Source of the DNA: Takakia lepidozioides
Taxonomy: Eukaryota; Plantae; Bryophyta
NCBI GenBank assembly: GCA_030704615.1
Contig: CM060732.1
Location: forward strand, 79,236,001-79,300,000
Direction: 5' to 3'
DNA length: 64,000 nucleotides
How positions within the stretch are numbered: position 1 is the stretch's first letter; each line of letters starts with the position of its first letter. The translations under genes were made by a program, and so were the position numbers. Shown in pieces: positions 1-64,000 of this stretch. Below the pieces are notes generated by a model, which was not told where the DNA came from, searched no databases, and was given only the letters and a program-made list of their open reading frames with translations.

Positions 1-500
1 TTGTGGGTGTCCTCATTGCGAATGACTGCATCTCCTTCACGCACAACAAACATGTCATTGCTGATGAACCCCCGCTCGTGGTTGCCCTGTGCAGAGCGTA
101 TCCGGCTGCAACCATGTCTGATTGCACAAACTTGTGTAGCTCCCGCTCCTCTGCTCCAGTACACCACGGCCTTGTGACTGAACACCTTGGTCCCCGGGGC
201 TGTCTTTGGCTGTGTTCCAAGCCTAGCTTTCACCCACTTTGGTATTTCAACTACAGCTGCAGAACTGCTGGCTCCAACAGAGTTCTGACTGTCCAAGGCG
301 ATATTGAGGCCCTCAATGCCAACTACAGCAGTCTGTTGTCTACTGCTAATGCCTGACTCCCAGTATGCAATCAAATCGTCCAACTGTTCTCCACTCAAAT
401 CAGTCTGAGTTCCTTGGGAAACATAAATCATGTCCCCTTGTGTGCACAGACTAAGAGAAGAGACCTGCACTTCAATTACGTCCTCATTTCCCCCAGCCAT
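1..500 (-). CDS. Putative unknown ORF in the 5' leader of a split-repeat Gypsy element; runs off the window start
   Basis: Manual translation from ATG at 500 gives MAGGNEDVIEVQVSSLSLCTQGDMIYVSQG...AVIRNEDTH with no stop before base 1. It lies downstream of terminal repeat B1 (835-1183, minus). No domain recognised. Confidence 0.3.
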   Translation of the reverse strand, partial: MAGGNEDVIEVQVSSLSLCTQGDMIYVSQGTQTDLSGEQLDDLIAYWESGISSRQQTAVVGIEGLNIALDSQNSVGASSSAAVVEIPKWVKARLGTQPKTAPGTKVFSHKAVVYWSRGAGATQVCAIRHGCSRIRSAQGNHERGFISNDMFVVREGDAVIRNEDTH

Positions 501-757
501 GCAAGGAGTACATCCACCAATTTGTCTCTCATATAGACCAGCACAGGTTCTAGAGACAGGATTGTGGATCTTTCATGACACACTCACACTCTAAAAATTC
601 CATAGATTTTTAGCAGAGTCCCCAAAACAGAAACCATATCTATCTAGGTAGATATCCCCTTTCTGCAGCTATCCCCTCAAAAACTTGGTCAAACAGAGTC
701 CATTTGACAAAGATATGATGAATTTGGCTCCAAATCATTCAAATTAGATTAAAAAGG

Positions 758-759
<2 letters not shown>

Positions 760-802
<43 letters not shown>
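760..802. repeat. Poly(T) tract (poly(A) on the element sense strand)
   Basis: About 43 consecutive T. A related A-rich tract follows the B1 repeat at about 44592-44614. Confidence 0.9.
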
Positions 803-834
803 CTGAAAGGTTTTCAAGGTTTATCTCTCTCGAG

Positions 835-1183
835 TGATAAGAAAGAACTAAACTCAAATAACAAGAGAAACACAAAACCAACACCATCACTCTTTAAAAT
901 AGAAGTTGAGCCAAGGGCACCCCAAACTATGGGGACTCCACCCCACAACAACCTATCCTCCCATCATAAGCACACTCATCTTCTAAACGATGAAGGAGCT
1001 CGGTCGCGCAGGCTCAACTCGAGAGAGATGAGCTGCGCGACTGCCGCTCTCGTGAAGATAAGACGGTTCAGGTGTCAAACTAAACTTGACACCTGATTTA
1101 ACACTTGACCTAAATCCAAGTGTTAAATACAAATAACTAGCTTTATTCTAGTTGTTTTCACACTGTGCTTATTTAACTTGACA
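835..1183 (-). repeat. Terminal repeat B (subfamily 1), left end of a DNMT-Gypsy-family element extending off the window
   Basis: Reverse complement of 58788-59137 and 44155-44489. On the minus strand it starts TGTCAAG, ends TTATCA and is followed by CTCGAGAGAGAT. Confidence 0.85.
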
Positions 1184-1618
1184 AAGTAATTAGATTGAGG
1201 ATTCGTCCTTGGAACTTGGTATTAAGATACATATGGTTATGGTATGGATACTTCATTCCCATTTGCAGGGGAAGGGTAAGGGTTTAGACGTAACAATGGC
1301 GTAGGGTTTTGTTTAGGGTTCCCGACGAGGGTTTAGGGTTTGGGTTGAAGGCAGAAATGGTGAGCATACATGCCAGAAGACTCGCACTCGCTACAACTTA
1401 GTGTTGTTAGTAAGGTAGTACTAAGCAAAAAAAAATGAAAACCTAATATTATGGAAGTGTAGTCATTGCATCGGACAAGTATTTAAATGAAAGACTCGTA
1501 CTTGGAACCTGGTATTAAGATACATAGAAAGCAAAGTTCGATAAAAAAGGTAAGTGCATGTCAATCCAAACCAAAGGCAAAACCTTGCGCAAGGTGAAGG
1601 ACGAAGAGATTTGAATAA
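1184..1618. repeat. Degenerate satellite-like repeat, continuing at 20570-21330
   Basis: Shares GGTTATGGTATGGATA, GGGTTTAGGGTTT and ACTTAGTGTTGTTAG blocks with several copies in 20570-21330. It is split by the 1619-20569 insertion. Confidence 0.7.
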
Positions 1619-2039
1619 TGTCATGGTTTTAGTCATGGTTATCTAGAATTACCTACTTCTAGTTAACTAGGACATTTTAGATATTTATATTTATATTTTG
1701 TGTGTTGGGACTTCATTTGGTCTCACATGCCAAGTGAGGTGTCGAGCCTCACTTGAGACATGGAGATAGGTTTTCCCCTTGTGAGTGTTGAGGAGGCTTA
1801 TCTTCTTGTAGTTGAGCCTCCATGAGCTTCTCTCACCTCCATAGCTCTAGGTATTGAGAGGGAGTGCGTTGAGGGCTTTGTAGGGTGGATTCCTTTAGCA
1901 AAGGTGCCCTTGGCTTGACTTAGTTTATGTGATAGAGTGGATTTCACTTGGAAGGACTAGGGCTTGTTCTTCATGTGATTGCTTCATGCTTTGAGAGCTT
2001 TTATTGTCTTCTACTTCTCTCATTTCTCATCTCTTATCA
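1619..2039 (+). repeat. Terminal repeat B (subfamily 3), left end
   Basis: TGTCATGG...CTTATCA. The 5' half matches the reverse complement of 26567-26761 and the 3' half matches 20268-20484. Confidence 0.85.
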
Positions 2040-3520
2040 CTACAAGAAGATCACGTTATGCTTGTGAGTGCGGAGTGTAAGGATTAGTTTTGCACTTGTA
2101 TTTTAAAGAGGTTGAGAGCTAGGAGAATTTAGCTCTTGTATCACAAGGCTTGCAAGAGGTTGCAAGGAAAGGTGCTCGAGTATTGCATGCACCAAGGAGT
2201 TGGAGAGCTTGAGAAGAAAGCTCTTGAGTCACAAGATTTTGCAAGGATTGTAAGGAGGAAGTCTTGTGTGTGTGGAAGCATGGATTCTAGGGTTTGAGAG
2301 TCCTTTGTATGCATTATGGAGTCGATGGTGTGCGCCATGGCTTGTGGAGAGTGACTAAAAACTTGTTAGTGCTCATTTCACTATCAAGCTAGGGTTAAGC
2401 AAGTTCAAAGTGTGGATGTTTTGGAAGAGAAGCCAAAGAGCTATATATGCTTGGGCTTGAAGACAACAAGGGCAAGCACTTGGAGAGCACTAAGAAGCTC
2501 AAGAGGTTTTGAAAGGGAGCATGTGAAGAAATCTTCCAATCATGGTGGTGTGGAGCCAAGCTTAGGGTGCCATTGGAAGGGCTTAAAGAACATGTGGTGG
2601 GAAATCCTTGAAGGGAAATCATCATTCAATGTATGCACAGCTTCACCCTAACTATGTAATGTGACAAGAGGGGGAGGCAATACTTGGCTATTCATGCTCT
2701 TGGTAGTGCGAGCTTTGTGGTGGATAGTTGACCAAGCAAGTGGTGCATGTGTGGAGCATGCTCGCTTGAGTTTGTAAGTTCAAGTTTGAGAAGGGGAGCT
2801 CTTGAACTAGCAAGAGGTGAAGGCCTTTGAGATCCATTTGTGTGTGAAGTGGAGAGGTGTTGATTCATGTTATGATGAAGGAGAGCAACACATAGGCCAA
2901 GAGGTCATGAAACATGCGTTCAAATGACCACGGGGAGCACATGGATGATGGATTGGTGCAAGACCCAAATGAGGCATATGGCGTGAGAGTGGGATCCAAG
3001 GCGGATTGCTGGAGCATTATTGTAAGTGACAAGCATTGCTCCTACACATTGAGATAATTTGTGTTGATTTGGAGCAATTGTCAAAGGATGAGGAGACAAA
3101 TGCATGATTGCTCGGCAATGGAGATATGATAGTTTGCAATCAAATCCCAAGGACTAGAAGGGGGATTGATTTGGTGGACAATGACTTGCAAGTTGAGTTG
3201 GACCACTCTTGGTTACACATTGGGGTGGAAGAGAGCAAGAAGATGCCTTTTATGACCACCTAGAGACCATATTTTTGCTTGAGTAGAAGCATAGAAGTCA
3301 AGGACTTGCATTCTAGCTCTTCATTACAAACCCTAGTAGTGTATGCTCAGACCATACCTCTGTTAGTATACCAGACAAGAGTGTCGCTCGGCTTTTACTC
3401 ACCCATCCCTTCGCTATTCGAGGCGGAAACTCCAAGATAGAAGAGTTGGAAATCTCTAAGTACTCAGCCCGCGCAGAACAATCAGTCATGACCTACAGCT
3501 AGTGTATCATGGGGGTGTTT

Positions 3521-4453
3521 TGTCGCGCGGCTTTTACTCACCCATCCCTTCGCTATCCGAGGCGGAAACTCCAAGATAGAAGAGTTGGAAATCTCTAAGT
3601 ACTCAGCCCGCGCAGAACAATCAGTCATGACCTACAGCTAGTGTATCATGGGGGTGTTTCCTATGCGTTTCCCTTTCCGCATTCATCTTAGCTACCTTTG
3701 GCATTGATAATTAAGTATCAGTTTGCTTCATCAATCTATCGGTTTCCTTCACTCATCCATTCAATCCACAGCTTCTCTCAGATCTCTCTACACAGTGTGA
3801 TTGTATCGTATAAGTATCAGATTATGATTTATCAGGTATCAGGCCGGAGCCATTGTGTCTCTAATCTGCTCTACAATATATAACAGCTTTGCATGTATCA
3901 AGCATCTACTCATCATCTCTCCATCTCTGTCCGATCTCCGCTCCAGCCTGACTCAGAAGTCCTCCTCCGAATAATGATGATGATCCCCCTTCATTCCCCG
4001 TTTCTCCCTTTATCCTCCTATCCGCGGTTCTAACCGTTTCCCTCTCTAACCGTCGTCTGTGAACTAACATGTTCCCTTCACAGGTGTTGTTCCCCACAGT
4101 CGTTCCCTGTCCTACTCTTCGTTCCCTATTATCGTGACAGCTGTGTCAAGCGGTGACTGGCTGTGTTTGGCTGTGTCGGGCTGTGACTGGCTGTGTGGGC
4201 TGTGTCGGCTGTGACGGGCTGTGTCTGCTGTGTGACTGTGGACTGTGACGGGGCTGTGTGGCTGTGTGGGCTGTGACGACTGTGACGGGCTGTGTGGGCT
4301 GTTGTGACGGGCTGTGTCGGCTGTGACGACTGTAACCCCCTCTACAGTGCGCTGCTGTCACCCCTAAGGCTCCTGTTGGTCTCAGTCTGTGCAAAATTAA
4401 GGGTACCCTACAGATCCCGTATAAGTGTCTAAGTCCCCTACAGTCCTCTAACA
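3521..4453 (-). mobile_element. Solo LTR of the same family inserted inside the 3' LTR
   Basis: Full TGTCGC...CTAACA unit flanked by TGTTT at 3516-3520 and 4454-4458. It is visibly more diverged from 15070-15999 than the interrupted LTR is. Confidence 0.85.
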
Positions 4454-5175
4454 TGTTTCCTATTTGTTTCCCTTTTGGTATTCATGTTAGCTATCTTACC
4501 ATTGATAATTAAGTATCAGTTTGCTTTATCAATCTATTGGATTCCATCAGCTCATCCATTCATTCACAGCTTCACTCAGATCTCTCTACACAGTGTGATT
4601 GTATCGTAAAAGTATCCGATTATGATTTATCAGGTCAGGCCGAAGCCATTGTGTCTCTGCTCTACAATATCATTACAGCCTTGCATATATCAAGCATCTA
4701 CTCATCATCTCTCTATCTTCACTTCCGTTCTTCATCTCTGCCCGATCCCCTCTCCTCCATGACCAAGAAGTCCTCCTCCGAATGATATCCCTCAATTCCC
4801 CGTTTCTCCCTTTATCTTCCTATCCGTGGTTCTAACCGTTTCCCTCACTAACCGTCGTCTGTGAACTAACATGTTCCCTTCGCAGGTGTTGTTCCCCACA
4901 GTCGTTCCCTGTCCTACTCTTCGTTCCCTATGATCGTGACAGCTGTGTCAAGCTGTGACTGGCTGTGACTGCGACCCTGTGACTGTGACGGGCTGTGTTG
5001 GCTGTGTGGCTGTGTTGATGTGACGACTGTGAACACTGTGACGGGCTGTGTAACCCCCTCTACAGTGCGCTGCTGTCACCCCTAAGGCTCCTGTTGGTCT
5101 CAGTCTGTGCAAAAATTAAGGGTACCCTACAGATCCCGTATAAGTGTCTAAGTCCCCGACAGTCCTCTAACATTA

Positions 5176-5188
5176 CCCCTTCCCCCTC
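5176..5188 (-). promoter_or_regulatory. Polypurine tract
   Basis: GAGGGGGAAGGGG on the minus strand, 3 nt before the LTR start TGTTAGAGG at 5172. Confidence 0.85.
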
Positions 5189-5202
5189 AAAAAGCCGTGT
5201 CC

Positions 5203-8200
5203 TCACGGTTTACTGATTTCGACTAGCAAACCTTTGTGAGTGAGCACCTTTTTGACGTTGAGAGTTTCGTGGCGGACTGTGTGTACGAGCCCGAGGTCTG
5301 TCTCTGGTTGACGGAGATGGTTGATCACTACCTGGATAAGTGAGGCCCTCTGGAGGCTGATATCGAGGTAACCTTTCCGGCATAGGAGACCCCCGTCGCT
5401 TCTTCTCTGCCATCTGAATTGCATAGTCTTCTCCCATGTCAAAAGAATTGTGAAGAAACAGTTGTATCAGAATCCTCATCGCCTCTCAGGTGTTTTAATT
5501 TTCGAACTTTTTGTGGAATCATCTGGGGCATACAATGCTGTCCTACCATGTCTGGAAGTTTGTATTTTACAACTTGGTGTAACCGCTGAACAGCAAAATT
5601 GGTGTAGACACTGAGCTCCTTGTCTGTCCAGGTGAGTGGGGTACCAATTACTGGTGCAGCGTGCAAGTATTTCCATGCCACATGTCCCTTATAGAAAATG
5701 TCATCAATGCCGAATTTCTGTGTTGACAAATGGTTCCAGGCCGCTTGAAACCATGAACGAATTTGAGAATCCTTTTGCATCATAACTTTTGGTCATATAG
5801 GTACATATGAGGTGGCACCGAAGGTAATACCCAATGATCTCCACTGGAATAACTCAGAAAGCGTGTTTGCATCTTTTGTTGCTCAATGTGGTAACGTACC
5901 AGAAAACAAGCAGCGTAGTATAACCCGCCCCATGACAATACTTGCTACCTCCTTGGTCTTGGTATAAATGAGTCCATGTACAACCTGGAAAGCAATCAAT
6001 TCCCTCAACATGGTACCTGCCTCGTGCCAGTATTGTGCAAAGTGATGATCTTCAATATGTCGATTGTTGGAAGAACTTTAGTCCTAGTTGCCACTGGCAG
6101 CCAAATACGCATGATTGGTAGTAATGTGCGAATGACTGCGGAGGACTAAATTCTTTCCAAGCCAAATCCAACATGATGGGAATTTGGTTGAAGGGCATAA
6201 TCATAGCCCTACTGTACTCCCTTGCAGCTGGAGTTTTAGGTGGGTTAAAAGCGGCATTGCCCCATACCTCCGGCTGTGGTGGCTGTGGTGTGGTTGTAGT
6301 AACCACAGGTTCAGCTACTGGTACAGTGACTTGTTGTGGTGGTGGTGGTACTGGCTCTTGTATCATTGGCATCTCCTGCACCTCCTTGAGACTGAAAGCC
6401 AAATTCTGGCTTGTAAATAAGAAGCCATTAGCTGTTCCTGAGGGATAGACTCTTTGTTTTGAAGTGCTTATCTTGATCAGCTTCAATCTGCCTGTATTGC
6501 TTGAAAGTATCTTCATTGCGACAGATTGTATTCTTCATATCGACAATGAGCTTCATTTGCTCAACATTCTCTTCTTCTGCCTTCGTACATTTTTCCGCTT
6601 GACTGTTTATTTCTTTTGTAGATTGGTCAAGCATAGTTGTGAATGTAGCACATTGTATCGCCATCCTGTCATGCACTGTCTGCAACTCCGTATGTAGTGC
6701 ATTCACTTCTTGCAACTTGCTTTCATGCTGCACCTGCATTTGGTATAGCTGTTGCTTATGTGCTTCGTGCAACTGGTCTTGCGCGAGGCCTGCCTCAATC
6801 AATTGTTCCTTGGCAATTGCAAAGCCATTTCTGTATTCCCAAGTCCTGCTGCATCTTGAGAGTGACCTCTTCATCGACCTTGTTTGCACACTCAGTGGCT
6901 AGTCGAGCCTCAAACTCCTTCCTGAGTTCCTCTTCAAGGCTGTCAATTGGGTAATTGGAACATGGGATTTGACATAAGTCCCCAACAAATTAAGTGTCCT
7001 GCCTATGGAACTCATCAGCATTGCCTGTTGAGGGTCATCATGGTGAGGTTGCTGCTGTTCCTCCTGATCTTCAACAGTGTGATGTCTCACGAACCATTCA
7101 GGCCATTGTCCCACCGGATTTTCTTCCTGAACTACTTCATCTATCACCGGTGCTACAGTGTCATGACCTTCCGCCTGTGGTACCTCCGACACAGGTGTGT
7201 GTATTATATGCACCTCAGGATTTCCCTTGGGCAACTGTTGCACCTCTGGGATCTCTGTCTCCTTGACCAGACCAGAATATTCATAGAGAAGGTCCCCTTC
7301 TCCATTTCTGCCACTATCTGTTCTGTAGTTGGAATATCTAACCCTTCTCTTTCCAAATCAATTATTTCTGGTTGAGCTGCATGGATAACTTGTGACCTTG
7401 TGACAAGTCGTTCAGTGGCTGTGATGGTTGTGATGCAGAAGTAACTTCCTCCTCCCTCTCTGAAGGTCCTGCTTCCAGTAATAGCATTTCTCTGTGCTGC
7501 TGTGCCCCTTCCTGGCCATGAGCTTGGGAAACATTATCATGCGGAATCCGTGAAGCCAGTGGATCCGCCACTACAGTCTTTCCCCGTCTCTGCCTCTTAG
7601 TCTCGGGTTGCCCTGCTAGTCCACCCTCACTGTGTGAAGAGCCTTGCTCTTCCATTGCAGTTGTTTCTGGCTCAAACACTCCCATTTCCTTTCTTTCTTG
7701 CGCATAAGTATGCCAGAATCAAGGATTATTTGAGCAATGATTGGGCCAGACACTATGATAGGAGACTTTGCGGTAGTACCTTGTAATCTTTTCATCTCCT
7801 CTACCAGTGCGTTGTACATTATGTCCGCCCATTGTACCTCTTGTCCCTTCAGGCCTTTGAGTATTTCCTCCGTGAAGGATCTGCTCAAATACTGTTGGTT
7901 CTGTTTCATGGCAATCAGAACGTTCAATACCTGGCCTACCTCTTTTACCCTGGGTACACAGCCTTGGTACAAGCATAACCTGAGTTTTAAAGAAACTCCC
8001 TTCTTGGAATAAGTCCCTATTTGCAGTCTTGCCCCTGTTCCTCCACATGCACCTGACCTGCTGGCAATCGAAACAAACACCAGGTTGTTGTTCCTGTCCT
8101 TGGCTCAAAGTTCTGCAAAAATTGTAACATGTACTGTCTATGGTGTATGTCCAATCTAGGCTTTGCAATCCTTGCAATCTCAGCTCCTCCAGTATCTGTA

Positions 8201-8265
8201 TCGCCCTGGGTAGCAATCGTTTGTTTCTGCAGAATTGTGGTGCTCTTCACCCTGATTTCCTCCAT
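5203..8265 (-). pseudogene. Fragmented extra ORF (about 1000 codons) between pol and the 3' LTR
   Basis: Chain of overlapping sense-strand ORFs: 8017-8265, 7719-8216, 7616-8080, 7362-7685, 6899-7243, 6428-6889 (coiled-coil-like), 6052-6516, 5439-5783, 5210-5479. No domain confidently recognised. Confidence 0.55.
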
Positions 8266-9423
8266 TTCTCACTCTCTTCATTTTAGACTCACAGAACTGT
8301 TTTGGCTGTAACAACTGCAGGAATGCCTGTAGTGCACAAAGCATAAACGTATGGTTGCCGCAGAAAGCTATGGGTAATTCTTGTAAGCCTGCGGGGCTTG
8401 CAAGCATCGCTCAAGAGAAAAGCTCCGCTCTGTCCTTTTTCGTCTATGCCACTGCGTAAGTAATATTGCGAGCGTATAGTCTGTTAGTTCCTCCATAGTT
8501 TCCAATATAGCATTGATGGTCTGTCCCGTCGAGACGCCCGTTACTCAGAACGACGCCGCCTCTTGCGCTCAATTCCCTCCATTTTCTTGATCCTTTCTCT
8601 GGTTTCTATTGGCTGTATCCGCTGTGACTGGATTTTAGATTTTATTTTCTTTAGTGGACTTTCCCTGTTGGATAGTCCACTAGGATCACACATGTGACAA
8701 GAATTCCGCTTTTCTGTACTTGCCGTTCGTTCCGTTTCCCTTTTTCCGTATTCATTAATGGGCCCGCCTTTCATCCCTTTTGACGGCCGTTCTTGTCCTC
8801 TTTCTTTTTGACACCTGTTCTTGCACTTCCTTCTCGGCTGTGTGTCGCGCCCTGACCTCCACGTGTCTATTTTTAAAGTAATTTCCGTTTTCTTCTTCCG
8901 TCAGCCATTTTCCTGAAGTTATTATGCGTCCACTTGTCACTGATTCTATGGATCGTGTAACTTTAGTAGGCTGTGTTGAGCTGTGACAGGCTGTGTCATA
9001 CTGTGTTACGCTGTGATAGGCTGTGATGCACTGTGGTAAGCTGTGATAGGCTGTGACACGTGTGGTAGGTTGTGATAGGCTGTGTTTGCTGGGCTGTGAT
9101 ATGATGGGCTGTGATGTGTCACGTCGTGATGGGCTGTGATATGATGCCCCTGTGATAGGCTGTGTCACCATGGGCTGTGATTGTCACGTTTGTTTTGCCC
9201 CCTGGTCATATATGCTGGGCCTAGCGACAAGTGCTCCATACTCCGTTCGTAACACTGGTGCAGCCCGTGACTGCTCTTGCGGTTCAACATGCAAATCATG
9301 CTGCAAGGGTTTGTCATGGATACCACTGTACCCCTTCGGCATTGACTCTTCCCAGCATTTCTTTGTTAATGGTTTGTAACATGGCGGTGTTGTTATCATA
9401 CATCTTTTGTATGACATAAGGTC

Positions 9424-12400
9424 CTTTCCATGGTGATTTAAGCTTAGAAGCTTGAATCTTTCCTTTTCTTCTGCAACCATAGAACCAAATCCCCCGTCTT
9501 AAAAGTCTTTAACTTGCCTTCATCAAACTGTTCCTTTCGCTTCATCTGAATTCTGGTCATATTATCAGCTGCATCAGCACGTACTTCTTCCACATGGTAT
9601 AATTCATGTTTCCTGACCTTGATGGAGTCTTGCAATTCCATTCTTTTCCCCACTCCGTTCTCATGGTAGGTAACAGGAATTCCACTGGAAGTAAGGCTTC
9701 CATACCATAAACTAATTGGAATGGTGTATACTTAGTGGTGACTTTATATGAAGTCCTGTATGACCACAAAGCTGTCAGCAGCTTTGTATCCCAATCCGTT
9801 CTGTTTGCATTGACTATCTTAGCCAAGATAGTACATAGTATTTTGTTGGTAGCCTCTGCCTGCCCATTACCCTGTGGGTAATATGTTGTACTCTTTCTAT
9901 GCACAATCATAAACTCTTTAGTCAACAACTCAATGGTCTCATTCATGAAGTGACTTCCCTGATCACTGATAAATTCTAAGGGACAGCCAAATCGTGTAAG
10001 TATGTTCTCGTACAGGAACCTTGCTGTGGACTTGGCTGTGTTGTCCCTCAAAGCTTTAGCTTCCACCCACTTTGTAGTATAATCAGTGGCTGTAATTATG
10101 TACCTGTTTCGTGTATTCTTGGATGGTGGGTTAATTGGTCCAACAAAGTCTAGTCCCCATTTCTGAAATGGTTCCGTAGGCATTGTAGGATGCAAGGCCA
10201 TCCTTCCAGATCTCTGCAAAGGTCCTAGCCTCTGACATTCATCACACTTCTGACAATACTCGTGTACATCTTTGAACAAAGTAGGCCACCAGTATCCTGC
10301 GAGTAGTATCTTTCTACTGGTAGTCTCTTCTCCAAAATGACCTCCAGCCACTCCTTTGAACTTCCGCCAAAACTTTATTTACTTCATGGTGGTACAAGCA
10401 TCGTTTTAGTACTCCATCAGGTCCTAACTTATACATTCTGCTTCCTACCATAGTATAAGGTAAAGCTTTGATAGCGATTCTCTTCCTCTGCTCCTTACCA
10501 ACTAGGTGGGCACTGACCATGAGCAAGGTAGTATCTGATTGGCCACTGCCAATCTAACCAGTCATCTGCACTTCCCTGCACCTCCACTGCAAAGAGACTC
10601 GCATCTGGTAATTGATCATCTATTCCTGTGGCGGTTCTCCTGTTGTCGTGACAAATGATCCGCCACAAGATGCAGTCTCCCAGGCTTGTAAACAACCTCG
10701 AACTCAAACTCGTGCAAGATTATCAACCATCTTGCTATTCTTCCGCTTATCAGAGGTTTGTTACCAGGTATATCAGAGCCTGGTGATCCACATAGAACAT
10801 AAACTTCTTGCCCAACAGGTAATGCCTGAATTTCTTCACTGCATAGATCATTGCCAATGCTTCTCTTTCCGTTGTGCTATAGTTCCTCTCAGCACTGTTC
10901 ATCAACCGGCTAGCATAGTACACAGGTGAATATATATCCCTGTAACATTCTGGGCTAACACCGCTCCCAACGCTTCTCCTGATGCATCGCAGTGAACATG
11001 GAATACTACATGCCAGTGAGGGTTAATCAGCACAGGTGTAGTTGTTACTGACAGTGTAAGTTCCTCAAATGCCTGTTGACATTCAGCTGTCCAGGCAAAC
11101 ACTGCATCTTTCTTCAGTAGTTTGCTCAATGGTGCTGCTATTTGTGCATACCTTTTGACAAATCTCCTGTAATAACTGGTTTGCCCAAGGAATCTCCGTA
11201 GACTTTTAACATTCACTGGTGGTGGAGAGGCTTTAATGGACTCTGTCTTTCTGGGATCCACAAGGAGTCCCTTCTTACACACAATGTGTCCCAGAAGCAC
11301 CCCTGAGTTCACACAGAAAGTACACTTCTCTGGATTCAGGCCCAGACCTCTCATCCTGCATCTGGCCAAACATAACTCCAATTTATGCAAGTGCTCACTC
11401 TTAGAGCTGTACACACTGAAATCATCCAAGAATACCTGCATGAAATCATCCAGATACTCATGAAAAGATTCACTTATCACTCTCTGAAAGGTCGCTGGTG
11501 CATTACAAAGTCCAAAGGGCATGACTTTGTATGCATAAGCCCCCCAGTCTGTGATGAAAGCTGTTTTCCTTGGTCTTCTTCTGCCACTTGCACTTGATTA
11601 TAACCACTGAAGCCATCCATGAATGAGTACATCTCATGGCCTGCCACAGTGTCTAATACTGCTTCTGTGAATGGCAAAGGGAAAGGATCTTTCTTCGTAC
11701 AAGCATTCAGCTTCTTATAGTTCACACATACTCTTAGTTTGCCATTCTTCTTGGGAACTATAACAATGGGTGACAACCAAGTTGTATACTCTATTGGGTA
11801 TATAAACTTAGCCTCAGCCAACTTCTTTATCTCTTCTCCAACCTTCTGTGCGTAGTTGGGATTCATTCTATACCTCGCCTGCTTGATTGGTACTGACCCT
11901 GGTTCCAGTTCAATCTTATGCTGACAGACTTCAGGTGGTATCCCTTTTAGATCCTCATAGCTCCAAGCAAATACATCTCTGTATTTGATGAACAAGCTTT
12001 AGCTTCTTCGAAGAATTCCGGCTCCAAATCAGCTCCTACTTTCACCATCCTCGGTTCCTCTTTAGTTCCCACATTTACTTCCCTCACCTGCTCATCAGCT
12101 GTGATTGTCCAACCAGTCACCACTTCATCCTGTAAGCTCACAGTGGCTGGTTCTTCTAGGATTTCTATTTCTCCTTCTCTTTTCATAGAAATGTGATGGG
12201 TAAATGCTGGTTTCCTCTTCAGTTGGTGTTGCTGTCACTACACCACAGCAGATACCTCTCAAACAACTTAGGCTTTCCAGCCGCATCTCTGCAACCTGCT
12301 CCCACTCTGGGTGTGCAGCAAATAGGGTAGCTTCCTGCTCCTCATCCAGTCCTCCTTTCCAGTCATACTCTCTGACTCCTCGAGGTCTTCTTGTAGCAGG

Positions 12401-13809
12401 TAATCTACTAGATTTCTTTGTGGTAATTTGTATCTGTATCCCATTATGCACGGTTAGTAACTGAGAATTCCAGTCATGGAATACCCTGGCCTGTTTCAGC
12501 CACGGACGTCCCAATAATAAGGAGTAAGCCTCCATGTTACTGTGGGGTAGTTGGCTGTACACTTCTTTGATCTTTGTTACTAACATGGACCAAGTGGTCT
12601 GTCATCTGCAGTACATCAGTTAGTTCTGTGCTTCTTGTTTCTTCCTTCCTCTGGATTCTCTTATTTGTGATAATGGTTGTTTTTTTCTCTGCTTTCTAAC
12701 TTCAGAGACCAGGAGGGTCGTATTCTTTTGCATTTCCCTATAGTATCTGCCACCTTGTGCAGTTTCTCATTTTCTTCATCTTCATATCATTGCCACTTCC
12801 AGTCTCATCTTCTTCCTCTTCTACTGGAGGTATTAGTTTGGCTTTACTCTTGTTACTATCATTGTACTTACTTTCTGGTACAACACATGGCCTACCATGT
12901 ACCACTCTCATTCACAGGAGCTCTCATCTCTGTCCAGAATGAACAGGCTGCCTTGCGATGTCCTGGCTGATTACAATAGTAACATAGCTCTTCACCATTG
13001 GGTCCTCGCCCTTGGGTTCTTGGAAAATCCCTGGGGTAATTCCCCCTTGGATTACCCTGATAGTTGCCTCTGGAATTTCCTTGGTAATTCCCTCTGAATT
13101 ACTCTCCCTTCCATGCCATTGTTATAACCACCAGACCTACCATAGTCTGATCACTTCTTCCCTTACTTGCCTATTGGATTTTGTAGTTCATTGGTTATCC
13201 ATTTTACAGATAGTACAGTGTTTCTCCTTCATGTGGCATTCTGTGGTGGTATGGCCTTCATTCTGGCACTTTTGTCCTTAATAATTCTTGTTGGGTTAGT
13301 TCTTGGTTCCTCATCTTCTTTTTTCTTCTTCTTCCTGTTCCTCCTTTTCTTTCCACTTCTTCTTTATTCTGTCCCACACAATCCCACTCACCCTTCTTTT
13401 CCCAGTTTCATTGCTTTTCCCTTCCCCTCTTCACAGTTAACCTCAAAGAAGAATTCAAAAGGCGGGTCTTGATCACACTTGCTTTCTTGATAAGTGAACA
13501 AGGAGTCTCATCTTGGCATCATCATTCTCATTGTTCACTATACACATGTGCTCAAATTGGCTAATGTACATCGGGATCCCCTTTTCCTGAATATATTGGA
13601 AAGGGTGGTTTTGCCCGTGTTGGTTGTAACGCCATCTGTGGCCCTACCTTCTGCCCACTGACAGGTGCTGGCACCCTTGCTGGTGCTGGTCCTTCTGGAC
13701 CTGTTGTTTTTGTGGTGGATCTTCCACCAAGTGGTGGCCCTTGAGCACTCCCTGCTTCTGGCCCCACGATATTCACAGTATTCCCAGCTTCAGTTGCACT
13801 ACTTCCCAC
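9424..13809 (-). pseudogene. gag-pol of the non-chromoviral Gypsy (frameshifted, with deletions)
   Basis: Gag YSGKGDPDVH; post-protease LLGRPWL; RT WLSPIVIVPKKNGKLRVC, DGFSGYNQ, MPFGLCNAPATFQR, FLDD; RH HCDAS; integrase GGHFG..C..C, WGLDFVGP, SDQGSHF, NGQAE. Confidence 0.92.
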
Positions 13810-13981
13810 ACTCCCTGTCCCCCAGAGCCAGATCCAGGCAGCCCGCCTGATCCCCCTGAGCCGACACCTTCGTTGGCCTGTGATCCAAGTGCTCCACTTG
13901 ATCCAGGTCCAACGGGTTGGGATGTCCTGGTTGTAGTCTCAACCTCAGCTGTTGGGTCTACTTCTTCATATTCTTCCTCTT

Positions 13982-15028
13982 CTAATTTCTTCTCTCTGTT
14001 TCATCTCCAAAGTTCTGCCCTTGGGTTTCTTCTTCACTCATGTAACTCAACTGTAATGGTGTTGGAGAGTCTGAACTCTCCGTTGGCTCTGCCACATCCT
14101 CTTCTCCTTCTTCACCTTCTGCTTCAGAAACTGGAGTTCCTGCTTTTGGTGTTCCATGCCAACTCTTATCAAAGATTTCTGTCAAGTCTTTTATCCAAGG
14201 ATGTACCTCAGATCTTTCACCTCGTGATTGATCTTCTTCCTGTACCAATTCCCTTAATCTTTCTTGCAAAGAAACAGAAGGAGTGGCATCCAACTCTAGT
14301 TCTTCCGGTATAGGTGATGCACTCTTTGATCTTAATGGTGTGAGAGGTCCAGATGATTCCCCTATGTCTATTCCTCTCTCCCAAAGATATGGATAATTAG
14401 CTTTCAGATAGCTTTCTCTTTTTGCTGAATATCTCTGTCGTCTAGCTTCTCTTTCATCACTCATGTCCCATGTCTTTCATTTCTTTTAATGTGGCAATAA
14501 CCAAAACTCTCTTCTGTAATATCTCTCGTATATGCCTGGGTTTCTTTCAAGCTTCAATGCACCCTTGGCTATACTTGAAGTCTCCGTTACCATATAACCA
14601 TATGGCAAACAAGTCTGAAAAGCTGTTCTTGGTGTGAGTTTGATCCACAAAATATCCTTTGGAATCCAATTCTTTACCAGTACAAGCTCTTCATGCATAT
14701 GAGTATAAACATTCACCTTTCTTTCTTCCCAGCCTTCAAACTCTACTCGTTTAATGGATAGCAATGCTATCACATAAACCAATGTTGGTAACCAACGTGC
14801 TCTTCCTCTACAGGCTACCTGATAAATTATCACTCCTTTCTCCAGACCCCATTCTGGATCAGCATCATGCACTCGTTTAAGAATATTTTCTTTACAACCG
14901 TCTGGCAATTCCAAGAACCTTTGAAAGAATTGTTTGGACAATCTTTCTTCCTTCGTTCCACAGGGAATTTGATTCACTTCAAATTCTTTAATGGTCCAAC
15001 CACCATGATCCCACCAGATGCCTGTCAC
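13982..15028 (-). CDS. Two ORFs upstream of the gag core (180 aa and 160 aa), unknown function
   Basis: ORF track 14486-15028 and 13982-14464, between the PBS and the gag core. The second may be the gag N-terminus. Confidence 0.45.
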
Positions 15029-15049
15029 ATCTGGTTGTTCATGTCCAGG

Positions 15050-15067
15050 TCCCCAGTATGGTCGCCA
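15050..15067 (-). promoter_or_regulatory. tRNA primer-binding site
   Basis: TGGCGACCATACTGGGGA, 2 nt after the 5' LTR end. TGG is complementary to tRNA CCA; the tRNA identity was not determined. Confidence 0.8.
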
Positions 15068-15069
15068 AA

Positions 15070-15999
15070 TGTCGCGCGGCTTTTACTCACCCATCCCTTC
15101 GCTATTCGAGGCGGAAACTCCAAGATAGAAGAGTTGGAAATCTCTAAGTACTCAGCCCGCGCAGAACAATCAGTCATGACCTACAGCTAGTGTATCATGG
15201 GGGTGTTTCCTATTTGTTTCCCTTTTGGTATTCATGTTAGCTATCTTACCATTGATAATTAAGTATCAGTTTGCTTTATCAATCTATTGGATTCCATCAC
15301 TCATCCATTCATTCACAGCTTCACTCAGATCTCTCTACACAGTGTGATTGTATCGTAAAAGTATCCGATTATGATTTATCAGGTATCAGGCCGAAGCCAT
15401 GTGTCTCTAATCTGCTCTACAATATCATTACAGCCTTGCATATATCAAGCATCTACTCATCATCTCTCTATCTTCACTTCCGTTCTTCATCTCTGCCCGA
15501 TCCCCTCTCCTCATGACCAAGAAGTCCTCCTCCGAATGATATCCCTCAATTCCCCGTTTCTCCCTTTATTCCTATCCGGCGTTTCCCTCACTCGTTTCCC
15601 TCACTAACCGTCGTCTGTGAACTAACATGTTCCCTTCGCAGGTGTTGTTCCCCACAGTCGTTCCCTGTCCTACTCTTCGTTCCCTATGATCGTGACAGCT
15701 GTGTCAAGCTGTGACTGGCTGTGTGAAACTGTGACGGGCTGTGACTGGCTGTGCGACTGTGTTGGCTGGCTGTGTTGTGCTGTGTGGCTGTGGCTGTTGT
15801 GAGGGCTGTGTTGGCTGTGTTGGCTGTGTGCCTGTGACTGTGACGGGCTGTGTTGGCTGTGTGGCGACGGGCTGTGTAACCCCCCTCTACAGTGCGCTGC
15901 TGTCACCCCTAAGGCTCCTGTTGGTCTCAGTCTGTGCAAAAATTAAGGGTACCCTACAGATCCCGTATAAGTGTCTAAGTCCCCGACAGTCCTCTAACA
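15070..15999 (-). repeat. 5' LTR of the non-chromoviral Gypsy, with a GGCTGTG microsatellite-like tract
   Basis: Matches 3382-3520 plus 4454-5172; TG...CA ends. Confidence 0.92.
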
Positions 16000-16360
16000 A
16001 AGAGCTTGTCCCTTTGACTATACCTCTGTTGAGGTATCACCATATGTGAACCTAATGTGAGACTATACCTCTGTTAGTATACCAAACATGAGCTTGTCCA
16101 TTACTATACCTCTATTGAGGTATCACCATATGTGAACCCTAATCAGCTCAGACTATACCTCTGTTAGTATACCAAACAGGAGCTTGTCCCTTTTACGATA
16201 CCTCTGTTGAGGTATCACCATATGTGGACCCTAATCAGCTCAGACTATACCTCTATTAGTATACCAAACAGAACCTCATTTTCAGACTATACCTCTGTAA
16301 AGGTATCATCAACATAAGGGACCCTAGCAACCTCAGACTATACCTCTGTTAAGGTATCAA
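16000..16360 (+). repeat. Tandem array (about 77-bp period, dimer of about 38-bp subunits) in the DNMT-Gypsy leader; starts at about 3348
   Basis: Recurrent ACTATACCTCTGTT followed alternately by GAGGTATCACC or AGTATACCAAAC. Confidence 0.85.
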
Positions 16361-17318
16361 CAGTGAAAGGACTTGGTGAAATTTAAGGGCCTTTGGAGGA
16401 TTGTTTGGAAGATATTTGAGGGCCCTGGAGGAGTATTGGAGGATCTTTGGGGTCCTTTGGATCTTTGGGTCCTTGGAGGACCCTTCGAGGAGCTTTGGTG
16501 GACAATGTTGAAGAGCTCTTGAAGGATTGATTGAGGGATATTGAAGGATACTTGCCACGGCCATACAAGCGAGTGGATAGAGACAGGAGGGAGAGTGGTG
16601 GGATGAGAGCATTCTGGGGTTAGGAATTGCTTTAGTTTCTCTTTCCATAGTCTTTCACCTCTCTGTAGGCCAAAACCTTTCCGTAGGTGGAGGCAAGAGT
16701 CAGTCCGGGTTTGGGCTGGGGTGTCTTGCAGGAGCGACACTGTGGAGTGTTTTTGGTGGGGGAGTTGCTGTCTTGATTTTCTTGTGTTTGGATCCCCTCC
16801 ACACCTGCATGCTTGACTGTGCGCCATGTTAGCTTTGTGTGGGCATTTGTTTTCATAGGAGGTTGGTTCGGATTTGATCACCGGCCAATCCTAGAGTATG
16901 CTGTCGGTGGTGAGGCTGGAGTGATGACCAGCAAGACCACCAGTGTTTCTTCTATGGTGAGGCTGGGTTGATGACCAGCAGACCATAGGAGTGCTTGCGG
17001 TGGATGCAGGTGCAGAAACCTATTATTCCTGCTTGAACCAGTAGCCGCAACAGGTTCTTTACCCGGTTACCTTGTAGAAAGTGGGGATTAGAGATAGGTT
17101 GACAACCGGTTGGGTTGTGAGTTTTCATCACGGAGGTACCACCAGCTGCTGAGGGGAGTGCCGGTACAAGCACCAGCAATACTAGTGGGTACACAAGACA
17201 AGGTGTGCGGTTTAGGCCACTTTCACCTTCAGTGTCTTCTGAGGAAGGTTCAAACTCGGAGTCAGGAGGATTCTCGCCGAGGGTGCAAGTCATTTCCGTG
17301 CCATTGTTGTAGGACACG

Positions 17319-19450
17319 ATGGAGGAGATGTATGGAGCTACCAAGGGGCCACGTAGGTACTCTGGAGCTGTGGGCACCATCGAGCTTGATGACTTTATAC
17401 AAGAGTTTGACAGTTGGTGTGTGCGCAATCCACAACTGTTTACGCCCTTTATGGCGTGGAAGAGGCTATTCCAGCACCTTGAGGGGCCGCCCATGGATGA
17501 TTACCATGAATTTAGGCGGGGTTATGCGGTGGAGATTGAGGAGTGACAAGAGTATTGGTCACCTAACTATGTCTCAATCACTAGAGGCACAAGGGACACC
17601 AGCAACTACACAAACATCTCCAACTACAAGCACTAGGAGTGGAACAAGTAGTGCCGGCACTTCTGCAGGTGGTACCAGTTCAAAAAGTGCTACTACTCCT
17701 CCGGCCACAATTACAACACATGTGCCTAGATTTAACCTGGTGGTGGAGTTCTTCCAGGAGTTGCGGAGGAACTACCAAGGTGTACGGACAGAGAAGCTGC
17801 GAAGTTTGCAAGACTTCCAGCGCAAATCCAGTGAGAGCTTGCGAGAGGCCTACACTCGTATGAGGCGCTTGATAAGTGTGACCCAAGGGGTTACTGAAGC
17901 TCAGGCAGTCCAGTTCTGGTATGGAATTTTGGACAAGGAGCTCAAGAGAAGGGTGCGGGATGCAACCCTGTTACAAGCGGCCCAACCCACATTAGCGGAT
18001 GTGTTTCTGCTGGCTGAGCGGATTGAGCTCAACATGGTGGAGGAGTGAGTTGTTACCATTGGATTTGGCAAAGACATGCCTGCACGAGGTGCAGCTGCCA
18101 GCCAACAGGTACAAGGGACTGCCCAACAGCGTGGTCAGGGGGGCAAGGTTGCCCAACCCAAGTTCCATGGAGCTTACAGGGGACCTCAGGTGCAGAGGCC
18201 CGTGGCATCTTTTGCAGGCCAACAGCAACCAGGGGTGATATGTTGGACATGTGGAGGACCCCATGTCAAGAGAGATTGCCCAGAGAGTGGCAGGGCCAGC
18301 ACAAGCACAGCCTGCACAGTTGCAGTGTGGGCATTGTGGCAGTATGGGCATGGAGATGCCCAGTGTTATGACTTGCACCCTGAGTTGCGCCCAGGCCAGT
18401 TCCAAGGGAACAATGGTGGCCGGGGGCGAGGTGGACCAGCCCAGAGAGGACGAGGTGGTCGGGCATGAGGTGCAGGCCAAGGACAAGCTCAACATGGCCA
18501 AGGACGCGGAGGTCAAGGTGTTGACCAAGACATGGCCAACCGGCTTCAGCAGCTAGAACAGAGGCTCGCTGCCATGGCTACAGCTCAGGTGGTACCGGCT
18601 CCCAGGCGGGATGGTCCACCTCCTGCTTCTGAGGGAGGAGATATGGGAGGCATGGGATTCATGTGCGGAGCAGCACTACCACTAGTGCAGGTGGAGTCTG
18701 CTGCAGCCGTGACTCGAGGAGCAGCATGAGTTCCTGAGCCATGAGGTGCAGAGGTGGAATTGGATCCACAGCGTGGGGAGGCGAGCCGTCAGGCGAGGCT
18801 TCCTCAGTCATTCACATTGGCGGAGACAGTGTCGACGCCATTCATGGCACCTAGTTCTCGCCCGACTGTTACCGAGACGGAGGTTACTATGCCATTGGGG
18901 AGAGCTACACGTGCAGCACTGACACCTGCTACCAAATATGTGCAGCCAGTGTGTTATTGGGGGCAGCCACCTTTGTGTGTCAAGCCCCACTGTTCTCGGC
19001 AACCATGATTGCGACGCCGGGGGTAAGACCAGCTGTAGTGTTCAAACTAGCAGCAACACTCTGTGAGAGTGGGGAGGTCACTTCATCTACTGCGGAGTTA
19101 CTGGAAGGTGTAGTGGCAGAGGGATCCTCAGATTTGAGGGTCAAGACTGCCACGGCTGCGCCATGGCAAGTTGCAGCTGCCAGGTTGACGGAGCTGCCAG
19201 CTAGGCTAGCCTTCGAGCGCGCCAGGGTGACACCTGGAGTTGTCTTGTTAGACAACCAGGGAGGCATTTTCACTTTGAGTGGACCGGCAGACAAGAAGTA
19301 CCGGCCACTGCGGGTCTTGTTGGACTCAGGAGCTCAGCCACTGATGTTGGGCAAGGCTGCTATTGCAGGTTTGGGCCTCATGGAGGTGGATATGGAGCCT
19401 TGTCCTTTCCAGATACAGACATCTCTGGGAGGATCACAGCAGGCTCGGGC
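17319..19450 (+). pseudogene. Gag (two Zn knuckles) and aspartic protease of the DNMT-Gypsy family, truncated after the protease
   Basis: CWTCGGPHVKRDC and CGHCG..GH....C knuckles and LLDSGAQ protease motif. Colinear with 44630-46520. Multiple stops and frameshifts. Confidence 0.85.
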
Positions 19451-20267
19451 TTTTTGTTGGTGGTGTATGGGAGTTGAAAAGAGCAAGAAGACATTGCAGA
19501 TTTCTTCACAGCTACCATAGCTCGTTGCAAGAGAGCTCAAGGTTCAAGAGACACAAACCCTAGCTTGGTGTGGCTAAACCCCCTTGGAGAAATGGCTAAA
19601 CTGCCATGAGCACACATGGATGGGGCTGTGATGGGCTGTGACAGGCTGTGGCCTTTAGGGCTATGACGGGCTGTGGCCTATGGGCCTGTGACAAGATGTG
19701 ATAGGCTGTGACCTGTGGCCTGTAGGGCTGTGGTGGGCTGTGATAGGCTGTGGCCTATGGGGCTGTGACGGACTGTGGGGCTGGGATGGGTTGTGATGGA
19801 TGTGACCTGTGGGGCTGTGACTGGTTGTGAAGGGTTGTGGCCTGTGTGGGGCTGTGAGGGCTTGACATGTAATCTGTGTGGGCCTGTGCTGGTCTGTGGT
19901 GGCCTGTGTTGACCTTTGGACGGCCTGGGCTGACCCGTGGAGGCACTGATGGATTGCCTGAGAACTAGTATGTGGTCTTGAAGGCCAAATTTCAAAGCTC
20001 ATGGAGGGCGGTTTGAGGAGTATCTTCATGATATTCCCATGGTCATACAAGTGAGGGAAGAGAGGAGAGGAAGAGTGTTGGGATGAGGGCATGTTGGGGT
20101 TAGGCATTGCTTTAGCTTCTCTTCCTCGTAGTTTTTCACCCTCTCATTAGGCTAAGACCTTTCCGTAGGTGGAGGCAAGAGTCAATCCGGGTTTGGGCTG
20201 GGGTGTCCTTACAGGAGCGACACCGTGGAGTTGTTTTTGGTGTGGAAGAGTTGTCGTTCTGATTTCT

Positions 20268-20569
20268 TGGAGCTTCTCTCACCTCCATAGCTCTAGGTAT
20301 TGAGAGGGAGTGTGTTGAGGGCTTTGTAGGGTGGATTCCTTTAGCCAAGGTGCCCTTGGCTTGACTTAGTTTATGTGATAGAGTGGATGTCACTTGGAAG
20401 GACTAGGGCTTGTTCTTCATGTGATTGCTTCATGCTTTGAGAGCTTTCATTGTCTTCTACTTCTCTCATTTCTCATCTCTTATCTATTGTGGTAGCTTTC
20501 TAGGATTGTGTGCTTAGATGTGTGGTTGACAGCGATGTATGTTGTGGCACGATGCTTAGGTGCACGACA
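20268..20569 (+). repeat. Right terminus: 3' part of B3 followed by repeat A3
   Basis: 20268-20484 matches about 1824-2038. 20488-20569 matches the reverse complement of 26764-26848. Confidence 0.85.
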
Positions 20570-21330
20570 ATAACCATAAATAGTTATGGTTATGGTATGG
20601 ATACTTCATTCCCAGTTGCAGGGGAAAGGTAAGGGTTTAGACGTAACAATGGCGTAAGGTTTTCCTTAGGGTTTTCGACGAGGGTATAGGGCTTGGGTTG
20701 AAGGCAGAAATGGTGAGCATACATGCCGGAAGACTCGCACTCGCTACAACTTAGTGTGTGTTAGTATGGTACAAAATGGAAATTTGGTTACATTGAAGAG
20801 ATTTGGATAACTAGAATGGTTATGGATATGGTATGGATAGTTGATTCCCATTTGCAAAGGGAAGGGAATGGTTCTGGGGTATTGGGTTAAGGGTAAATGT
20901 TTAGGGTTTTCTAGTAAGGGTTTAGGGTTTTTGTTTAAGTTACAAAATAGACAAACACTTATGGAAAACTCCAGACTTCGCTAGAACTTAGTGTTGTTAG
21001 TAGGGTACTAGTAAGCAAAAAAAAATGAAGAACCTAATATTATGGACAAGTATTTAAATGAAAGACTCGTCGTTGGAACCTTGACCTAGTATTAAGATGT
21101 AATACAAACTATAACATGCCTAAATGCATGTCAATCCAAAACAAAGGAAAAAGCTTGCGCAAATGTGAAGGGAGAAGACATTTCAATAACCATAATGGTT
21201 ATGGTTATGGCTATGGTTATGGTATGAATAGTTCATGGGCCATTTGCAGAAAAGGGTAAGGGTTAGAGGTAATGCTAACAAAAAAAAGCAAGGTACTATA
21301 AAAAATGTATGTCAATCCAAAATCCTAAAT
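20570..21330. repeat. Degenerate satellite-like repeat
   Basis: Several diverged copies of the unit seen at 1184-1618. Confidence 0.7.
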
Positions 21331-21695
21331 TGCCAAAAAAATAAATAAAAATGAAAGTACACACTATGAGATTTGGAAAGAAAATGACGTTATATAATGA
21401 CTTTTGGGAAGCGCCTGGATCTCATGGGAGAAAATGGATATGAAGAAAACATAAGAGAGGATAAAAAGTCAGACCACCAAATAAAAACTATGAGAAATAA
21501 AAATTGTTTAAAATTTGAACAACGGAATAGAACATGTGAAATTCCCTCTTAAACCAGGGCCAAAGATGAGAAGTATGAAAATCAAATGAAATGAAAATTT
21601 GGTGCAGAAAAGTCGTAGAGCTTAGAGGGAAAATGGAGGAAAACCTCAGAGAAAAAACTTCAGGACTGGCAAATTGAAAAGTATGTCAATAACGA

Positions 21696-22994
21696 TTGAG
21701 TAAGGCTCATCCTAGTGGGAGACTTCAGTGGGAGAATTGGTGCGGCATGTCTATGAGGAGTTGGGGCATTTTGGAGTGCGACGCACTCACAGTTTACTTT
21801 AGGGGTAGTATTTGGTGGCGTGGTATGCATATAGAGGTGCAACAGTTCGTGGCTAGGTGCATGGTGTGTGACAGGGTGCGTGCTTCATTCAACGCCCCTA
21901 CACCATGGTTGCATCCTTTACCAATCATGGGATTGGGCTACAGGTGGAGTCTTGACTTCGTAGGACCATTGCCACTAACTATGCGACACCACAGATATGT
22001 GTTGGTGATGGTGGAGCACTTCTCCAAGTGGATTGAGTTGGTTAAATTGCCTGACAAGGCTAGTGAGGGGGCTGCGTATGCATTCTTGGATCGTGTGCTT
22101 AGCCGATTTGGTGCTCCAACTGAGGTACTCACGGACCAAGGGAGAGAGTTCTTTGGGGAGTTTCAGGTTTTGTGTGATAAAGCCTTGATAGACCACCGCA
22201 CCACTTCTCGGGATCATTGAGGCCGATGGCTTGGCAGAGAGAGAGTTGTTCAGACGGTGAAGAGGGGTTTGCGCAAGTATGGCTTGCAGAAAGAACACCT
22301 AGGAGATTGGGATCTTCAGGTGTCTTGGTTAGCCATGGGCTACAGGTTCTGCAAACAAGCATCACTTGCCTCTTTCTCACCATATTTCCTTCTCTTTGGC
22401 CGAGAGCCGGAATTTCCTGCAGCCATTCGTAGGGACACTGCTCGAGTCCTTAACCTTGACGATCCGGACGTGTGGGTACGTGCATGTGATCAGCGTACAG
22501 AGTTGTTCAAGAAAGTCATGCCCATGGCTTTTGAGAACCTTGCCATTGCATAGCACCGTGATACGTTGAGGTATGCCACTATACGTGGTGGAGGATATCA
22601 TCCTGGGGTTCAGAGGTTTAGCCCTGGTGACTATGTTTATTTGCAGCAAACTACTCCTACGACCCTGGATGTCACTGCAAGGCGTGTTATTCTGAGGGTT
22701 CCAGAGGTGTTGCCCTCAGGAGTCCTGATCTTGGAGGGTCGGGATGGCATGACTTAGAAAGATCATGTGCGTAATTGTGCGCCATGTCACCTTCCCAATG
22801 TCGATGGTAGAGTTGACCCAAACTTGGCAGTGGTACCTGCAGGTTTGAGGTGCATGCTCTGTGGGTCTGCCAAAGGGGCAACCACCATGCTGGTGTGTGA
22901 TCGATGCTCAAGAGGTTGGCATATGGGATGCTTGACACCACCTCTTGAGAAGGTTCCTGATGGAGATTGGTTATGTCTATACTGCTTGGGATAG
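21696..22994 (+). pseudogene. Integrase plus C-terminal PHD finger of the DNMT-Gypsy family (5'-truncated)
   Basis: WSLDFVGP, TDQGREF, DGLAER; PHD CMLC..CDRC..H..C..WLCLYC. Colinear with 57254-58441. Internal stops. Confidence 0.9.
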
Positions 22995-23253
22995 TGCAGT
23001 GGACATGACTAGAGGCAGCTAACAAGACATGGGAGGCCAAGCTCATAGGAGTCAATACATGAGATCCCAGGCTCAAGTTCACAGGTTGCAAGACGACGAC
23101 TAACGATGGGGCAACTCTTGCACCCGACCTCTTGATCTATTGAGTTTGAGTGTAGTAGGGACAGTGGTGGAGGACTTAGTGAGGCTATGGTCACTATCAC
23201 ATCTTGTGGCTACCTGGACTTAGAGGGACCTAAGCACCAGCTAGGGGGGCAAT

Positions 23254-23959
23254 TGTGTGGACTAGTGACTGCCATAGTGGGCAGCATAGTGGCAGCCTAG
23301 TGACTGACTAGTTTTTGCCTAGTGGTTGGAGTAGTGGCTGGACTAGTGGTGGACTAGTGATATACTAGTGTGTGGTGTGCATATGTGTTGTGTGGTTTTG
23401 GACAGCGATATAGTTGTGTAGCGATATGTATGCGCACAACAGCTGTCAAGTTATTTTACCACTAGTGTGAAACTAGCTAGGAAATAGCTAGCTTTTATAT
23501 ATTGACATTTGGGATTGGCCCAAGTGTCAATCCAGGGGTCAAGGCAGATTTAGGCCCTGGAGTGGTTATCTTCACGGCAAGCACGGGAGGCTCATATTTC
23601 TCGAGTTGAGCCTCACCGCGCCTAGCTATGGCGCCGTAGTGTGGATTCCCCATGGCGTCGGGTGCACTTGGCTTGACTTGTATTTGAGTGATGAGGTTAT
23701 ATATGCATGGGTTTATGCTTCAGCTTTGTGAGCTCGCATGAGCTTGTGCTTGTATTATTCTTCTTTATCATTGTGTGGACTAGTGACTGCCATAATGGGC
23801 AGCATAGCGGCAGCCTAGTGACTGACTAGTTGTAGCCTAGTGGTTAGACTAGTGGTTGGACTAGTGGTGGATTAGTGGTATACTAGTGTGTGGTGTGCAT
23901 ATGTGTTGTGTGGTTTTGGACAGCAATATAGTTGTGTAGCGATATGTATGCGCACGACA
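23254..23959 (+). repeat. Right terminus A-gc-B-t-A (subfamily 2), after the PPT CTAGGGGGGC
   Basis: A 23254-23441, B 23444-23770, A' 23772-23959. Each unit is TG...CA. Confidence 0.9.
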
Positions 23960-24160
23960 AGATTATGTAAGTTAACATCCATATAGAATGGACACATCTA
24001 TATGAAGAGTCACAACCCTTTAGGGTATGACTGTTGAGTTGTTGAAGAGACATTGTCTTGTCTTCTTCTCTCTCATTCTTACATACATAAAATTGAGTAA
24101 TCATACTCACTCTACACTAATGTTTGAGTGCTAGTATTTTAGAACAAATTTGGTGTTGAC
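23960..24160 (+). repeat. Possible displaced remainder of the Copia 3' LTR
   Basis: Begins AGAT, the same 4-mer that precedes B2 at 59927-59930 on the minus strand. AT-rich, ends TGTTGACA. Inference only. Confidence 0.4.
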
Positions 24161-25266
24161 AAAGCCCGACGCCTGGTATAAAAGCAGGCCTCTACCAGTC
24201 CAACAGTACTAGAGAAATATCCAGTGATCCTCACACAAGGTTTTCTTCGCCACCTTACAAAAATTGTTCCCATCGACTCCCTCCCTATCCACATTGTTGC
24301 TCAACCGTAACTGTCAGTGGCTACATATATCTCTCTTCAGCTTCAAAGCATTAAATTTAAGTTAGCGAGCTTTTAAGTTTTGGAGCCCCCTCTAATCCTG
24401 CACCCATTCACCATTCATGTTTCTGCTCCATTCAAAGTGGACCACGCCTCTAACCCTTCCCCTCCTCTGTATCTCCCAACACATTTGGGGCTGAGGGGTG
24501 ATATCAGGTTAGTGATCCCTGTGGAAACCCAGGCTTAAACCACTTCACATTTGTTATCAATGTCATCCCTGAAACAGATCCTACTGGCAAAGAGAGGATT
24601 GGTGGTCTCATGACAGTACGCACCCATTCCCAGAGCTAGTCAAGTCGATGTTAGTTCTTCATAGTGTCCACTCTCTTTGTGTTGTCATACCAAGCAGCCC
24701 TTTGGAGTCTGAATGATACCTGGCTTGAAGTCATAGTTGAACAGTAAGGTGGTCAGCTCCTTGAGCTCGTGCCTGCTCCTCTTCCAAATGAGAAGAGTGG
24801 CCAGGCTTTCTAACCTTGATGGGCTGCTGACCCATGGAAAACCCTTGTGAGTCATCCTGTTATCCATTGTTCTAGGAAAAAAATCTGAACAGAATAACTG
24901 ATCCACATTCAAGGGAGTGAGAGAAGGAGAGGTGCTAAAGGGTATGATAACTGGTCTTGTGGCAGGTGCTGATACATGGAGTGTCTCCTCAAAGGCTGGC
25001 ATGTGTGCTATTGTGCTCTGGGCAGAAGACTGTGACAGAGAAAGTTTTTTCAGAGGGGGGTGAATAAAGTGATCTAAGACATCAAACATTTGGTGCTACT
25101 CCCAAGTATATGTTGTACAATTGATTTAGGACTTGCTTGTCCAGTCAGTTGTTGCTGAAATCTCTAGAGAAGCTTTGGACAAAGCGTCTTGCTCTTTGTG
25201 ACTGGCTCCTTTTTGAGAGAGCAGGGTTTTTTCTTGACGGGTGTACTTCACTCACAACCATGTTTT

Positions 25267-25503
25267 TTATAGTGCCTCCGGAATATCAATGATCAACCCG
25301 GCCTGAATTTGGCCCCACCCTATCAAGCGCCAGTGCTTTTCAATTCGTCTGCTGAGGGCCGCTTTCTCCCCTTCGCTGGTGCAAACAGGGGTGGTCAATT
25401 GCAGTTTGACAAGATCATTCTTGACCGCAACCACACGCGCACCAGTCGACATGGAACCAATGTTGAGCATGAGGACTTCAGACTTTCTCAACTTTGAGAC
25501 CCG
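25267..25503 (-). pseudogene. eIF2-gamma: C-terminal fragment of translation initiation factor eIF2 gamma subunit
   Basis: [60 protein letters not shown] is the conserved eIF2-gamma domain III. No upstream exons were recognised in the window. Confidence 0.88.
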
Positions 25504-26199
25504 GGTATTTGCAGGATTGGGTGTCTCAGTTTTTGCGTAACATGGCAGTTTCTACTGTGACCTCCCTACATGGTTTTATCCATATTTGTCCAACAATTCA
25601 ATATTTCATCTAAATTATATGGTGTAGGGTTTCTAACTACAATAGGTATGTGTACCAATTGTTAGATTGCGAAAACAAACATATACAAAAGAGCCATAAA
25701 AGTTGATTACTGTGGACTGCAAATGTTACACATAAAATCTTATGGACTGAAAAAATATCATGTGTACTCATACAATGACACAAAGGAAAACACACTGAGG
25801 GTGCCATTTTTAAATCCAACCCAAATTCACTTTTATGTGGACTAATTATCTTAGGAATTGAGAGCTATGGACTATTTTGCACCTAAAAACAAGTTGATTT
25901 GCTCTAGTCCATAGCATCTTATGTTTTGGATTTTTGAGGTGTCTTCTTTTACTAAAAAGGCATACAAACCTATAATCTAGAGGTGCTAGGTGGTATATGG
26001 ACAAGTGGTTGTAAATTCTAGATTTTGATATCTAAATGTTTTTTCAAATTAAAGATTAAAATATCTAGTAAAGAATGTTTTCAATCTTTGAGGAGGGACT
26101 ATTTACTAAAAAATGTTATATATACTACTTTTTTTTTTAAAATAAACTGAAAGCAATAGATTCAATTTTTTTTTTTTTTCCATGGACTTCCAATGGACT

Positions 26200-26566
26200 T
26201 AACATATGCCGCTTTTGATCCACCCAACCCTGCAACTGCCCACCCTGCTTTGCTTTTTTGTGCCTTTGGTTCGAACTCCAAGCAGTCTACGAAGCAGAAA
26301 TTAGAGAGCTTGTTGCGGATTATGGTTTGGAATATTGGGTTCCTAACATAGCCTGCACCTGCACCTACATCCCCCGTAAGCACTCCTATGGTTGGCTGGT
26401 CATCACCTCCAACTTCACCACAGGAGAATTAATGATGGTCTGACTGGTCATCACCCCAGCCTCACCATCGACATCACGCTCTAGCACTGACCGATGATCA
26501 AATCCGGACCAATCACCTATAAAAACAAGCGTCCACACAAAACTAACGTGGCGCACAGTCAGACAT
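26200..26566 (-). mobile_element. Fragment of the DNMT-Gypsy 5' leader
   Basis: Similar to 40270-40500, 43545-43760 and the reverse complement of 16810-17015. Confidence 0.65.
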
Positions 26567-29500
26567 GCAGGTGAGAAGATGAGCCTCCTCAACACTCACA
26601 AGGGGAAAACCTATCTCCATGTCTCAAATGAGGCTCGACACCTCACTTGGCATGTGAGACCAAATGAAGTCCCAACACACAAAATATAAATATAAATATC
26701 TAAAATGTCCTAGTTAACTAGAAGTAGGTAATTATAGATAACCATGACTAAAACCATGACAGCTGTCGTGCACCTAAGCATCGTGCCACAACATACATCG
26801 CTGTCCACCACACAATCTAAGCACACAATCCTAGAAAGCTATACCACAATCGCCCCCCTAGCTGGTGGTTAGGTCCCTCTACCTCCAGATAGCTACAAGA
26901 TGTAATAGCCACAGCCGTACTAAGTCCTCTATCACCGTCCCTATTGTACTCAAACTCTATAGACCAAGAGGCCGGGTACAAGAGCAACCCCATCGTTAGT
27001 TGCCGTCTTGCAATCTGTGAACTTGAGTCAGGATCTCGTGTGTTGGTCTCCTAGTAGCTTGGCCTTGCATTTCTTGTTAGCCTTCCATGGTTGTATCCAT
27101 TCCCACTATCCAATGCAATGCAGACATAACCAATCCCCATCAGGAACCATCTCAAGAGGTGGAGTCAAGCATCCCATATGCCAACCTCTAGAGCATTGAT
27201 CACACACTAGCATGGTGGCTGCCCCTCTAGCAGACCCACACAACATGCACTCAAACTTGCAGGTACCACTGTCAGGTTTGGGTCAACCCTTCCATCAACA
27301 TTTGGAATATGACATGGCGCGCAATTACGCACATGGTCCTTCCAAATCATGCCATCCCGACCCTCCAAGATCAGGACTCCTGAGGGCAATTCCTCTCGAA
27401 CCCTCAAAATAGTACGTCCTGCAGTCACATCCAAGGTCGTAGGAGCAGTCTGCTGCAGATAAACATAGTCACCAGGGTTGAATCTCCGAACCCCAGGACG
27501 ATAGCCCCCACCACGTATGATAGCATACCTCAACGTATCACGATGTTGTGCAATGGCAAGGTTCTCGAAAGCCATGGGCATGACTTTCTTGAACAACTCT
27601 GCACGCTGCTCACACGCACGTGCCCACACGTCCGGATCGTCAAGATTAAGAATTGTAGCAGCTTCTCTGCGAATGGATGTCGGCAAATCCGGCTCTCGGC
27701 CAAAGAGAAGAAAGTATGGTGAGAAGGAGGCAAGTGATGCTTGTTTGCTGAACCTATAGCCCATGGCTAACCAGGGTAACTGAAGGTCCCAATCTCCTAG
27801 GTGTCCCTTCTGCAAGCCATACTTGCGCAAACCCCTCTTTACTGTCTGAACAACTCTCTCTGCAAGCCATCGGCCTCAGGATGATCCGAGAAAGTGGTGC
27901 GGTGGTCTATCAAGGCCTTGTCACACAAAGCCTGAAACTCCCCCAAGAACTCTCTCCCTTGGTCCGTGAGTACCTCAGCTGGAGCACCGAATCGGCTAAG
28001 CACACAATCCAAGAATGCATACGCAGCTCCCTCACTAGCTTTATCAGGCAATGGAACCAATTCAATCCACTTGGAGAAGTGCTCCACCATCACCAACACG
28101 TACTTGTTGTGGCGCATGGTTAGTGGCAACGGCCCTGCGAAGTCAAGACTCCACCTGTAGCCCAATCCCATGATCGGAAGAGGGTGCAATTGTGGAGTAG
28201 GGGCGTTGAATGAAGCACGCACCCTGTCACACAAATGCACCAACCACAAATTGTTGCACCTCTGTGTGCATACCACGCCACCAATACTGCCCTTGCAGTA
28301 GACTATGAGTGGGTCGCACACCAAAATGCCCCAACTCCTCATGGGCATGCCGCACTAACCGTGCCCGCTGTGTTGGGTGAGGCACAATCCTCACTCGACC
28401 ATCCCCACACTCGGAGCAGGTGTCCCCTCCCACTTGAACCTCTTAGCTCATTGTAGGATCCGATCCCTCTCCTTGGCAGTCACAGTGGCTGCAGTGTCTC
28501 CAGTGCGGAGGTAGTCCAACACAACTGAATCCTCATGTATATCTTTGGCGCCACCTTGCTCATTGCTGGCCTCAGGGTCCTCAGACACTTGATCTACAGT
28601 CATCCCTGTTGCAGGTCCAACCTGGCCTTCCGCTGCCAAGATACACAGAAATGCAGATGCATGCCATCCGGGCGGCACCATCTCTCGTCCGTCTCACCAT
28701 GCCACCGAGCTCCAGTGTCATCCTGCTGGCTCGTGCATGGATTGCGACTCAACCCATCTGCATTGCGATTGACCAAACCCGGTCGATGCACCACTTGAAA
28801 GTCATACTCTTGAAGGATGAGTGCCCACCGTGCAAGCTTCCCCGTAAGCTTGTCTGACTCCATCAACCACTTGAGTGGTTGGTGATCCGTGACAAGGGTG
28901 AAGAGATTGCCGTATAGATAGCACCTGAAGTGTGCCACGGCCCACACTGCAGCTAAGCATTCTCCATCATATGAGCTATACTTAGACTCTGCAACGTTGT
29001 TCGAGCGGCTAGCATAAGCCACTACGAACTCTCTTCCCTCATCATCTACCTGTGTGAGCATCGCTCCAATCTGTATGCAGCTGAAAAGGACGCCCCCTGA
29101 TAGGTCGTCTCAAGATGGGCGCCGAGGTCAACCTCGCCTTGAGCTCTTGACAAGCTTGTTCTTTCTCATCTCCCCACTGCCACTCCTGGTCTACCTTGGT
29201 CAGCTTGGTTAGAGCCTTTGCAATGGCACTAAATCCCTTAACAAACCGTCTATAATAGTTTGCTAACCCCATGAAAGCTCGAACTCGGCTCACATCCGTG
29301 GGGCGTGGAACCTGTGCAATGGACTCTACCTTAGTCTGCTGTACCCCCAATCCTCTAGGATATATCATGTGACACAGATACTCAATCTGGTTGTGGAAAA
29401 ACTTGCACTTTCCCGGATGTAACTTCAATCCGTGCGTCCTCAAGCGCTCAAATACCCCCTGAAGATGTCTCTCATGCTCTTCCACCATAGCACTAAAGAT

Positions 29501-31749
29501 GATGATGTCATCTATGTAGCACCGAGCAAACTCCACCCCTGCTACAATCTTGTTCATGACTCTTTCAAACTCTACCGGAGCGTTCTTAAGCCCAAATGGT
29601 AAGAACCGCCACTGGTATAGGCAATCCTTCCCGTGCTCATTGATCCCCCAGAATGCCGTCTTTTGCTTATCCGCCTCCTTGATCGGCAACTGGTGATATC
29701 CGGATCGTAAATCCAACGTGCTAAAGACCATTGGCATGCCCAATGGCATCAAAGATCTCCTCTGGTGTCGGCATGGCATACCTATCGGACTTGGTCTGAC
29801 GATTTACAGGCCGGTAATCACCGCACAACGTCTCTACGTCCAATTGTCCAAAGACATCCTTCTTGGCTGGCATCACTGTGGCTGAAGCATACTCTCCCCT
29901 AGATAGCTCCACCAAACCAGCCTCCCAAAGGTCCTGAGTTCTCATCTGAATCAAGGACCTCTCCATGTCACTGTATCTATAGGGTCTCCGAAAGATTGGC
30001 GTGTCAGTAGCCAATTCAATGCGAATCTCTTGACCCTTCAGTGCTCCTAAGTCCTTCAAACTGAAGGCAAAGCAGTTCCTGTAAGCCCTCAAGAACCGCC
30101 GTATACGTCGTCTCTCTCCTCCGGTGACTATAGGTCCAACATCAGGCTCCCAATTGTCCTCCGTGACTGCAATCTTGAGTCCAGCAGGCTTAGAGGTAGA
30201 AGACGCGTCCCGTGGTTGCTATGCTGCAACCTCTTGAGCAGTGACCACTGCCTCCTCTGTCAGTGACAATGTCTCATCCTGCCCCATCATCCCATCCTTG
30301 AGGACCTCCTCAATCCGAGAAAAATCCCCAACCTGATCCATCACCCCAGCCTTGGCTGCCAACTCCTTCTAAACCTCCCACGTGTGCCATGGATGCAGCC
30401 TGCACCTCGTGGTCCTCACCTGCTCGCCCCCACTCACTGCCTGTACCGTCTCGGTAGGCAGGGAGACCATGAAGGGAAGTGTACTCCATACTCTATGTTG
30501 CTCAGCCATAGCCAAGCTGATAATCCAGGTCAAGCAATTGAGATCCATTGCTTGCCCCAACACCTGACGACGTGATGCCTGAGAAAGAGATGGCACCGCC
30601 GTGGCACTTGTGGTAAAACCCATCGCCCGCTCACGCTTGTCAGCATTGGGCTCCACTAATTGTTGCAACTGGTACAAGAGGCCAGGTCCACCATCCCGAA
30701 ATGGGATCCTGGGAAGTTGAGCAGTGTAGGTAATGCTGCTCGTGGTTGACCCACCCTGTTGACCACTGCCAAAGGCGAACGGTCATCGTGTCTCACACGT
30801 TGAGACTGCCTCCCTGTGTCCAAAATGCTATCCACTGTGAGGTGTGCTGGCCGCTGCACCCCATCAAATGCACGCTTGAGCAGTGCGGGTGACATCAAGT
30901 TAGTCCACCATAGCCGTGGACGATGAGCCCATGACCCCAATGCAGCTGCATCCAGCAACACTGCTGACCCAAGCCACGACCGGACTTGATGCACACTGGC
31001 CATCACCCTGGCCCGAGAATCACCCATCAGTGGCACATTCTCCAAGATGTATGCTGGAGATACAGCTTGATGAAGCTGCAAATGGCGCAAAATTCGCACC
31101 ATCTCCCAAAACAGACCCGTCCTCGAGTCTTGCAATCCATTGTCATGCCCAGCTGATGAATGCCCTTGGCAGGGCCAACCTGCCACTACCAGATCAATGG
31201 AGCCAACCCTCTCCAAATCCTGCGCCCCCAGCAATGAAATGTCTGCTGGCAAGGCTTGTTGGTATCCACGAACTGCAGACACTGGCAACAAATCAGGGTA
31301 CTGCTGTACCAACTGAACAACATGGCGCAGTGAGACGCGTCGTGCAGTCTCATCCATCTCCACATATAGGTAACATCGAACTCGTACACCTGCCTGCAGT
31401 ATTGCAGCCAATCCAATGCTGATCCCGCCAAACAAGTCGAGAAGGCATATGCCTTCATCCGGGCACTGCCACACAAGAGGTGTGGTGTCCAATGGCGACA
31501 ACTGAGGTGGTCCTGGTGCAATCACCGCACTCTCCTCTTCTCCTGACGGTACGAAGGCCTTTACCCAGACTTGTTGTACCCGTCCATCAGTAGCCTGCTG
31601 CAAATCCTTGCTCGTACCCCATAATGGAGTGTGAGCAACCATGGCAGGCAACTCTGCCGTACCATGCATGTCATCCTGCTCTGCTGGAGGTGGCACATCC
31701 TCTGCATGGGCATTGCCTTTGAGCAACTCTCTAGGCCAACTAACTGCAG
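26567..31749 (-). mobile_element. DNMT-Gypsy 3' portion: DNMT-RT-RH-INT-PHD-PPT-A3-gc-B3(truncated)
   Basis: DNMT ORF 30656-31759. [24 protein letters not shown] (29042-29779). RH 28600-29061. INT 27207-28348. PHD about 27110-27250. PPT 26853-26860. A3 26764-26848. Confidence 0.92.
30540..31453 (-). pseudogene. DNMT3-like C5 cytosine methyltransferase domain within pol (copy 1)
   Basis: Motif I LDLFGGI, II YVEMD, IV AGWPCQ, VI ILENV, VIII AHRPRLWWTNL in one ORF. Motif IX RERAMGF and X RRQVLGQAMD follow after a frameshift near 30700. Confidence 0.92.
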
Positions 31750-32273
31750 AGATGGCCATTGGACTACAACCAGATCATCCTGTAGATGGCTCAGTGATGC
31801 GAGCCACGGCCATTGTGACAGACGCGGTCTCTAACGATGTCCTTGTTGGTGGGGCAGTGTCATATCCCATGGGCTTCACCCTGGACTTTTGGAAGGAGTC
31901 AACATCCTACAGGCCTGGATGGCAGTCAGGGGATGATCGTCGTGCACAGCTCTCTGTGACATTCATTGGGGGTATTGCGGCTGCCCAGCGGGGCAAGATG
32001 CCAACACTAGCTGCCTTTACTAAATCATGAGGAAGATGCTTGCCACAAACCAAGCTCTCTTTCTCACTTAGACTCCAAAAACCCCGCCACTCAACTCAAT
32101 GGCAAACAACCAAGCCTTGCTGGTTTCCAGCCCTTGTGAGCACTTATTCATGCGCTCTCCTTGGCCATAGCACGTGTCTTAGAGCCTATTCCAGCCCCCT
32201 ACACCTGCCGCTTCAAGAGCCATGCTCTATCTAGGCTTGTAGTTGAAACTCCAACTCAAAACACGCTCTACAA

Positions 32274-32720
32274 GTGCCGGACTGTCACATAAGAGCAGAT
32301 CAGCCCATTACCTTCCCTTCTAGCTCTCCAAAGCTTAAAGATGGAGGCCTAACTAGGCTGAATGCATGCTCCACACATGCACTACTCCCACATAAGAGAA
32401 ATCAGCTCTTTTGCTTCCTTACTTGCACCCACAAATCTGAAAATACAAGCTTCAGCGGGCTGAAAGCATGCTCCACACATGCCCTACAGGGAAACCAGCC
32501 CCTTCCTTCTTTTCTTGCACTCCCAAACCTAAAAGTACAAGCCTTCAATGGGCTGAAAGCATGCTCCACACATGCATTGCCCTCACACAAGAGAAATCAG
32601 CCCTTCCCTCTTCCTTGCTTGCCCTCCAAGCTTGAAGATGGAAGCTTCAATGGGCTGCATGCATGCTCCACACATGCAACCCCTTCACACAAGAGGTATC
32701 AGCCCCCTATCTTGGCTCCT
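32274..32720. repeat. Tandem repeat (about 90-100 bp, 4-5 copies) in the subfamily-2 leader
   Basis: Recurrent GCATGCTCCACACATGC and AAGAGAAATCAGCCCC. Confidence 0.8.
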
Positions 32721-33401
32721 TGGCTCCTTGATGCTCTCTAAAACAAGACTAAGCAATCTATAGCCTTTGCCAAGCTCCTGAAACCCTAAGGCTTATATTT
32801 CTAGCCACAAGACACTCCTCTTGTGGTGCAAGAGCTCTTCTAAGCTCTGAAACCCTAGGTGCACATTCCATGGCCTTGCCGCACCTCTTCACTTCTGTTT
32901 TAGCCCTGCTCTTGCCATGGCAAGAGCCCTCTCAATGCTGAAGCTCGAGATTGAAACCCAATCTCAACATACTCCACCAAGTACACTGATTTGCCCCAAA
33001 GCCAAATCAGCCCTCTCGCTTGATCTTTTACTCTTCCACACCATGGAAGCTCGTATTCCCAAGGCCAGTTCTCAGATTCGCCGCCAGAGCCACTATAACC
33101 TGCTCTTGACTGATCCTCTTCCCAATCGTGCTTGCTTATGCATGTACACAATCTGAAACCATCAAGGTGCTCTGGAATTACCTGCAGCATGGTGCTTTCA
33201 TCTCTGAAGCTGAAGATCGAATGCCAAGGTCTACCACCACGTAACCCACATCGCCTCCGTTCCTAACAACCAAGAGCTCCATGATGCTCATTGCATAACA
33301 ACCTGGTTTCTCTCATTCTCAAGCAAAAACCACAAGTGCTACAACTAACTCATATCTGGCACTCACAGATACGAGCTCATCTTTCTCGAGTGACAAACCC
33401 G

Positions 33402-33728
33402 TGATAAACAAGAAGAATACAAGCACAAGGTCATGCGAACTCACAAAGCTGAAGCATAAACTCATGTATATATAAACTCATCATTCAAATACAAGTCAAG
33501 CCAAGTGCACCCCACGCCATGGGGAATCCACACTATGGCGCCATAGCTAGACGCGGTGAGGCTCAACTCGAGAAAGATGAGCCTCCCGCGCTTGCCGTGA
33601 AGATAACCACTCCGGGGCCTAAATCTGCCTTGACCCCTGGATTGGCACTTGGGCCAATTCCAAATGTCAACATGTAAAAGCTAGCTATTTCTTAGCTAGT
33701 TTCACACTAGTGGTGAAATAACTTGACA
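33402..33728 (-). repeat. Terminal repeat B (subfamily 2), left end, followed by leader down to about 32030
   Basis: Reverse complement of 23444-23770. No A repeat upstream. Confidence 0.88.
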
Positions 33729-34916
33729 GTTCTTTTCTCCAGCCCCAACCTTCATTAGGTTGGTGGCCCTTTTTCTCCCGGAGTTTTGCCACGGGGTAGT
33801 ATCCCCTTAATAAGCTTTACGGCTTGTATCTTCACTTGTTATTTTATCCTGTCCATTTTAATCTATTTCCAGGGCCACCGTCCCCAGCCTGTTAAAAATA
33901 AAATATAAAAAATCAGATAATTAAATACATAAGAATCTGCCAAAACTTTGTTGCCAAGACCTGAGTAGTCATATTTCTCTAAAACATTATGGTATAAATT
34001 ATTTGGAACATTTGAAAAGAAGACCAAGTATATACAGTGACGAGTCCATAAACAACCATTAAACGACACCATCCCTCCGAGCTGGGAGCTCCTTTAGTGC
34101 TCATCACTCCCCTATAGAGGGCGAAGAGTCCGAAGTGAATTAGAGGCACCGCCGCTCTCTTAAGAAGACTAGATCTAGAATGCAACTTTCCTTTTAGACT
34201 TACAAGAGGAAGTGCGGTAGCTACTTAGTCAAGTGTTGGTTTCTTTATTTCTACCAGTTGTCTTCTGGCTTCTGTTTTCTTCTTCTGTTGGCTTTGGTGT
34301 TGGACTGGTATCAAGTTTTTTACATATTAGTCTGGTCCTAGTACTTAGGGGAAGGCCATGCCCGAAAATCCAAGAACCCCCGACCCGAGAGGCCTTCCCC
34401 TACATAAAGCACGTGGAAGATTTCTTTCCGCCTTCCGGATCTTTTCGACCAGGGGTTGGCGCTCATTCTATACTCAGTGCCCGCTTTTCTATGTGTTATT
34501 TCCGCTTTTGTTGCGTATCAGGCGTCAAAGCTTTTGTCGCGATTGAGTCTCCCAGGGCTTAAAGTGGAGAAGATGAGGATGATGTTGCTGATGTTGCGGC
34601 TGATTCAATTCCGTAGGATTCATTATCTGATTTGGAATTTGATGATTCTGCTATTGTGAGTTCTCCTTAGGTTTTTAATATTGAAGATAGGGTACTAGAG
34701 TTGGATTCTAATGCGCCGGCTTGTTCCTCCAATTGAGATTCCGGAGGAGTTACACATGTGGTTCTTGTGGCCCATATCACGCACATTTTTTTGTACGAGG
34801 TTGATGATGGCATTGCTGATAATTTGGTGAACCTGATGAGAATAAATCTCCTGTTGTTCTAGTTTCAAAAGTTGCACTTCCAAATACCTCCCTCTCCACA
34901 GGTTCTTTGAAATCTT

Positions 34917-35456
34917 TGTCGTGCGCATACATATCGCTACACAACTACATCGCTGTCCAAAACCACACAACACATGCACACCAAACACTAGTCTATCACT
35001 AGTGCACCACTAGTCCACCACTAGGCTGCCACTAGTCCATCACAATATATAAGGAAATGAAGATGATACAAGCACACAAGTTCTCTCAAACTCGCATACT
35101 TGCACATGAAAACATCACTCATATATTAAGTCGAGCCAAGTGCACCCACGCCATGGGGAATCCACACTACGGCGCCATAGCTAGACGCGGTGAGGCTCAA
35201 CTCGAGAAAGATGAGCCCACCGCAATCTGTCGTGACGATAACAATGCCAGGTGCCCAAACATGTATTGGCTTCTGGATTGACACTTGGGTCAATCCCAAA
35301 TATCAATATATAAAAGCTAGCTATTTCCTAGCTAACTTCACACTAATGGTAAAATAACTTGACAGCTGTCGTGCGCATACATATCGCTACACAACTACAT
35401 CGCTGTCCAAAACCACACAACACATGTGCACACCAAACACTAGTCTATCACTAGTC
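34917..35456 (-). repeat. Right terminus A(partial)-gc-B-t-A of another DNMT-Gypsy-family copy
   Basis: A 34917-35044, B about 35046-35364, junction GACAGCTGTC at 35361-35370, partial A 35367-35456. Confidence 0.85.
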
Positions 35457-35744
35457 CTGCTCTTGACTGATCCTCTTCCCAATCGTGCTTGCTTATGCAT
35501 GTACACAATCTGAAATCAAGGTGCTCTGGAATTACCTGCAGTATGGTGCTTTCATTTCTGAAGCTGAAGATCGAATGCCAAGGTCTACCTCCTCGTAACC
35601 CACATCGCCTCCGCTCCTAACAATCAAGAGCTCCACGGTGCTCATTGCATAACAACTTGGTTTCTCTAATTCTCAAGCGAAATCCAGAAGTGCTACAACT
35701 AACTCGTTTCTGGCACTCACACATACGAGCTCATCTTTCTTGAG

Positions 35745-36071
35745 TGATAAACAAGAAGAATACAAGAACAAGCTCATGCGAGCTCACAAAGCTGAAGCAT
35801 AAATTCATGCATATATAAACTCATCACTCAAATATAAGTCAAGCCAAGTGCACCCCACGCCATGGGGAATCCACACTACGGCGCCATAGCTAAGCGCGGT
35901 GACGCTCAACTCGAAAAAGATGAGCCTCCCGCGCTTGCCGTGAAGATAACCACTCCCGGGCCTAAATCTGCCTTGACCCCTGGATTGGCACTTGGGCCAA
36001 TCCCAAATGTCAACATATAAAAGCTAGCTATTTTCTAGCTAGTTTCACACTAGTGGTGAAATAACTTGACA
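35745..36071 (-). repeat. Terminal repeat B (subfamily 2), duplicated copy
   Basis: Matches 33402-33728. Confidence 0.88.
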
Positions 36072-37355
36072 GTTCTTTTCTCCAGCCCCAACCTTCCTTA
36101 GGTTGGTGGCCCTTTTTCTCCCGGAGTTTTGCTACGGGGTAGTATCCCCTTAATAAGCTTTACGGCTTGTATCTCACCTGTTATTTTATCCCGTCCATTT
36201 TAATCTATTTCCAGGGCCACTGTCCCAGCCTGTTAAAAATAAAATATAAAAATCAGATAATTAAATACATAAGAATCTGCCAAAACTTTGTTGCCAAGAC
36301 CTGAGTAGTCATATTTCTCTAAAGCATTATGGTATAGATTATTTGGAACATTTTAAAGGAAGACCAAGTATATGCAGTGATGAGTCCATAAACAACCATT
36401 AAACGACACCGTCCCTCCGAGCTGGGAGCTCCTTTAGTGCTCGTCACTCCCCTATAGAGGGCGAAGAGTCCGAGAAGTGAATTGAAGGCACCGCCGCTCT
36501 CTTAGGAAAACTAGATCTAGAACGCAACTTTCCTTTCAGACTTACAAGAGGAAGCGTGGTAGCTACTTAGTCAAGTGCTGGTTTCTTTCTTTCTACCAGC
36601 TGTCTTCTGGCTTCCGTTTTCTTCTTCTCTTGGCTTTGGTGTTGGACTTGTATCAAGTTTTTTACATATTAGTCTGGTCCTAGTACTTAGGGGAAGGCCA
36701 TGCCCAAAAATCCAAGAACCCCCGACCCGAGAGGCCTTCCCCTGCATAAAGCACGTGGAAGATTTCTTTCCGCCTTCCGGATCTTTTCGACCAGGGATTG
36801 GCGCTTCTTTTCATTCTATACGCAGTGCCCGCTTTTCTATGTATTATTTCCGCTTTTGTTGCGTATCAGGCATCAAAGCTTTTGTCACGATTGTGATGTT
36901 GTGGCTGATTCCATTCCGTAAGGTTCATTATCTGATTTGGAATTTGATGATTCCGCTATTGTGAGTTCTCCTTAGGTTTTCAATATTGAAGATATGGTAC
37001 TAGAGTTGGATTCTAATGCGCCGGCTTGTTCCTCCAATTGAGATTCCGGAGGAGTGATTTCTAGTGACTATTACAGCAGGTAAGATGCCAGCGAACCTGA
37101 CGGTAGGCTACATGTGGTTCTTGTGGCCCATATCACGCACACTTTTTGTACGAGGTTGATGATGGCGTCGCTGATAAATTTGGTGAACCTGAAGAGAATA
37201 AATCTCCTGCTGTTCTAGTTTCAGAAGTTGCACTTCCAAATACCTCCCTCTCCACAGGTTCTTTGAAATCTTCAACAGAGAGTAACGTTGATGACGAAAG
37301 TTTTGTTGAAACAGATGCTCTTTGACGTCGTTTCGCACCTCATTCTAAGGATGAA

Positions 37356-37645
37356 ATGCTGATTGTAAATGAAAGAGGATGCCGTAAAAGTAAACATGGC
37401 GAGAATTGGTCGCGGAATGACTTCGAATGGAGCGTGGAGCAGAAGATTGATACCTCATTGTCCATTGAGGAACTCTCTGAACAGGAGGACCTTAGATACA
37501 TCGTTGATCTTTTGGCTTGCTTTATACTTGATGCCAAGAAGCGTGATGGCTCACTATATCCTCTTGGGAGTATTAATTCATTCTTACACGGTGTAGGCAG
37601 AATAATTTGTGCTCACTACAATAAGTGTGCCGTTGAATCCAGCAA
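37356..37645 (+). pseudogene. Truncated copy of the DUF3504/Crypton-like recombinase N-terminal part
   Basis: Near-identical to 41470-41765. Confidence 0.6.
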
Positions 37646-37916
37646 GAAGAACCTATCAAGAGTATGGGCAGAGTGGCCAAAATGGGGTCCTGAAGACACT
37701 CTTCTTGTTGATGACACACCAAGAAAGACATCAAACAATCCTCCATTTAGTGGGATATATCCGGAGCCATGGAAAATGCGATCATCAGGGCCAAAAGATG
37801 GCTATCTACTCGATGTGTTGTGGCCGTTCTTGGAGAGGGCAAGCAAGACTCATAGTATTCCACAGTTTCTGAAGTCTGAGCCTCTCTTTGGACAACAGCC
37901 CTACAATTCTCTGTAA
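37645..37916 (+). pseudogene. FCP1/NIF-like HAD phosphatase C-terminal fragment
   Basis: KNLSRVW...WGPEDTLLVDDTPRK..NNP....YP resembles the K-DL..VW / NTLLVDDSP.K...NP motifs. The DxDxT motif is not present. Confidence 0.6.
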
Positions 37917-38596
37917 TCGTCAGAAGGTACAACAATGTAATGTAAGTCTGGTCCACATTTGGAATTCTTGGGTTGCTTGTGAATTGCATGAGCAGTGGGA
38001 TTCTCTTGAGTGAACTATGTAACTAGTGTATTTCAGGTCGTAATGCCACTGAAGAAATTGTCATGGTTTGTGATATAGGGACCTATGATGAAGCGGCTCC
38101 ATGTTGTCAACAAGTCAGCAGAGGAGCTGGAAAGTAGCCATCTCAAGCAGTTCTCGCAGCCGCCTGAAAGTCAGCTTGGTGTAAGTCCATGACCTTCTTT
38201 TCCAATTTTGTTTATGTGGCCACTGGAGTGTAGACTATCGTCCTTCACGTTTGCTGGATCCTTGTGGTCATAGACTCCGCATCCAGTGGGAGACCATTGT
38301 GAGGGATTTACTTCAGTTTATTGCCAAGGGTAGGTACAGAAAGTACTCAAAAGACCTTGTGTTAAAGAGAACGAAATTGAAATGTGTGTGTGTGTATGTA
38401 TGTTGTTTGCTGCAACTTGTTGGCTGTAGACCTTCCTGCCTACCCTTCCTCCCTCCCCTCCCTCCATCATCCCTATTAATAGTTGCAGCCCCCCTCCCGG
38501 TACTTAAGTACTATAATGCTTGGACCTCCGTAGTCTAGCGTGCATGGTATTTTCACTCATTGTTTTTGCTGGTGGGTGCTGGGATGACAGTTTAAG

Positions 38597-38860
38597 GTGG
38601 GAGACCAAGTTCGGCTCCTTAACGTGATGTCCAAACGGACAAAGGTTGGATCAGGGATTATATGTTCTCTGCAAGGCTGCAAGGTAAGTGAGGGCTACCC
38701 TGATGTGCTAGCTGAGTATGCGGCTATATACATCAAAGAGACATACATCACTAATGCTCCTTTACCATATCTCAACGATGTTAAGAAACATACTGTGTTG
38801 GGGGATGTGGTAGGAAGCACCACACTTTGGAGTTTGAAGCTACTGAGACATGAGGTTTAG
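38597..38860 (+). pseudogene. CACTA (En/Spm) TnpA-like C-terminal exon
   Basis: G..V.L...VGSGII...LPY...VLGDVVGS..LW pattern typical of CACTA ORF2 C-termini. Preceded by an AG acceptor-like site and upstream of a CACTA end. Confidence 0.55.
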
Positions 38861-39379
38861 GAAGTTCTACTGCTTTGTTTGTCAATAAAGCCCTTACTTC
38901 TAGCAATATCTGTTGAATCTAGTTTTTTCCAGGTAAGTGTTTAGCGACATTGTGATTGAACAATGAAGCATATTTTGTGAATTTATATACAAAGACTGGT
39001 TCGAACACCCATGAATGTGTGTGTTTGTGATTGTGATGTTGATGTTTCTATGGATGACATGTTTGATTGTAGTTGTCTTTCAGACTGTATGATATTGGTG
39101 TTTCTGTCAGTCTATGCAACAGGGTTGGTGGTAGAATCTTTCTTTGTCACACTTTGCAACTGCCACCAGGGTTGGGGGTCCACTCTTTGGTCATTGGAAG
39201 ATTAATGCAGGCTCTCCTTCCCTGCAGAGGGGTCGTGTCTTGATATAGAGGGCCAATTGTTTTGCCAATTGTTGTGCTAATGAGAGCTCTACATGGTTTG
39301 TTTAAATTTCATATTAATTTACTTTAATTTATTATTTAAATTAATCATTTGAAATTGAATAATATATAACAAATTTTAA

Positions 39380-40048
39380 AATCTACATGACCTACACGTG
39401 TCATTCATACATACTCCAACAAGACCACGTGGCATCTGTAGTGTTGTAGTGATATAGTCACACCCATAGTAATGTAGTCATACATGTATTCAGGAAATGT
39501 GTCACATGTCATCCTCAGCGATGTACTGAGTAGTTATGTAGTCATCAGTGTAGTCACACAATGTAGTCATGTAGTCATAAAGTTACGCCATCACTATACT
39601 CACGATTTGGACACGTGTCATAGCAAAGGGATTACGTGTGTCACGCAGACAACTATCCATGTAGGCGGACTTCTGTAGTAATGTAGTTATCATGTTAGTC
39701 ATGTCATGTAGTCGTGTAGTCGTGTAGTCCACTGTACCATATGGTCACACATGTCAAATCCCAAGGATCCCACGTGTCACGCACAAGCCTCTCCATGTAG
39801 GCGCAATGCTGTAGTGATATAGTCATAACTTACAGTCGTGTAATTATTTCTGTTATAACTACATCACCAAACCCTGCATCACTATCCCATGTCACATCCT
39901 CAGTGACCATGACTTCGCACTTATCACTCCGTAGTCATGGTAGAACTGACTTTGTGTTTGTCACTGTAGAGTGAGGTAGTCGTAAAAGCACTTATCACTG
40001 CAAATGCAGTGATATCCATAGTCATAAAAACGTTAATCTGTACTAGTG
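39380..40048. mobile_element. CACTA transposon right end with subterminal repeats
   Basis: Ends TGTACTAGTG (reverse complement CACTAGTACA). Many TAGTCA(T) and CACGTGTCA repeats precede it. The left end was not found. Confidence 0.7.
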
Positions 40049-41036
40049 CTTCCGTTGGAACTCTTGCAAGCTCCGCAACTTCTCTGTCCTCACCCCTTGA
40101 TAGCTCCCTCTCAACTCTTCGAAGAACTCCATAACAGGGTTGAAGGCAGGCACGGGTACTGATGCTAGTGCCGCAGTGGCTTGGGTGGACGTCGTAGCTA
40201 CGGTACCACTAGCCCCCTCTCCACGAGGTAACCGGGTAGAGAACCTGTTGCGGCTTATGGTTTGGAGTACTAGGTTCCTAACATAGCCTGCACCTGCACC
40301 TGCATCCACCGCAAGCACTCCTATGGTTGGTTGGTCTCACCTCCAACCTCACCACAAGAGAAACAATGATGGTCTGACTGGTCATCACCCCAGCCTCACC
40401 ATCGACAGCACGCTCTAGGACTGGCCGGCAATCAAATCTGGACCAATCACTTATAAAAACAAGCGCCCACACAAAACTAACGTGGCGCACAGTCAAACAT
40501 GTAGGTGTGGAGGGGATCCAAACACAAGAAATCAGAACGACAACTCTCCCACATCAAAAACAACTCCACGGTGTCGCTCCTGTAAGGACGCCCCAGCCCA
40601 AACCCGGACTGACTCTTGCCTCCACCTACGGAAAGGTCTTGGCCTAATGAGAGGGTGAAAAACTACGAAGAAAAAAAGCTAAAGCAATGCCTAACCCCAG
40701 CATGCCCTCATCCCAACACTCTTCCTCTCCTCTCTTCCCTCACTTGCATGACCATGGGAATATCATGAAGATACTCCTCAAACCGCCCTCCACGAGCTTC
40801 AAAATTTGGCCTTCAAGACCACATGCTAGTACTCAGGCAGTCCATCAGTGCCAGCATAGGCCGTCCACAGGTCAACACGGGCCACCACAGACCAGCACAG
40901 GCCCACACAGATTACATGTCAAGCTGTCACAGTCCGTCACAGTCCGTCACAGCCCCACAGGCCACAGCCTGTCACAACCCCACAGGCCACAGGTCACAGC
41001 CTGTCACAGCTTGACATAGGCCCATAGGCCACAGCC
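40049..41036 (-). mobile_element. DNMT-Gypsy leader and gag fragment
   Basis: FNPVMEFFEELRGSYQGVRTEKLRSLQEFQRK matches the family gag. 40520-41036 matches the reverse complement of about 19670-20270. Confidence 0.8.
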
Positions 41037-41469
41037 CGTAGGGTTCATTATCTGATTTGGAATTTGATGATTCCGCTATTGTGAGTTCTCCTTAGGTTTT
41101 CAATATTGAAGATATGGTACTAGAGTTGGATTCTAATGCGCCGGCTTGTTCCTCCAATTGAGATTCCGGAGGAGGGATTTCTAGTGACTATTACAGCAGG
41201 TAAGATGCCAGCGAACCTGACGGTAGGCTACATGTGGTTCTTGTGGCCCATATCACGCACACTTTTTTGTACGATGATGGGTCGCTGATAAATTTGGTGA
41301 ACCTGAAGAGAATAAATCTCCTGCTGTTCTAGTTTCAGAAGTTGCACTTCCAAATACCTCCCTCTCCACAGGTTCTTTGAAATCTTCAACAGAGAGTAAC
41401 GTTGATGACGAAAGTTTTGTTGAAACAGATGCTCTTTGACGTCGTTTCGCACCTCATTCTAAGGATGAA

Positions 41470-42520
41470 ATGCTGATTGTAAATGAAAGAGGATGCTGTA
41501 AAAGTAAACATGGCAAGAATTGGTCGCGGAACACTCTTGACGTCGAATGGAGCGTGGAGCAGAAGATTGATACCTCATTGTCCATTGAGGAACTCTCTGA
41601 ACAGGAGGACCTTAGATACATCGTTGATCTTTTGGCTCGCTTTATACTTGATGCCAAGAAGCGTGATGGCTCACTATATCCTCTTGGGAGTATTAATTCA
41701 TTCTTACGCGGTGTAGGCAGAATAATTTGTGCTCACTACAATAAGTGTGCCGTTGAATCCAGCAAACCTTGCGAAAAATTCTGTATAAGTCTTATGGATG
41801 ACATGAGATATCAACGAATCAAGTTGGCTGGTGACGAAGCTGTGGCAAGGTCTTTTAAAGCCGGCCTTGGAAAAAAAGTGCAGAAATTTGATTGTCTTAC
41901 GCTTGACGAAGAAGCTCTTGTGTTGGCTCAATATGTCAACTATTTCACTTTCCGGTTTGACTTATACATTCGTCTAGTACTGTACAAGAAATTTCTTTAT
42001 TAGAGCGGTTTCTGAAATGAGAGCAGCGACTGAACTGAAGATTTTTCCATCGAGCACACTGTCATGGGAAAGGTTCTGAGATATAGCCAGTCTTTCGAAG
42101 ACCGTAAAGGCTGATGCTGCGAGATGTGGCGTGAACAACATTCGAAAAGCTGTCGGTTGTCAAGTTGCAGCCATCATCGAGACGTATGAGAAAATGATTT
42201 CTCGTAGGCCTTCTTGGCCACCTGGAGAGTCCGTCCTCATCCACTGTTTTTGACAGCGCTTTCAAAGTGAAAGGCTACAGATCCCGTTTGGTACTCCAAA
42301 GGTCCTATAGGCAAAAATATGCTTGCAACCGTTACAAAGAGAATGACTATCTGGCTTGTCTGAGAAGACTTTGACAAACAAGAGCGGCAGGACGACACAG
42401 GAATTACTCGGATGTAGGAAGGCTGTGTGCCTACCATATATGGAATGGACATAATCGGACATAGGGATGCCGAAAGTTACGAGAAATACAATCTGTGGAT
42501 AAAATGCTCAGAGATCGTGC
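41470..42520 (+). pseudogene. DUF3504/Crypton-type tyrosine recombinase remnant
   Basis: LARFILDAKKRDGSLYP..S...GLGKK...LTLDEE, then WYSKGPIGKNML, TNKSGR and MDIIGHRDAESYEKY across frameshifts. This is the motif series of Crypton/DUF3504 domains. Confidence 0.7.
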
Positions 42521-42989
42521 TATTTCAACGTATTATTAGTGGCGTGAAATTTCTTGGTCAACATTCCAAGATGCTCACTGGCAGGAGGTCGGTGCATATG
42601 CGAAATTGCAAGAACATCAGGTGGCCAATGTCGTTCCTACAAAGTGTCCGGTTTTTGGTGGATTAGTTCCACATTCAAATGTTGTGGCTACAGTACCTGC
42701 AACACTTCCATTCGTTTTTTCGATGAGGTTCCTGGAGCGCTTCAAGTGGATAAGGGAAAATCTAAAGTGTCCTGATCTGATATGGAGAATTTTTTTCGAT
42801 CTTCTGGATTCTATATTCCGGGAAGCAGAACAGATGATGCAGAAGAATTGGCCAATCAACTACCAGGTTCGTGGTTCCACAAACAATGTGGGTGGCCATT
42901 CATTCAGCAATCTTCAGAATTGTGTCATTCTTCAAATTGGTCCCAATGTTGTTATGCTGCCGCATTTGTTGAAGGTTGCTATGGCATCT

Positions 42990-44150
42990 AAACCAATACA
43001 TCTCCACTCCTCAATCTCTGCTTCATGTCTTCGCCTGAACTCGTGGTAATCGTCCATAGGCGGCCTTCCAAATGCTGGAACAGTTCCTTCCACGCCATGA
43101 ATGGGTGAATAGCTGTGGATTGCGCATCTGCTGCAAATCACACCAGCTGTCGAACTCCTGGATAAAGTCATCCAACTCGATTGTGCCCACAGCTCTAGAG
43201 TACCTACGAGGCCCCTTGGTAGCTCCATACATCTCCTCCATGTCGTCCCACAACAATGGCGAATGAAACTGCACACCTGTTGATGAAGCCTCCGAGTCTG
43301 TGTCTGACTCTGCACTAGTTGAGGTGGAGGTGAAGGTGGTCTGAACCGAATACCTCGTCTCGTGAACCCACTCTCACTGTTACTGCCTGTAGCCGTACTC
43401 CCTCAAAACCCTTGGGTAACTCCGTGATGACACTCACAATGTGCACCTCCCCCACGTGACACTATAGGGCTCTAGTACTGAGTCTAATAGTGACACGGGT
43501 GAGCACCTGTTGCAGTTTAAGGGTCATATTCTAATGGCTCAGGGCACCTGCACCTGCATCATCCACCGCAAGAACTCCTATGGTTGGCTGGTAATCAACC
43601 CAGCCTCACCATAGAAGAAACACTGGTGGTCTTGCTGGTCATCACTCCAGCCTCACACACCGACAGCATACTCTAGGATTGACCGGTGATCAAATCCGGC
43701 CTAATCCTATGAAAGCAAGCGCCCACACAAAACCAACATGACGCACAGTCAAGCATGCAGGTGTTGGGGGGGTCCAAACACAAGAATCAAAACATCAACA
43801 CCCCCACACCAAAATCCAGCTGCAATGCTGATCCTGCAGAATAGCCCAACCCAAAACCCCGGACTGACTGGCCTCCACCAAGAGAGGCTTTGGCAACTAC
43901 AAGTACAAGGTAATGAAAATAGTACAGAGATGGAGGGGAAGAATAGAAGCTTGCCCAAGCAAGATCTAATCCTGATCTATGCTATCAACTGCCAGACTTC
44001 TCTCAAAGTGCCTCGCTCTGCATGATGGTAAGGTGTAGGAGGTATATCTATGTCCAGAAACCTGCCACTAACCTTGTCCCAAGCTACAGTAGCTCGCTCT
44101 AACCAACCCTCCTCCTCTTTCTGCCAGGTAGAGACAAAGCAATACTCCCA
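42990..44150 (-). mobile_element. Inverted DNMT-Gypsy leader plus gag N-terminus
   Basis: DDMEEMYGATKGPRRYS.AVGTIELDDFIQEFDSWC matches 17319-17546. 43545-43790 matches the leader. Confidence 0.8.
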
Positions 44151-47100
44151 TATCCACAGTGTGAAAACAACTAGAATAAAGCTAGTTATTTGTATTTAAC
44201 ACTTGGATTTAGGTCAAGTGTTAAATCATGTGTCAAGTTTAGTTTGACATCTCAACCGCCTTATCTTCACGAGAGCGGCAGTCGCGCAGCTCATCTCTCT
44301 CGAGTTGAGCCTGCGCGACCGAGCTCCTTCACGCTTTAGAAGCTGAGTATGCTTATGAAGGGAGGATATGTTGTTGTGGGTGGAGTCCCCATAGCTTGGG
44401 GTGCCCCTGGCTCGACTACTATTTTAAAGAGTGATGGTGTTGGTTTTCATGTTTCTTGTGTGAACAGTGTGTCTTTTAGTTTTCTATCACTCGAGATAGA
44501 TGACCTCTTACCTGTGAGTGCAAGGTAGGAGCTGAGGGTTAGCACTTGTATGATTCCCTGTGTGTAAGTAGTGCTTAGTTTGAGAAGCTTTAAAAAAACA
44601 AAAAACAAAAAAAACATGCAGGTTTCGATCTACGTCTCCATTACTCGAGGCACGACGCGACCAGTAGCTGCATCAGTACCAATATCTCCCACTGCCAGCA
44701 CTAGTAGTGGAACAAGTAGTGCCGGTACTTCTGCAGGTGGTACCAGTTCAAAAGGTGCTACTACTCCTCCTGCCACGACTACAACACATGTGCCTAGATT
44801 CAACCCGGTGGTGGAGTTCTTCCAGGAGTTGCGGAGGAACTACCAAGGTGTACGGACAGAGAAGCTGCGAAGTTTGCAAGACTTCCAGCGCAAACCCAGT
44901 GAGAGCTTGCGAGAGGCCTACACTCGTATGAGGCGCTTGATAAGTGTGACCCAAGGGGTTACTGAAGCTCAGGCAATCCAGTTCTGGTATGGAATTTTGG
45001 ACAAGGAGCTCAGGAGAATGGTGCGGGATGCAACCCTGTTACAAGCAGCCCAACCCACATTAGCAGATGTATTTCTGCTGGCTGAGCGGATTGAGCTCAA
45101 CATGGTGGAGGAGCGAGTTGTTACCATTGGGTTTGGCAAGGACATGCCTGCACGAGGCGTAGCTGCCAGCCCACAGGCACAAGGGACTGCCCAACAGCGT
45201 GGTCAGGGGGGCAAGGTTTCCCAACCCAAGTTCCATGGAGCTTACAGGGGACCTCAGGTGCAGAGGCCCGTGACATCTTTTGCAGGCCAACAGCAACCAG
45301 GGGTGATATGTTGGACATGTGGAGGACCCCATGTCAAGAGAGATTGCCCAGAGCGTGGCAAAAGGCCGGCACAAACACAGCCTGCACAGTTGCAGTGTGG
45401 GCATTGTGGCAAGTATGGGCATGGAGATGCCCAGTGTTATGACTTACATCCTGAGTTGCGCCCAGGCCAGTTCCAAGGGAACAATGGTGGTCGGGGTCGA
45501 GGTGGATCAGCCCAGAGAGGACGAGGTGGTTGGGCAGGAGGTGCAGGCCAAGGGCAAGCTCAACATGGCCAAGGACGCGGAGGTCAGGGTGTTGACCAAG
45601 GCATGGCCAACCGGCTTCAGCAGCTAGAGTAGAGGCTCGTTGCCATGGCTACAGCTCAGGCGGTACCCGCTCCCAGGCGGGATGGTCCACCTCCTGTTCC
45701 TGAGGGAGGAGATATGGGAGGCATGGGATTCATGTGCGGAGCAGCACTACCACTAGAGCAGGTGGAGTTTGCTGCAGTCGTGACTCGAGGAGCAACACGA
45801 GTTCCTGAGCCACGAGGTGCAGAGGTGGAGTTCGATCCACAATGTGGGGAGGCAAGCCGTCAGGCGAGGCTGCCTCAGTCATTCACCTTGGCGGAGACAG
45901 TGTCAACGCCATCCATGGCACCTAATTCTCGCCCGACTGTTACCGAGGCGGAGGTTTCTATGCCATTGGGGAGAGCTACACGTGCAGCATTGACACCTAC
46001 TGCCAATGCTAGTGCAGCCGGTGTGTTGTTGGGGGCAGCCACCTCTGTGTGTCAAGCCCCACTGTTCTCGGCAACCATGATTGCGACGCCGGGGGTAAGA
46101 CCAGCTGCAGTGTTCAGACTAGCAGCAATACTCTGTGAGAGTGGGGAGGTCACTTCATCTTCTGCGGAGTTACTGGAAGGTGTAGTGGCAGATGGATCCT
46201 CGGATTTGAGGGTCAAGACTGCCACGGCTGCGCCATAGCAAGCTGCAGCTGCCAGGTTGATGGAGCTGCCAGCTAGGCCAGCCTTTGAACGCGCCATGGT
46301 GACACTTGGAGTTGTTTTGTTAGACAACCAGGATGGCATTTTCTCTTTGAGTGGACCGGCAGGCAAGAAGTACCGGCCACTTTGGGTTTTGTTGGACTCG
46401 GGAGCTCAGCCACTGATGTTGGGCAGAGCTGCTATTGCAGTTTTGGGCCTCATGGAGGTGGATATGGAGCCTTGTCCTTTCCAGATACAGACATCTCTGG
46501 GATGATCAGAGCAGGCTCGGGGCATGACACGACATCAGTTGGCCATTAGACTGCAGCCGGATCATCCTATCGATGGCTCAGTAATGCGAGCCAAGGCCAT
46601 TGTGACAAACGCGGTCTCTTACGATGTCCTCGTTGGTGGGGCAGTGTTATACCCCATGGGCTTCACCCTGGACTTTTGGGAGGAGTCAGCATTCTACAGG
46701 CCTGGATGGCAGTCAGGGGATGGTTGTCGTGCACAGCTCCCTGTGACATTCATTGGGGGTATTGCGGCTGCCCACGGGGCAAGATGCAAACACTAGCCGC
46801 CTTTACAGCTGCAGTTAGTTGGCCTGGAGAGTTGCTCAAAGGCAATGCCCATGCAGAGGATGTGCCACCTCCAGCAGAGCAGGATGACATGCATGGTGTG
46901 GCGGAGTTGCCTGCCATGGTTGCTCACACTCCATTGTGGGGTACGAGCAAGGATTTGCAGTAGGTTGCTGATCGACGGGTGCAACAAGCCTGGGTAGAGG
47001 CTTTTGTACCATCAGGAGAGGAGGAGAGTGCGGGTATTGCACCAGGACCACCTCAGTTGTCACCATTAGATACCACACCTATTGTGTGGCAGTATCCGGA

Positions 47101-47524
47101 TGAAGGCATTTGCTTTCTGGACTTGTTTGGCGGGATCAGCACCGGATTGGCTGCTGTGCTACAGGCAGGTGTGCGGGTAAGGCGTTACCTGTATGTGGAG
47201 AGGGATGAGACTGCACGATGCGTCTCACTGCGCCATGTTGTTCAGTTGGTACAGCAGTACCCTGCTTTGTTGCCAGTGTCTGCAGTTCGTGGATACCAAC
47301 AAGCTTTGCCAGCAGACATTTCGTTGCTGGGGGCGCCGGATTTGAAGCAGGTTGGCTCCATTGATCTGGTAGTGGCAGGTTGGCCCTGCCGAGGGCATTC
47401 ATCAGCCGGGCATGGCAATGGATTGCGAGACTCGAGGACGGGTCTGTTTTGGGAGATGGTGCGGATTTTGCGCCACTTGCAGCTTCATCAAGCTGTATCG
47501 CCAGCATACATCTTGGAGAATGTG

Positions 47525-48248
47525 TGTCGCGGCCCTTTGCCTTGAGGGCAGGGGGTCGGGACACATGAGGGGCTGCCCCTGTGGTGGGGGCAGCGGCAGC
47601 GATAGGTATGGGGGGCTGAAGCACCCTTGAGTGCCCAAGGCACTCAAGGAGGCGGAGGCGCTCACTAGGTGGAGCCCCGCACACCGGGTTGCGGTGGAGG
47701 TGGCTCCACAAGGGGTGGTGGTAGCTTAGTGGGACTTAGTGGGGGTGGCATAGGACTCACCATGGGGTGGAGACCTCGAGGTGGGAGTCGTGGGGAGTCT
47801 TGGGACTCATCACGGTCCATTGGGGCCGCGGTGAGTGGGCCAAGACTCACCGCGACTCACCACCGGGAGTCGAGGGTTTTCGTGGTGGTTCGCCATAAAA
47901 TGGCATGGCTGGTTATGAAACCCCCGCGGACAGCTACAGAAGTATATATAGGGAGTAGTAACCCCGAGAACGGTGCAAGCCCGTTGGTGACCAAAAACTA
48001 GTGAGTAAGCGAGCGAGCCGGAAAGCGACCAAAGAGTGGGGAGCTGTTCCGGACTGCCATCTACCAAAGGGAATTCTCCTAGTCCCAAATAGGTGGAGGG
48101 TTTAGAGGGAAGCGGAAGGGGACCGTTATGTCCCGGTGAGCAGCCGAAACTCCAAGTTGGCCCGGCGGCCAGGTTGGGAGTCAGGCGCGCGCATCAAAGC
48201 GAGTAACTATGACTTGAAGGGGAGTTTACCGAATTGAGGTGTGCGACA
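47525..48248 (+). repeat. Chromovirus 5' LTR (724 bp)
   Basis: TGTCGC...GCGACA; matches 53773-54495. Confidence 0.95.
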
Positions 48249-48250
48249 TT

Positions 48251-48262
48251 TGGTATCAGAGC
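48251..48262 (+). promoter_or_regulatory. PBS for initiator tRNA-Met
   Basis: TGGTATCAGAGC, 2 nt after the LTR. Confidence 0.95.
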
Positions 48263-48303
48263 TTAGAGTTCAGTACGCGATCGTCCTTGGGATTGGCCTC
48301 ATC

Positions 48304-49467
48304 ATGGGGTCGGGCAAGCCGAAGCGAAAGCGGAACGGCCCAAAAGATGATGATCCCGGTGAGCCCGATGGGGGCGACGTGTCACCGAGGCGGCCGTTTG
48401 AGGAAGCGATTAATGTTTCCGAAAACGAGGCCGCTCAGGAGCGGGAGGAATCCGAGGAGTCGGAGCCCGAGGAATCTTTGAGAGCTCCGACAAACCAAGA
48501 GATGCCTCCCATGCCGGCAGCCTTTTGGGAAGGGTTGTTGGCGCAGTTTGGCGGGACGTTGAAAGACGTGTTGAAGGCGGCTAATGCCACTTCCACCAAG
48601 GCAAAGTTTAAGGTGAAGCCTAAGGAACCCGGCACCTTCGAGGGCATTCGAAACCGGAAGGCACTCAACACCTGGCTCCTGGAGCTAGAGCAGTACTTCC
48701 GGGCGGCCAAGTTGAGTGACGAGGATCGGGTGGAAGTGGCTCCCACCTATTTGAGGGGCTATGCTCAACAATGGTGGCAGAAACGCCTTCACGACCGAGG
48801 CCCAAGCCCGGAAACCTTGAACTGGAGTGAGTTCAAGGAATTGATGAAGAGACAGTTTGTGCCCCTCAACGCATCCTGGCTTGCCCGGGACAAGATGAGG
48901 AATTTGAAGCAAACAGATGACATTCGGGGGTATGTCCAGGCTTTCAATGTGCTGTTGCTCGAAGTCGCGGACATGGCAGAACCAGAAATGGTCTTCAACT
49001 TTGTGGCGGGACTGGCCCCATGGGCTAGGCGGAAGTTGGAGGAGAAGCCACCCAAGACTTTGAACGAGGCAATTGAGAGAGCTGAATGTTTCTCGGATGT
49101 CCCTAGGGGTGAGAGACAAGGCCGTACGGAGCTGAACCACAAGAAGACCCGGCGGGAAGGTGACTCCTCCCGACCGGAAAAGAAGTGGGATAGGCCACGC
49201 GGCGAAAATGGCACGTGGAAATCGAAGGGAGGTCCTTCACACGTCAAGGCGGCACCCGGTGCTTCGAAAGGAAAAGCGGGTGGAGCGACTTATGGCGGAC
49301 AGAAGGCGACCTTTGATGGAGTGTGTTTCAATTGCGGGGAGCCCGGGCACATGGCCAAGAAGTGCACGAAGCCCCGGCAATTGAACATGACTCGGGCGAC
49401 CACGAACTGTCGGAAGATACCATCAGTCGCTTGGTGGAAGCGGTGGTCGCCAGGACTTGCAAGGTAG
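48304..49467 (+). CDS. gag: Chromovirus Gag
   Basis: Retrotransposon gag core (YLRGYAQQWW, W.EFK..M..QF) and CFNCGEPGHMAKKC knuckle. First ATG at 48304. Confidence 0.9.
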   Translation: MGSGKPKRKRNGPKDDDPGEPDGGDVSPRRPFEEAINVSENEAAQEREESEESEPEESLRAPTNQEMPPMPAAFWEGLLAQFGGTLKDVLKAANATSTKAKFKVKPKEPGTFEGIRNRKALNTWLLELEQYFRAAKLSDEDRVEVAPTYLRGYAQQWWQKRLHDRGPSPETLNWSEFKELMKRQFVPLNASWLARDKMRNLKQTDDIRGYVQAFNVLLLEVADMAEPEMVFNFVAGLAPWARRKLEEKPPKTLNEAIERAECFSDVPRGERQGRTELNHKKTRREGDSSRPEKKWDRPRGENGTWKSKGGPSHVKAAPGASKGKAGGATYGGQKATFDGVCFNCGEPGHMAKKCTKPRQLNMTRATTNCRKIPSVAWWKRWSPGLAR

Positions 49468-49623
49468 GCAAATTTTCTTGTGAGTTGTATCAGGAAACTG
49501 GCGCCTTACGAAAAGGGAGTCAGTTATTGTTCGTGGATGGGATAATATCCGGAACTAATGTGTCGTTGTTGGTGGACACAGGAGCGTCGCACTCCTTCAT
49601 GACGCCCGGCGGCGGCGCGAAAG

Positions 49624-52600
49624 TTGGGACTCCCGACAAGTGACGTGGGGGCCTCTATTGAGGTGCGCTCTGCCAAAGGAGAACCTCAGTTGGCGACAAG
49701 GTTGGCGTTTGATGTTCCTCTTCAACTGGGGAGTTGGGAGGGACGTGAGAACTTCACTATCTGCGAGATCGATGGAGTGGATCTCATTTTGGGAATGACC
49801 TTTTTGAGCAAATCCGGAGCGGTCATAGATGGCCGCAAGAGAGTAGTCACGCTGCCATGTGGGAATGGTGGCGAGGTTTTACGAGTGTCGGAAACGCCCA
49901 AATCCGTGGGAGGGCGAATAAACCTTCTATCAGCAAAGGAGTGGGCCGTGGAGGAGACACACGAGTCCCAGTTTTTGCTTTACATTAGAGAAGTGAAAGG
50001 AGAAGGCGATGGGGAGCCGAGCCCAGATTGGATCAAGGGGATTTTGGAGAAATACCAGGATGTGATGCCGGAGGATTTACCAAGCGGCTTGCCACCGCGA
50101 AGAGGAGTTGACCACAAAATTGAGGTGATACCGGGATCGGAACCGCCTGCCAAGGCGCCCTACCGGTTGAGCCACAAAGAGTTGGTCGAGCTGAAGACTC
50201 AGCTCAAAGATCTAATGTCAAAGGGGTACATCCGGCCGAGTAAGTCACCTTACGGAGCCCCGGTGCTATTTGCAGACAAGAAGGATGGGACGCTGCGGAT
50301 GTGTGTCGATTACAGGGCTCTGAATAAGGTGACTATCAAAAACCGGTACCCTTTGCCAAGGATCGACGACCTCTTCGATCGGTTGGCAGGAGCGAAGTAT
50401 TTCAGCCGGATCGACTTGCGCTCCGGCTATCACCAAATTCGGGTGGCGGAAGGAGATGAGGAGAAGACCGCGTGCAGGACAAGGTATGGTTCATATGAGT
50501 TCTTGGTGATGCCTTTTGGGCTCACCAATGCACCAGCGACATTTAGCACGCTGATGAACAGCCTTTTCCAGGAGTGGTTGGATGACTTTGTGATCGTGTA
50601 CATCGACGACATCTTGGTGTACTCGAAAACAAAGGAGGAGCACCTGGAGCACCTCAAAAGGGTGTTCCAAAAATTGCGAGAAGGGAAGCTGTATGCCAAA
50701 GCTTCAAAGTGCGAATTCGGGGTCACAAAAGTGGAGTTCTTGGGGCACGTGATTACACAGGATGGGATCAAAATGGATGACAGAAAGGTGAGGGCGATCT
50801 TGGACTGGGAGCCTCCGACTTCGGTCCCGGGAGTGCGATCCTTCCTAGGACTCGCCTCCTATTACCGGAAGTATGTGAGAAATTTCGCCAAGATCGCGGG
50901 GCCGCTGTCGGACCTTCTGTGTAAATCCAAAGTCTGGGTATGGAACACATTTTGTGGCCAAGCTTTTGCTGAATTGAAGCAGCGGATGACGGAAGCTCCA
51001 GTCTTAAAAATCCCGGAGTTCGATCGTCCGTTTGAGATTCATACAGATGCATCGGACTTCGCAATTGGGGGTGTACTTATGCAAGATGGACGTCCAGTGG
51101 CTTACGAAAGTAAGAAACTGAATGAAGTGGAGCGACGGTGGCCGACGCACGAAAAAGAGATGAAGGCGGTGGTACATTGCCTTGAACTCTGGCGCCACTA
51201 TGTTGGTTCCAACCCAGTGAAGGTGTTCACGGACAATGTCACGGTGAAGTATTTTGCCACGCAGCCCAAGTTGTCCCCAAAACAACTTAGGTGGCAAGAT
51301 ACTTTGGCAGTGTTCGACGTGGATATCCAGTACAAACCGGGACGGGACAATGTGGTGGCCGATGCTTTAAGTAGAAAGCAGCAGCTCTTGTTGGTGTACA
51401 AGGGCGAGACGGCGCTCCAAAGGAAGATCCGGAAGGCTTGCCGGAAGGATGAGCTGGCAAAGTGCGTGATGCAGAACTTGAGAATGGGGGTTAAATCGCA
51501 GTTCCACTTGCAAAACGGACTGCTCCGGTATAAGCAAAAACGTCTCTATGTGCCAAAGGGAGGGATCAGGGATAGTCTCTTGAGAGAATGCCATGATAGC
51601 CCGCTTGCGGGCCACGGTGGAGCCAAGCGCACTGCGGCACTCTTGAAGAAAGAGTATTTCTGGCCCAAACTGAGGGAGGAGGCAGAGGAGTATGTTAAGA
51701 CATGCACCACATGCCAACAAAACCGGAGCGAGTATAAAAAGCAAGCGGGGCTGTTACAACCCTTGCCGATTCCAGAGGGGACTTGGGAAAGCGTCTCGAT
51801 GGATTTCATGACTGCTATGCCGCTGTCAAAAGGATTCGATGCAATCATGGTGGTGGTAGATAGGTTCAGTAAAATGGCCCATTTCATCCCCACCAAGGAG
51901 ACGGCAACTGCGCAGGAGACAGGGCGACTTTACTTCGCCCACGTCTTAAAGCATCATGGAGTCCCGAAGGATATTGTCTCGGACCGCGATCCAAAGTTTA
52001 CGAGTAAATTCTGGAGAGCACTTTGGAAGAAGATGGGGACGAGGCTGAAGATGAGCACCGCCTTCCGACCTACGACGGACGGCCAAACGGAAAGAGTGAA
52101 TTCCGTAGTGAAGCAATTCTTGCGGAATTACGTGTCGGCAGACCAATCAGACTGGATGGAACACTTAGACGCGGCAGAGTTCTGTTATAATAACACAGAA
52201 CACTCCGCGACGGGAGTTTCCCCTTTTGTGTTGGTCTATGGAAAAGCACCTCTGGTGCCGACAAGTTGGGCCGCCCAGGACGTTGAGGAACCGGCAGTAG
52301 CGGCGGTACTGGAAGAACGCGAGCGTTTGTTGAAGCTCGCAAAGTACAACATTGCCAAAGCTAGGAAACGGTATGAAAGGCAGGCGAATCGGAAGCGGAG
52401 GGAAGTGAAGTTTGAGGCAGGCACAGAGGTCTGGTTGAACATCAAGAATTTTCGACTACCTCCGGAAATGAGTCCGAAGTTCGTACCTCCGTATGCGGGT
52501 CCCTTTCGCATTCGGAGGGTTATGAATGAGGATGTGTATGAATTGGAGCTGCCAGCAAACAGCAAGGTGCACCCAGTATTCCATGTCTCCCTTTTGAAGC

Positions 52601-52866
52601 CTTACTTCAAAGATGAAGCACGTCCGAATCGGCAGCAAGTGTTGCGTCCGCCACCTATGCTGTTGGATCATGAAAATGAACCCGAGTACGAGGTGGAGGC
52701 AATACTTAAGTCGAGGAGGTTCAAGAACCGAGAAACGGAGTATCTCGTCAAATGGAAGGGCTATCATCTTGTGGAGGCATCTTGGGTGCGTGCCTCAGAA
52801 ATGGGAAACGCATCCGAGGCAGTTGCAGCGTTCGAAGGGCGACCTCAAAAGCGGAAGAAGCGTTGA
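49624..52866 (+). CDS. pol: Chromovirus Pol (PR C-part, RT, RH, INT, chromodomain); the protease active site LVDTGAS lies in an upstream frame at about 49570
   Basis: YIDD, HTDASD, SMDF/SDRD/DGQTE, GPF motif, YEVEAIL...EYLVKWKGY...SWV. Two frame changes between gag, protease and pol. Confidence 0.95.
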
Positions 52867-53772
52867 TGGGGACATCAACCTTGGAGCGTGGGGGAGGAAA
52901 TGCATGCTTAGCCCGGTTTAGCTAGCTCAGGAATCCGATTGCAAAAACTTGTATTGTACAAAAATTTGTGATAAAGGAAATGGGTTCCAAATATTGTGCG
53001 TCCTATTGTGTTTGGAATGGTGATGCATGGTGTGGTTGGCTGGTGTGTAGAATGCATGCTAGCTTACAAAAGTGGGAGAGGTAAATTGGGTTAATCGTGT
53101 GTTTGCGCAGTGCCGAAATCGGGTGACTCCCATCCAAGGGGCAAGGAAACTTGCGCCTTATTTGGGAGTTCAAGTGCTAGTGCGCACCTGGCGCGTGCGC
53201 GTACTATAACTGCGCTACCGAGGGGGTTGCCTTGTAGTGCGGGCTAACGCGGAAGCTACGTGCTTCCGTTCACGTACTATAATCGTGTAGCCTCGGGACG
53301 AAGTCGTAGTGCGGCTTCGGCGTGTTCCCGTACCTCAGGCCAGCATTCCAAGGCGGACCCAATTGTAGTGATTGGGGCGCACGGTTGGTTCAAGGTTATC
53401 TTCCTAGTCAAAGAGGGTTCCAGGTGAACCCTTGCTCAAGGTGATGCCAAAAGCGGCATCATGAGCGATCGCAAGCAATGTTGTTGCAGTAAGGCGATTC
53501 GATCCTCGGGGAGGATCGTTCCTTGGCCTTGAAGTAGGCCAAGAAGAGTGCACTGGGAGGAGCTGGAGAGGCTCCACCCTTGGCCGGGACTTGGAGGAAG
53601 TCGGCCGAACTAGCTAGTGGAGAGTGGAGTCAAGTGTGGGGTTTGGTTCTTTGCCATGGGACGCCATGGTACGGAAACAAACTCCTTGATGTGGGACGCC
53701 ACAACTTGGATGTTCGTTTCTACAAAATGGACAAGTCGATGAGGACATCGACTCCCTGTTGGTAGGGGTGTG

Positions 53773-54495
53773 TGTCGCGGCCCTTTGCCTTGAGGGCAGG
53801 GGGTCGGGACACATGAGGGGCTGCCCCTGTGGTGGGGGCAGCGGCAGCGATAGGTATGGGGGGCTGAAGCACCCTTGAGTGCCCAAGGCACTCAAGGAGG
53901 CGGAGGCGCTCACTAGGTGGAGCCCCGCACACCGGGTTGCGGTGGAGGTGGCTCCACAAGGGGTGGTGGTAGCTTAGTGGGACTTAGTGGGGGTGGCATA
54001 GGACTCACCATGGGGTGGAGACCTCGAGGTGGGAGTCGTGGGGAGTCTTGGGACTCATCACGGTCCATTGGGGCCGCGGTGAGTGGGCCAAGACTCACCG
54101 CGACTCACCACCGGGAGTCGAGGGTTTTCGTGGTGGTTCGCCATAAAATGGCATGGCTGGTTATGAAACCCCGCGGACAGCTACAGAAGTATATATAGGG
54201 AGTAGTAACCCCGAGAACGGTGCAAGCCCGTTGGTGACCAAAAACTAGTGAGTAAGCGAGCGAGCCGGAAAGCGACCAAAGAGTGGGGAGCTGTTCCGGA
54301 CTGCCATCTACCAAAGGGAATTCTCCTAGTCCCAAATAGGTGGAGGGTTTAGAGGGAAGCGGAAGGGGACCGTTATGTCCCGGTGAGCAGCCGAAACTCC
54401 AAGTTGGCCCGGCGGCCAGGTTGGGAGTCAGGCGCGCGCATCAAAGCGAGTAACTATGACTTGAAGGGGAGTTTACCGAATTGAGGTGTGCGACA
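53773..54495 (+). repeat. Chromovirus 3' LTR (723 bp)
   Basis: The only difference from the 5' LTR that I noticed is one C in a C-run. Preceded by purine-rich GGTAGGGG. Confidence 0.95.
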
Positions 54496-57253
54496 ATGTG
54501 CCACTGATGGGTGATTCTCTGGGCAGGGTGAATTGCCAGTGTGCATCAAGTCCGGTCGTGGCTTGGGGTCAGCAGTGCTGCTGGATGGCAGCTGCAGTGG
54601 ATCACAGGCTCATCGTCCACGGCTATTGGTGGACTAACTTGATGCCACCCCACTGCTCAAGCGTGCATTTGATGGGGTGCAGCGGCCAACACCTTACAAT
54701 GGAAACATTTTGGACACAGGAGGCAGTCTCAACGTGTGAGACACGATGACCGTTCGCCTTTGGCATGGTCAACAGGGTGGTGTGTCAACCACGAGCAGCA
54801 TTACCTACACTGCTCAGCTTCCCAGGATCCCATGCTTTTCGGGATGGTGGACCTGGCTGCAACAGATAGTGGAGCCTAATGCCGACGAGCGAGAGCGGGC
54901 TATGGGGTTTTCCACTGGGACCACGGCGGTGTCTTCTCTTTCTGAGGCATCACGACGTCAGGTGTTGGGGCAAGCAATGGATCTCAATTGCTTGACCTGG
55001 ATTATCAGCTTGGCTATGGTTGAGCAACGTAGAGTACGGAGTGCACTTCCCTTGACGGTCTCTCTGCCTACCGAGACGGTACAGGCAGCGAGTGGGGCGA
55101 GCCGGTGGAGGACCACGGGGTGTAGATATCCATGGCACACGTGGGAGGTGCTCGAGGTCCAGGGGAGTTGGCAGCCAAGGCAGCTGTGATGGATGAGGTT
55201 AGGGATTCTTCTCGGGTTGAGGAGGTTCTCAATGATGAGATTGGGGCAGGATGAGGCCTTGTCATTGACTGAGGAGGAAGGGAGTACTGCTCAAGAGAGT
55301 TGCCAGCATAGCAACACGGGACGCGTCCTCTACCTCTAAGCCCACTGGACTTAAGGTTGCAGTTATGGAGGACAATTGGGAGCCTAACATTGGACCCATT
55401 GTCACCGGAGGAGAGAGACGACGTATGCGGCGGTTCCTGAGGGCTTACAAGAATTGCTTTGCCTTCAGTTTGAAGGACTTGGGAGCACTGAAGGGTCAAG
55501 AGATTTGCATTGAATTGGCTACTGACACGCCAATCTTTCGGAGACCCTATAGATACAGTGACATGGAGAGGTCCTTGATTCAGATGAGAACTCAGGAATC
55601 TTGGGAGGCAGTTTGGTGGAGCTCTCTGGTGGAGAGTATGCTTCAGCCACAGTGATGCCAGCCAAGAAGGATGTCTATGGCAATTGGAGGAGAGACGTAT
55701 GTGCGGTGATTACCGGCCTGTAAATCGTCAGACCAAGTCCGATAGGTATGCCATGCCGACACCAGAGGAGATCTTTGATGCCATTGGGCATTCCAAGGTC
55801 TTTAGCACATTGGATTTACGATCCGGATATCACCAGTTGCCGATCAGGAGGCGGATAAGCACAAGACGGCATTCTGGGGGATCAATGAGCACGGGAAGGG
55901 ATTGCCTATACCAGTGGCGGTTCTTACCATTTGGGCTTAAAAACGCTCCTGCTGAGTTTCAAAGGGTCATGGACAGGATTTTAGCAGGGGTGGAGTTTGC
56001 TCAGTGCTACATAGATGACATCATCATCAATCTTAGTGCTACGGTGGAGAGCATGAGAGACACTTCAGGGGGTATTTGAGCGCTTGAGGACGCACGGATT
56101 GAAGTTACATCCGGGAAAGTGCAAGTTTTTCCACAACCAGATTGAGTATCTGGGTCACATGATATATCCTGGAGGATTGGGGGTACAGCAGACTAAGGTA
56201 ATCCATTGCACAGGTTCCACGCCCCACGGATGTGAGCCGAGTTCGAGCTTTCATGGGGTTAGCAAACTATTATAGACGGTTTGTTAAGGGATTTAGTGCC
56301 ATTGCAAAGCTCTAACCAAGCTGACCAATGTGGACCAGGAGTGGCAGTGGGAAGATGAGCAAGAACAAGCTTTTCCAGAGCTCAAGGCGAGGTTGACCTC
56401 GGCGCCCATCTTGAGACGACCTATTAGGGGCGTCCTTTAAAGCTGTATACAGATTGGAGCATGCTGGGGCTTGGAGCGGTGCTCACACAGGTGGATGATG
56501 AGGGAGAGAGTTCGTAGTGGCTTACACTAGCCGCTCGAACAATGGCTGGCTGAGTCTAAGTATGCTCATATGAGGAGAATGCTTAGCTGTAGGGTGGGCC
56601 GTGGCACACTTCAGGTGCTATCTATACGGCAATCTCTCACCCTTGTCACGGATCACCAACCACTCAAGTGGTTGATGGAGTCAGACAAGCTTACGGCGAA
56701 GCTGCATGGTGGGCACTCATCCTTCAAGAGTATGACTTTCAGGTGGTGCATCGACCGGGTTTGGGTCAATCGCAATGCAGATGGGTTGAGTCGCAATCCA
56801 TGCACGAGCCAGCAGGATGACACTGGAGCTCGTGGCATGGTGAGACGGACGAGAGATGGTGCCCGGATGGCATGCATCTGCATTTCTGTGTACTTGGCAG
56901 CGGAAGGCCAGGTTGGACCTGCAACAGGGATTACTGTAGATCAAGTGTCTGAGGACCCTAGCGCAATGAGCCAGGTGGTGCCAAAGATATACATGAGGAT
57001 TCAGTTGTTGGACCCCCTACTACCTCCGCACTGGAGACCTGCAATCACTGTGACTGCCAAGGAGAGGGATCTGATCTACAACGAGCAAGTAGGTTCAAGT
57101 GGGAGGGGACACACCTGCTCCCGAGTGTGGGAGATTGGTCGAGTGAGGATTGTGCCTCACCCAACACAGCGGGCAACGGTTAGTGCGGCATTCCCATGAG
57201 GAGTTGGGGCCTTTGGGTGCGACGCACTCATAGTCTACTGCAAAGGGCCAGTA

Positions 57254-58441
57254 TTGGTTGGCGTGGTATGCACACAGAGGTGCAAACAATTTGTGGCTAG
57301 GTGGCATGGTCATGTGATAGGGTGCGTGCTTCATTCAACGCCCCTACTCCACAATTGCACCCTCTTCCGATCATGGGAATTGGGCTACATGTGGAGTCTT
57401 GACTTCGCAGGGCCGTTGCCACTAACCATGCGCCACAACAAGTACGTGTTGGTGATGGTGGAGCACTTCTCCAAGTGGATTGAATTGGTTCCATTGCCTG
57501 ATAAAGCTAGTGAGGGAGCTGCGTATGCATTCTTGGATTGTGTGCTTAGCCGATTCGGTGCTCCAGCTGAGGTACTCACGGACCAAGGGAGAGAGTTCTT
57601 GGGGGAGTTTCAGGCTTTGTGTGACAAGGCCTTGATAGACCACCGCACCACTTCTCGGGATCATCCTGAGGCCGATGGCTTGGCAGAGAGAGTTGTTCAG
57701 ACAGTAAAGAGGGGTTTGCGCAAGTATGGCTTGCAGAAGGGACACCTAGGAGATTGGGACCTTCAGTTACCCTGGTTAGCCATGGGCTATAGGTTCAGCA
57801 AACAAGCATCACTTGCCTCCTTCTCACCATACTTTCTTCTCTTTGGCCGAGAGCCGGATTTGCCGACATCCATTCGCAGAGAAGCTGCTACAATTCTTAA
57901 TCTTGACGATCCGGACGTGTGGGCACGTGCGTGTGAGCAGCGTGCAGAGTTGTTCAAGAAAGTCATGCCCATGGCTTTCGAGAACCTTGCCATTGCACAA
58001 CATCGTGATACGTTGAGGTATGCTAGCATACGTGGTGGGGGCTATCGTCCTGGGGTTCGGAGATTCAACCCTGGTGACTATGTTTATCTGCAGCAGACTG
58101 CTCCTACGACCTTGGATGTGACTGCAGGACGTACTATTTTGAGGGTTCGAGAGGAATTGCCCTCAAGAGTCCTGATCTTGGAGGGTCGGGATGGCATGAT
58201 TTGGAAGGACCATGTGCGTAATTGCGCGCCATGTCATATTCCAAATGTTGATGGAAGGGTTGACCCAAACCTGACAGTGGTACCTGCAAGTTTGAGGTGC
58301 ATGTTGTGTGGGTCTGCTAGAGGGGCAGCCATCATGCTAGTGTGTGATCAATGCTCTAGAGGTTGGCATATGGGATGCTTGACTCCACCTCTTGAGATGG
58401 TTCCTGATGGGGATTGGTTATGTCTGCATTGCATTGGATAG
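57254..58441 (+). CDS. DDE integrase with C-terminal PHD finger (PHD about 58297-58438)
   Basis: WSLDFAGP, TDQGREF, DGLAE; CMLCGSARGAAIMLVCDQCSRGWHMGCLTPPLEMVPDGDWLCLHC (C4HC3). Confidence 0.92.
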   Translation: MVGVVCTQRCKQFVARWHGHVIGCVLHSTPLLHNCTLFRSWELGYMWSLDFAGPLPLTMRHNKYVLVMVEHFSKWIELVPLPDKASEGAAYAFLDCVLSRFGAPAEVLTDQGREFLGEFQALCDKALIDHRTTSRDHPEADGLAERVVQTVKRGLRKYGLQKGHLGDWDLQLPWLAMGYRFSKQASLASFSPYFLLFGREPDLPTSIRREAATILNLDDPDVWARACEQRAELFKKVMPMAFENLAIAQHRDTLRYASIRGGGYRPGVRRFNPGDYVYLQQTAPTTLDVTAGRTILRVREELPSRVLILEGRDGMIWKDHVRNCAPCHIPNVDGRVDPNLTVVPASLRCMLCGSARGAAIMLVCDQCSRGWHMGCLTPPLEMVPDGDWLCLHCIG

Positions 58442-58700
58442 TGGGAATGGATACAACCATGGAAGGCTAACAAGAAACGCAAGGCCCAGCTACTAGGAGA
58501 CCTTGAACACACGAGGTCCTGGCTCAAGTTCACAGATTGCAAGACGGCGACTAACGATGGGCTACTCTTGTACCCGGCCTCTTGGTCTATAGGGTTTGAG
58601 TGCAATAGGGACAGTGATAGAGGACTTAGTACGGTTGTGGCTATTACATCTTGTAGCTATCTGGAGGTAGAGGGACCTACCCACCAGCTAGGGGGGCGAT

Positions 58701-59223
58701 TGTGGCAAACTACTTTATTGTGCATATATGTGTGGTGTGGTTTGGACAGCGATGTAGTTATGTAGCGATACGTATGCGCACGACAGCTGTCAAGTTAAAT
58801 AAGCACAGTGTGAAAACAACTAGAATAAAGCTAGTTATTTATATTTAACACTTGGATTTAGGTCAAGTGTTAAATCAGGTGTCAAGTTTAGTTTGACACC
58901 TGAACCGCCTTATCTTCACGAGAGCGGCAGTCGCGCAGCTCATCTCTCTCGAGTTGAGCCTGCGCGACCGAGCTCCTTCACGCTTAGAAGCTGAGTATGC
59001 TTATGAAGGGATGATAGGTTGTTGTGGGGTGGAGTCCCCATAGCTTGGGGTGCCCCTGGCTCGACTACTATTTTAAAGAGTGATGGTGTTGGTTTTCATG
59101 TTTCTTGTGTGAACAGTGTGTCTTTTAGTTTTTATCATTGTGGCAGACTACTTTATTGTGCATATATGTGTGGTGTGGTTTGGACAGCGATGTAGTTATG
59201 TAGCGATACGTATGCGCACAACA
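58701..59223 (+). repeat. Right terminus A-gc-B-t-A (subfamily 1), after the PPT CTAGGGGGGC
   Basis: A 58701-58785, B 58788-59137, A' 59139-59223. Confidence 0.92.
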
Positions 59224-59604
59224 ATGCGGACTCATTCTTTCATGTCATCTTCTTCATCACATGCCATGATTGTTCTATATTGGTTTTGTATGTCATCTGA
59301 TATGGCAACCATTTTGTGCAATTTTTTTTTACATATCTGACCTCACATCATGGTGTAATTTATTGCATCCTCCCTGATGTTTTCATGAACGTCAACTTGG
59401 CAGTGGATGTTCTTCTAAAACCACAATACATACTTATATTGTCTCCAAAAAATGTTTGGAGGATTATTGTTCATGGTTATATTGTGCATAAATTAGCCAA
59501 ATAATCATATATATCGCTTTATTCAATAATAAATTTTGTTTATTCATATTTCTCATATTATTTCTGGACCAAACAAAAGTCCATAATTAATTAAAATAGT
59601 GTTT

Positions 59605-59926
59605 AAAGAAGAATAATACAAGCACAAGCTCATGCGAGCTCACAAAGCTGAAGCATAAACTCATGCATATATAACCTCATCACTCAAATACAAGTCAAGC
59701 CAAGTGCACCCCACACCATGGGGAATCCACGCTACGGCGCCATAGCTAGGCGCGGTGAGGCTCAATTCGAGAAAGATGAGCCTCCCGCGCTTGCCGTGAA
59801 GATAACCACTCCAGGGCCTAAATCTGCCTTGACCCCGGATTGACACTTGGGCCAATCCCAAATGTCAATATGTAAAAGCTAGCTATTTTCTAGCTAGTTT
59901 CACACTAGTGGTAAAATAACTTGACA
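59605..59926 (-). repeat. Terminal repeat B (subfamily 2), left end inserted in a Copia 3' LTR
   Basis: Reverse complement of about 23444-23766; abuts the first 26 nt of the Copia LTR. Confidence 0.88.
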
Positions 59927-62900
59927 ATCTAAATGTTGAATTACATCCAACACTCCCCCTTAATGAAAACATTCAAAGAAACATGAATCTATTAATCTAT
60001 GGGGACATCTCATCAAAAGAGTCTATAAGCCCAATGGCTCGACAACAAGTAATAAACTTTGGCTTTGGAAGTGCCTTTGTGAGCAAATCAGCCCACATGT
60101 CTTCTGTCGCACAGTAGCGTAATTCGATATCTTTGCTTTCGACCTTTTCTTGTAGAAAATGATGTCGCAACTCGATGTGCTTGGTGCGAAAGTGAAACCG
60201 AGGGTTTTAAAGTCAATGCAATGCACGACTGATTGTCGCAATGGAGTGGCAGTGCTCCAGCTTGCGGAAATCCCAAGTCTTGAATAGTTTCCGCAGCCAG
60301 ATTGCCTCTTTCACAGCAGTGGCAGCAGCTATATACTCCGATTCGGTAGAGGAAAGGGCTACTGTCGGCTGTTTCCTACATTGCCAGGATATGGCTCCCC
60401 CTCCAAGCATGAATACATAACCTGAAGTGGATCTACGAGACTCGGGGTCTGCAGCCCATTCAGCGTCGGTCCAACCTTGAATGGATTCTTGCTTGGCCCC
60501 TGCAATGTATTGGATGCCCCAGTCACGAGTATGTTGCAAATAACGGAAAATGCGTTTAACAACATTCCAGTGCAGTGGGCCAGGATTGGCCATAAATTGG
60601 GCACACTGACCCACACAATATGCAAGGTTAGGTTGGGTATTGGTGACCAAGTAGATGAGGCTACCAATTGCATTAGCATAGGGAACAACTTCCATTGCAA
60701 GCTTCTCGGCAGGTGTCACAGGGGACATTGTTGTGGATAATTTAAATCCATGTGGCATCGGGGTAGAGCTAGGGTTACAATCAACCATATTGTATTTCAC
60801 AAGGATGTCGGAGATGTATGTGGCTTGGCTGAGTAGGATGGACTTCGTAGTCTTGTTCCTTATCACCTGAATGCCGAGACAGTACTCAACATCTCCACCG
60901 TCGGTCATGGCAAACTCATTTGCCAATTCCGATATTGCAAATTAGGTGATACCACCAATGAGTCATCGACATAGAGTCTGAGGAGAACAAATGTTCCATC
61001 CTTCGTTCTCCTAACATATACATTGGGATCTCCAGGGCACTTTGTGTAACCTATTTGCAAAAGATGGTTATTAAACCTCTCGTACCACATCCTTGGACTT
61101 TGCTTCAACCCGTAAAGGGTTTTCAACAATCTACATACTTTTGCCTTGCATCCTGGTTGAACATAACCCGGGGGCTGTTGCATATAGATCTCCTCCTGGA
61201 GAGGTGGAAAGCGGTCTGGACATTAGCTGATGTAGATGATAGTTATATATGGCAGCTAAGGCAATAAGAACTCGTAGTGAGGTGATTTTTACCACGGGAG
61301 AGAAAGTCTTGCCATAATCTAATCCTTCTACTTGAGTAAACCCTCTTGCCACGCGTGCCTTGTATTTGGCAAGTGTGCAGTTAGCATTAAATTTACGCTT
61401 GAAAAGCCACTTACAACTAACCATGCAGGATGTGATAATGTCTGTTGAACAGGTTGAGGAGGTGGAACATGTTGACCACCACCCACATTATGAATTAAAG
61501 TTGGATCGTCATCATAGAAGTAGGTCAAGTCAGCAAGCTGATCAAGCTGGAACTGATTTGACGCATGTATATGATTGGGTTCAGAGTTAGTAACATTTGT
61601 ACGTGTAGACATAAGCACTGAACATTCATCAAAAATCACATCTCTGCTGAATGAGGCTTTCTTCGTAGCCTAGTTATACAGTTTATAACCTTTGACGCCA
61701 TCAAGTTCTCCATAACCAATAAATTGGGTTTGGAGGGACTTGGGCTCAAGTTTCTTCCTAGTGTCATCAGGCACATGTTCATAAGCTTTACAGCCAAAAA
61801 CTTTGAGATGACTTAGGTTGGGCTTCTTACCCCTCCAACATTCGTATGGAGTTCTCCCCCGAAGTGTAGAAGTATGGGATCTGTTTTGCAGATAACATGC
61901 CGTAGCAATTGCCTCACCCCAAAAAGTTTTGGGCAATTTTGCTGACTCGAGCATGCTTCGGGCAGATTCCACCAAGGTTCTATTCTTTCGTTCAGAGACT
62001 CCATTTTGCGGGGGTGTGTAAGAGTTGGTAAACTGTCTGGCAATGCCATGCACCTCACAAAAGGTATTGAACTCGCTAGAAATAAATTCCCCACCATTAT
62101 CAGACCTAAGGGTTTTTATTGTCCGTCTAGTCTGATTTTCAACTAACGCTTTGTAGGCTTTAAATTTGTCAAACACATCTGATTTATTTCGAAGGAAATA
62201 AACAATCGCATATCGAGAATAGTCATCGATGAAGAGTGCAAAGTATCGTGCACCTCCAAGGGATTGTGTTTGCATTGGGCCACATATATATGTATGAACT
62301 AGTTCCAATAAAATTGTGGTTTTGGAACTTGACTCAATAGGAAAACTGGTCAAATGATGTTTACCAATTATACACCCTTCATAGAGGGATATAGTGGTAA
62401 GTTTTCCATCTAGACCCACAACCATCTCTGAACGCTGCATTTGTTTTATTGCATTCAGATGCAAATGCCCTAACCTATGATGCCATAAGACAGTCTGCAA
62501 ATTAGGGGGCTGGGTCGTCACAGAAAGGTTCATATCAGAAGACTGCATTTTGTGTTTAGAAACACAATGTACAAGGCCTACTCCAACAGGATATAGATTG
62601 CCCTCTTGCTTACACCGCAGTGTGTTCAAAGATTGACCACTCTCATCAAGTGACTTCATTAAACAGTGATCACCGACGAATTCGATACTACCGAGTCCAT
62701 GACTAGTAGCTTTGCTTACGGAGATGAGATTTTTGGTCAATCCAGGCACGTGCATGACATTATTGACAAAAGCAACTTGGCCTGTAGGTAATTGTATTGA
62801 AACAGAGCTGCACCCATAACATTGTGTTGCGTATCATCTCCCGTATAAACTGTAATGGGAGAGGACATAGGCTTGTATGACTGAAACCAGTCTCTCCTAT

Positions 62901-64000
62901 AGGTCATGTGTTGGGTTGCTCATGTATCAAGATACCAAGTATCTTGAAAATTTTGGTTGGGTATTTCCATAACAGCAAAGAGTTGAAATGGAGCCGATCT
63001 TGAGTAGTGGCAGTATTGGCTTGAGCCTTATAAATGCCGTTTTCTCTATCTCGTTTGCGCTTTTTGCAATTAGGGGATATATGCCCCCTCCGCCCACAAT
63101 AATGACAAATTTTGTCTCTATGTGATAGTTGACCACTAGGATTACTAGAAGAGGTTGCCATCTGAAAATTATTATTATAACTCCATTGGGAGGCCCAAAT
63201 GGTTTTCTAGTTCCCTTGAACTTGCCTCGTTGTCCAACAAATAAAACTGAAGGTTTACCATTAGAACTATCCGTGTGTCTCATAATGGCCTCTTGCAAAA
63301 CCTTACCAATCAAATCAGCAAGGGTTTGGTTTGCAACACTTCCTTGAGTGGTAATAAACAGCCGCCATGAAGGAGGCAACGCTCCAAGAAGCATGGTGAC
63401 CTGCAGCTCTTCAGGGATTACTAGCCCTGAAGCATCATCTAACGCTCCTTGCCAATTTTCCAAGAACTCTGTTACAGATTGGGACTCTGAAAGAGTAAGC
63501 ATCATAATACGTTTATGCATGCCAACTTGGGATGCACTATCCGTGTGTTCATAGATAGATTTTAGTTTAGCCCAAACTGTTGTAGAAGTTTTAAGAGATA
63601 TGACTAATTGAATCTGACGATCTCCACAATGGAGAATCAATTCAGAGCGTGCTTTGGAATCTTTTATTTTCCAAGCAGCTTGAAGTGCGGCATCAGCCGC
63701 ACCGGGGTCAGGGTCAGTACCGTCGACCACTCCCCAGAATTCAGACCTCATTAAAAGCATTTCCATTTTGATAGACCAAATGGAATAATTGGTACTACTA
63801 AGGCAATCAATTTGATACGCCCTTGCTGCAGGAAAAGAGGGAGCAGCCATGGGGAATCTATGTCATTAAGACCTAGCCAATGGCAGAGCATTTGCTCTTG
63901 CCCTTCTAATCCTTAACAACAAATTTCATAAAAATTGAATAAGCACATGGTCCGAGGTCGCAAGATGCGACTTACAGTGACCATTTAAGATAAGCAATCT
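59927..64000 (-). mobile_element. Degenerate Ty1/Copia retrotransposon; 5' LTR beyond the window end
   Basis: Gag 62927-63850, CHYCGRRGHISPNC knuckle, GAG-pre-integrase LWHHRLGH, INT LRSDNGGEF/QNGVSER, RT LYGLKQSPRMW/YVDD, RH VALSSTESEY. PPT 59953-59962, LTR start TGTTGG at 59952. Confidence 0.93.

Follow-up and report, generated by a model that had tools for sequence, protein, structure and literature searches.

The retrotransposons of this locus raise the question of how reverse transcription is started in elements whose primer-binding site (PBS) carries no tRNA-type TGG. The initial annotation of the window (the whole stretch of 64,000 nucleotides that was analysed) had proposed that the element RNA primes itself with a segment from its own terminal repeat B. 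By self-comparison of the window, the elements show the layout B-PBS-body-PPT-A-GC-B-A (Table 1), whereby two complete LTRs in direct repeat were not found and the ends take the form B-body-A-B-A or B-body-A. The polypurine tract (PPT), TG...CA termini and a 4-bp target site duplication (TSD) are all present. Translation and Pfam searches identified Gag, a C5 DNA methyltransferase (DNMT, PF00145), reverse transcriptase (RT), RNase H, an rve integrase and a PHD finger, whereas neither a chromodomain nor an SH3_Tf2-1 domain was detected by Pfam on the elements, the PHD finger and the DNMT being found in their place. The order is RT-RNase H-integrase, the RT is Ty3-like, and its best match among solved structures is the Ty3 RT (E 7e-42). 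The elements in the window are thus Ty3/gypsy LTR retrotransposons with unusual split ends.

Table 1. Positions of the element ends, primer sites and coding regions within the window
Feature	Position	Strand	Remarks
PBS, subfamily 1	823-835	-	13/13 with 1017-1029
Left-end B, subfamily 1	836-1183	-	predicted primer 1017-1029
TSD ATAA, left copy	1615-1618	+	right copy 20570-20573
Left-end B, subfamily 3	1619-2038	+	begins TGTC, ends TATC
Hairpin round the primer segment	1792-1821	+	predicted to straddle the transcription start; fold z -3.2 (1780-1835)
Predicted self-primer, likely RNA 5' end, subfamily 3	1800-1812	+	exact reverse complement of 2039-2051, 13 nt
PBS, subfamily 3	2039-2051	+	no TGG
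3' part of right-end B and terminal A, subfamily 3	20270-20569	+	B broken at the hairpin by a rearrangement; joint with one extra T
Right end A-GC-B-A, subfamily 2, then AGAT	23253-23959	+	
A after PPT, GC, 5' part of B, subfamily 3	26574-26850	-	
Decayed pol: DNMT, RT, RNase H, integrase, PHD	26851-31774	-	translation, Pfam
Left-end B, subfamily 2	33375-33728	-	predicted primer 33566-33578, match on to 33582; 11-nt insertion; PBS 33375-33391 (17/17 with 33566-33582)
Degenerate right end A-GC-B-A, subfamily 2	34917-35457	-	
Second subfamily 2 left end: B	35733-36071	-	primer 35909-35921, PBS 35733-35745 (11/13 Watson-Crick)
Left-end B, subfamily 1	44155-44488	+	first 16 nt missing; predicted primer 44293-44305
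PBS, subfamily 1	44489-44503	+	14/15 with 44291-44305
Body	44616-58441	+	gag remnant 44616-45632; DNMT 47069-47524; nested chromovirus 47521-54495; RT and RNase H 55724-56930; integrase-PHD 57200-58441
PPT	58690-58698	+	
Right end	58699-59223	+	A 58699-58785, GC, B 58788-59136, A 59137-59223; A/B = GACAGCTGTC, B/A flush
Left-end B, subfamily 2	59600-59926	-	AGAT before B; no primer site after B

Related loci were fetched, comprising the best 80 of 367 by Gag alignment plus 33 by integrase alignment, and among the loci listed the DNMT sits between gag and RT in all 14 with gag as well as pol. For integrase-PHD, Gag and DNMT, named homologs occur in Calypogeia, Marchantia and Sphagnum, and for the integrase additionally in Klebsormidium, Tetrabaena and Chromochloris, whereby the chlorophyte integrase-PHD relatives show 48-49% identity. 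In an integrase tree of 29 rows, three window copies fall inside a starred group of 13 rows together with liverwort and moss proteins. The grouping with Klebsormidium sequences reaches 90/93, which is below the star threshold, and the Klebsormidium matches carry no KnitGypsy label; a length-limited search gave no Klebsormidium match to the DNMT. The retrotransposon-borne DNMT itself (30875-31489 on the minus and 47069-47524 on the plus strand of the window, and in L001-L081) has close relatives in liverworts and Sphagnum. The summed contig depth, which is not equal to copy number, is far higher on the element than on the flank, and no match was found in the viral contigs searched. Close relatives were also filed in prokaryote bins (L081-L086); these lie in cyanobacterial, Halorubrum, Mollicutes and Halanaerobiaceae bins yet encode a eukaryotic retrotransposon, which is bin contamination. 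One of them, L081, was assembled as a circle with a 127-bp overlap.

The window contains further mobile elements. A chromovirus at 47521-54495 (+), whose 728-bp LTRs are 99.9% identical and which has an open pol of 1087 aa, a chromodomain and a TGG primer site, is inserted in the DNMT of its host element; in the 29-row tree it forms a long separate branch, with 28% integrase identity to the elements described here. A further decayed gypsy element, likewise of 28% integrase identity, occupies about 6000-15000 (-), and a copia element at 59930-64000 (-) carries a subfamily 2 insertion in its LTR. Two related ORFs at 37326-37916 and 41440-42003 (+), of which only the first gave a weak Pfam match to NIF, resemble a tyrosine-recombinase/Crypton-type fragment. 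Within the lineage, the bodies at 26757-31042 (subfamily 3) and 54492-58792 (subfamily 1) are 92% identical, their integrases even 99% over 170 columns. Despite these similar bodies, the B repeats of subfamilies 1 and 3 look unrelated and their primers are compatible at only 8 of 13 positions, an apparent end swap or fast LTR turnover.

The lack of TGG after left-end B had been noted in the initial annotation. The window has six left-end B copies, none of which is followed by TGG, and in five of them a primer site is present. This PBS adjoins B and is complementary to 12-17 bases within the element's own B. The four pairs that had been described before were recovered in full, with 13 of 13 positions in subfamily 3, 17 of 17 in subfamily 2, and 13 of 13 and 14 of 15 in the two subfamily 1 copies, and each internal segment is indeed flanked by GCTYA and TGAGC arms. 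In subfamily 2, an 11-nt insertion lies between the end of B and the 17-nt site. The fifth site, also of subfamily 2, has 11 Watson-Crick pairs, one G-U pair and one mismatch over 13 positions; the sixth B copy has no primer site after it. In the chance tests, a match had to start from the base that immediately follows B. Matches as long as those of subfamily 3 (13 nt) and subfamily 2 (17 nt) were reached by none of 2000 dinucleotide shuffles of B and at none of 5000 random window positions, and with mononucleotide shuffles by 0 of 2000 for the copy at 823 and 1 of 2000 for subfamily 3. The nested chromovirus served as a control: here TGG, which we take to be a tRNA-Met-type site, follows 2 nt after the LTR, and the best self-match is 7 nt. 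An assignment of this chromovirus to Tcn1 was rejected in view of its TGG site. No tRNA gene and no Rfam match was found within the 64,000-nt window, and ARAGORN gave one line of output on the fetched loci. A motif TGTGAGTGC located about 24 nt after the PBS start (2063-2071 and equivalents) is common to all three window subfamilies, but no pairing partner above shuffles was found for it.

The pairing is kept while the sequence differs between subfamilies, which the initial annotation had read as compensatory change. Inside the window this is mostly owing to subfamily 3, because just one of the 13 pairs distinguishes subfamily 1 from subfamily 2. Whether the pairing is lost in more families had been set beforehand as the test of the self-priming idea. 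The fetched loci yielded three new families, namely F1 (L046 type, which groups with a Sphagnum protein), F2 (L059 type) and F3 (L081), whose primer sites ACTCAAAGAACTA, AATCACCAAAAGT and ACTTGACAAAGAT, respectively, are all different and each pair at 13 of 13 positions with the family's own B, as against 5-11 of 13 with the B segments of other families. With one representative for each of the six families, the best-preserved copy being taken, the own PBS matches the own primer at 13/13 positions, whereas cross-family combinations match at 5-12 of 13. As B is not alignable across the six families by MAFFT, pair positions were anchored on the PBS start; three of them are invariant, two Watson-Crick pair types occur at five and three types at another five, with the pairing intact throughout, so that 10 of the 13 pairs change identity yet stay Watson-Crick.

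Within F1, the loci listed gave 37 left-end matches, 30 of them distinct and 23 aligned. All 23 aligned ends pair at at least 10 of 12 positions and 20 of them at at least 11, and sliding the register lowers the pairing from 88% to 34-49%. Of the seven ends left out, two have lost primer and hairpin by deletion, two carry a PBS that has decayed, one is truncated, one has its PBS start duplicated and one bears a small deletion further upstream. Covariation within F1 is not above that of shuffled columns (33-213 of 500 shuffles were as high), and the F1-internal changes are mostly decay. In F2, the four distinct left ends all pair at 13/13 positions when G-U is counted. No 12-nt pair at a distance of 90-320 nt was found in 14 loci that have more than 1.2 kb upstream of gag and no F1 or F2 left-end B, and the alga-like contigs L083-L086 gave one 12-nt semi-palindromic match, in L084, where the B end is not placed.

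These data bear on two rival explanations. It might be that the complementarity is a product of chance or of a local inverted duplication without function, since the DNA is hairpin-prone and the match is lost in decayed copies. With 0-1 of 2000 shuffles reaching the match, and with an identical position and exact register in six diverged families, we regard such an origin as next to negligible. It might also be that the primer comes from outside, as a tRNA half or another host small RNA, whereby the internal match would merely hide the PBS or aid packaging. Osser, Bryco and Bianca are known examples of half-tRNA priming in which TGG is absent (PMC6317226). However, each of the six different PBS sequences would require its own host fragment, identical in every case to a 13-mer within the element, and the window holds no Rfam match, which makes an external primer very improbable.

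In order for the segment to act as primer in the manner of Tf1, it would have to lie at the RNA 5' end. A TATA box starts 28-30 nt ahead of the 13-mer in F1, F2 and F3 (first T at -28 in L045, at -29 in L059 and at -29 in L081, with a TATG variant at -30 in L046). A distance of 28-30 nt is the usual one between TATA and a Pol II start. As in Tf1, the RNA therefore probably begins with the segment. Canonical TATA boxes are absent from the window subfamilies; TATCTT occurs at -31 and -27, and subfamily 3 shows nothing of the kind. Folding from the 13-mer through the PBS predicts primer:PBS pairing with a probability of 0.45-1.0 in nine of ten copies and of 0.24 in the remaining, decayed copy.

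A hairpin surrounds the primer segment at the same place in all six families, and the three hairpins folded from the window have z values of -3.2, -2.5 and -5.8. The initial annotation had placed the segment in a hairpin loop; in F1-F3, the 13-mer belongs to the stem, and the upstream arm is similar to the PBS. Extending the fold by 15-30 upstream bases makes the predicted primer:PBS pairing collapse in 6 of 10 copies, while it persists in 4. If the RNA starts at the segment, the upstream arm would lie outside the transcript at its 5' end but be included in the downstream B, so that the hairpin is better read as masking the second, downstream primer copy; the persistence of pairing in 4 of 10 copies weakens this masking idea. 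The simplest reading would be a start at the 13-mer, in which case the hairpin forms in the downstream B copy alone. The pairing runs 2-5 nt into the upstream hairpin arm in subfamilies 1 and 2, hence some strand exchange would still be possible, and since subfamily 2, F1 and one assembled contig show up to 4-5 additional paired nt on the upstream side, the start may lie a few bases earlier. Deletions and rearrangement breakpoints fall at the primer hairpin in L008, L063, at window positions 20270 and 26574 and at the contig joint 44305-44524, as if it were fragile in DNA or a point of template switching.

The same observations can be set against a hairpin-loop switch, in which transcription would start further upstream, the PBS would invade the loop segment and an internal cut would free the primer; such an element would remain self-priming, though not from its RNA 5' end. 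The constant place of the hairpin in six families, the 4 nt by which pairing in subfamily 2 and F1 (17 nt) enters the upstream arm, an 18-nt match in one assembled contig (X8 record 17) and the lack of TATA in the window subfamilies would fit such a switch. But three families have TATA at -28 to -30, the 13-mer sits in the stem and not in the loop in F1-F3, and once the arm is included the hairpin beats the PBS in F2, F3, subfamilies 1 and 3 and one subfamily 2 copy, so that we consider it unlikely. Priming from the 3' end is a further alternative: the transcript would terminate at the segment of the downstream B copy and pair with the PBS through its free 3' end. This would need no cut, and the segment is present in both B copies; yet the TATA spacing indicates that transcripts start rather than end at the segment, R would be reduced to the primer alone, and the hairpin would bury that 3' end, which renders this route hardly probable.

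We therefore favor the reading that these Ty3/gypsy elements use a segment of their own B, likely the RNA 5' end, as their likely primer, with no tRNA involved and with a less certain circular step described below; we put its probability at roughly 0.8. By analogy with Tf1, the RNA would start at the primer segment, its 5' end would fold back over about 110-230 nt onto the PBS, RNase H would cut after the last base of the segment (U) to provide a 3'-OH primer, and the first base copied from it would be the last base of B. Tf1-like side duplexes were looked for in 14 tests, none of which beat shuffles, a result in which weak stems could be missed. Of the self-priming switch suggested at the outset, the Tf1-like priming thus stands as the best reading, given that the pairing is held in three more families and given the TATA spacing, while the hairpin is better understood as a mask of the downstream copy than as a switch at the 5' end.

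The split ends raise a second issue, namely how such an element would integrate. The A/B junction is the palindrome GACAGCTGTC (GACA-GC-TGTC), which is also present in F1, F3 and the alga-like contigs, and the insertions begin with TGTC and end with GACA, i.e., with the two halves of this palindrome. At the B/A joint, B ends with the base that precedes the PBS and is fused to the sequence found after the PPT. Subfamilies 1 and 2, L014 and L039 have a flush joint, and a single base is added or altered in subfamily 3, L046 and L059; in L011, a single rearranged copy, the joint contains 10 PBS-like bases plus 5 more, which may represent a retained primer copy by analogy with Tf1. Judged from these sequences, the B/A joint looks like ligated cDNA ends. 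TSDs of 4 bp flank the TGTC...GACA ends in all four complete B-body-A-B-A loci, in all five B-body-A loci with both ends and in L011, with one mismatch in L038; in the window they are ATAA and, across a rearrangement, AGAT.

The B/A joint together with insertion ends that lie at an internal palindrome suggests integration from a circle. Here, the linear cDNA A-B-body-A-B would join end to end, which would create the B/A joint, and the integrase would then open the circle at the internal GACA-GC-TGTC palindrome to give B-body-A-B-A with 4-bp TSDs; both of these steps are less certain. A cut after CA on both palindrome strands would produce ordinary processed ends with 2-nt overhangs, and a 2-LTR circle opened at the palindrome of the 5' LTR would yield exactly B-body-A-B-A. 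No left end out of 30 is preceded by A (the mirror form B-A-B); three short matches were not adjacent A copies. Since a 2-LTR circle has two palindromes, this lack of mirror forms means that the cut would be one-sided or that mirror forms collapse. On the sequence data, we give integration from a DNA circle opened at the internal palindrome near even odds. The second integrated form, B-body-A, has perfect 4-bp TSDs in L020, L022, L029, L057 and L068; it may derive from 1-LTR circles or from A-A recombination, either of which would give B-body-A, and such copies would be without the downstream repeat required for retrotransposition.

Taken further, the notion of a widespread green-plant gypsy lineage that primes itself independently of Tf1/Tcn1 and TAR, and whose ragged cDNA ends are circularised and opened at GACAGCTGTC inside the LTR, is in our view an even bet. 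If true, it would be an LTR retrotransposon whose normal integration route is a circular intermediate, with the cDNA ends abandoned as attachment sites. Freely covarying primers in a gypsy element that is no chromovirus would, if true, mean a further and probably independent origin of self-priming. The natural compensatory variants offer a test of what RNase H needs without the Tf1 pretzel, and a B/A joint that records cDNA ends, together with insertion at an internal palindrome, makes LTR circles testable as integration precursors, whereby relatives are at hand in the laboratory plants Marchantia and Klebsormidium. Annotation tools that demand a tRNA PBS plus two full LTRs will overlook this lineage, a high-copy one in the present host, or label it wrongly.

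Self-priming as such is a known phenomenon (see also PMC4600332 and PMC2864245, accessible portions); it has been demonstrated in Tf1 of fission yeast and predicted for Tf1/Sushi-Tcn1 and TAR, and what is new is this lineage and its end structure. In the literature covered, from which most subscription papers are absent, we found no description of priming or integration in this lineage, and the accessible portions of PMC6338049, PMC6673714 and bioRxiv 10.64898/2026.05.21.726589 contain nothing on priming. According to the accessible texts, Tf1 uses its first 11 bases for pairing with the PBS, RNase H cleavage following base 11 (PMC7175516), two side duplexes are additionally required (PMC10085805), and Tf1 cDNA often retains a PBS copy and untemplated bases (PMC11042837). 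The elements described here share with Tf1/Sushi-Tcn1 the Ty3/gypsy affiliation, a PBS right after the LTR, an LTR-internal complement and the lack of a tRNA site (PMC7175516, PMC10085805 and PMC6317226, in part), with a match of 12-17 nt compared to 11 nt in Tf1. In contrast to Tf1/Sushi-Tcn1, they have no chromodomain but a PHD finger and a DNMT, form a separate branch, have split ends and a 4-bp instead of the 5-bp TSD of Tf1/Sushi, and show no detected pretzel side stems. By analogy, the lineage would thus work like Tf1 but stand outside Tf1/Sushi, having neither chromodomain nor pretzel. According to PMC6317226 and its Additional file 5, self-priming is predicted for 83% of 1500 Tcn1 and 89% of 203 TAR elements, whereas Phygy and Selgy use tRNAs with a tRNA-Trp or tRNA-Ala PBS; no such TGG-type site is present here. 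TAR/Houba elements resemble ours in predicted self-priming in plants but belong to Ty1/copia and have ordinary LTRs and a 5-bp TSD (PMC6317226, accessible portion).

The elements resemble KnitGypsy-Dnmt3, a Gypsy-DNMT3 element reported from Klebsormidium nitens, in which De Mendoza et al. (PMC5890265) describe gypsy domains together with repeats of DIRS-like type. Both a C5 DNMT inside the gypsy pol and DIRS-like split repeats are found here as well, and the accessible text of that paper does not mention priming, TSD, palindrome or integration for the element. Such elements are described as absent from land plants "such as tracheophytes" in the accessible part of PMC6338049. By comparison with KnitGypsy-Dnmt3, relatives of our elements were found in the land plants Calypogeia, Marchantia and Sphagnum. 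REM1 of Chlamydomonas is reportedly a PHD-gypsy element. Gypsy-7a_cRei of Chlamydomonas is also a gypsy element with a PHD finger, and a legend refers to its "LTR subparts" (PMC9940879, in part). The Chlamydomonas PHD-gypsy elements with such subparts and REM1 may overlap with this lineage.

For PAT/Ngaro-type DIRS elements, a model with a circular intermediate exists. Their X-body-Y-X-Y ends (arrangement as given in the accessible text of PMC5890265) resemble those observed here and are likewise suggestive of such an intermediate, whereas they use a tyrosine recombinase and our elements have a DDE (rve) integrase, a PPT and 4-bp TSDs. A precedent for an integrase that cuts an internal palindrome is provided by foamy virus and HIV-1, whose integrases cleave palindromic 2-LTR junctions (PMC2884000, accessible portion). 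There, the palindrome is the circle junction itself, whereas here it lies inside the LTR and the junction elsewhere.

Follow-up and report, generated by a model that had tools for sequence, protein, structure and literature searches.

Retrotransposons carrying a DNA methyltransferase (DNMT) have been described from algae only, as far as the literature searched reaches. The closest published element is KnitGypsy-Dnmt3 of Klebsormidium nitens (de Mendoza et al. 2018, PMC5890265, cited here from its accessible text). Like the family described below, it combines Ty3/Gypsy domains with a non-permuted DNMT3-like domain under purifying selection, and it has a DIRS-like repeat layout (A, body, B-A-B). 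The Klebsormidium protein KFL_009030040 also shows the same domain order, PR-DNMT-RT-RH-INT. However, the DNMT of KnitGypsy-Dnmt3 shares its ORF with RT and RH, whereas here a stop codon in a readthrough context intervenes. SymbioDIRS-Dnmt3, whose acquisition the same authors call independent of that of KnitGypsy-Dnmt3, is likewise a retrotransposon with split repeats and a DNMT3-like domain, which methylates CG in yeast (PMC5890265); it is a DIRS-order element, in contrast to the DDE integrase (rve) and 4-bp target site duplications (TSDs) found here. The accessible main text of PMC5890265 mentions neither a PHD nor Marchantia.

In-frame stops between two ORFs are known from TMV, MuLV gag-pol, SIRE1 pol-env and Candida Tca2 (PMC2754532, PMC2194720, both cited from their accessible parts). 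In MuLV, SIRE1 and Tca2 the stop follows Gag or Pol, whereas here it follows Gag-PR-DNMT, placing the enzyme on the abundant side.

The window analysed is a 64,000-nucleotide stretch of the Takakia lepidozioides genome. A Ty3/Gypsy family that encodes a DNMT3-like cytosine methyltransferase between its protease and RT is represented there by decayed copies (Table 1). Assignment to Ty3/Gypsy follows from the Gag-PR-RT-RH-INT order and the DDE integrase (rve), as seen by Pfam on the window ORFs and on the intact relative L040, and from landmark positions; in the DNMT-carrying family a PHD is placed after the integrase. As an earlier, sequence-only reading had claimed, motifs I, IV, VI, VIII, IX and X occur in normal order upstream of RT in both DNMT-bearing copies. 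Both match PF00145 (46964-47542 plus, E 3e-11; 30659-31774 minus, E 2e-14), and Pfam matched RVT_1, rve and PHD downstream. Gag and protease do share one frame in the 44155 copy, with two CCHC knuckles, LLDSGAQ (46389) and stops only at 45630, 46236 and 46503. The single frame change proposed near 46775 is also borne out: the homologous stretch near 31984, part of a 270-bp piece lying in opposite orientation to the remainder of the minus copy, differs there by one base. Three distinct A repeats bear out the presence of several subfamilies in the window, and the expected prior art in Klebsormidium was found in print (PMC5890265).

Table 1. Features of the DNMT-carrying family and of the nested element in the window (positions are those of the whole stretch).
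Feature	Position	Strand	Remarks
Copy 1, terminal repeat A1	44155..44489	+	327/333 identical to A2; first 16 nt absent relative to A2; ends CA
Copy 1, Gag, two CCHC knuckles (45309, 45396)	44790..45900	+	stop 45630; N-terminal ~130 aa deleted; weak PF03732
Copy 1, aspartic protease (DSG at 46389), Gag frame	46240..46775	+	stops 46236, 46503; frame change near 46775
Copy 1, DNMT3-like domain, first half, motifs I-VI	47102..47524	+	PF00145 E 3e-11
Nested young chromovirus (Gag, RT, RH, INT, chromodomain)	47525..54495	+	TSD ATGTG; outside DNMT family
Copy 1, DNMT3-like domain, second half, motifs VIII-X	54501..55015	+	frameshifted
Copy 1, conserved ORF1 stop TAG-CAA	55309..55317	+	one base absent from context after stop
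Copy 1, RT-RH-INT-PHD (ORF2)	55371..58441	+	RVT_1, rve, PHD; RT/RH frameshifted, INT-PHD open 57200-58441
Copy 1, 3' end	58688..59223	+	PPT-like G run 58688; B1 58699-58785; GACA-GC-TGTC; A2 58788-59136; B2 59137-59223 ending CA
Copy 2, DNMT3-like domain, motifs I-X	30504..31456	-	PF00145; one frame break near 30700
Copy 2, conserved ORF1 stop TAG CAA CCA	30213..30221	-	readthrough context; in frame with RT
Copy 2, RT-RH-INT-PHD	27100..30212	-	several frame breaks
Copy 2, PPT, B1, palindromic joint, start of A	26574..26861	-	third A type
Copy 2, protease-end fragment, inverted in place	31750..32020	+	91.5% to 46537-46806
Copy 3, Gag to protease start	17319..19514	+	Gag N-terminus present
Copy 3, INT-PHD and PPT-B1-A2-B2 end	21737..23959	+	second A type
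Further copy, outer ends	1619..20569	+	A1 1619-2040; partial A2 and B2 20270-20569; 4-bp TSD ATAA

Neither DNMT-bearing copy is intact. In copy 1, about 130 aa are missing from the start of Gag (the tblastn match of the Marchantia proteins P0051/P0302 begins at residue 132), and the stretch 54501-57500 contains numerous frameshifts. The DNMT of this copy is split by the nested chromovirus, which is flanked by a 5-bp TSD and has LTRs identical at 723/723 aligned bases. Copy 2 carries an extra stop near 30370 in addition to its frame break. The interior of the further copy consists mostly of other insertions.

The motif order of the methyltransferase is non-permuted, in contrast to the permuted order of DRM, and the catalytic residues are present. 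The domain is predicted to adopt a DNMT3A/B-like fold (the model has a pLDDT of 91.8, and Foldseek ranks DNMT3A/B highest, E 8e-20). DNMT3A/B were the best matches among solved structures in sequence as well as in fold, confirming the DNMT3-like identity proposed earlier, although identity to human DNMT3A/B is only 21-23%. We interpret the window copies as decayed remains of a probable land-plant-type relative of KnitGypsy-Dnmt3, in which ORF1 joins Gag and protease to the DNMT3-like enzyme. Between diverged copies, dN/dS of the DNMT was 0.14-0.24, indicating purifying selection: 0.14 (0.07-0.23) for L039/L040, 0.15 for L001/L003 and 0.24 (0.10-0.51) for the two window copies. Ratios between window copies and L001, L003 or L040 were left out, dS being saturated. 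Close decayed copies gave 0.38 and 0.95, the latter for L003/L006, which are near-identical dead copies. CpG depletion was also considered as a sign of self-methylation. The CpG observed/expected ratio of the DNMT element is 0.45-0.51, versus 0.49 for copia and 0.25 for other Ty3 elements in the window. Depletion in the element thus does not exceed that in copia or other Ty3 elements; CpG/CHG composition is not specific to the DNMT family, and this sign was dropped for that reason.

Of 144 profile hits spanning motifs IV-VI, 121 retain EN[VTILA] together with the catalytic Cys motif, and the dinoflagellate DIRS-Dnmt3 domains methylate CG de novo (PMC5890265). Both points argue against the idea that the domain is retained for a role that is RNA-directed or involves no catalysis (binding of nucleic acids, a part in particle structure, or acting as a decoy for partners of the host DNMT3), or for silencing of the element's own new copies to the benefit of the host. 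We consider this alternative rather unlikely, even though the KnitGypsy-Dnmt3 domain produced no DNA methylation in yeast, a result its authors deem inconclusive, and they discuss RNA methylation and slowed transposition (PMC5890265). Gag-level amounts of enzyme would also exceed the need of one cDNA.

In intact relatives, Gag-PR-DNMT forms a single ORF (1369 aa in L040, 1278-1281 aa in Marchantia models). In L040, the 1369-aa ORF (PR, DNMT) is followed by TAG CAG TTA and then by a 1047-aa ORF (RT, RH, INT, PHD); the two adjoin in one shared frame with zero spacer, and the junction stop is the sole break. The Marchantia proteins P0051, P0302, P0303, P0309 and P0310 (1278-1281 aa), as well as P0296 (1319 aa), end at the place matching the L040 stop. 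ORF1 in this lineage ends at a conserved stop, about 100-130 codons past motif X. The same arrangement is found in the minus window copy, where DNMT and RT share a frame and are separated by the conserved TAG followed by CAA-CCA (30221). The stop was present at the junction column in 38/42 copies compared. Among the four exceptions, L009 has the same TAG-CAA past an insertion, and the other three lose similarity just beyond motif X. These 42 rows include many re-assemblies and close copies, forming 35 clusters at 98% and about five independent lineages; the junction was read in two copies from the Takakia host, and Marchantia and Calypogeia are represented by proteins alone. In the largest family, the stop is present in 24/24 non-redundant copies, versus 5/24 at the next stop-richest codon, and it is common to lineages with DNMTs only about 50% identical.

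The context of the stop is also conserved. CAR-YYA follows it in the window minus copy, L001, L051/52, L039/40 and L054, while as background CARYYA comes after only 8 of the window's 5481 stop triplets. The second codon past the stop encodes P, L, L or S depending on the lineage (CCA, CTA, TTA, TCA), and YYA is kept; a variable amino acid with a constant YYA points to selection on nucleotides. The largest family (29/38 stop-bearing rows) has CAA-CCC-ATG, i.e. CAR-YYC, departing from CARYYA at +6 and with an ATG directly downstream. CAR-YYA is the TMV-type readthrough signal in plants, and TMV has this 3' context at its stop (PMC2754532). The sequence context suggests that the in-frame stop is likely to be leaky, with RT-RH-INT-PHD probably made by TMV-type readthrough. 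By contrast, a yeast reporter showed no readthrough of the gag-pol stop of Candida Tca2, according to the accessible part of PMC2194720.

Expression of pol without readthrough would involve an intron that ends at or spans the TAG and so removes the stop (as in Ogre), a transcript for pol alone, or ribosomes reinitiating at an ATG close by. Indeed, the T-rich-GCA-TAG of the largest family resembles a splice acceptor, its ATG lies two codons past the stop, and in four Marchantia gene models the junction is skipped, so that DNMT and RT are joined. However, conservation is 3' of the stop and not 5', where contexts vary and hold competing AGs; no ATG directly follows the stop in the window minus copy, L001, L051 and L054; and the ORFs abut in frame. 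This possibility is therefore unlikely. Because of the conserved stop before RT, the single open Gag-PR-DNMT-RT-RH-INT-PHD polyprotein of the sequence-only reading did not survive: DNMT is fused to Gag-PR in one ORF and lies in the frame of RT, but does not continue uninterrupted into it. That the stops are decay of such a polyprotein is very improbable and largely refuted for the stop clade. Decayed copies do hold many C-to-T stops, and P0097 (2138 aa), P0290 (2811 aa) and Klebsormidium P0162 are open DNMT-RT proteins, but the junction stop occupies one column in all 24 copies of the largest family (at most 5/24 elsewhere), is the only break in L040 and is shared by the diverged lineages.

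The closest relatives of the window copies are bryophyte elements. Their DNMT is 67-70% identical to those of Marchantia and Calypogeia, versus 44% to that of Klebsormidium. Proteins ending after the DNMT form one clade of 15 rows (starred in the tree; support 100/99), which includes the window copy. Two further proteins ending after PR-DNMT, P0331 and P0341, fall among Closterium-type sequences, outside the stop clade. Uninterrupted DNMT-RT proteins were found only in more distant relatives, e.g. Klebsormidium KFL_009030040, Closterium, P0097 and P0290. The Klebsormidium element belongs to the same large RT clade (SH-aLRT 97-98, in a quick IQ-TREE analysis with long branches and rows picked by similarity to L040). 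In the DNMT tree, which was built without a host DNMT3 outgroup, it lies on the side of the window copies (99/96). Chlorophyte-type relatives (Hariotina reticulata P0075/P0090 and others) also carry a C-terminal PHD and a DNMT of this kind, about 42% identical, but their DNMT lies between RH and INT inside Pol and forms a separate clade (99/96). This position was seen in 78 of the best 150 profile hits. For the Phygy and Selgy clades of REXdb, the main text of the corresponding paper gives no PHD or DNMT. No related loci were found in viral contigs. A literature search, judged mainly by listings and abstracts and covering subscription journals thinly, returned no paper on the conserved stop or on land-plant members.

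The ends of the elements are split direct repeats, A-body-B-A-B, rather than ordinary LTRs (window copies 1 and 3, L008, L013, L034, L045); a pair of ordinary identical LTRs with a tRNA primer site behind the 5' one was not seen, the ends reading A...B-A-B and A1 being followed by CTC(G/A)A.. instead of the TGGT.. present after the LTR of the nested element. The termini are TG...CA, and 4-bp TSDs were observed for L034 (AAGG), L013 (TCTC) and the window copy 1619/20569 (ATAA). The TSD of the 44155 copy is unreadable because this copy is 5'-truncated. Troyka LTR retrotransposons were considered and rejected: as described in the accessible part of PMC12440569, they have CG..CG termini and a 3-bp TSD and are confined to animals. 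The combination of split-repeat ends and a DDE integrase suggests that integration proceeds by a route unlike that of standard LTR elements.

Our main reading, to which we assign a probability of roughly 60%, is that Gag-PR-DNMT is ORF1, that its conserved stop is leaky, that RT-RH-INT-PHD is made by readthrough, and that the DNMT, produced at Gag level, is packaged and methylates the cDNA. Gag-PR-DNMT would be made as ORF1, hence DNMT in shell-protein amounts, and ribosomes would occasionally read through the TAG to add the RT-RH-INT-PHD extension. On balance, the DNMT, being part of ORF1, probably co-assembles into the particle and is then freed by the protease. Methylation of the cDNA inside the particle or at integration is a more tentative proposal. 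The integrase PHD found here resembles PHDs that bind unmethylated H3K4, and it may steer insertion to silent chromatin. Equally tentatively, the ends may arise as follows: B+A serves as the working LTR in ordinary reverse transcription, end-joining then closes the product into a circle, and the integrase cuts this circle at the palindromic B|A joint in its interior, which would yield A-body-B-A-B. The broadest form of the proposal is somewhat doubtful. It supposes a streptophyte Ty3 clade, active in land plants including Marchantia, in which DNMT3 was shifted to that side of a leaky stop codon where product is abundant; every particle would be loaded with methyltransferase at capsid stoichiometry and would deliver pre-methylated cDNA, circularised and integrated via an internal att site under PHD guidance.

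The conserved stop predicts methyltransferase at Gag level, with RT and integrase scarce, and this predicted stoichiometry limits what the enzyme may do. Many genes annotated as 'DNA methyltransferase' in bryophyte genomes are retrotransposon ORF1s, which calls for caution in annotation. Since land-plant members include intact ORF1 models in Marchantia, what the enzyme does can be tested in a genetic model. If the proposed mechanism is true, the element would set its epigenetic state by itself and possibly also that of the sites where it inserts.

Six-frame translation and self-comparison revealed several copies of one retroelement family in the window. As the sequence-only reading had described, a C5 cytosine methyltransferase (DNMT) lies upstream of RT in two copies, and Pfam detected RT, RH, rve and PHD downstream of it. 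As it also described, Gag and protease of copy 1 (44155-59223) occupy one frame interrupted by stops alone; these number three, and the frame also takes in two CCHC knuckles. A single frame change near 46775 precedes DNMT motifs I-VI. About 130 aa of Gag are absent, and positions 54501-57500 are heavily frameshifted. Copy 2 (minus, about 26574-31456) has an inverted protease end and a frame break near 30700; because contigs of all four sequencing runs compared carry extra letters at 30700, this break is not common to all copies. INT-PHD is near-identical between copy 1 (57501-58500) and copy 2 (27045-28050), where 500-bp stretches show 0 and 5 mismatches; DNMT and RT differ more, by 14-52 mismatches and numerous indels. 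Candidate causes are gene conversion, recombination and an artefact of assembly.

In one sequencing run (X1), 50,738 of the 3,038,600 contigs align to a 5-kb part of copy 2, a figure that indicates an abundant, diverse family and is not a copy number. Counted from coding matches plus fragments of ends and Gag start, the family takes up 29% of the window (about 18.5 kb), and its A repeats are of three distinct types (A and B being the terminal repeat units). The family is dead in the window and is a land-plant-type relative of KnitGypsy-Dnmt3. A chromovirus (47525-54495; TSD ATGTG) splits the copy 1 DNMT directly after the ENV of motif VI; its LTRs are identical (723/723 aligned bases), and the element is very young. 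It carries a Met-type primer site, a chromodomain and long, open Gag-PR and RT-RH-INT-CHD ORFs, with a CpG o/e of 0.88 versus about 0.5 in its neighbours.

Positions of methyltransferase-family features and other retroelements in the window
Feature	Position	Strand	Remark
C5 cytosine methyltransferase	30659-31774	minus	Pfam E 2e-14
C5 cytosine methyltransferase	46964-47542	plus	Pfam E 3e-11
Copy 1, A1	44155-44489	plus	followed by body and PPT-like G run
Copy 1, B1	58699-58785	plus	followed by GC
Copy 1, A2	58788-59136	plus	
Copy 1, B2	59137-59223	plus	
Further fragments of DNMT-family ends and Gag start	33402-36071, 34917-35457, 59604-59926, 866-1183, 43001-43241		
Another decayed Ty3 element (minus strand) and a copia element	3382-15999 and 60200-63860		DNMT absent from both

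The proposed DNMT3-like identity was supported by an intact relative, metagenome locus L040 (3763-4764). DNMT3A/B was its best match among solved structures (E 5e-8), and Foldseek matched its model (pLDDT 91.8) to DNMT3A/B (E 8e-20, TM 0.71/0.83, 21% identity). The motifs stand in normal order, unlike the DRM permutation. A profile search returned 407 representative proteins (E up to 1e-30); among the best 150 of these, 144 span motifs IV-VI, 121 of which retain the catalytic Cys motif together with EN[VTILA]. Non-neutral evolution of the domain, implied by the earlier proposal, was borne out in diverged pairs, with dN/dS of 0.14 (0.07-0.23) for L039/L040, 0.15-0.17 for L001 versus L003 and L006 (dS about 1.8) and 0.24 (0.10-0.51; 152 codons) for the two window copies. 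Close decayed copies gave 0.38 (L002/L008) and 0.95 (L003/L006). The linker after motif X gave 0.61, 0.97 and 0.16, with wide intervals.

The B-A-B 3' end of copy 1 is also found in window copy 3 (17319-23959) and in L008, L013, L034 and L045. KnitGypsy-Dnmt3 likewise combines DIRS-like repeats with Gypsy domains, according to the available text of de Mendoza et al. (PMC5890265). The B1/A2 joint is a conserved palindrome, GACA-GC-TGTC (variants -AT-, -GT-). The PPT boundary marks the start of B2, and A2 and A1 share the end CA. Where neither end is missing (L013, L034, window 1619/20569), the TSD is 4 bp long. Tentatively, B+A would be the working LTR, the cDNA being end-joined into a circle and cut by integrase at the internal B/A joint; a DIRS/Ngaro-like templating route is the alternative. 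Four loci (L014, L018, L019, L021) end at PPT-B with A-B absent after it, an A-body-B form that could arise from B1/B2 recombination or one-LTR circle integration. About 20 extra bases at the A2/B2 joint of L013 (10817-10860) fit imprecise end-joining; this joint is tight in L008, L034, L045 and the window.

One open Gag-to-PHD polyprotein, as previously suggested, is contradicted by the junction between DNMT and RT. The homolog search brought up Marchantia, Calypogeia, Sphagnum and Riccia proteins; full Marchantia models (1278-1281 aa) comprise Gag-PR-DNMT and end about 98 aa past motif X, an end that DNA of 56 related metagenome loci accounts for. In L040, a 1369-aa ORF is followed by TAG CAG TTA and, with frame unchanged, a 1047-aa RT-RH-INT-PHD ORF. 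Among 40 loci and two window copies, each with at least 420 nt past motif X, TAG or TAA occupies one column in 38 of 42. Some of these rows are redundant: clustering at 98% leaves 35 groups, from about five independent lineages, and the host contributes two copies. In L009 the same TAG-CAA comes after an inserted stretch; in L010, L046 and L047 similarity breaks off directly past motif X. In the largest family the stop is present in 24/24 non-redundant copies (18 TAG, 6 TAA), the next stop-richest codon reaching 5/24. The following six bases read CAACCA in the window minus copy and L001, CAACTA in L051/52, CAGTTA in L039/40, CAATCA in L054 and CAACCC in the largest family; CAR-YY is kept though the encoded residue changes. 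In the window background, CARYYA follows 8 of 5481 stop triplets. CAR YYA is the TMV readthrough signal, functional in plants according to the available text of PMC2754532.

A careful DNMT tree (47 rows, built without a host DNMT3 outgroup) united the window copy, stop-bearing loci and proteins ending past DNMT in a 15-row clade (100/99). Neither the open DNMT-RT proteins nor two PR-DNMT-ending proteins belong to it, and a separate branch (99/96) holds the RH-DNMT-INT type. A related DNMT lies between RH and INT in a large group (including P0073, P0075, P0090 and the chlorophyte Hariotina; 78 of the best 150 of the 407 profile matches), so the domain moved within Pol or was captured twice. In a quick RT-RH tree (115 rows), the window copy grouped with Marchantia, Calypogeia, Riccia and L001/L006 (SH-aLRT 96), nested in a large, mostly PHD-bearing clade including Closterium and Klebsormidium KFL_009030040, one annotated protein with PR-DNMT-RT-RH-INT. 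A Coleochaete scutata transcriptome ORF (P0118) holds RT-RH-INT-PHD of the same clade; it starts just upstream of RT, and DNMT is absent from the ORF. Another family member (P0236, cluster of P0116), labelled uncultured cyanobacterium at NCBI, probably stems from plant sequence included in a metagenome bin.

Most likely, full-length RNA would yield abundant Gag-PR-DNMT, and occasional readthrough of the stop a longer product with RT-RH-INT-PHD. The PHD is nearest to the CHD4, DPF3, PHF12, KDM5 PHD1, ATXR5, BAZ2A and PHF21A fingers, which bind unmethylated H3K4; by this likeness it is a candidate targeting domain. Two points count against readthrough, namely the CAR-YYC and ATG after the stop in the largest family and a negative Tca2 reporter result in the available text of PMC2194720; splicing could act instead, with a precedent in Ogre elements. 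With readthrough, the DNMT would enter particles at the Gag level and then methylate the cDNA, the role suggested for such retrotransposon domains in the available sections of the 2018 paper (PMC5890265). Against this stand the CpG composition of the element, which has no specific signature, and the Klebsormidium domain, without activity in yeast according to those sections.

Our literature search found PMC5890265 as the sole description of Gypsy elements of this DNMT-carrying kind. The available text of PMC12344493 restates the streptophyte and dinoflagellate cases, and that of PMC6317226 describes bryophyte clades without PHD or DNMT. To these cases the window adds a land-plant-type relative of KnitGypsy-Dnmt3 with a conserved candidate readthrough stop, which alters the predicted amount of methyltransferase.
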